Positions 1-25,691 of a stretch of 25,691 nucleotides of DNA are shown here, one piece after another. The DNA lies in assembly GCA_047495785.1 (NCBI GenBank), contig JBLDXI010000123.1, positions 1 through 25,691 of the forward strand, given 5' to 3'. A model generated the notes under the pieces. The model made no database searches, had not been told where the DNA came from, and saw only the letters and a list, made by a program, of their open reading frames with translations. Positions within the stretch are counted from its first letter, which is position 1. Every line of letters starts with the position of its first letter. The DNA comes from Lepidodermella squamata. Its lineage: Eukaryota > Animalia > Gastrotricha. The position numbers were made by a program, and so were the translations under genes.

Positions 1-3000
1 CGGTGCCGTGACCCAGTCGGTAGTAATCCCCCTTACCGAAAGTGAACACTTTGCCGCATTTCGTTCGCACCAAAGAGAATTGAGCGCCACATTCAACCTG
101 GCAAACGCCCAGCCCGGTAAGATCAGGGACGATTGTTGGAATCGAGCAAGACTCGTTACCGCCACGGCCTAATTTCCCGAAGTCGCCGTCACCGAACGAC
201 CAAACGAGTTCATCAGCAGTGAGGACCAACGTTTGAGCGTCTCTGCTACCGCAAGCGACTTGAATGACCTCGCGGCCGCGAAACGCTTCGACCAGTTTAG
301 GCAGGAAATGATTAGTTGTATCGCCATGGCCAAGCCGGCCGAATTCGCCGAGGCCCCACGTGTACAGATCTCCATTAGCTGCGATACAAGCCGAATGCGA
401 ACTGCCGGCCGAAATCGCTTTTACAGTGATCGACTGATCAGCGAGATGTTTGATCAAGCGCGGCTCGAGGCAGGTTATTTCATCACCGTGGCCCAATTTG
501 CCGTTTTCACCGTCACCCCAGGAGTAGACGCGACCATCGACTGATAGAGCCATCGCATGCCTGCCGCCTGAATGGACGGATATCTTTGTAATGAAGGCAT
601 ATGACAGCTCGCCGCCAAGTTCTCGAGGCGTGGCAACGGTGTCTGGAACATCGCCAAGACCAAGTCGGCCATTTGACGCGTCCCCACAAGCGTAAACGTG
701 GCCATTATGAGTCAGGAAAAAGCTGCACTTCGAACCGAACGAAAGTGAAACAACCCCAACACCAGCAAATGGCAGCGGCTCTTCGATAAATGGCTGTTTG
801 ACCTTGAAAAAAATTTGCATTAAAACCATGATTATTTAATGAGGCCAAAATTAGTGAAAGCTTACTTTGACTGGTCCTCGCCGTGCGAGCTGTTCCTTAT
901 CATTGAGACCCCAGCCATAAACAATCGTTGGTGGACTGTTTTGGGTAAATTGAGTAGTGCTTTGAGCACCTACTGTGGTCGAAGAAGTCGTTCGCAGCAT
1001 GTTACGGCGAATGATGGCTTGCGGCAAGTGGTCATCACTATCCTCACCTTCTGAGGACGAACTGAGGACTAAAATTTCGTCTTCATCGGCGAGAGTGATC
1101 GATTTCTTAGAGTCGCTGCTTTCGTCGTCATCAACCATGCCTTGGTCGCCGTCAGCCGCTCCAAGAATCTGGTGGCGGGTGGGCATCATTCTGGGAGAAA
1201 TCATCAAATTGCTGATTCTACACGGCGTATTGAGTCCACCACGAGTCCCGGGAATTCGAATTTCCACGCAGGCATAATACTTGTGAAGAGGTTTTGCAAG
1301 CATCTCGACAACAACGATGTCTGGCGCGACTGGGAAGGTTCGAACTGTACGCAATCGGGTCGGAGACTGGCCGATGCGAAGAACGAGTACGCTTGGTAAC
1401 GAATCAGGACGATGTGATTCCAATTCGACGCAAATTGATTGCAACAGAACGCCAGGTTTGATCGACAACTGAATCCAATGAGGAGGGTTAACGCCTGGTT
1501 GTGAGAACCAAGAAATCGGGGACCCTGGTTGCGCTTGTTTGAAAAGATTGACATTCGAAGACGCTGCTACATGCGAAACACAGGCTGACCACGTGTTACA
1601 TGGATTCGCTACTGCTGTTGAGCTCGAAGCTTTGAAAGTAGACGTTCCACTACGCTCGTCTCGCTTAGCAAAAATAGGCCCACGTGTCTTCACGAATGCA
1701 AAAAGACCGTGGACATGGCTGTTCTGCGACAAACGGCGCCGGCATGAGGCGCAAACGATGAAAAATTCCGGAGGTTTACACTTCCGGCATCGATAATAAA
1801 TAGTATCAGATGAGACGTTGATATCATTCTCGCACTCCGAGCAAATAACCATGGGCTCTGATGGAATGATTTCGAGCTCTTTGCGCAGCCCGGCCCAGCG
1901 ATGTTGTTGCTGGAAGTTGACGTAGACAAGATCGTCCAACAGAGCGACGACCACACCGATGGAGCCATGAGTGACAGAGCCCCATTTGTATCGTGGAACA
2001 GTCACAGAGTCGCGAACCTTGACTGAATCGCCAATTTCAATCTCACGCTTGGTTTCCCACGGCCAGGAAACGACTGATAAATCAGTCGAGCTAACCCATA
2101 ACCGCTGACCGCAAAGTCGCCAATAGACTAACACATTTTTCGCTGACATGCCTCCCTCAGCTTTATTGCTGCTGCGAGGTTCTTCCAACGAGCTACCAAT
2201 CAAACGATTCAAGGATCGGAACTGGGATGAAAATGAAGGCAGTCCAGCCCGGGTGGTGGCCGCTTCAACTCCGACTCGAAGGACGAATCCGGTCTCTCCA
2301 GCGATGACGCCGTCGATTCTTACTAAGCTCTTCACGATTTGACCAACGCTAACTTCTGAATTCGGAGTAAGTTCGCCCGCAACTTCAGCAGCCAAAACAG
2401 TTGGCGACCTAGAGGCTTGGTCGCGGCGAACAGATCGGCCAAAAGCTGCAATGGGTGGCCTTAAACGGCTTCCTAGACCAGCCAAAGCCCCCTCGGCACG
2501 TTCCTCAGAACTGCTAGCTGCATTATCCTCACCCTCTTCGTTAGAAGTGGACGAAGAAGTCGCGCCGAGCATATTTAGTGACAATGTATCTTCTCCATCA
2601 TCACCAACCAGGGTAGAGGATAGAAACCGACCGAGTGATCGGCGTAATAATGGCTGTCGATCGCGCCTATTTGGGCGGCGCGAGTTGTTCGAAGCTGCAG
2701 TGTTCGATTCTGCTGAGTCATCGACTAACGGCGGGTTCTCGACCAGCCAATTTACGACAGCATCAAGACTCGGCGGGCGAGAATCCGCCTCGGGTAGTAG
2801 GGAAGCGTAAGCTTCGTAGATATGAGATCGAGAAAATCCCATTTCAGTCAAACGCCTCACATCGCTGTCATCCTCGCCGATGGGCAGGCCAGGGGTCGGC
2901 TCCTCGTCCCAGGCAGTTGACGTGCCACCAGTTCCAGCGGCGATCAATTCGCCACATTCAATTGTTGTGACAGTGTCGTCTTCGCTCGTCGATAGATTCT

Positions 3001-3523
3001 CACCATCTAGCTTAATTGAATGAGATTCCTCCTCGGAGTCGTCGATATTAGCGACACCGGATGCGGAATCGAACCCACCACAAGCTTGGTCGAAGCCCGA
3101 TGAAGCCGGATTGTTAGAGGACGTTTTCATGGAAGATTCAACCGATAGTGTTTGCAAAGACCCAGCTTCGTCTATCGTCTCGATTTCTCCGCCCGGGGTG
3201 CCGGATGGGTTGTGAACTAACGAGACTGAAGATGAAGAGGGTGTCGAAGGATAATGTCGGCAAACTTCGATGAGTGGCGTGAGCGCGGTTTGAATTGTCA
3301 TTGGCGAGTATTTTGGCCTGACATTCGTGCTTTTGCTAGCTGCTTTTACCAAGTGCACGAAATCTGCTACGTTTGTAAAATTCAACATTGAAGTCGATCT
3401 GCTACCAAGTGAAGACGAAACGAATTGCATGAAAAGCTTGGCCGATTGGAATAGCATAGACTTCTTCGTGTTATTCACAGCTGAGCTATCAACACCAGCT
3501 AGTAACAACTGCCGGTCAAGATA
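1..3523 (-). CDS. HERC2: HERC2-like giant E3 ubiquitin ligase, internal part (exons 3523-866 and 802-<1; 63-nt intron 803-865); 5' part cut off at the element junction, 3' part runs off the window
   Basis: Domain order matches HERC2: UBA-like (RRLTEMGFSR...SLDAVVNWLVEN), CPH-like, SH3-like IEIGDSVKVRDSVTVPRYKWGSVTHGSIGVV, ZZ-like Cys cluster, DOC/APC10-like, then RCC1 repeats (VYGWGLNDKEQL; after splicing GHVYACGDASNGRLGLG, SVHSGGRHAMALS, GKVFTFGKGDYYRLGHG). Frame is open up to the junction (YLDRQLLLAG). Confidence 0.9.
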
Positions 3524-3545
3524 AGTAGTAAGGATGGGAACTTTG

Positions 3546-3710
3546 GATCAGTAATAGCAGTACGGCGATTTTTACTATAGCCGTTTGGTATAAATATACG
3601 CAATTTGCGATCAGTAATGGCAGTACGGCGATTTTTACTATACCCGTTTGGTATAAATATACGCAATTTGGGGATGAGTAATAGCAGTACGGCGATTTGT
3701 ACTATAGCCG
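3546..3710 (+). repeat. Subterminal tandem repeat, about 2.6 copies of a 63-64 bp unit
   Basis: GATCAGTAATAGCAGTACGGCGATTTTTACTATAGCCGTTTGGTATAAATATACGCAATTTG-like unit starts at 3546, 3609 and 3673 (partial). Confidence 0.95.
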
Positions 3711-3976
3711 CTTCTTGTCAATATACCTTCGTTTTAACCCACTGCTATGATTTCACCTAACTAAAATAAACAAATCTTCGTTTTTTCACCTGTTATGAGC
3801 TAAACTAATCATTTTTACACTGCTTCTTTAGTGCAGCTGCAATAGAGCCCTTTTTCATTCACACAAACACTTTTTATTAGTCTTAACGTTTCAAGCAATG
3901 AATTTATAGCTGGGATAAGTCTTATCAGTTTTTCTATTCATTTGTTCAGAGATTTGTAGCGGCTTGATTGGAGGGG

Positions 3977-4480
3977 TTAACGTCCAGATGAACCGAATCC
4001 GTTATCGCCACGGGTCGAATTTGCTGCTAGAGCGTTTTTCAATGGCCCCGTTACCGTTACTGCAGATTCTAAGCGACCATATTTTAAACACACCAACTGG
4101 GTAATACGGTCGCCTATTTTAATCTTGTAAGGTGTTTTGCTGTTGTTTGCAAGGCAGACTACGATTTTTCCGGTGTAGTCGGCGTCTTTAATTCATGAAA
4201 AATACAGATATTCATTAGTAATTTTCATTATTATTTGCTTCTTACCTATTACTCCAGCGACCGTATCGATTCCATGGTTGATGCTCATTCCTGATCGACT
4301 GAATAGTTGTCCATAATATCCTCGTGGTAAACAGATTTTAATATCAGTTTGAATCAGTCCCCTGGTTCCAGGTTGCAGTGTCGTCTCTTCTGCTGAATAG
4401 ATGTCCCAACCCACAGAGCCTTTAGTATGCTTTGTCGGTTCTTTAGCTTTGTTACTTGTTAGCTCTACCTTCAGCTTCAT
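3977..4480 (-). CDS. dut: Trimeric dUTPase, 147 aa, 2 exons (60-nt intron 4186-4245)
   Basis: Spliced product has all five motifs: VGWDI, SRSG, GVI|DADYTG, GDRITQL, RGDNGFGSSG. Confidence 0.95.
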
Positions 4481-4914
4481 ATTTTATAATTTATATTGTT
4501 ACTGAGGTTCGATTTTTATGTGAGCGGCTACCTCCTTTCAGGCATATTGTTTTTGTAATTCAATCTTCCTTAAAAATGCATTAGGGCCTTTAGCTCTGTT
4601 GACCCCTCAGTGCTGGCTTTAATGCTTTTCATCAAAGATTCTTGGTATTGTATACATCCTCCTTAATTGCTGTCGGTAATTCAATAAGAAAACATCATGT
4701 CAATAAATCTTATACATCCTCCCTAATTAAACAATGCGATTTTTTACTTATCAAAATAAAAAGCAATTAGGATTTTTTACCCTTTACGGTGTAATTACCT
4801 TAAACAATTCAAACAAAACATCTCCCTGTTTTTTCCTTTTATGGAAATATCACTCAGACTATTTAAGAGAGATGCTTCAAGAATACACTTAGCATATTTC
4901 TTGAAGCAAGCTGG
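4481..4914. promoter_or_regulatory. Putative divergent promoter region between dUTPase and dNK
   Basis: AT-rich gap between head-to-head genes; TATTTAA at about 4860; 18-bp direct repeat TATACATCCTCC(T/C)TAATT at 4651 and 4711. Confidence 0.5.
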
Positions 4915-5679
4915 ATGCATCCTAAAGTCTACCATTTCGGCATAGTCGGCAACATTGGGGCGTAAGTCTCATATACTCCACCGAATAGAATTCTATTTAA
5001 AGTCTCTTGTTTTAGCGGGAAATCAACCTTAATCGAGGGTCTCACTAATCTACCTTCACTCAACCGTAAACTTCAGGGATATACCGCGTGGCCAATTTGC
5101 GAGCCTGTTCATCGTTGGGAGTCCTTTACTGATGACGATAAAACTAACATTTTGAAAGATTACTATCAGATGAAAAATGCGTTCAACTTTCAAATTGTAG
5201 CCACGAGTGATATGTGCGGCCTTTATTCAGCCCCTAACCACAAACCTGAAATCTACGGGGCGCATACTATCGTTCTGCATGATCGAACGCCCTTCTGTTC
5301 TAAAAACGTCTTTATCCCATGTGCGTATGCATCCAAGCGCATAAATTCTATCGAATATCACGCTCTCATGAATTTGTATGATAATTTCGAGCCGAATTTT
5401 GTAAAAACTGAAGCTATTATTTACTTGCGCTCCTCTCCCCAAATAGCTTGTCAAAGAGCCGTAGCTAGAGCTCGGGGTTCTGAAATGCTATTATCACTGG
5501 ATTATTTACGCCTCGTACATGAGTTTCATGAAAAAATGTGTACTGTTGAGACTACAAACAAATCCCTACCATGTCCCGTGCTTGTTATCGACACTGATAA
5601 TTTGAATGCCTCTGAGGTTCTAAAGCAAGCTTCTCAGTATGTTGCCTCTCTTATCACGCCTGTAATCTCTCAGACTTGA
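4915..5679 (+). CDS. Deoxynucleoside kinase (dNK/TK2 family), 236 aa, 2 exons (54-nt intron 4962-5015)
   Basis: Splicing restores P-loop GNIGA|GKST; EPVHRW, DRT at the ERS/DRS position, IIYLRSSP, lid RAVARARGSE, YLRLVHEFHE. Confidence 0.92.
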
Positions 5680-5689
5680 ATCCTCATTG

Positions 5690-6052
5690 ATGGATCCAAC
5701 AAGACTTGTGCTCTCGAACAGCCAGATTTTAGACGCTGAATCTTTGCAATGTCCAATTTGTTTATCTATCCTACTTAATCCTATTCAAACGCGCCCCTGT
5801 GGCCATTTATTTTGTACTAAATGTGTTCTCGCTATTTTTCAAAATTCAGCTCGAACAGTATGTTGCTGTCCACTTTGCCGCGAATCATTAACAGGGAAAG
5901 ATTTCGTTAAACCCCCTGTAATTTTATCGAACATTATCTCGAATTTGATTTACAAATGCCAATATTCTGATAAAGGCTGTCCCATTACTCTAACTTATGA
6001 CCTCATTTTTGGGCATGAAAAGTTATGCCAATATAAAGAACCCATCCCTTAA
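5690..6052 (+). CDS. C3HC4 RING finger protein with a C-terminal TRAF/SIAH-like Zn finger, 120 aa
   Basis: CPIC...PCGHLFCTKC...CPLCR followed by CQYSDKGC...HEKLCQY; ATG at 5690. Confidence 0.88.
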   Translation: MDPTRLVLSNSQILDAESLQCPICLSILLNPIQTRPCGHLFCTKCVLAIFQNSARTVCCCPLCRESLTGKDFVKPPVILSNIISNLIYKCQYSDKGCPITLTYDLIFGHEKLCQYKEPIP

Positions 6053-6094
6053 AGTTTTACATTCTTATTTCATTAGATTTAATTTTCAATAATC

Positions 6095-6616
6095 ATGGCT
6101 GAGGCGATAGTAGAATCTGCTAACCAGACAGTCAATCATCACATGTCTAGTAACTTGGTCATTCAACAGCATCCTCAGGATTCTAATCTCATCTACATAA
6201 TGACTGATCGCAAAGATAAGAACGATAAGCCTAAAAAACTCGCCTTTAGACAAGACGAATTTCTTAGCCAGTTCGTTCCTTATTTTCGACCGCCGAATGA
6301 TGCTTGGGTTGCTCAGGCTCAACTTGCCCTGCTATCTCACAACACAGGCTTTAAATTTTCGATGCATGAATGCAAAATTGAAGTCTGTGTCTTTGTGCCA
6401 TCATTTTCACCGATTCTTATAGATATACGCAGGTTTTATCTGGATGCTAAAGGTATTTACTTCAAATTTACAGTAATAGCAATCTTTTTATGATTTAACT
6501 TTTTAGGAAATAAACAACCCTCAAGACAAGGAGTCTCTCTTGATGCAGCTCAGTTTCAAGACCTTGCAACTGGGGTGTTAACTGTTGCAGCGATGATTGA
6601 AACAGCCAATGAATAA
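6095..6616 (+). CDS. PC4 (p15/Sub1)-like ssDNA-binding protein, 155 aa, 2 exons (54-nt intron 6453-6506)
   Basis: Spliced C-terminus ILIDIRRFYLDAKG|NKQPSRQGVSLDAAQFQDL matches the PC4 signature (IDIRxFY...PxxxGISL...QF/W); AATAAA at 6675. Confidence 0.8.
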
Positions 6617-6733
6617 GCTAACACAAAACTTGACTAAAATGACTTACTGAATATTTATTTCAATCTATCCTTGTAATAAAGTTTTACCTCTTCCCAAATT
6701 CGATCAATTTTAAATTTTTAATCTTAGATTGTT

Positions 6734-9700
6734 ATGGATAACTATAGTTTACAATACTCATTTATTCGAAGTAATCGCCTGATTCATTCTACAAAATTCA
6801 AAATGTTTTCTGTGGAGTACTTCATTCAGCCCGTAACATCCGACTTTGCCTCAACCTACATCAACAGATATGGCCAATCTTCTAGTTCGCTTGGGCCGAT
6901 GATTCAATTGTCTGGTGGCGCTGATGAACCTCGACTGGATAATATTCGATCATTTGTGCAGAACGTACCAGCCGACCAGGTGGCTAATATTGATTTGGAG
7001 ACCCGCTTCAATATTCTGGCCAACTTCCTGTTCGATATTGTTGTAAATATCCATCGTGATTTACCTGTGAATTCCTTCTGCCGGCTAACACTGTACCACC
7101 CCGACTTGAAGATGCCTCTTAGCCTACCCTTCATGAAACGCGATCGGTTGCTGGAAATTTCAATTTTTGATCAACTGAGAAAAATATTACAGAGTAATGA
7201 AGAACTCTCATTTGCTGGTCGGTGGACAATTCGTCTCTGTGTCATTGATAACCCCAATGCAGATCTAGGTCAAATTGTTGGTGGTTCTCGGGCAGAGCGG
7301 GCTATAAACGAAACTTTGGACAAATTTTTTCTTCGCTCCAAATCGATCGTTAGAATCGGAGCGCGCAAGAATGAAACGAACAATCTTTGCATGGGCAGAG
7401 CTCTCATCACTGGAGTGGCTTTGGCTCACATGAAGGCGAATCCTACGGATCCATCTCTTCAAGCAACCTTCAAATCGATACGTAGTACGCGAACCAATCG
7501 TCAATTTCGCGAAGCCACGGCGCTATATCAGAAAGCGGGCTTACCTCTCAACCTTCCAGCCTACAATCTAGATGATCATTACTCAGCCCTGTGTTCGGCT
7601 ATCGATCCTGAACATAATACTTACAGATTCGTAGTATACTCGTACGAATCACAGGATGTTATTAGGGAAATCCCAGAATTTGATCATCGCGTAAGCCTTG
7701 GGTTGCTTCCTGTTGTTCTACTGGTTTATCGCAACGACGTCTCTCAGCCCAACAGTCATCATTTTCATGTCATTGCGAATCTCAACTTTATGAAGGCCAC
7801 TCTTAGCAATGCACAACGAATATGCCCCACTTGCTTTCAGACGAAAACGAGTACGGCTGTGCACAGATGCAAGTTGGCATGCTCTTCCTGCCGTAATTTT
7901 TACATGAAAAACCTGAATTTCACTTCTTTTATCATTAATATTATTTTAGGTGTATCAGGGAGCATTTGCCGTGTGATTTCCAACACAGACCAACAAAACT
8001 ACACGCGGTGTCCGCAATGTCGTGCAGGTCTGATGTTTTTAACCTTTTCATTATTATTCAGCTCTTTTTATGTTTTTAGTTTTGTATAGCGAACGTTGTA
8101 AGCAAAACCACAAATGTGCTAAAAAGAATCCATGCTTTAAATGCGGGAGGAAATTTGTACATTTTCTCAAGCATGAGGCTATGTGTCCCGGGCGGCGCTG
8201 TCACATTTGTCAGGAGCCTTTGAAAGCCAGCGACGAAGAAAATGGCACACACTTCTGCTTCATGACTCCCTTGGTATACTCATTTTTTTCAGTCCAGCTT
8301 TTTTCAAAATACTGTGGTTGGTGTATTTTTAGCCCTTGAAACCGGCGAATAAACTGGAACGTTATCGTAACCTAGTTTTTTGGGACACTGAGACATTTTC
8401 GCCATCACTTGCTGATAACAACAATGAGTTCCAAGTATGCCTTATCGTTGCAAAGGTCGTATGCATACCTCACTGCATCGAAGCGAGGATTCAGCGATGC
8501 CATTCTAGTTGTGGACTTCATATTTTTTATGGAAGTCGTCCTCTGGAGGATTTCGTAAACTGGGTGCTTCTACCTATGAATTACCAGTCGATTTATTTGG
8601 CTCACAACTCAGCCAATTTCGATTCCTTATTATTACTGAAAGAAATTCAAACACGATGTTCTAAAGTGAAGATTCTTCAAAGGCAGGGATCTCTACTATG
8701 CATTGATTTCAAACAACAAAAAATCAGATTTTTGGATTCATATCTCTTTTTTCAATGCAGATTAAGGTAGGTTACCTAAGAAACACTAAGAAACTACATT
8801 GCTTACAGGTATTTGTTCAACAACAGGGATTTACCAGCAACAATGGGAATCCCAGACAAGAAAACCTTCTTTCCTTACGTCTTATGCACTAAAGAAAAGT
8901 AAGTACATCATCAACTTCTTGAGCTATTGTGATTGAATTCGCTGTAATCCTTCGAGTTTCAATCTCGAATTCCCACAGCTGCCTAATATGATCTACTATG
9001 AGCCTGACAAAATGTCTCCTTCTGAAAGAGCAGAATTTCTAACTTTCTACAACGAAAACAAACTGAAACGGTTCAGTGTTCGCCACACGTTACTGCAATA
9101 CTGCATACAGGATTGTCTAGTTTTGGAAAAGGCGTCAATCAAATTTCGGGCGCTAATGCTGGAGTTGTGTTCTACTGATGCCTTTAAAGAATGCATCACA
9201 CTAGCTTCTCTCACAAGCACATGCTTCCGCAAGCTGTTTCTTACGAAGGATACATTACCTGTCATCCCGACCGCTGGCTACTGTGGCAAGGATTCACACA
9301 GCAGGCTCTCGATAGCTTTTCTTCAATTTCTGATGGAGTCTGACCCTGAAACTTATGGTTCAATGAAACACGCTCAGAACTCACGTCAAGAAGTTCGAAT
9401 ATCTATACCTGGCCACCGTTATCCTTATCGCGTCGACGGTTTTGTTGCACGTCGTGATAAAATTCCGAGTGAACCCGATCTGATTGTCGAGGTTCATGGT
9501 TGTGCTGTCCATGGCTGCTTGCAATGCTTTGAGGCCTCACAACTAAATTTTCTATCTGGACAACCAAACGGCGTAGTTTACAAGCAAACCTTGGAACGTG
9601 AAGAGTTGTTTCGCTCGAATGGTTACATTCTTCAAAGCTTTTGGGAGCATGAAATTAGAGCTAGTTTCAAACAACACCCGAGAGCACAGGAGATTTATGA

Positions 9701-11592
9701 TAATCTCACAATAGCTAATGTAATGGAGAGCCGTTCGTTTTTCTTTGGAGGTAACTGGAGGTTTTCCCTATTTAATCTTCGCGGGATTAAAACATCATGC
9801 CTACTTTTTAGGGCGGGTCGAAGCTTTTCGTTTAATGGCTATGATTGCCGAATCACACTCAACTTCAGGCGACCAAAATTTGGAAAAGATTGCTCAAATT
9901 TGTAAGGAAAGCGGGATGCAAACCAAGGACTTCTTATTTCCATCGCCCGATTATTCTATAATTTCCGCCGACTTCAACTCGTTATATCCAAGCTGTATGA
10001 TGGATGGCTACTATGCAATAGGACCACCTAAAGTATCCACCTTGGATCTCAGATTAAACAACGAGAAACTGCAGGAGATTTATTCAAAGGAATCTTTTTT
10101 TGGTGTCGTACAAGCACGCGTAAGCTCTTCGCATCTACATATCGTCTCCCTGCTTTCATCATCACCACATTATTTTGCTAGGTATTAGCGCCGAAAAACA
10201 TCTGGCTACCTGTACTCTGCTTTCGTAGTAAACAAAACAAGCTCGTGTTCTCATGTTGCTATGCTTGTTCGTCGACTGCAAATCCAAACTTGTGCGTTTC
10301 AAGCCGTGAATGCACCCATTCTGATTATGAAAGGTCCTGGATTGGTTCGTATTGCTCTGTGGAACTGAAGTACGCTACAGATGTTCATGGCTACAGATTG
10401 CTGGAAGTCTACGAGGTTAATAATTTTGTTTAGCCAACTCATGCATGGCTTCTATCAAGTTATTTTTTTTAGATATGGGAGTTCAAGAAGAGCAATACAA
10501 TTTTCAGAGATTTCATTAAAAGATTCACCATTTTGAAGGCCGAATCCTCCGGCTGGCCGCCAAACTGTGCTACTAGTGAACAAAAAGCACAGTATTTGGA
10601 GCAATGGGAACGCATTGGTATAACGATTGATAGCAACACATCTCGTGAGAGTAAGAACCCTGGGTTACGCGCGATCGCCAAATTAGTTTTGAACAGCTTT
10701 TTTGGTCGATTTGCTATGAATTCTAATCTAGAGAGAACAGATTATATCAAATCCCCGTTTCTGCTTCAGCAAATGCTAAATAATCCAGCTTTGGAAATTG
10801 TGGATATTCAACCACTAGGCTTACTCATCAACTCTGATGATGTCTCTCGCTTGCGAATTGTAACACGGCCAACCAAAGATGCCGACGTTCCAAATGGATC
10901 CACCTCAGTTATAACAGCGGCCTTCGTAACAGCTAATGCTCGTGTGAAACTGGCTCGTGAGCTGTACCGAGTCGGCCCAAAAAGTGCTATCTACAGCGGT
11001 TAGAGAATAGCGCCGCTTATGCTACCAACATCTCTACGTTTTTTGTCTTTTGTTTTAGACACGGATTCAATTTTTTGCCTTCAAGGGCCTGGAATTACTA
11101 AAATTGAGTTCACACCCGTTCTTGGCGGCTTGGCGGATCAGCTTGATACAGGGCAACGCATCATTGCAATGGTTGTACTGGGCTGTAAGGCATATGCCCT
11201 ACTTTTTGCTGACGGCAAAGCCAAGCTAATGTTAAAGGTAATTGCTACTTGTTGTTACGCCCTCTGTTTTTTATTATTTACGTCACGCGCAGGGAATACG
11301 TCAAAGTTTTCATTCACACAGTCTTCTCGATTTTTTCTTGTTCATCAAGCATGTAATACAAAGTCTCCACGATAACGAAACCAGCGGAAGCGGGGGCCGG
11401 GGTGATAACAACAAAAACAGCGTCATCGCTGAATTGGATCAGACTCAGTTTAAAAAAGTGCATACTCCGTTATCGGAAATTCATTGTGTTCATATAACAA
11501 AAAAGATTCGTTTAACCTATGATAAACGTTGGCTACGCCCCGGCGATGCTTCCTTTCTAACTTATCCACATGGATATAGCGCTGATCAATGA
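6734..11592 (+). CDS. polB: Protein-primed family B DNA polymerase, about 1425 aa, 11 exons (introns 7893-7949, 8028-8079, 8274-8332, 8767-8826, 8899-8956, 9751-9811, 10120-10181, 10416-10472, 10999-11058, 11238-11292)
   Basis: One open frame after splicing: Cys/His-rich region, ExoI FWDTET, ExoII AHNSANFD, ExoIII YCIQD, FFG|GRVE, motif A DFNSLYP, KAESSGWP, motif B KLVLNSFFG, motif C YS|DTDS, K|G, terminal YDKR...TYPHGY. Confidence 0.93.
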
Positions 11593-11599
11593 TCGATTA

Positions 11600-12751
11600 T
11601 TACATGAATAAACTCCAAAACCCTGTGCCAGCTTGAAACTTGTTGATTTTATTTATCTTACGCTGTGACGTTCTTCGGAAAAGTTTTCCAGGTGGTGATA
11701 TTTGTGTTTGATCAGTCATAGAACGTGGCTTTCTACCGCGCTTTTGACCCTTCCGTGGCGTTGCCGCTGCAGTTGCTGCTCCAGCTAGCTCAATTTCCAT
11801 CGGTTCAGCGGCAGCGGCTTCTTCTTGCCTTTCTGCTTGATTATCATCATTATCAGCACCATCTTGCAGCTCTTCACTATTGCTGCCGCTGCTGTCCTCA
11901 TCGCCGCTAAACGAAGACGACCCTGCTGTTGTGTTGCTGTCTCGAGGGGCCTGGGGGGTGCGCGCGCGGGGGGTCCCTCCTCTCGTAGGCAGCTGCTCAT
12001 CATTAGGCCGATCAACAACAACATCATCGTGGCTGAGGACGGTCGTGGCTGCAGCGCTAGAAGTCGATGATGTTTGCGGGGCAGCGAATAGAAAATCCAT
12101 TTGAAGATCATCAAATTCATAATTGCTGCTATTATCAGTTGAAGGTCGTGGCGTTGTATTAGGTGAAAACTGCTGCTGAAAGCCGCCAATACCCGAATCT
12201 CTGTTATAGTTGTTATAGCTAGGCCCGGCCGCTTGACCAAAATTACTAGATGTTAATTTAGTAGGTTGTTGGCGCGCAAGTTGTTGTTGCTGCTGTTTTT
12301 TTGGAGGAGGAGGAGGAGGAGGAGAAGAAGCAGAAGGAAGCGGCGGCGGCGGCAGCGGAGGAGGAGGAGGAGGAGGAGGAGGAGGAGGAGGAGGAGAGCG
12401 CGGCCTCGATTCTGCTCGATCTGCTGGTGCAGGCGACATTGGAATAGCGGCTGGCGGCTGGCTACTGCCTTGTAAAACTACCAGCTTCTTCAAATTCATA
12501 ATCTCATGCATGAGTTCGTTACGTTTTCGCACTAAATCGGCTGAATTATCACTACTACTAGCGTTGTTTATCACATCCCGGTCTAAAGACTGTAATAGCT
12601 GCACTAGTTTGAAAAGCAGAGGATTGCTCAGCAATGTTTTAGCAGCAATCAAGTCGCTCGCGTTTGGTTGTTGTTGTTGTTGTTGTGCTGGAGTTGGCCC
12701 AGGTGTCGCAAGTGGAACAATAGTCATGCGCTGTGCATAGTTTCGCTGCAT
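11600..12751 (-). CDS. Pro-rich, low-complexity Maverick accessory protein, 383 aa
   Basis: Long ORF convergent with pPolB; N-terminal YAQRMTIVP resembles from memory the AxKMxLVP start of a conserved Maverick ORF; helical segment, poly-Pro, acidic tract, basic tail, terminal Trp. Confidence 0.7.
   Translation of the reverse strand: MQRNYAQRMTIVPLATPGPTPAQQQQQQPNASDLIAAKTLLSNPLLFKLVQLLQSLDRDVINNASSSDNSADLVRKRNELMHEIMNLKKLVVLQGSSQPPAAIPMSPAPADRAESRPRSPPPPPPPPPPPPPLPPPPLPSASSPPPPPPPKKQQQQQLARQQPTKLTSSNFGQAAGPSYNNYNRDSGIGGFQQQFSPNTTPRPSTDNSSNYEFDDLQMDFLFAAPQTSSTSSAAATTVLSHDDVVVDRPNDEQLPTRGGTPRARTPQAPRDSNTTAGSSSFSGDEDSSGSNSEELQDGADNDDNQAERQEEAAAAEPMEIELAGAATAAATPRKGQKRGRKPRSMTDQTQISPPGKLFRRTSQRKINKINKFQAGTGFWSLFM
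12303..12395 (+). repeat. (GGA)n/(GGC)n trinucleotide tract encoding poly-proline on the minus strand (mirror at about 13399-13491)
   Basis: Visible directly in the sequence. Confidence 0.9.
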
Positions 12752-12754
12752 AGT

Positions 12755-13168
12755 TTAGATTCGAAGAAGCCTCTTGAGTTCTGAATAATCAAACTTTAGC
12801 CTGGGTGCAAAGGATTTCAATACAGTGGGTAAAACTGCAAAAAAGGAAGCTTTCGAAGCCTTATTTCGCCTATTGTTCTTGTTGCTATTAAGGCAGTGTC
12901 GAATAAAAACTTGCCGGTTGTGCTCGACCAAATTGACACCTTTTTGTTTCAATTTAGCCAAATCAGGGGCCAGAACAGTACTAGTGCTGCGAAGCCAATA
13001 CAAGGCGCAACGGCTAAGAAATCGTATAAGGCTAACAGAGCTAGTTGCTAAAATATCAGCACGCTGACCGGGGTGAGCATGCAATAACCATTTCAATGCA
13101 AGAAAAAGCCGCCGTTTTTTATCAAGACTGAACGATGGTGACGTTGCTGAGGTAATAACTTTATTCAT
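12755..13168 (-). CDS. Small basic protein resembling a conserved Maverick/Polinton small ORF, 137 aa (single copy, in spacer)
   Basis: LKWLLHAHPGQRADILATSSVSLIRFLSRCALYWLR pattern and amphipathic C-terminal FFAVLPTVLKSF; TATAAAA 32 nt upstream; stop lies 3 nt before the next ATG. Family assignment is from memory. Confidence 0.6.
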   Translation of the reverse strand: MNKVITSATSPSFSLDKKRRLFLALKWLLHAHPGQRADILATSSVSLIRFLSRCALYWLRSTSTVLAPDLAKLKQKGVNLVEHNRQVFIRHCLNSNKNNRRNKASKASFFAVLPTVLKSFAPRLKFDYSELKRLLRI

Positions 13169-13199
13169 TTAACGACGAAAATTGGGCGGCAATGAATCC

Positions 13200-13206
13200 T
13201 TTTATA
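13200..13206 (-). promoter_or_regulatory. Putative TATA box for the 137-aa ORF
   Basis: TATAAAAG on the minus strand about 30 nt upstream of ATG 13168. Confidence 0.45.
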
Positions 13207-13219
13207 ATAGTACATATCA

Positions 13220-13288
13220 TCATTTCTTTGAGACTAAAATGTAAGCGTAACCAGGTTTACTACCGAAGCCATTGCTCGAACGAATGCG
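13220..13288 (-). pseudogene. Possible 3' remnant of the packaging ATPase gene, cut at the breakpoint
   Basis: Reads (L)RIRSSNGFGSKPGYAYILVSKK*, loosely like the LRxRT...Y C-terminus of Maverick ATPases; only 22 codons. Confidence 0.3.
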
Positions 13289-14194
13289 GAGATTATGAAT
13301 TTGAAGAAGCTGGTAGTTTTACAAGGCAGTAGCCAGCCGCCAGCCGCTATTCCAATGTCGCCTGCACCAGCAGATCGAGCAGAATCGAGGCCGCGCTCTC
13401 CTCCTCCTCCTCCTCCTCCTCCTCCTCCTCCTCCTCCGCTGCCGCCGCCGCCGCTTCCTTCTGCTTCTTCTCCTCCTCCTCCTCCTCCTCCAAAAAAAAC
13501 AGCAGCAACAACAACTTGCGCGCCAACAACCTACTAAATTAACATCTAGTAATTTTGGTCAAGCGGCCGGCCTAGCTATAACAACTATAACAGAGATTCG
13601 GGTATTGGCGGCTTTCAGCAGCAGTTTTCACCTAATACAACGCCACGACCTTCAACTGATAATAGCAGCAATTATGAATTTGATGATCTTCAAATGGATT
13701 TTCTATTCGCTGCCCCGCAAACATCATCGACTTCTAGCGCTGCAGCCACGACCGTCCTCAGCCACGATGATGTTGTTGTTGATCGGCCTAATGATGAGCA
13801 GCTGCCTACGAGAGGAGGGACCCCCCGCGCGCGCACCCCCCAGGCCCCTCGAGACAGCAACACAACAGCAGGGTCGTCTTCGTTTAGCGGCGATGAGGAC
13901 AGCAGCGGCAGCAATAGTGAAGAGCTGCAAGATGGTGCTGATAATGATGATAATCAAGCAGAAAGGCAAGAAGAAGCCGCTGCCGCTGAACCGATGGAAA
14001 TTGAGCTAGCTGGAGCAGCAACTGCAGCGGCAACGCCACGGAAGGGTCAAAAGCGCGGTAGAAAGCCACGTTCTATGACTGATCAAACACAAATATCACC
14101 ACCTGGAAAACTTTTCCGAAGAACGTCACAGCGTAAGATAAATAAAATCAACAAGTTTCAAGCTGGCACAGGGTTTTGGAGTTTATTCATGTAA
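13289..14194 (+). pseudogene. 5'-truncated copy of the Pro-rich ORF with two compensating 1-nt indels
   Basis: Lacks the first ~82 codons; A8 versus A7 at 13492-13499 and a missing G near 13570. Confidence 0.85.
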
Positions 14195-14201
14195 TAATCG
14201 A

Positions 14202-17200
14202 TCATTGATCAGCGCTATATCCATGTGGATAAGTTAGAAAGGAAGCATCGCCGGGGCGTAGCCAACGTTTATCATAGGTTAAACGAATCTTTTTTGTTAT
14301 ATGAACACAATGAATTTCCGATAACGGAGTATGCACTTTTTTAAACTGAGTCTGATCCAATTCAGCGATGACGCTGTTTTTGTTGTTATCACCCCGGCCC
14401 CCGCTTCCGCTGGTTTCGTTATCGTGGAGACTTTGTATTACATGCTTGATGAACAAGAAAAAATCGAGAAGACTGCGTGAATGAAAACTTTGACGTATTC
14501 CCTGCGCGTGACGTAAATAATAAAAAACAGAGGGCGTAACAACAAGTAGCAATTACCTTTAACATTAGCTTGGCTTTGCCGTCAGCAAAAAGTAGGGCAT
14601 ATGCCTTACAGCCCAGTACAACCATTGCAATGATGCGTTGCCCTGTATCAAGCTGATCCGCCAAGCCGCCAAGAACGGGTGTGAACTCAATTTTAGTAAT
14701 TCCAGGCCCTTGAAGGCAAAAAATTGAATCCGTGTCTAAAACAAAAGACAAAAAACGTAGAGATGTTGGTAGCATAAGCGGCGCTATTCTCTAACCGCTG
14801 TAGATAGCACTTTTTGGGCCGACTCGGTACAGCTCACGAGCCAGTTTCACACGAGCATTAGCTGTTACGAAGGCCGCTGTTATAACTGAGGTGGATCCAT
14901 TTGGAACGTCGGCATCTTTGGTTGGCCGTGTTACAATTCGCAAGCGAGAGACATCATCAGAGTTGATGAGTAAGCCTAGTGGTTGAATATCCACAATTTC
15001 CAAAGCTGGATTATTTAGCATTTGCTGAAGCAGAAACGGGGATTTGATATAATCTGTTCTCTCTAGATTAGAATTCATAGCAAATCGACCAAAAAAGCTG
15101 TTCAAAACTAATTTGGCGATCGCGCGTAACCCAGGGTTCTTTTTATCCAACTTGGTGCTATCAATCGTTATACCAATGCGTTCCCATTGCTCCAAATACT
15201 GTGCTTTTTGTTCACTAGTAGCACAGTTTGGCGGCCAGCCGGAGGATTCGGCCTTCAAAATGGTGAATCTTTTAATGAAATCTCTGAAAATTGTATTGCT
15301 CTTCTTGAACTCCCATATCTAAAAAAAATAACTTGATAGAAGCCATGCATGAGTTGGCTAAACAAAATTATTAACCTCGTAGACTTCCAGCAATCTGTAG
15401 CCATGAACATCTGTAGCGTACTTCAGTTCCACAGAGCAATACGAACCAATCCAGGACCTTTCATAATCAGAATGGGTGCATTCACGGCTTGAAACGCACA
15501 AGTTTGGATTTGCAGTCGACGAACAAGCATAGCAACATGAGAACACGAGCTTGTTTTGTTTACTACGAAAGCAGAGTACAGGTAGCCAGATGTTTTTCGG
15601 CGCTAATACCTAGCAAAATAATGTGGTGATGATGAAAGCAGGGAGACGATATGTAGATGCGAAGAGCTTACGCGTGCTTGTACGACACCAAAAAAAGATT
15701 CCTTTGAATAAATCTCCTGCAGTTTCTCGTTGTTTAATCTGAGATCCAAGGTGGATACTTTAGGTGGTCCTATTGCATAGTAGCCATCCATCATACAGCT
15801 TGGATATAACGAGTTGAAGTCGGCGGAAATTATAGAATAATCGGGCGATGGAAATAAGAAGTCCTTGGTTTGCATCCCGCTTTCCTTACAAATTTGAGCA
15901 ATCTTTTCCAAATTTTGGTCGCCTGAAGTTGAGTGTGATTCGGCAATCATAGCCATTAAACGAAAAGCTTCGACCCGCCCTAAAAAGTAGGCATGATGTT
16001 TTAATCCCGCGAAGATTAAATAGGGAAAACCTCCAGTTACCTCCAAAGAAAAACGAACGGCTCTCCATTACATTAGCTATTGTGAGATTATCATAAATCT
16101 CCTGTGCTCTCGGGTGTTGTTTGAAACTAGCTCTAATTTCATGCTCCCAAAAGCTTTGAAGAATGTAACCATTCGAGCGAAACAACTCTTCACGTTCCAA
16201 GGTTTGCTTGTAAACTACGCCGTTTGGTTGTCCAGATAGAAAATTTAGTTGTGAGGCCTCAAAGCATTGCAAGCAGCCATGGACAGCACAACCATGAACC
16301 TCGACAATCAGATCGGGTTCACTCGGAATTTTATCACGACGTGCAACAAAACCGTCGACGCGATAAGGATAACGGTGGCCAGGTATAGATATTCGAACTT
16401 CTTGACGTGAGTTCTGAGCGTGTTTCATTGAACCATAAGTTTCAGGGTCAGACTCCATCAGAAATTGAAGAAAAGCTATCGAGAGCCTGCTGTGTGAATC
16501 CTTGCCACAGTAGCCAGCGGTCGGGATGACAGGTAATGTATCCTTCGTAAGAAACAGCTTGCGGAAGCATGTGCTTGTGAGAGAAGCTAGTGTGATGCAT
16601 TCTTTAAAGGCATCAGTAGAACACAACTCCAGCATTAGCGCCCGAAATTTGATTGACGCCTTTTCCAAAACTAGACAATCCTGTATGCAGTATTGCAGTA
16701 ACGTGTGGCGAACACTGAACCGTTTCAGTTTGTTTTCGTTGTAGAAAGTTAGAAATTCTGCTCTTTCAGAAGGAGACATTTTGTCAGGCTCATAGTAGAT
16801 CATATTAGGCAGCTGTGGGAATTCGAGATTGAAACTCGAAGGATTACAGCGAATTCAATCACAATAGCTCAAGAAGTTGATGATGTACTTACTTTTCTTT
16901 AGTGCATAAGACGTAAGGAAAGAAGGTTTTCTTGTCTGGGATTCCCATTGTTGCTGGTAAATCCCTGTTGTTGAACAAATACCTGTAAGCAATGTAGTTT
17001 CTTAGTGTTTCTTAGGTAACCTACCTTAATCTGCATTGAAAAAAGAGATATGAATCCAAAAATCTGATTTTTTGTTGTTTGAAATCAATGCATAGTAGAG
17101 ATCCCTGCCTTTGAAGAATCTTCACTTTAGAACATCGTGTTTGAATTTCTTTCAGTAATAATAAGGAATCGAAATTGGCTGAGTTGTGAGCCAAATAAAT

Positions 17201-19057
17201 CGACTGGTAATTCATAGGTAGAAGCACCCAGTTTACGAAATCCTCCAGAGGACGACTTCCATAAAAAATATGAAGTCCACAACTAGAATGGCATCGCTGA
17301 ATCCTCGCTTCGATGCAGTGAGGTATGCATACGACCTTTGCAACGATAAGGCATACTTGGAACTCATTGTTGTTATCAGCAAGTGATGGCGAAAATGTCT
17401 CAGTGTCCCAAAAAACTAGGTTACGATAACGTTCCAGTTTATTCGCCGGTTTCAAGGGCTAAAAATACACCAACCACAGTATTTTGAAAAAAGCTGGACT
17501 GAAAAAAATGAGTATACCAAGGGAGTCATGAAGCAGAAGTGTGTGCCATTTTCTTCGTCGCTGGCTTTCAAAGGCTCCTGACAAATGTGACAGCGCCGCC
17601 CGGGACACATAGCCTCATGCTTGAGAAAATGTACAAATTTCCTCCCGCATTTAAAGCATGGATTCTTTTTAGCACATTTGTGGTTTTGCTTACAACGTTC
17701 GCTATACAAAACTAAAAACATAAAAAGAGCTGAATAATAATGAAAAGGTTAAAAACATCAGACCTGCACGACATTGCGGACACCGCGTGTAGTTTTGTTG
17801 GTCTGTGTTGGAAATCACACGGCAAATGCTCCCTGATACACCTAAAATAATATTAATGATAAAAGAAGTGAAATTCAGGTTTTTCATGTAAAAATTACGG
17901 CAGGAAGAGCATGCCAACTTGCATCTGTGCACAGCCGTACTCGTTTTCGTCTGAAAGCAAGTGGGGCATATTCGTTGTGCATTGCTAAGAGTGGCCTTCA
18001 TAAAGTTGAGATTCGCAATGACATGAAAATGATGACTGTTGGGCTGAGAGACGTCGTTGCGATAAACCAGTAGAACAACAGGAAGCAACCCAAGGCTTAC
18101 GCGATGATCAAATTCTGGGATTTCCCTAATAACATCCTGTGATTCGTACGAGTATACTACGAATCTGTAAGTATTATGTTCAGGATCGATAGCCGAACAC
18201 AGGGCTGAGTAATGATCATCTAGATTGTAGGCTGGAAGGTTGAGAGGTAAGCCCGCTTTCTGATATAGCGCCGTGGCTTCGCGAAATTGACGATTGGTTC
18301 GCGTACTACGTATCGATTTGAAGGTTGCTTGAAGAGATGGATCCGTAGGATTCGCCTTCATGTGAGCCAAAGCCACTCCAGTGATGAGAGCTCTGCCCAT
18401 GCAAAGATTGTTCGTTTCATTCTTGCGCGCTCCGATTCTAACGATCGATTTGGAGCGAAGAAAAAATTTGTCCAAAGTTTCGTTTATAGCCCGCTCTGCC
18501 CGAGAACCACCAACAATTTGACCTAGATCTGCATTGGGGTTATCAATGACACAGAGACGAATTGTCCACCGACCAGCAAATGAGAGTTCTTCATTACTCT
18601 GTAATATTTTTCTCAGTTGATCAAAAATTGAAATTTCCAGCAACCGATCGCGTTTCATGAAGGGTAGGCTAAGAGGCATCTTCAAGTCGGGGTGGTACAG
18701 TGTTAGCCGGCAGAAGGAATTCACAGGTAAATCACGATGGATATTTACAACAATATCGAACAGGAAGTTGGCCAGAATATTGAAGCGGGTCTCCAAATCA
18801 ATATTAGCCACCTGGTCGGCTGGTACGTTCTGCACAAATGATCGAATATTATCCAGTCGAGGTTCATCAGCGCCACCAGACAATTGAATCATCGGCCCAA
18901 GCGAACTAGAAGATTGGCCATATCTGTTGATGTAGGTTGAGGCAAAGTCGGATGTTACGGGCTGAATGAAGTACTCCACAGAAAACATTTTGAATTTTGT
19001 AGAATGAATCAGGCGATTACTTCGAATAAATGAGTATTGTAAACTATAGTTATCCAT
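14202..19057 (-). CDS. polB: pPolB, mirror copy (about 1424 aa, same 10 introns)
   Basis: Reverse complement of 6734-11592; differs by TKLDK versus NTSRES and one H/R change. Confidence 0.93.
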
Positions 19058-19174
19058 AACAATCTAAGATTAAAAATTTAAAATTGATCGAATTTGGGAA
19101 GAGGTAAAACTTTATTACAAGGATAGATTGAAATAAATATTCAGTAAGTCATTTTAGTCAAGTTTTGTGTTAGC

Positions 19175-19696
19175 TTATTCATTGGCTGTTTCAATCATCG
19201 CTGCAACAGTTAACACCCCAGTTGCAAGGTCTTGAAACTGAGCTGCATCAAGAGAGACTCCTTGTCTTGAGGGTTGTTTATTTCCTAAAAAGTTAAATCA
19301 TAAAAAGATTGCTATTACTGTAAATTTGAAGTAAATACCTTTAGCATCCAGATAAAACCTGCGTATATCTATAAGAATCGGTGAAAATGATGGCACAAAG
19401 ACACAGACTTCAATTTTGCATTCATGCATCGAAAATTTAAAGCCTGTGTTGTGAGATAGCAGGGCAAGTTGAGCCTGAGCAACCCAAGCATCATTCGGCG
19501 GTCGAAAATAAGGAACGAACTGGCTAAGAAATTCGTCTTGTCTAAAGGCGAGTTTTTTAGGCTTATCGTTCTTATCTTTGCGATCAGTCATTATGTAGAT
19601 GAGATTAGAATCCTGAGGATGCTGTTGAATGACCAAGTTACTAGACATGTGATGATTGACTGTCTGGTTAGCAGATTCTACTATCGCCTCAGCCAT
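19175..19696 (-). CDS. PC4-like protein, mirror copy
   Basis: Reverse complement of 6095-6616. Confidence 0.8.
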
Positions 19697-19738
19697 GATT
19701 ATTGAAAATTAAATCTAATGAAATAAGAATGTAAAACT

Positions 19739-20101
19739 TTAAGGGATGGGTTCTTTATATTGGCATAACTTTTCATGCCCAAAAATGAGGTCATAAGTTA
19801 GAGTAATGGGACAGCCTTTATCAGAATATTGGCATTTGTAAATCAAATTCGAGATAATGTTCGATAAAATTACAGGGGGTTTAACGAAATCTTTCCCTGT
19901 TAATGATTCGCGGCAAAGTGGACAGCAACATACTGTTCGAGCTGAATTTTGAAAAATAGCGAGAACACATTTAGTACAAAATAAATGGCCACAGGGGCGC
20001 GTTTGAATAGGATTAAGTAGGATAGATAAACAAATTGGACATTGCAAAGATTCAGCGTCTAAAATCTGGCTGTTCGAGAGCACAAGTCTTGTTGGATCCA
20101 T
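19739..20101 (-). CDS. RING finger protein, mirror copy
   Basis: Reverse complement of 5690-6052. Confidence 0.88.
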   Translation of the reverse strand: MDPTRLVLSNSQILDAESLQCPICLSILLNPIQTRPCGHLFCTKCVLAIFQNSARTVCCCPLCRESLTGKDFVKPPVILSNIISNLIYKCQYSDKGCPITLTYDLIFGHEKLCQYKEPIP

Positions 20102-20111
20102 CAATGAGGAT

Positions 20112-20876
20112 TCAAGTCTGAGAGATTACAGGCGTGATAAGAGAGGCAACATACTGAGAAGCTTGCTTTAGAACCTCAGAGGCATTCAAATTATCAGTGT
20201 CGATAACAAGCACGGGACATGGTAGGGATTTGTTTGTAGTCTCAACAGTACACATTTTTTCATGAAACTCATGTACGAGGCGTAAATAATCCAGTGATAA
20301 TAGCATTTCAGAACCCCGAGCTCTAGCTACGGCTCTTTGACAAGCTATTTGGGGAGAGGAGCGCAAGTAAATAATAGCTTCAGTTTTTACAAAATTCGGC
20401 TCGAAATTATCATACAAATTCATGAGAGCGTGATATTCGATAGAATTTATGCGCTTGGATGCATACGCACATGGGATAAAGACGTTTTTAGAACAGAAGG
20501 GCGTTCGATCATGCAGAACGATAGTATGCGCCCCGTAGATTTCAGGTTTGTGGTTAGGGGCTGAATAAAGGCCGCACATATCACTCGTGGCTACAATTTG
20601 AAAGTTGAACGCATTTTTCATCTGATAGTAATCTTTCAAAATGTTAGTTTTATCGTCATCAGTAAAGGACTCCCAACGATGAACAGGCTCGCAAATTGGC
20701 CACGCGGTATATCCCTGAAGTTTACGGTTGAGTGAAGGTAGATTAGTGAGACCCTCGATTAAGGTTGATTTCCCGCTAAAACAAGAGACTTTAAATAGAA
20801 TTCTATTCGGTGGAGTATATGAGACTTACGCCCCAATGTTGCCGACTATGCCGAAATGGTAGACTTTAGGATGCAT
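20112..20876 (-). CDS. Deoxynucleoside kinase, mirror copy (intron 20776-20829)
   Basis: Reverse complement of 4915-5679. Confidence 0.92.
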
Positions 20877-21310
20877 CCAGCTTGCTTCAAGAAATATGCT
20901 AAGTGTATTCTTGAAGCATCTCTCTTAAATAGTCTGAGTGATATTTCCATAAAAGGAAAAAACAGGGAGATGTTTTGTTTGAATTGTTTAAGGTAATTAC
21001 ACCGTAAAGGGTAAAAAATCCTAATTGCTTTTTATTTTGATAAGTAAAAAATCGCATTGTTTAATTAGGGAGGATGTATAAGATTTATTGACATGATGTT
21101 TTCTTATTGAATTACCGACAGCAATTAAGGAGGATGTATACAATACCAAGAATCTTTGATGAAAAGCATTAAAGCCAGCACTGAGGGGTCAACAGAGCTA
21201 AAGGCCCTAATGCATTTTTAAGGAAGATTGAATTACAAAAACAATATGCCTGAAAGGAGGTAGCCGCTCACATAAAAATCGAACCTCAGTAACAATATAA
21301 ATTATAAAAT

Positions 21311-21814
21311 ATGAAGCTGAAGGTAGAGCTAACAAGTAACAAAGCTAAAGAACCGACAAAGCATACTAAAGGCTCTGTGGGTTGGGACATCTATTCAGCA
21401 GAAGAGACGACACTGCAACCTGGAACCAGGGGACTGATTCAAACTGATATTAAAATCTGTTTACCACGAGGATATTATGGACAACTATTCAGTCGATCAG
21501 GAATGAGCATCAACCATGGAATCGATACGGTCGCTGGAGTAATAGGTAAGAAGCAAATAATAATGAAAATTACTAATGAATATCTGTATTTTTCATGAAT
21601 TAAAGACGCCGACTACACCGGAAAAATCGTAGTCTGCCTTGCAAACAACAGCAAAACACCTTACAAGATTAAAATAGGCGACCGTATTACCCAGTTGGTG
21701 TGTTTAAAATATGGTCGCTTAGAATCTGCAGTAACGGTAACGGGGCCATTGAAAAACGCTCTAGCAGCAAATTCGACCCGTGGCGATAACGGATTCGGTT
21801 CATCTGGACGTTAA
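21311..21814 (+). CDS. dut: dUTPase, mirror copy (intron 21546-21605)
   Basis: GTAAGA...AAAG intron joins GVI to DADYTG; ends RGDNGFGSSGR*. Confidence 0.95.
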
Positions 21815-22080
21815 CCCCTCCAATCAAGCCGCTACAAATCTCTGAACAAATGAATAGAAAAACTGATAAGACTTATCCCAGCTATAAATTCATTGCTTGA
21901 AACGTTAAGACTAATAAAAAGTGTTTGTGTGAATGAAAAAGGGCTCTATTGCAGCTGCACTAAAGAAGCAGTGTAAAAATGATTAGTTTAGCTCATAACA
22001 GGTGAAAAAACGAAGATTTGTTTATTTTAGTTAGGTGAAATCATAGCAGTGGGTTAAAACGAAGGTATATTGACAAGAAG

Positions 22081-22245
22081 CGGCTATAGTACAAATCGCC
22101 GTACTGCTATTACTCATCCCCAAATTGCGTATATTTATACCAAACGGGTATAGTAAAAATCGCCGTACTGCCATTACTGATCGCAAATTGCGTATATTTA
22201 TACCAAACGGCTATAGTAAAAATCGCCGTACTGCTATTACTGATC
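22081..22245 (-). repeat. Subterminal tandem repeat, mirror copy
   Basis: Reverse complement of 3546-3710. Confidence 0.95.
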
Positions 22246-22267
22246 CAAAGTTCCCATCCTTACTACT

Positions 22268-22473
22268 GGCTTCTTCTTGTTATCGAGCTTGACTGAGCCA
22301 GACGTTAGAACCAGCGTTTCCAGGCAGGTTTTATGGATGTGGCCAATCGATCCTCGGCATGAGCAAAATTTGGTGTAAAGAGGGCCTGAACTATCGTCGT
22401 CTTCGCAACCGCTTAAACAAATTCTGCATCTAACCGTGGTTTGAAAACTGTCGGCTCTCTGCCTCTCAGCCAT
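22268..22473 (-). pseudogene. MARCH-type RING-CH gene truncated by the element
   Basis: CRIC...FCSCRGSIGHIHKTCLE; the final CxxC is missing, and the last ORF residues (VVRMGTLDQ) are read from the element terminus. Confidence 0.85.
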
Positions 22474-22657
22474 GCTATTATTTAATTTCTAGCTATAACA
22501 CTTGTGTAGTGGCAGTGTTGAGTGTTGCCTTCCATTTTTTGTAGTATGTAGCTTTGTGTTTTTTGCTTGCACGCACAAAGAAATGACCTAGACCGAAATT
22601 AGGTAAACTCCAGGTGAAAAACTTTCCTTTATTTACGCAAGACTGGATAAAAAACAA

Positions 22658-23311
22658 TCACACTGAGCTTATTTCATCAACTACCACTGGAGGCATTTTA
22701 AAGCTTTGAATCTTGTTCTCGAAATTTCGTGTCTTGAACATCCCACACCATTCTTCCCGCTTCGTCGAGATTGTGTAGACAATGAAAATTAAGCAGACCA
22801 AGCATATAGGCAGGGTGAAGAATAGGCTCAACGCGGCCAGATAAAGAAAGACGTAGCCGAAGAGTATCACAAGAGTTTCGAATGACCCAACTTTCCCGAT
22901 CGCGATAGAATCGACGGTTTCGTTTCCGGCGCTGTCAGTTTGCTCATCGCCAATTTCCGTTTGGTTGAGGCTGATTGCCGACCACAAGCCCAGAGCAACG
23001 AGACAGACTAGTAACAGAGTCACGAGAACAGTTTTAACCTCATGCTCGTGCAATGAAGGCAAGCGCCACCGTTGAGGCGGCTTTATCCGGCGAATGATGC
23101 TGATTTGAAAATTATTGCGGCAAATTTCGCACCGAGGCTGTTCGAGGAGATAACTTGCAGAATCAAGGGATGGATTCATGGCCTTCTCGAGGCATCTCTT
23201 ATGGGCGAAACCAATCGAACCTCGGCAGGAGCAGAATCCATTGTAGAGTTTATCCCTGGTCCTGCTTTGCCTTTTGCTGAATAAACAAATTCTGCAGAAA
23301 TTCTCCGGCAT
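22658..23311 (-). CDS. MARCH-like RING-CH E3 ligase with two transmembrane regions, 217 aa, intronless
   Basis: CRIC...CSCRGSIGFAHKRCLE...CEIC (C4HC3) followed by two hydrophobic segments separated by a loop with NQT and NET sequons. Confidence 0.88.
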   Translation of the reverse strand: MPENFCRICLFSKRQSRTRDKLYNGFCSCRGSIGFAHKRCLEKAMNPSLDSASYLLEQPRCEICRNNFQISIIRRIKPPQRWRLPSLHEHEVKTVLVTLLLVCLVALGLWSAISLNQTEIGDEQTDSAGNETVDSIAIGKVGSFETLVILFGYVFLYLAALSLFFTLPICLVCLIFIVYTISTKREEWCGMFKTRNFENKIQSFKMPPVVVDEISSV

Positions 23312-24008
23312 GGGGTCACAAGAGTTTATTCGAGTGAAAATGTGTTCGTAATACCCGCGGGCAGAAGAAAAAAAGCCACGTGTTTAAAGGTATATGGGTG
23401 CATCTCGACAGAGAGCACGTAGGTGTTATTATTCAAGTATTGTAATTTAATGCATGTAATAACGTATTTATTAGTGGAGTTCGGCATTCATTTGAATGCA
23501 TTATTTTTATTTCTTTTATTATATCACATTGCAATTGCTACACGTGAACACATTGTAAGCTAAAAGCTAGGATGCGGAGGAAACTTCAATTTAATCTATA
23601 TAATCTATATAATCAAATATTCCGTAGACCGAAGGTAGACAAATATTCACTAGAATCTGTGAATAGCTTGTTTGAGGCAGTTTCAAGGTGATAAGTAAAA
23701 CGTGGGTTTCTACGTAAATTGAAAGATGGCTTGTTTCTTAATTCAAATCTATTTTGCTTGCGTTGCAGCCTGTCTTTGATTAAAAATGTAACACACAGAA
23801 GATACCACTCCCCTGCTACAGTAATATGGGCCTTGTTTACTTATATTAAGACGCAATGAACTTATCTTCAGCTCGTGTATGACCCACCCGTCTTTCATGA
23901 TAATTGGTGGAAACGGTATAACTAACGTGTAATCTGCTAAAACTCCCAGCCATTCCGATAAAACCGCAAGAGACCTTTACACCATTTAAGCACTACGACC
24001 CTAAAATA

Positions 24009-25166
24009 ATGGCAACTCAAGGCAAGGTTATCCGATGTATGGCTGCTATTTCATGGGGAGCAAACGAGCGTCTCAAAATCGAAACTATAGATGTTGAACC
24101 GCCTCGTAAGGGCGAGGTGAGAATCCGAGTTCACTCGGCCTCCATCTGCGCCACGGACTACACTCTATCAAAGGGCATCAGTGTCGGCTACCCGAAGCCC
24201 ATTTTCCCTGTAATCCTCGGCCACGAATGCGCTGGCGTCGTCGAAAGTGTTGGCGAGGGCGTGACAACTCTCAAGCCTGGTGATTACGTAATGCCGTGTT
24301 CGGCGCCCCAATGTCGGAAATGCGAACGCTGCCTTGGTAACCGAAGCAACGCCTGCGAAACGCGGGACGAAAACCTCGGTGATGGGTACATTGAGCTTGA
24401 TGGGAGCGAGCAACGATCTACCCGATATAAATGCAACGGCCAGCAAATTTTTCATTTTGAGGGCGTGTCAGCATTCAGTCAATACATTGTCTGCCGAGAG
24501 GCTTCTGTCGCTAAAATAAGCGAAAAAGCCCCTCTGGACAAAATTTCACCGGTTTCTTGCGGGATTGTAACAGGCTATGGGTCAGCTGTCTACAGTGCTC
24601 AGGTCACTGAAGAATCAACTTGCTCAGTTTGGGGTCTTGGAACAGTGGGTCTAGCCGCCTTAACCGGTTGCCGTAATCAAAAGGCTGGAATGATTATTGC
24701 AATCGATTCCAACCCGGAAAAGCTCGAACGAGCATTACGGATCGGCGCAACTCATGCTTTGAATCCTACCGACCCTGAATTCGAAGTTAAAATGCTTGAG
24801 ATAACGAAGGGTCGAGGTTGCGATTTTGCGATCGAATGCGTTGGCCGTGTTGATGTGATAAAGCAAGCTATTGCTACGACCAACAAACTCTGGGGTAAAA
24901 CTGTCATTGTTGGGGCGGCACCTGCTGATGCTGTACTGGAAGTTGGTAACTCTGTTCAGTTCCTTTTCGGCAGGTCTTTGACTGGGTCTTGGATGGGGCA
25001 TAAAAAGTCGCTAGACCATGTTGCTGAGCTCGTCGAAGAGTGTTTGGCTGGTCGCATCCCCCTTGATGAGATTGTAACTCATAGGCTAAACCTGGCAGAT
25101 ATCAATGATGGGTTTGAGTTACTGCGAACTGGAAAATGTGTGAAAACTGTCATCAATATGCTCTGA
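24009..25166 (+). CDS. Zn-dependent MDR alcohol dehydrogenase, class III/ADH5-related, 385 aa, intronless
   Basis: ICATD, FPVILGHECAGVVESVGEGV, structural Zn CRKCERC...C, SCGIVTGYG, WGLGTVGL. Confidence 0.92.
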   Translation: MATQGKVIRCMAAISWGANERLKIETIDVEPPRKGEVRIRVHSASICATDYTLSKGISVGYPKPIFPVILGHECAGVVESVGEGVTTLKPGDYVMPCSAPQCRKCERCLGNRSNACETRDENLGDGYIELDGSEQRSTRYKCNGQQIFHFEGVSAFSQYIVCREASVAKISEKAPLDKISPVSCGIVTGYGSAVYSAQVTEESTCSVWGLGTVGLAALTGCRNQKAGMIIAIDSNPEKLERALRIGATHALNPTDPEFEVKMLEITKGRGCDFAIECVGRVDVIKQAIATTNKLWGKTVIVGAAPADAVLEVGNSVQFLFGRSLTGSWMGHKKSLDHVAELVEECLAGRIPLDEIVTHRLNLADINDGFELLRTGKCVKTVINML

Positions 25167-25236
25167 AAATGTGAAAACAACGGGAATTTATTTTATGATT
25201 TTTTTCGCTCGTCCTTTCATCAATAAATGTTTGAGA

Positions 25237-25691
25237 TCAAAATGTTATTGTTGACCAAGTTGAGGCTAGAGATGAAGTTGTCTGCGTTCTTTGGAGAGGC
25301 GCGACAGTGGAAATTCGATGTCCCCCGAGTAACGGGTTGTTGCTGTCTACAGAGCCACGACTTCCTTCAGACGTCATCGCCTTGTGTCTGGCATCGATTT
25401 TGACAACAGGCGGCATGTTAAAATCCAGAATCTTTAGCTCTGTATTCTCGTAGCAAATATTCCACATTAAAGCAATGCAAAAACACAGGAAAAGGATGCC
25501 AGCCATTTGGAAGACGACGAACGAGGCGGTGAAAAGCCAGCACTTCTCCTTCGACATTTCAGGTAATGTGATGTTGACATTGAAGACGGAATCAACCGAT
25601 CGATTGCTTGCGTTACTCGGTTTTGAAATCGCTAGACTATTTGAGGAGGGTTTGCATACCCTAAGACTTAGGTCACTCAGCCCAGGAACTG
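25237..25691 (-). CDS. 3' part of a membrane protein, probably a third MARCH-like paralog (5' end beyond the window)
   Basis: Frame is open to the window edge; loop NRSVDSV, a TM segment and ELKILDFNMPPVV parallel NETVDSI, TM and ENKIQSFKMPPVV of the 22658-23311 protein. Confidence 0.65.
   Translation of the reverse strand, partial: VPGLSDLSLRVCKPSSNSLAISKPSNASNRSVDSVFNVNITLPEMSKEKCWLFTASFVVFQMAGILFLCFCIALMWNICYENTELKILDFNMPPVVKIDARHKAMTSEGSRGSVDSNNPLLGGHRISTVAPLQRTQTTSSLASTWSTITF

Follow-up and report, generated by a model that had tools for sequence, protein, structure and literature searches.

A palindromic pair of Maverick half-elements between two host genes on a Lepidodermella squamata contig

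Genes and features of the palindrome

The window (the whole 25,691-nt stretch of DNA that was analysed) contains an 18.7-kb stretch composed of two reverse-complementary arms, 3524-12505 (8982 nt) and 13289-22267 (8979 nt), with a 783-nt spacer between them. Both arms begin with an AGTAGT terminus and a 63-nt tandem repeat, and the stretch as a whole reads AGTAGT...ACTACT, in agreement with the Maverick terminal motif (AG)3 or (AGT)2 (PMC8097293). The arm alignment and the shared terminal repeat bear out the sequence-only reading of this DNA insofar as it described two ~9-kb inverted arms with a common terminus. The following features were assigned:

1-3523, minus strand: HERC2-like host gene, represented by its downstream part, with the left terminus interrupting a coding exon
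3524-12505, plus strand: left arm, pPolB-side half of a Maverick (alignment, Pfam)
3524-3710, no strand: terminus, AGTAGT start and 2.6 copies of the 63-nt repeat (sequence)
3977-4480, minus strand: dUTPase gene with one intron (PF00692, E=9e-15)
4966-5679, plus strand: deoxynucleoside kinase (dNK), main exon (PF01712, E=1e-21)
5690-6052, plus strand: RING-finger gene (PF00097, E=4e-7)
6098-6617, plus strand: small gene with one intron (spliced in X3), weakly PC4-like (PF02229, E=0.13, below the cut-off)
6728-11592, plus strand: pPolB, left copy, 11 exons (PF03175 in four exon ORFs)
11600-12754, minus strand: proline-rich ORF of 384 aa, spanning the spacer into the left arm
12506-13288, no strand: spacer, where the left-arm element continues normally (one X1 contig)
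12755-13168, minus strand: basic ORF of 137 aa (six-frame scoring and synteny)
13220-13296, minus strand: probable last ~25 codons of a packaging ATPase gene, cut by the junction (shuffle scoring, weak)
13289-13296, no strand: junction microhomology, 8 nt (an X1 contig follows the window to 13296, then diverges)
13289-22267, minus strand: right arm, inverted copy of the left-arm half (alignment, public contigs)
14202-19063, minus strand: pPolB, right copy, 10 introns of 52-62 nt, in phase, ~1426 codons
22268-22473, minus strand: RING-v (MARCH-like) host gene, represented by its upstream part, interrupted within the RING domain

Pfam analysis of 21 selected window ORFs placed dUTPase, dNK, RING and protein-primed DNA polymerase B (pPolB) genes in the arm and returned no integrase, capsid, protease or ATPase. 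The earlier description of a half-Maverick with only the replication side, lacking recognisable genes for the latter four functions, therefore holds.

Public runs (X1 to X4) were searched with the window. X1 is the deepest run, X2 and X3 were taken as RNA solely from GT..AG joints, and X4 yielded no matches to the window, which is no proof of absence. The evidence from X1 to X3 consists of assembled contigs, which drop rare variants. Fixed host alleles differ between X1 and the window, so X1 may represent another strain.

The 11 exons of the right pPolB copy join in phase without stops, and a spliced contig was found in X2; a decayed pseudogene was rejected, as the frame changes are introns. 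The mirror intron of the dUTPase gene (21543-21604) is spliced in X2 and the dNK intron (4962-5015) in X3. Relatives of pPolB numbered 2027 at E≤0.001. A viral contig collection yielded no relatives of a pPolB exon, of the 137-aa ORF, of one further protein or of one alignment used as queries. None of six window proteins occurs in the collection searched for them, and the best hits of an ADH query, from unrelated taxa, reach at most 47% identity. The parent element is a new Maverick with an in-phase, 10-intron pPolB, transcribed as read from the GT..AG joints in X2 and X3.

The genes at the spacer were assigned with less certainty. The 384-aa proline-rich ORF matches no Pfam or PHROG family, and its partial mirror in the right arm is frameshifted. 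The 137-aa ORF is likely the counterpart of a small gene located behind the packaging ATPase gene of Mavericks related to this one: it scored best of 390 six-frame pieces (E=0.061, a score reached by 1 of 1000 shuffles), and the order ATPase, then small basic ORF, recurs in five fetched loci. Pairwise scoring suggests that 13220-13296 is the probable 3' tail of that ATPase, as its score against five ATPase C-termini was reached by 28 of 2000 shuffles (p ~0.014) and that against whole proteins by 138 of 2000 (p ~0.07). The tail has no Pfam match and fell outside the ten best six-frame pieces scored with a C-terminal ATPase HMM.

Termini, flanks and central junction

Both termini are base-exact in the arm alignment. 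The first ~77 nt of the terminus are common to another end type in public contigs, with loose ends at 3600 (X1, X3) and 22191/22128 (X1, X3/X2); this second end type may be the far end of the element, sharing a natural short TIR. The 9-kb arms themselves were rejected as natural TIRs of the family from the public contigs, which show both a continuation of the spacer and a different far end. At least three other terminal flanks of the element were present in public contigs among the matches listed, and the element is multicopy. Its depth in X1 is ~15 times that of the host flank, a tool-specific depth that is not a copy number, and this excess was for that reason rejected as a sign of free virus. 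Five of the long arm contigs among the matches listed show no differences between X1 and the window while host flanks differ, and the element therefore looks recently active.

Neither a search with k=4-9 and offsets -3 to +3 nor a comparison of the flanking 6-mers, which agree at 1 of 6 positions, revealed a TSD at the ends of the 18.7-kb stretch. Without the 5-8 bp TSD of Mavericks, the stretch is not an intact member, although each half descends from such an element. Each end lies in a different host gene. The left flank matches HERC2 (best PDB hits E=3e-17 and 6.5e-108) with RCC1 repeats in Pfam, and the right flank matches RING-v (PF12906, E=9e-9, profile positions 1-36 of 47). Uninterrupted alleles exist for both: for the HERC2-like gene in X1, seen as a loose end of 206 nt behind 3524, and for the RING-v gene in X1 (depth 141) and X2. 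The lack of a TSD, the two interrupted host genes and the microhomology described below had gone unreported in the sequence-only reading.

The central junction is an inversion over 8 nt, in which 13289-13296 is the exact reverse complement of 12498-12505; owing to this microhomology, the true switch point lies anywhere within 13289-13296. The centre was accordingly recognised correctly as a template-switch-type fold-back, with a cut that probably falls within the 3' end of the ATPase gene. One X1 contig spans 12474-13296 and continues for 638 nt of other sequence (depth 1699). The arm/spacer depth ratio in X1 is 1.08, not 2. No strand-switch joint was found among 155 X1 and 13 X3 records (1% reporting; contigs only), and an exact 32-nt spacer pattern had no matches among metagenome contigs. 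X2 contains a fold-back joint on the same element elsewhere, at 18970/19061.

Global alignment of the arms gave 12 unlike columns that represent four events: an in-frame block swap (10635-10652 vs 15142-15157), a single substitution (11318/14476) and two 1-nt indels (12224/13571 and 12295/13499). All four fall in the inner 21% of the arms (P ~0.002 under a uniform null, for a span picked post hoc). Contigs of X1 carry neither the left block nor the left substitution, and one right indel is likewise missing from them. The left swapped block has no hydrophobic residue near a position that is hydrophobic in 30/30 pattern-matched relatives. This pattern of arm differences would suit thin read support around the junction.

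Origin of the palindrome

We give slightly better than even weight to the explanation that two pPolB-side halves of an ordinary multicopy Maverick, resident in two host genes, were joined by a fold-back chimera and the assembler. During library amplification or sequencing, a nascent 3' end at 13296 would have been displaced and would have primed again on the opposite strand, ~0.8 kb back, and the assembler would then have followed the chimera between the two insertion sites. As many near-identical copies have the 9-kb arm in common, the contig could be extended into the flank of the second copy. The lack of a TSD, the unrelated flanks, the inverted microhomology, the normal continuation and the different far end all argue for this explanation, and so do the arm/spacer depth ratio in X1, the missing strand-switch joint among the X1 and X3 records and the fold-back joint of X2. 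Of MDA chimeras, 85% are described as inverted with an intervening deletion, with priming over 2-21 nt and mostly <10 kb (PMC1855051), and 40-50% of PacBio reads from Arabidopsis WGA are given as palindromic (10.1101/173872). The junction has this geometry, with an inversion, an intervening deletion and 8-nt complementarity between sites ~0.8 kb apart.

Three points count against this explanation. A pure fold-back read would mirror the flank, so an extra copy switch by the assembler is needed; the path requires three junctions, none of which equals the X1 forms listed; and amplification and low read support are presumed from contig data.

The 8-nt inverted microhomology is a signature of phi29-amplification chimeras and also of in-vivo template switches. 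Microhomology-mediated template switching in vivo equally gives microhomology and clustering of mutations near the junction. A real, private rearrangement is a serious contender, to which we assign roughly one chance in three. Either two insertions of opposite orientation, in the HERC2-like and RING-v genes, became joined when a microhomology-mediated deletion took out the host DNA between them and the capsid/integrase half of each, or a copy that had folded back in vivo later underwent recombination with a second copy via one of its arms or came to have its two ends integrated at separate places. The base-exact termini suit such an event, as do the recent activity of the element, the orientation of the host gene halves (both on the minus strand, as after deletion between inverted insertions) and an in-frame block and substitution of the kind by which two copies might differ. 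Polinton copies have, moreover, been inferred to cause inversions in C. elegans (PMC11414722). Two independent breakpoints would, however, fall within 0.8 kb in element coordinates only ~8-10% of the time, the arm differences cluster at the centre and are not evenly spread, the upstream part of the HERC2-like gene and the downstream part of the RING-v gene would be lost, and no such rearrangement was seen in X1 or X3 contigs.

A combined scenario seems rather improbable: an in-vivo fold-back would have produced a two-origin, polymerase-only snap-back, whose identical ends then joined two host genes through uncoupled integration or recombination through one arm.

The model put forward in the sequence-only reading, a two-origin snap-back defective Maverick with its own pPolB that was integrated as a unit by a helper integrase, is improbable to a greater degree still. 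Snap-back genomes have reportedly been described for AAV (PMC8235507), and the same terminus at both ends, the total of 18.7 kb, the in-phase pPolB and the template-switch microhomology are as such a molecule would have them. Had the molecule inserted as a unit, a 5-8 bp TSD and the two halves of a single target would be expected at its ends; neither was found, and the model is contradicted at this locus because the flanks are unrelated. The normal continuation and the different far end also speak against it. Independent or recurrent molecules with over-represented arms were not seen in the contigs of X1 and X3, possibly another strain; since X1 shows no surplus of arm depth relative to the spacer and no joint, accumulation as a defective genome is not indicated in that run. 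An assembly artefact or a fusion of two insertions, which the same reading had listed as alternatives, fit better. Least credible of all is that the three junctions are all library chimeras of abundant free linear element DNA with random host fragments and that neither insertion exists, since, despite two ends in mid-exon of host genes with uninterrupted X1 alleles and no TSD, this needs three rare chimeras on one path and other terminus-flank junctions in X1 and X2 indicate that integrated copies appear to exist.

Comparison with known systems

If the palindrome is an artefact, it warns that giant Maverick palindromes lacking a TSD and lying between unrelated flanks are best regarded as misjoins, for which TSD, flank genes and continuation in public contigs provide a cheap test. 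A real junction would be a direct footprint of an animal Maverick pPolB at work in strand-displacement replication, and a route to host rearrangement; the parts of the literature that were consulted contain no report of this kind. Should the combined snap-back and rearrangement scenario be true, a defective-interfering Maverick form would have been caught driving chromosomal rearrangement. In both cases the parent element, a Maverick that is transcribed, appears to have been active recently and has an intron-rich polymerase, is a usable candidate for studying active animal Mavericks.

With Mavericks/Polintons (eupolintoviruses, 'adintoviruses') the element shares a PF03175-type pPolB, whose animal relatives (Tubulanus, Panagrolaimus, Nasonia) show 32-36% identity, the (AGT)2 end motif, the multicopy state and the order of a probable ATPase and then a small basic ORF that the five fetched loci also have. 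The window differs in that it carries dUTPase, dNK and RING genes, and that genes for integrase, capsid and protease, and likewise a TSD, are missing. At 9 kb, the arms are far longer than the usual Maverick TIR of 100-1500 bp (10.1101/2023.08.22.554363), and 10 introns are spliced from its pPolB, in contrast to intact vertebrate elements, which are described as intronless (PMC8097293). Among 80 fetched pPolB loci, none contained a multi-kb near-perfect palindrome and four had inverted repeats of ≥100 nt, in a set with only 16 loci of ≥9 kb, where palindromes of this kind would interrupt short-read contigs.

MDA/WGA inverted chimeras and palindromic long reads resemble the junction in their inversion, short non-duplicated spacer, priming homology (8 nt here) and segments <10 kb apart; the window differs in its non-mirrored flanks and in the assembler switch between copies that is also needed. 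AAV-type snap-back genomes likewise have one terminus at both ends and replication-side genes only, but the window shows no sign of a free or accumulating molecule or of insertion as a unit. At the eri-6/7 locus of C. elegans, where TIRs and remnants flank an inverted host segment (PMC11414722), Polinton ends similarly lie beside rearranged, interrupted host genes, whereas here two half-elements are fused centre to centre.

Arms, termini and genes

The 18.7-kb palindrome at 3524..22267 consists of two inverted arms (3524-12505, plus strand, and 13289-22267, minus strand) that differ in 12 of ~8980 aligned columns, grouped in four events, and are separated by a 783-nt spacer. The two arms open with the same AGTAGT terminus, which also holds a 63-nt tandem repeat. 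The inverted arms proposed in the sequence-only reading are confirmed. In keeping with that reading, no integrase, capsid, protease or ATPase family matched any of the 21 window ORFs scanned. From the terminus inward, the genes are a dUTPase, a deoxynucleoside kinase, a RING gene, a weakly PC4-like gene and the protein-primed DNA polymerase B (pPolB).

Features of the palindrome and its right flank
3524-3710, left arm: terminus with the 63-nt tandem repeat
3977-6617, left arm: accessory cluster of the first four genes, between terminus and pPolB
14202-19063, right arm (minus): pPolB, with its mirror copy at 6728-11592
22268-23383: two tandem RING-v (MARCH-like) host genes
23922-25166: intronless ADH gene, its listed database matches reaching 47% identity at most

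Public sequencing runs were compared as assembled contigs: X1, the deepest, and X2 and X3, taken as RNA from their GT..AG joints. X2 contigs leave out 10 GT..AG segments of 52-62 nt over pPolB. The 11 exons stay in phase and contain zero stops over ~1426 codons; the frame changes in pPolB are therefore introns. A search with one pPolB exon gives 2027 relatives at E ≤ 0.001; among the ten best looked up, the three clusters that carry names hold animal polymerases or uncharacterised proteins, at 32-36% identity. The accessory cluster is also covered by X2 contigs, one of which terminates at 22079 in a poly(A) run. This intron-rich Maverick sits in an intron-poor neighbourhood, the adjoining host genes being kilobase-long, almost intronless open frames.

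A second terminus type, sharing ~77 nt with the window terminus, occurs among loose ends in X1, X2 and X3 (three studies), three further flanks adjoin the window terminus in X1, and the element has ~15x the host-flank depth there, a depth that does not equal copy number. This points to a multicopy element with two unlike ends as the common form. In public contigs, two end types other than the window terminus split from it at 3600 and 3556, which suggests the far end and a related family or derivative. The halves derive from a new, transcribed Maverick of known kind, probably recently active.

Spacer and central junction

The spacer (12506..13288) carries on the left arm in the ordinary way. 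A 384-aa ORF spans the 12505/12506 boundary, and a 137-aa ORF ranks first among 390 six-frame pieces (E = 0.061; 1/1000 shuffles) against a profile for the small basic gene found after the ATPase in five fetched Maverick loci. The last stretch before the junction, ~25 codons, bears a weak resemblance to ATPase C-termini (28/2000 shuffles for the last 50 residues, 138/2000 for whole proteins). The sequence-only reading called for a search for copies running past 13288; an X1 contig of depth 1699 spans 12474-13296 and then runs on for 638 nt foreign to the window. Integrase and capsid genes of the parent presumably lie beyond the junction. In X2, a contig leaves the window at 13175 with 40 loose nt which, compared by eye, match the X1 continuation past 13296 in reverse complement. 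On that comparison, they are independent evidence of normal continuation and of a separate fold-back in the X2 library.

Since the X1 match overruns the apparent arm boundary by 8 nt that are the reverse complement of 12498-12505, the central junction is an inversion across an 8-nt microhomology. The left half was compared alone, so that this junction would register as a strand-switch joint; none was present among the 155 X1 and 13 X3 records listed (1% threshold). In the comparison that included X2, with 24 of 344 pieces displayed, a bridging contig does not register as a joint. X2 has another fold-back joint on the element (18970/19061). L055, a Maverick-like pPolB locus fetched for comparison, carries a ~1-kb inverted duplication with a short spacer (786-3008, 79% identity), possibly an old fold-back.

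The innermost 1871 nt hold all four arm differences (assuming uniform placement, P ~0.002; the span was picked post hoc). Three are missing from X1 and the fourth lies inside a skipped repeat. One is an in-frame block difference between the pPolB copies (10635-10652 versus 15142-15157), of which X1 and X3 have the right-arm form only. Pattern matching found the motif in 35 of 157 proteins and the full pattern in 30; the left-arm block misses a hydrophobic residue near a position that is I, V or M in all 30, while the right-arm block has a leucine there, one position off, with spacing one residue longer than usual. Error, a repair scar or a second copy are candidate origins. The central clustering and the odd left block suit thin support near the junction.

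Host flanks and target sites

A Maverick inserted as a unit is expected to duplicate 5-8 bp of a single target. No target-site duplication (TSD) was found at the palindrome ends (k = 4-9, offsets -3 to +3), and the flanking 6-mers agree at one of six positions; the 18.7-kb unit is not an intact Maverick. To its left lies the downstream portion of a HERC2-like gene, to its right the upstream portion of a RING-v gene, broken after profile position 36 of 47. Uninterrupted forms of both exist in public contigs, HERC2 in X1 (as a loose end behind 3524) and RING-v in X1 (at host depth) and X2. Hence the left and right termini lie at two separate sites. The flanks are of almost equal length (3523 nt, 1-3523, and 3424 nt, 22268-25691); were the window a complete short contig, this would fit a spur or alternate contig.

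Origin of the palindrome

We lean towards a fold-back chimera combined with an assembly misjoin, so that the artefact listed as an alternative in the sequence-only reading becomes the leading explanation. A fold-back read would arise inside a multicopy 9-kb repeat, and the assembler would presumably enter via the flank of one copy and exit via that of another, giving the observed anatomy. Against this, microhomology and clustered mutations are also marks of in-vivo template switching. X1 may be another strain, its host flanks differing from the window at many positions while the element is nearly identical, and rare forms are lost from contigs.

A real private fusion or rearrangement, which takes in the earlier alternative of two fused insertions, is less probable. 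The way the host gene halves are oriented would allow a genuine deletion between two insertions in inverted orientation, and inversions linked to Polintons are reported for C. elegans (PMC11414722), but two independent breakpoints would come this close in element coordinates in only 8-10% of cases. The snap-back defective form integrated as a unit, as first proposed, is very unlikely given the missing TSD, termini in two unrelated host genes, arm contigs at 1.08x the spacer-contig depth instead of 2, and no strand-switch joint among the X1 and X3 records listed. That all junctions are chimeric is more improbable still.

Paper searches listed no account of whole-element palindromic Mavericks; the preprint checked (10.64898/2026.07.28.741278) treats 52-nt terminal palindromes. 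Palindromic long reads are described as frequent from amplified DNA (10.1101/173872). In the main class of phi29 amplification chimeras an inversion accompanies a short intervening deletion, with priming homology of 2-21 nt (PMC1855051); the window junction is an inversion over 8 nt.

Follow-up and report, generated by a model that had tools for sequence, protein, structure and literature searches.

A spliced, intron-dense pPolB gene in a probably recently mobile Polinton/Maverick-type element

Organization and gene content of the element

The window (the whole 25,691-nt stretch of DNA analysed here) holds two near-identical arms of about 9 kb each, placed head to head between two unrelated host genes. 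The left arm (3524..13288, + strand) begins with AGTAGT and carries three subterminal repeats of ~63 nt at 3539-3728, and the right arm (13289..22267, - strand) is a near-identical inverted copy of 3524-12505, which ends with ACTACT and contains a second gene for the protein-primed PolB (pPolB) at 14202-19057. Only six blocks of difference separate the arms across ~9 kb, and the place where they meet, near 12505/13289, is a short and imperfect match. The ends carry the terminal motif (AGT)2//(ACT)2, with AGTAGT at 3524 and ACTACT up to 22267, and the element boundary is confirmed by an empty site found in public runs (the runs used here are X1, X2 and X3).

The pPolB gene of the left arm (6734..11592, + strand) is accompanied by a set of accessory genes. 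The dUTPase gene (3977..4480, - strand; 147 aa; PF00692) has a 60-nt intron at 4186-4245 with a splice joint in X1, and the deoxynucleoside kinase gene (4915..5679, + strand; 236 aa; PF01712) has a 54-nt intron at 4962-5015 with joints in X1 and X3. No intron was seen in the RING-finger gene (5690..6052, + strand; 120 aa; PF00097), and RING ORFs also occur in 3 of the 95 loci related to the pPolB locus. A likely PC4-like ssDNA-binding protein (6095..6616, + strand; 155 aa) is encoded across a 54-nt intron (6453-6506; joints in X1 and X3), and its second exon reached only E 0.31 against PF02229, short of the cut-off. On the other side of pPolB lie a proline/glutamine-rich ORF (11600..12751, - strand; 383 aa), which matches no family and is whole in the left arm and split in the right one, and a small basic ORF (12755..13168, - strand; 137 aa). 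Neither the Atlas nor the protein collection contains a match to the latter, which weakly resembles a small basic ORF adjoining pPolB in 5 of the 95 related loci; this likeness ranked 1 of 1,001 against shuffles, yet its E of 0.018 is close to that of the best shuffle (0.02). Neither an integrase nor an ATPase, protease or capsid gene was found in the window (22 of 101 ORFs scanned, including all long arm ORFs), and PHROGs gave 0 families for 7/7 window proteins.

With ten introns in pPolB and one each in the dUTPase, kinase and PC4-like genes, the element has 13 spliced introns in 7.8 kb, versus 1 intron in 5.5 kb of host flanking coding DNA. The three introns of the neighbouring genes and the inverted second pPolB had been overlooked by an earlier, sequence-only reading of this DNA.

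The pPolB gene and its protein

The eleven exons of pPolB sum to 4,278 nt, from the ATG at 6734 to the TGA at 11590-11592, and encode 1,425 aa with a terminal protein (TP) domain, vOTU, zinc fingers, Exo I-III, a Vsr-like insert, Pol A-C and KxY. The sequence-only reading had proposed one frame of ~1425 aa, and this frame was recovered in full: 11/11 exons, each translated separately in the frame set by the cumulated exon length, have no internal stop, with intron phases of 1, 1, 0, 2, 2, 1, 0, 0, 1 and 0.

Four pPolB fragments match PF03175 (Pfam), and residues 95-1425 align with a single protein (P0001) at 25.8% identity (E 1.6e-111). The vOTU residues C219 and H343 correspond to columns conserved in 32/33 and 33/33 relatives, respectively, and a profile of the relatives matches Vsr (E 0.003). 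An exon-1 model with a pLDDT of 76 has structural matches to PolB of the adintovirus, MELD-virus and bidnavirus types (best E 5e-7), the nearest folds being adintovirus PolB; exon 1 folded alone gave a poor model (pLDDT 42). Foldseek against PDB returned weak, Y-family little-finger-like matches for pPolB, none of them below E 0.001. A close relative is absent, the top identity being 41% among the 150 matches listed, and searching viral contigs with single pPolB exons gave no match. In the tree, pPolB sits on a long branch (1.51 vs a median of 0.40) and falls in no placed group.

The protein has the TP-vOTU-Exo-Palm order of the Polinton/Maverick protein-primed PolB. This architecture and the terminal motif support the assignment of the element to the Polinton/Maverick type, in a window that holds no integrase, capsid or target-site duplication. 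Intronless core genes, a descriptive Polinton/Maverick trait rather than part of the family definition, are not what the element shows, as its pPolB has ten spliced introns.

Ten introns interrupt pPolB, all on the + strand and all spliced in X1: intron 1 (7893..7949; 57 nt, phase 1), intron 2 (8028..8079; 52 nt, phase 1), intron 3 (8274..8332; 59 nt, phase 0), intron 4 (8767..8826; 60 nt, phase 2), intron 5 (8899..8956; 58 nt, phase 2, with an uncommon GAG acceptor), intron 6 (9751..9811; 61 nt, phase 1, inside the FFG/GR motif), intron 7 (10120..10181; 62 nt, phase 0), and introns 8 (10416..10472; 57 nt, phase 0), 9 (10999..11058; 60 nt, phase 1, inside the Pol C motif YS/DTDS) and 10 (11238..11292; 55 nt, phase 0, splitting K/G), the last three also spliced in X3. 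The sizes and the three split motifs are exactly as the sequence-only reading had given them. All ten introns are GT-AG (52-62 nt), with a GC content of 0.34 vs 0.43 in the exons, and an exonic AG directly precedes the intron at 5/10 exon ends (background 0.049, p 6e-5). Together with the pyrimidine-rich acceptors and exact removal (the RNA nature of X1 being inferred), these are U2-type spliceosomal traits; a branch-point consensus was not found in most of the ten. If retained, six of the introns would shift the frame and three others would bring in an in-frame stop, and read-through would be possible only for intron 1.

Splicing in public runs

Junction use in transcripts, a check named beforehand, bore the proposed structure out: splice joints are present at 10/10 pPolB introns in X1 and at 3/10 in X3 (introns 8-10, the portion that X3 covers), with the frame kept. 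In X2, a DNA-like run, joints are found at 0/10 and all ten introns are kept. A 4,731-nt contig of X1 equals the span 6833-12147 less the ten introns and less a 3-nt difference, and the X1 bin depths fit zero intron cover in 10/10 tested bins to within 0.2. Since joints occur at all ten places in X1, the junctions are not due to chance. The host intergenic stretch 23355-23705 has zero depth in X1 and X3 versus 97-115 in X2; X1 therefore behaves as RNA and is likely a cDNA run, its nature being judged from this behaviour, as none of the runs is registered as RNA. The splice evidence is at the level of assembled contigs, and support for introns 1-7 comes from one run (X1).

The pPolB fragments between stops are at most 453 aa long and 50 of the 59 breaks in related loci look like decay, as would be expected if the gene were a decayed pseudogene in which GT-AG pairs happen to span the frameshifts. 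But X1 skips all ten segments exactly, which refutes this reading, the exons are stop-free and the relatives are gapless at the junctions, so that we regard it as almost certainly wrong. The gene is intron-dense, intact and spliced.

Host flanks, mobility and the head-to-head layout

The left flank (1..3523, - strand) is a piece of a host HERC2-like gene with RCC1 repeats and UBA, which we take to be HERC2 from its domain order; its frame reaches the element end, and a 63-nt intron is predicted at 803-865. The right flank (22268..22476, - strand) belongs to a host RINGv gene into which the element is inserted, and the empty site is seen in X1 and X2. A 913-nt contig of X2, with a depth of 141, leads from the RINGv gene into sequence outside the element, which on visual inspection supplies the rest of the RINGv cysteine pair. 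A flanking host ADH has 41-47% identity to many animals, with flatworms among its best single-domain matches; in a quick tree its end branch was 3.09 and it received no placement. The host is likely an animal.

Flanks other than those of the window follow the element end in both X1 and X2. The depth of element contigs in X2 is 1,533-2,186 versus ~93-141 for host contigs (a ratio of 10.9-15.5 against 141), contig depth not being equal to copy number. The insertions thus appear dispersed and polymorphic, as is typical of Polintons, and the (AGT)2//(ACT)2 ends, the ~11-16-fold host depth, the empty site and the other flanks suggest that the element was probably mobile recently. The sequence-only reading had called the lineage potentially functional, and this is supported by the intact catalytic motifs, raised depth and empty insertion site, with polymerase activity and autonomy as predictions for an element that shows no integrase or capsid gene in the window.

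The introns of 52-62 nt are of host size (one host intron has 63 nt), splicing is clean and the window lacks morphogenesis genes, which would suit a now immobile, host-owned cluster domesticated from a Polinton, with introns accrued after capture. This is very unlikely, however: the insertion polymorphism (empty site, several flanks, 11-16-fold depth) largely refutes it, and the ends are intact, coding DNA was hit at both flanks, and the GC of the element is 0.41 versus 0.51 and 0.45 in the flanks.

The repeat arms measure ~9 kb, next to 0.05-1.5 kb for the terminal inverted repeats that enclose a unique core in Polintons/Mavericks; a second end type has the outer ~77 nt in common with them. 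No target-site duplication (5-8 bp for Polinton/Maverick) was found between the two window flanks; because these lie in two different genes, they do not frame a single insertion. Most likely, two separate insertions have been joined at equivalent ends, by assembly mis-join or by rearrangement, which would hide the half with integrase and capsid from the window. Alternatively, the palindrome of ~18.7 kb would itself be what moves: a replication-only, fold-back form with two pPolB arms and neither integrase nor capsid, which copies itself and integrates with the aid of another element. The Maverick motif on both ends, the template-switch-like short match at which the arms meet, and the X2 depth, which is 2,186 at the end and declines steadily to 1,533 around 12 kb, fit such a unit. 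Against it, the flanks lie in unrelated genes without a duplication, so that a simple insertion does not explain every join in the assembly; the second terminal variant, present in 3/3 runs and alike in just the outer ~77 nt, may be the missing other end; and the proline-rich ORF is split only in the right arm, as from consensus errors. We consider the palindromic unit unlikely, and retain the joining of two insertions.

Origin of the introns

Among the related loci, 69 of 95 are single ORFs. Nine candidate introns occur in 5/95 loci, which are scattered over the tree, and all nine are at least 7 codons away from any of the ten pPolB introns. The relatives align without gaps across the pPolB junctions, the 50 decay-like breaks (of 59) have no intron-sized gap, and the 66 in-frame insertions of at least 13 aa in related loci yielded no convincing additional intron. 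Fragmentary relatives have 9 of 80 ends and 8 of 75 starts near the pPolB junctions; these edges were rejected as a trace of shared introns, since an internal Met and the limits of the query account for them. Given that there is no close relative, that most loci are single ORFs, and that the candidate positions differ and their loci are scattered, the pPolB introns were most likely gained independently of the candidate introns in relatives. Judged from sequence, intron-bearing pPolBs appear to recur. Two things limit the sequence-only interpretation: these five loci, and published proviruses with introners.

Introners (intron-generating transposons) have been reported from dinoflagellate Polinton-like proviruses (bioRxiv 2025.03.18.643946, as far as its available text goes), and the narrow size range and the 5/10 introns after an exonic AG would suit recent introner insertions here. 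Yet only 1 of 78 pairs among the 13 introns is alike at p 0.005 against shuffles, about the expectation for 78 tests, and boundary repeats are 0-3 nt; similar repeated introns and terminal repeats or duplications, the marks of introners, are absent among the 13. Recent insertion is thus highly improbable, and the pPolB introns may still be ancient introner copies.

Comparison with known systems

According to the accessible text of PMC8097293, intact vertebrate Polintons/Mavericks have intronless ORFs, terminal inverted repeats of 46-1,447 bp and 6-bp duplications. They share with the window the pPolB, the 5'-(AGT)2//(ACT)2-3' ends, accessory genes between end and pPolB, and genes pointing to the centre, but the window has 13 spliced introns and ~9-kb arms, and shows no duplication, integrase or capsid. 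Nematode Polintons/Mavericks, in the portions available of bioRxiv 2023.08.22.554363 and 2022.07.12.499685, likewise have Exo I-III, Pol A-C and KxY, and the Vsr-type insert is common to the window's pPolB and a pPolB2 subgroup of marine nematodes and molluscs, the window's pPolB being assigned here to neither the pPolB1 nor the pPolB2 group. In these accounts, introns are found only in host-derived cargo and core genes are intronless, whereas the core pPolB of the window has ten. The adintoviruses and the TP-vOTU-Exo-Palm class (PMC8502044, PMC11161782) resemble it in an OTU-bearing PF03175-type PolB with catalytic Cys and His; introns go unmentioned in the sections available from these sources, and the window lacks virion genes. 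The dinoflagellate proviruses also have spliceosomal introns within the element, which are described in the available part of bioRxiv 2025.03.18.643946 as repeated copies of a transposon, of young age and in a protist rich in introns, in contrast to the mutually unrelated introns of the window, in a likely animal, removed across the whole pPolB. A literature search for intron-rich pPolB, with Repbase entries and paper supplements (which may contain intron-bearing Polintons) outside its scope, turned up nothing beyond the introner paper and a description of group I introns in cryptophyte PLVs.

Adenoviruses replicate linear dsDNA in the nucleus by protein priming and use host splicing. Their TP is a separate gene and their vOTU is inactive, according to the part of PMC11161782 available, while the TP of the window is fused, C219 and H343 are intact and the element is integrated in host genes. 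A separate terminal protein, an inactive vOTU and a lack of integration, which are traits of Adenoviridae, are therefore not found here.

One Polinton survey filtered pPolB ORFs at 900 aa or more, another used a prokaryotic gene caller as endogenous viruses 'do not contain introns', and a third took Genewise introns as decay. The longest stop-free stretch of the unspliced gene is 453 aa, in agreement with the earlier expectation that ORF pipelines would miss it. The intron-dense Polinton-type lineage proposed at the same time is likewise borne out by the splicing seen, the pPolB architecture and the terminal motif. Intron-bearing pPolBs appear to be a recurring, overlooked variant, and for this one there is splice evidence over the full gene.

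Proposed life cycle and significance

We consider it rather probable that the locus holds the intact protein-primed pPolB of a Polinton/Maverick-type element that has likely moved in recent times. Ten GT-AG introns interrupt this gene and every one of them is spliced out in a likely cDNA run; the element would thus likely depend on the host nuclear spliceosome for its replicase. Host RNA polymerase II would transcribe a copy that is either integrated or excised; after splicing, the message would give a TP-vOTU-Exo-Pol protein, from which the terminal protein may be freed by the vOTU; the polymerase would then copy the element starting at the AGTAGT ends, with help from the PC4-like protein and nucleotides supplied by the dUTPase and kinase. 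The introns were most likely acquired singly in the element lineage over a long nuclear residence, are old enough for mutual likeness to be lost, and were trimmed to the minimal intron size of the host; since the element replicates as DNA, they would be copied along with it. Their retention may have been favoured by higher expression or by shielding of transcripts from silencing of intronless foreign DNA, a putative benefit that we propose tentatively and with some doubt, the alternative being neutral persistence.

In a bolder and fairly unlikely extension, an active Polinton lineage would be denser in introns than the neighbouring host genes, its introns disguising transcripts as self and licensing expression, and intron-rich Polintons would have arisen repeatedly as a hidden branch filtered out by ORF surveys; in the boldest form, the mobile unit would be a palindrome made of two spliced polymerase arms and lacking both capsid and integrase.

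A spliced, intact and apparently mobile element means that ORF-based screens can mistake live elements for fossils, and it would tie the life cycle of the element to the nucleus. It also offers a compact system of intron gain, in which an ancestrally intronless gene now has ten introns whose positions differ from those in other intron-bearing relatives.

Splicing of the pPolB Gene

The Polinton/Maverick-type protein-primed DNA polymerase gene (pPolB) at 6734..11592 (+) is real and is spliced. All ten introns proposed in the sequence-only reading were found at the lengths it gave, with GT..AG ends in 10/10, and the intact frame that it had predicted was recovered, since the eleven stop-free exons (4,278 nt) run from the ATG at 6734 to the TGA at 11592 and encode 1,425 aa. 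The introns have a GC content of 0.34, vs. 0.43 in the exons; an exonic AG directly precedes five of the ten (p 6e-5), and retention of nine of the ten would break the protein, by frame shift in six and by an added stop in three.

The window is covered by three public sequencing runs (X1, X2, and X3), none of which is annotated as RNA, and the splice evidence consists of contigs, not reads. Joints of all ten pPolB introns were present in X1 at one depth, those of introns 8-10 also in X3, and none in X2, while a single run (X1) stands behind introns 1-7. A 4,731-nt contig of X1 covers 6833-12147 and falls short of that span by the summed length of the ten introns plus 3 nt, and intron cover in X1 fits zero by bin depth in 10/10 bins tested. 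The host intergenic segment 23355-23705 is covered in X2, with no cover in X1 and X3, and X1 shows loose ends that we take to be cDNA adaptor. Because of these joints, the zero cover and the loose ends, X1 and X3 are read as cDNA and X2 as DNA. One intron each is also carried by three upstream element genes (dUTPase, deoxynucleoside kinase, and PC4-like), with X1 joints for all three.

Features of the Encoded Protein

PF03175 was matched in four fragments of pPolB, and the motifs Exo I-III, Pol A, B, C, and KxY were found. The spliced translation, with X at each junction, aligned to the single protein P0001 over residues 95-1425 (25.8% identity, E 1.6e-111). Each junction was spanned by alignments to 41-138 of 151 relatives, gap-free in nearly all; as these relatives are predicted proteins, the alignments indicate correct exon boundaries, not intron absence in the relatives. 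The vOTU residues C219 and H343 fall in conserved columns (32/33 and 33/33 relatives, respectively), which match the catalytic pair described in the available part of PMC11161782. The predicted model of exon 1 (pLDDT 76) resembles PolB of adintovirus, MELD-virus, and bidnavirus type, and a 23-sequence profile matched phi29 polymerase and Vsr nuclease, with weak hits to zinc fingers and OTU1. No close relative occurred among the matches listed (identity at most 41% over exon 6); two of ten relatives checked had a named source, a nemertean and a nematode.

Structure of the Element

The pPolB gene lies inside a 9.8-kb arm (3524..13288), which starts with the Maverick end motif AGTAGT at 3524. Genes for dUTPase, deoxynucleoside kinase, RING, and a likely PC4-like protein are located upstream of pPolB, and a proline-rich ORF and a small basic ORF downstream on the opposite strand. 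Three subterminal tandem repeats of ~63 nt (3539-3728) are possible replication-origin or protein-binding sites.

The sequence 3524-12505 recurs inverted at 13289-22267 with six blocks of difference, and the covering runs support the right-arm version at 10636-10652 and 11318. A short in-frame stretch of the left arm at 10636-10652 departs from both the right arm and the runs, as either a private variant or an assembly error. The proline-rich ORF is one 383-aa frame in the left arm, and its right-arm copy (13238-14194) is in pieces. Between the two head-to-head arms of ~9 kb (3524-22267) lie 783 nt of unique sequence, with an imperfect short match at the join; the arrangement may be an assembly join or a real fold-back element. 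A second end type was observed at 22191-22267 in X1-X3, in which the outer ~77 nt are common and a diverged repeat unit follows. This may be the element's other end or that of a sister family. Since no integrase or virion genes were found within the window, we consider that the element works like a Polinton and probably is one, with incomplete family membership.

Insertion Sites and Probable Mobility

The element is flanked by two unrelated host genes, a HERC2-like gene (1-3523) and a RINGv gene (22268-22476), both broken within coding DNA and both likely ubiquitin ligases; no target duplication was found between the two flanks. A second RINGv/MARCH-like paralogue adjoins at 22658-23315, and the element has a RING gene of its own. 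The RINGv site without the element is present in a 913-nt X2 contig (depth 141) and in X1, and further flanks beyond the element end occur in both runs. Element depth in X2 is 1,533-2,186, about 11-16 times 141, where contig depth is no copy number. Together, the empty site, other flanks, and depth point to recent movement, and the element is probably mobile. Along 3730-12280, X2 contigs show a steady loss of depth toward the interior, with 2,186 at the element end and 1,533 at about 12 kb; copies with internal deletions, end-initiated replication intermediates, or amplification bias could each explain this.

Origin and Distribution of the Introns

The arm has 13 introns per about 7.8 kb of coding DNA (2.3 per kb in pPolB alone), vs. 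one predicted 63-nt intron per about 5.5 kb in the host flanks (binomial p 0.006, on a small and local sample of four genes). No splice joints were found in run contigs on the right side (22185-25691). Element introns are similar in size to the sole predicted host intron. The alcohol dehydrogenase gene at 24009-25166 is class III-type, intronless, and very divergent (at most 47% identity to any match found), and it did not place the host, which is probably a fast-evolving animal. The HERC2-like gene has an exon of 2.66 kb, which suggests that the host region is intron-poor. A young introner family was rejected as the intron source, because the introns lack mutual likeness (1/78 pairs at p 0.005) and boundary repeats are only 0-3 nt.

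The comparison covered 95 related loci, 15 of them viral and 80 from metagenomes (the best 80 of 472 confirmed); the sample is biased to loci unbroken in exon 9, and many are partial. The frame is a single ORF in 69 of the loci and broken in 26. Intron-sized gaps account for 9/59 breaks, spread over five loci, with convincing GT..AG ends in eight. L052 has four GT-AG introns of 57-67 nt (2553-4447), located in the zinc finger, in Exo III, in Pol A, and close to window intron 8; L053 (274-948), L032 (1864-1939), L055 (367-412), and L029 (5812-5909, weak) each contain one or two gaps that resemble introns (42-76 nt). None of the nine shares a position with the ten pPolB introns, all being at least 7 codons away. 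The five loci are scattered in the FastTree phylogeny (144 rows), where the window pPolB is long-branched and unplaced. The simplest reading is repeated independent intron gain.

In the portions available, previous studies described intact vertebrate Mavericks as intron-free (PMC8097293) and nematode Polinton core genes as intronless, with introns in cargo (bioRxiv 2022.07.12.499685); introns are absent from mavirus-like elements (PMC8547959). Introners were reported in dinoflagellate Polinton-like proviruses (available part of bioRxiv 2025.03.18.643946), as were group I introns in those of cryptophytes. Published surveys select long ORFs or run prokaryotic gene callers. The available parts of PMC8502044, PMC11296320, and 10.64898/2026.07.28.741278 make no mention of spliced pPolB, and no intron-rich pPolB was found in the literature covered, a scope that excludes founding papers, Repbase, and supplements. 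Intron-bearing pPolB recurs across hosts, yet is apparently unpublished.

Splicing, intact motifs, ends, and insertion polymorphism were demonstrated for the element. According to the accessible text of PMC11161782 and PMC5718144, the family replicates by protein priming from the ends, vOTU releases the terminal protein, and integrase drives insertion. The element would be transcribed by nuclear Pol II, and DNA-to-DNA copying would retain any intron once gained. By analogy with the vertebrate HUSH system, whose repression of intronless transgenes is countered by intron insertion (PMC8770142, in part), the introns may aid expression or evade silencing.
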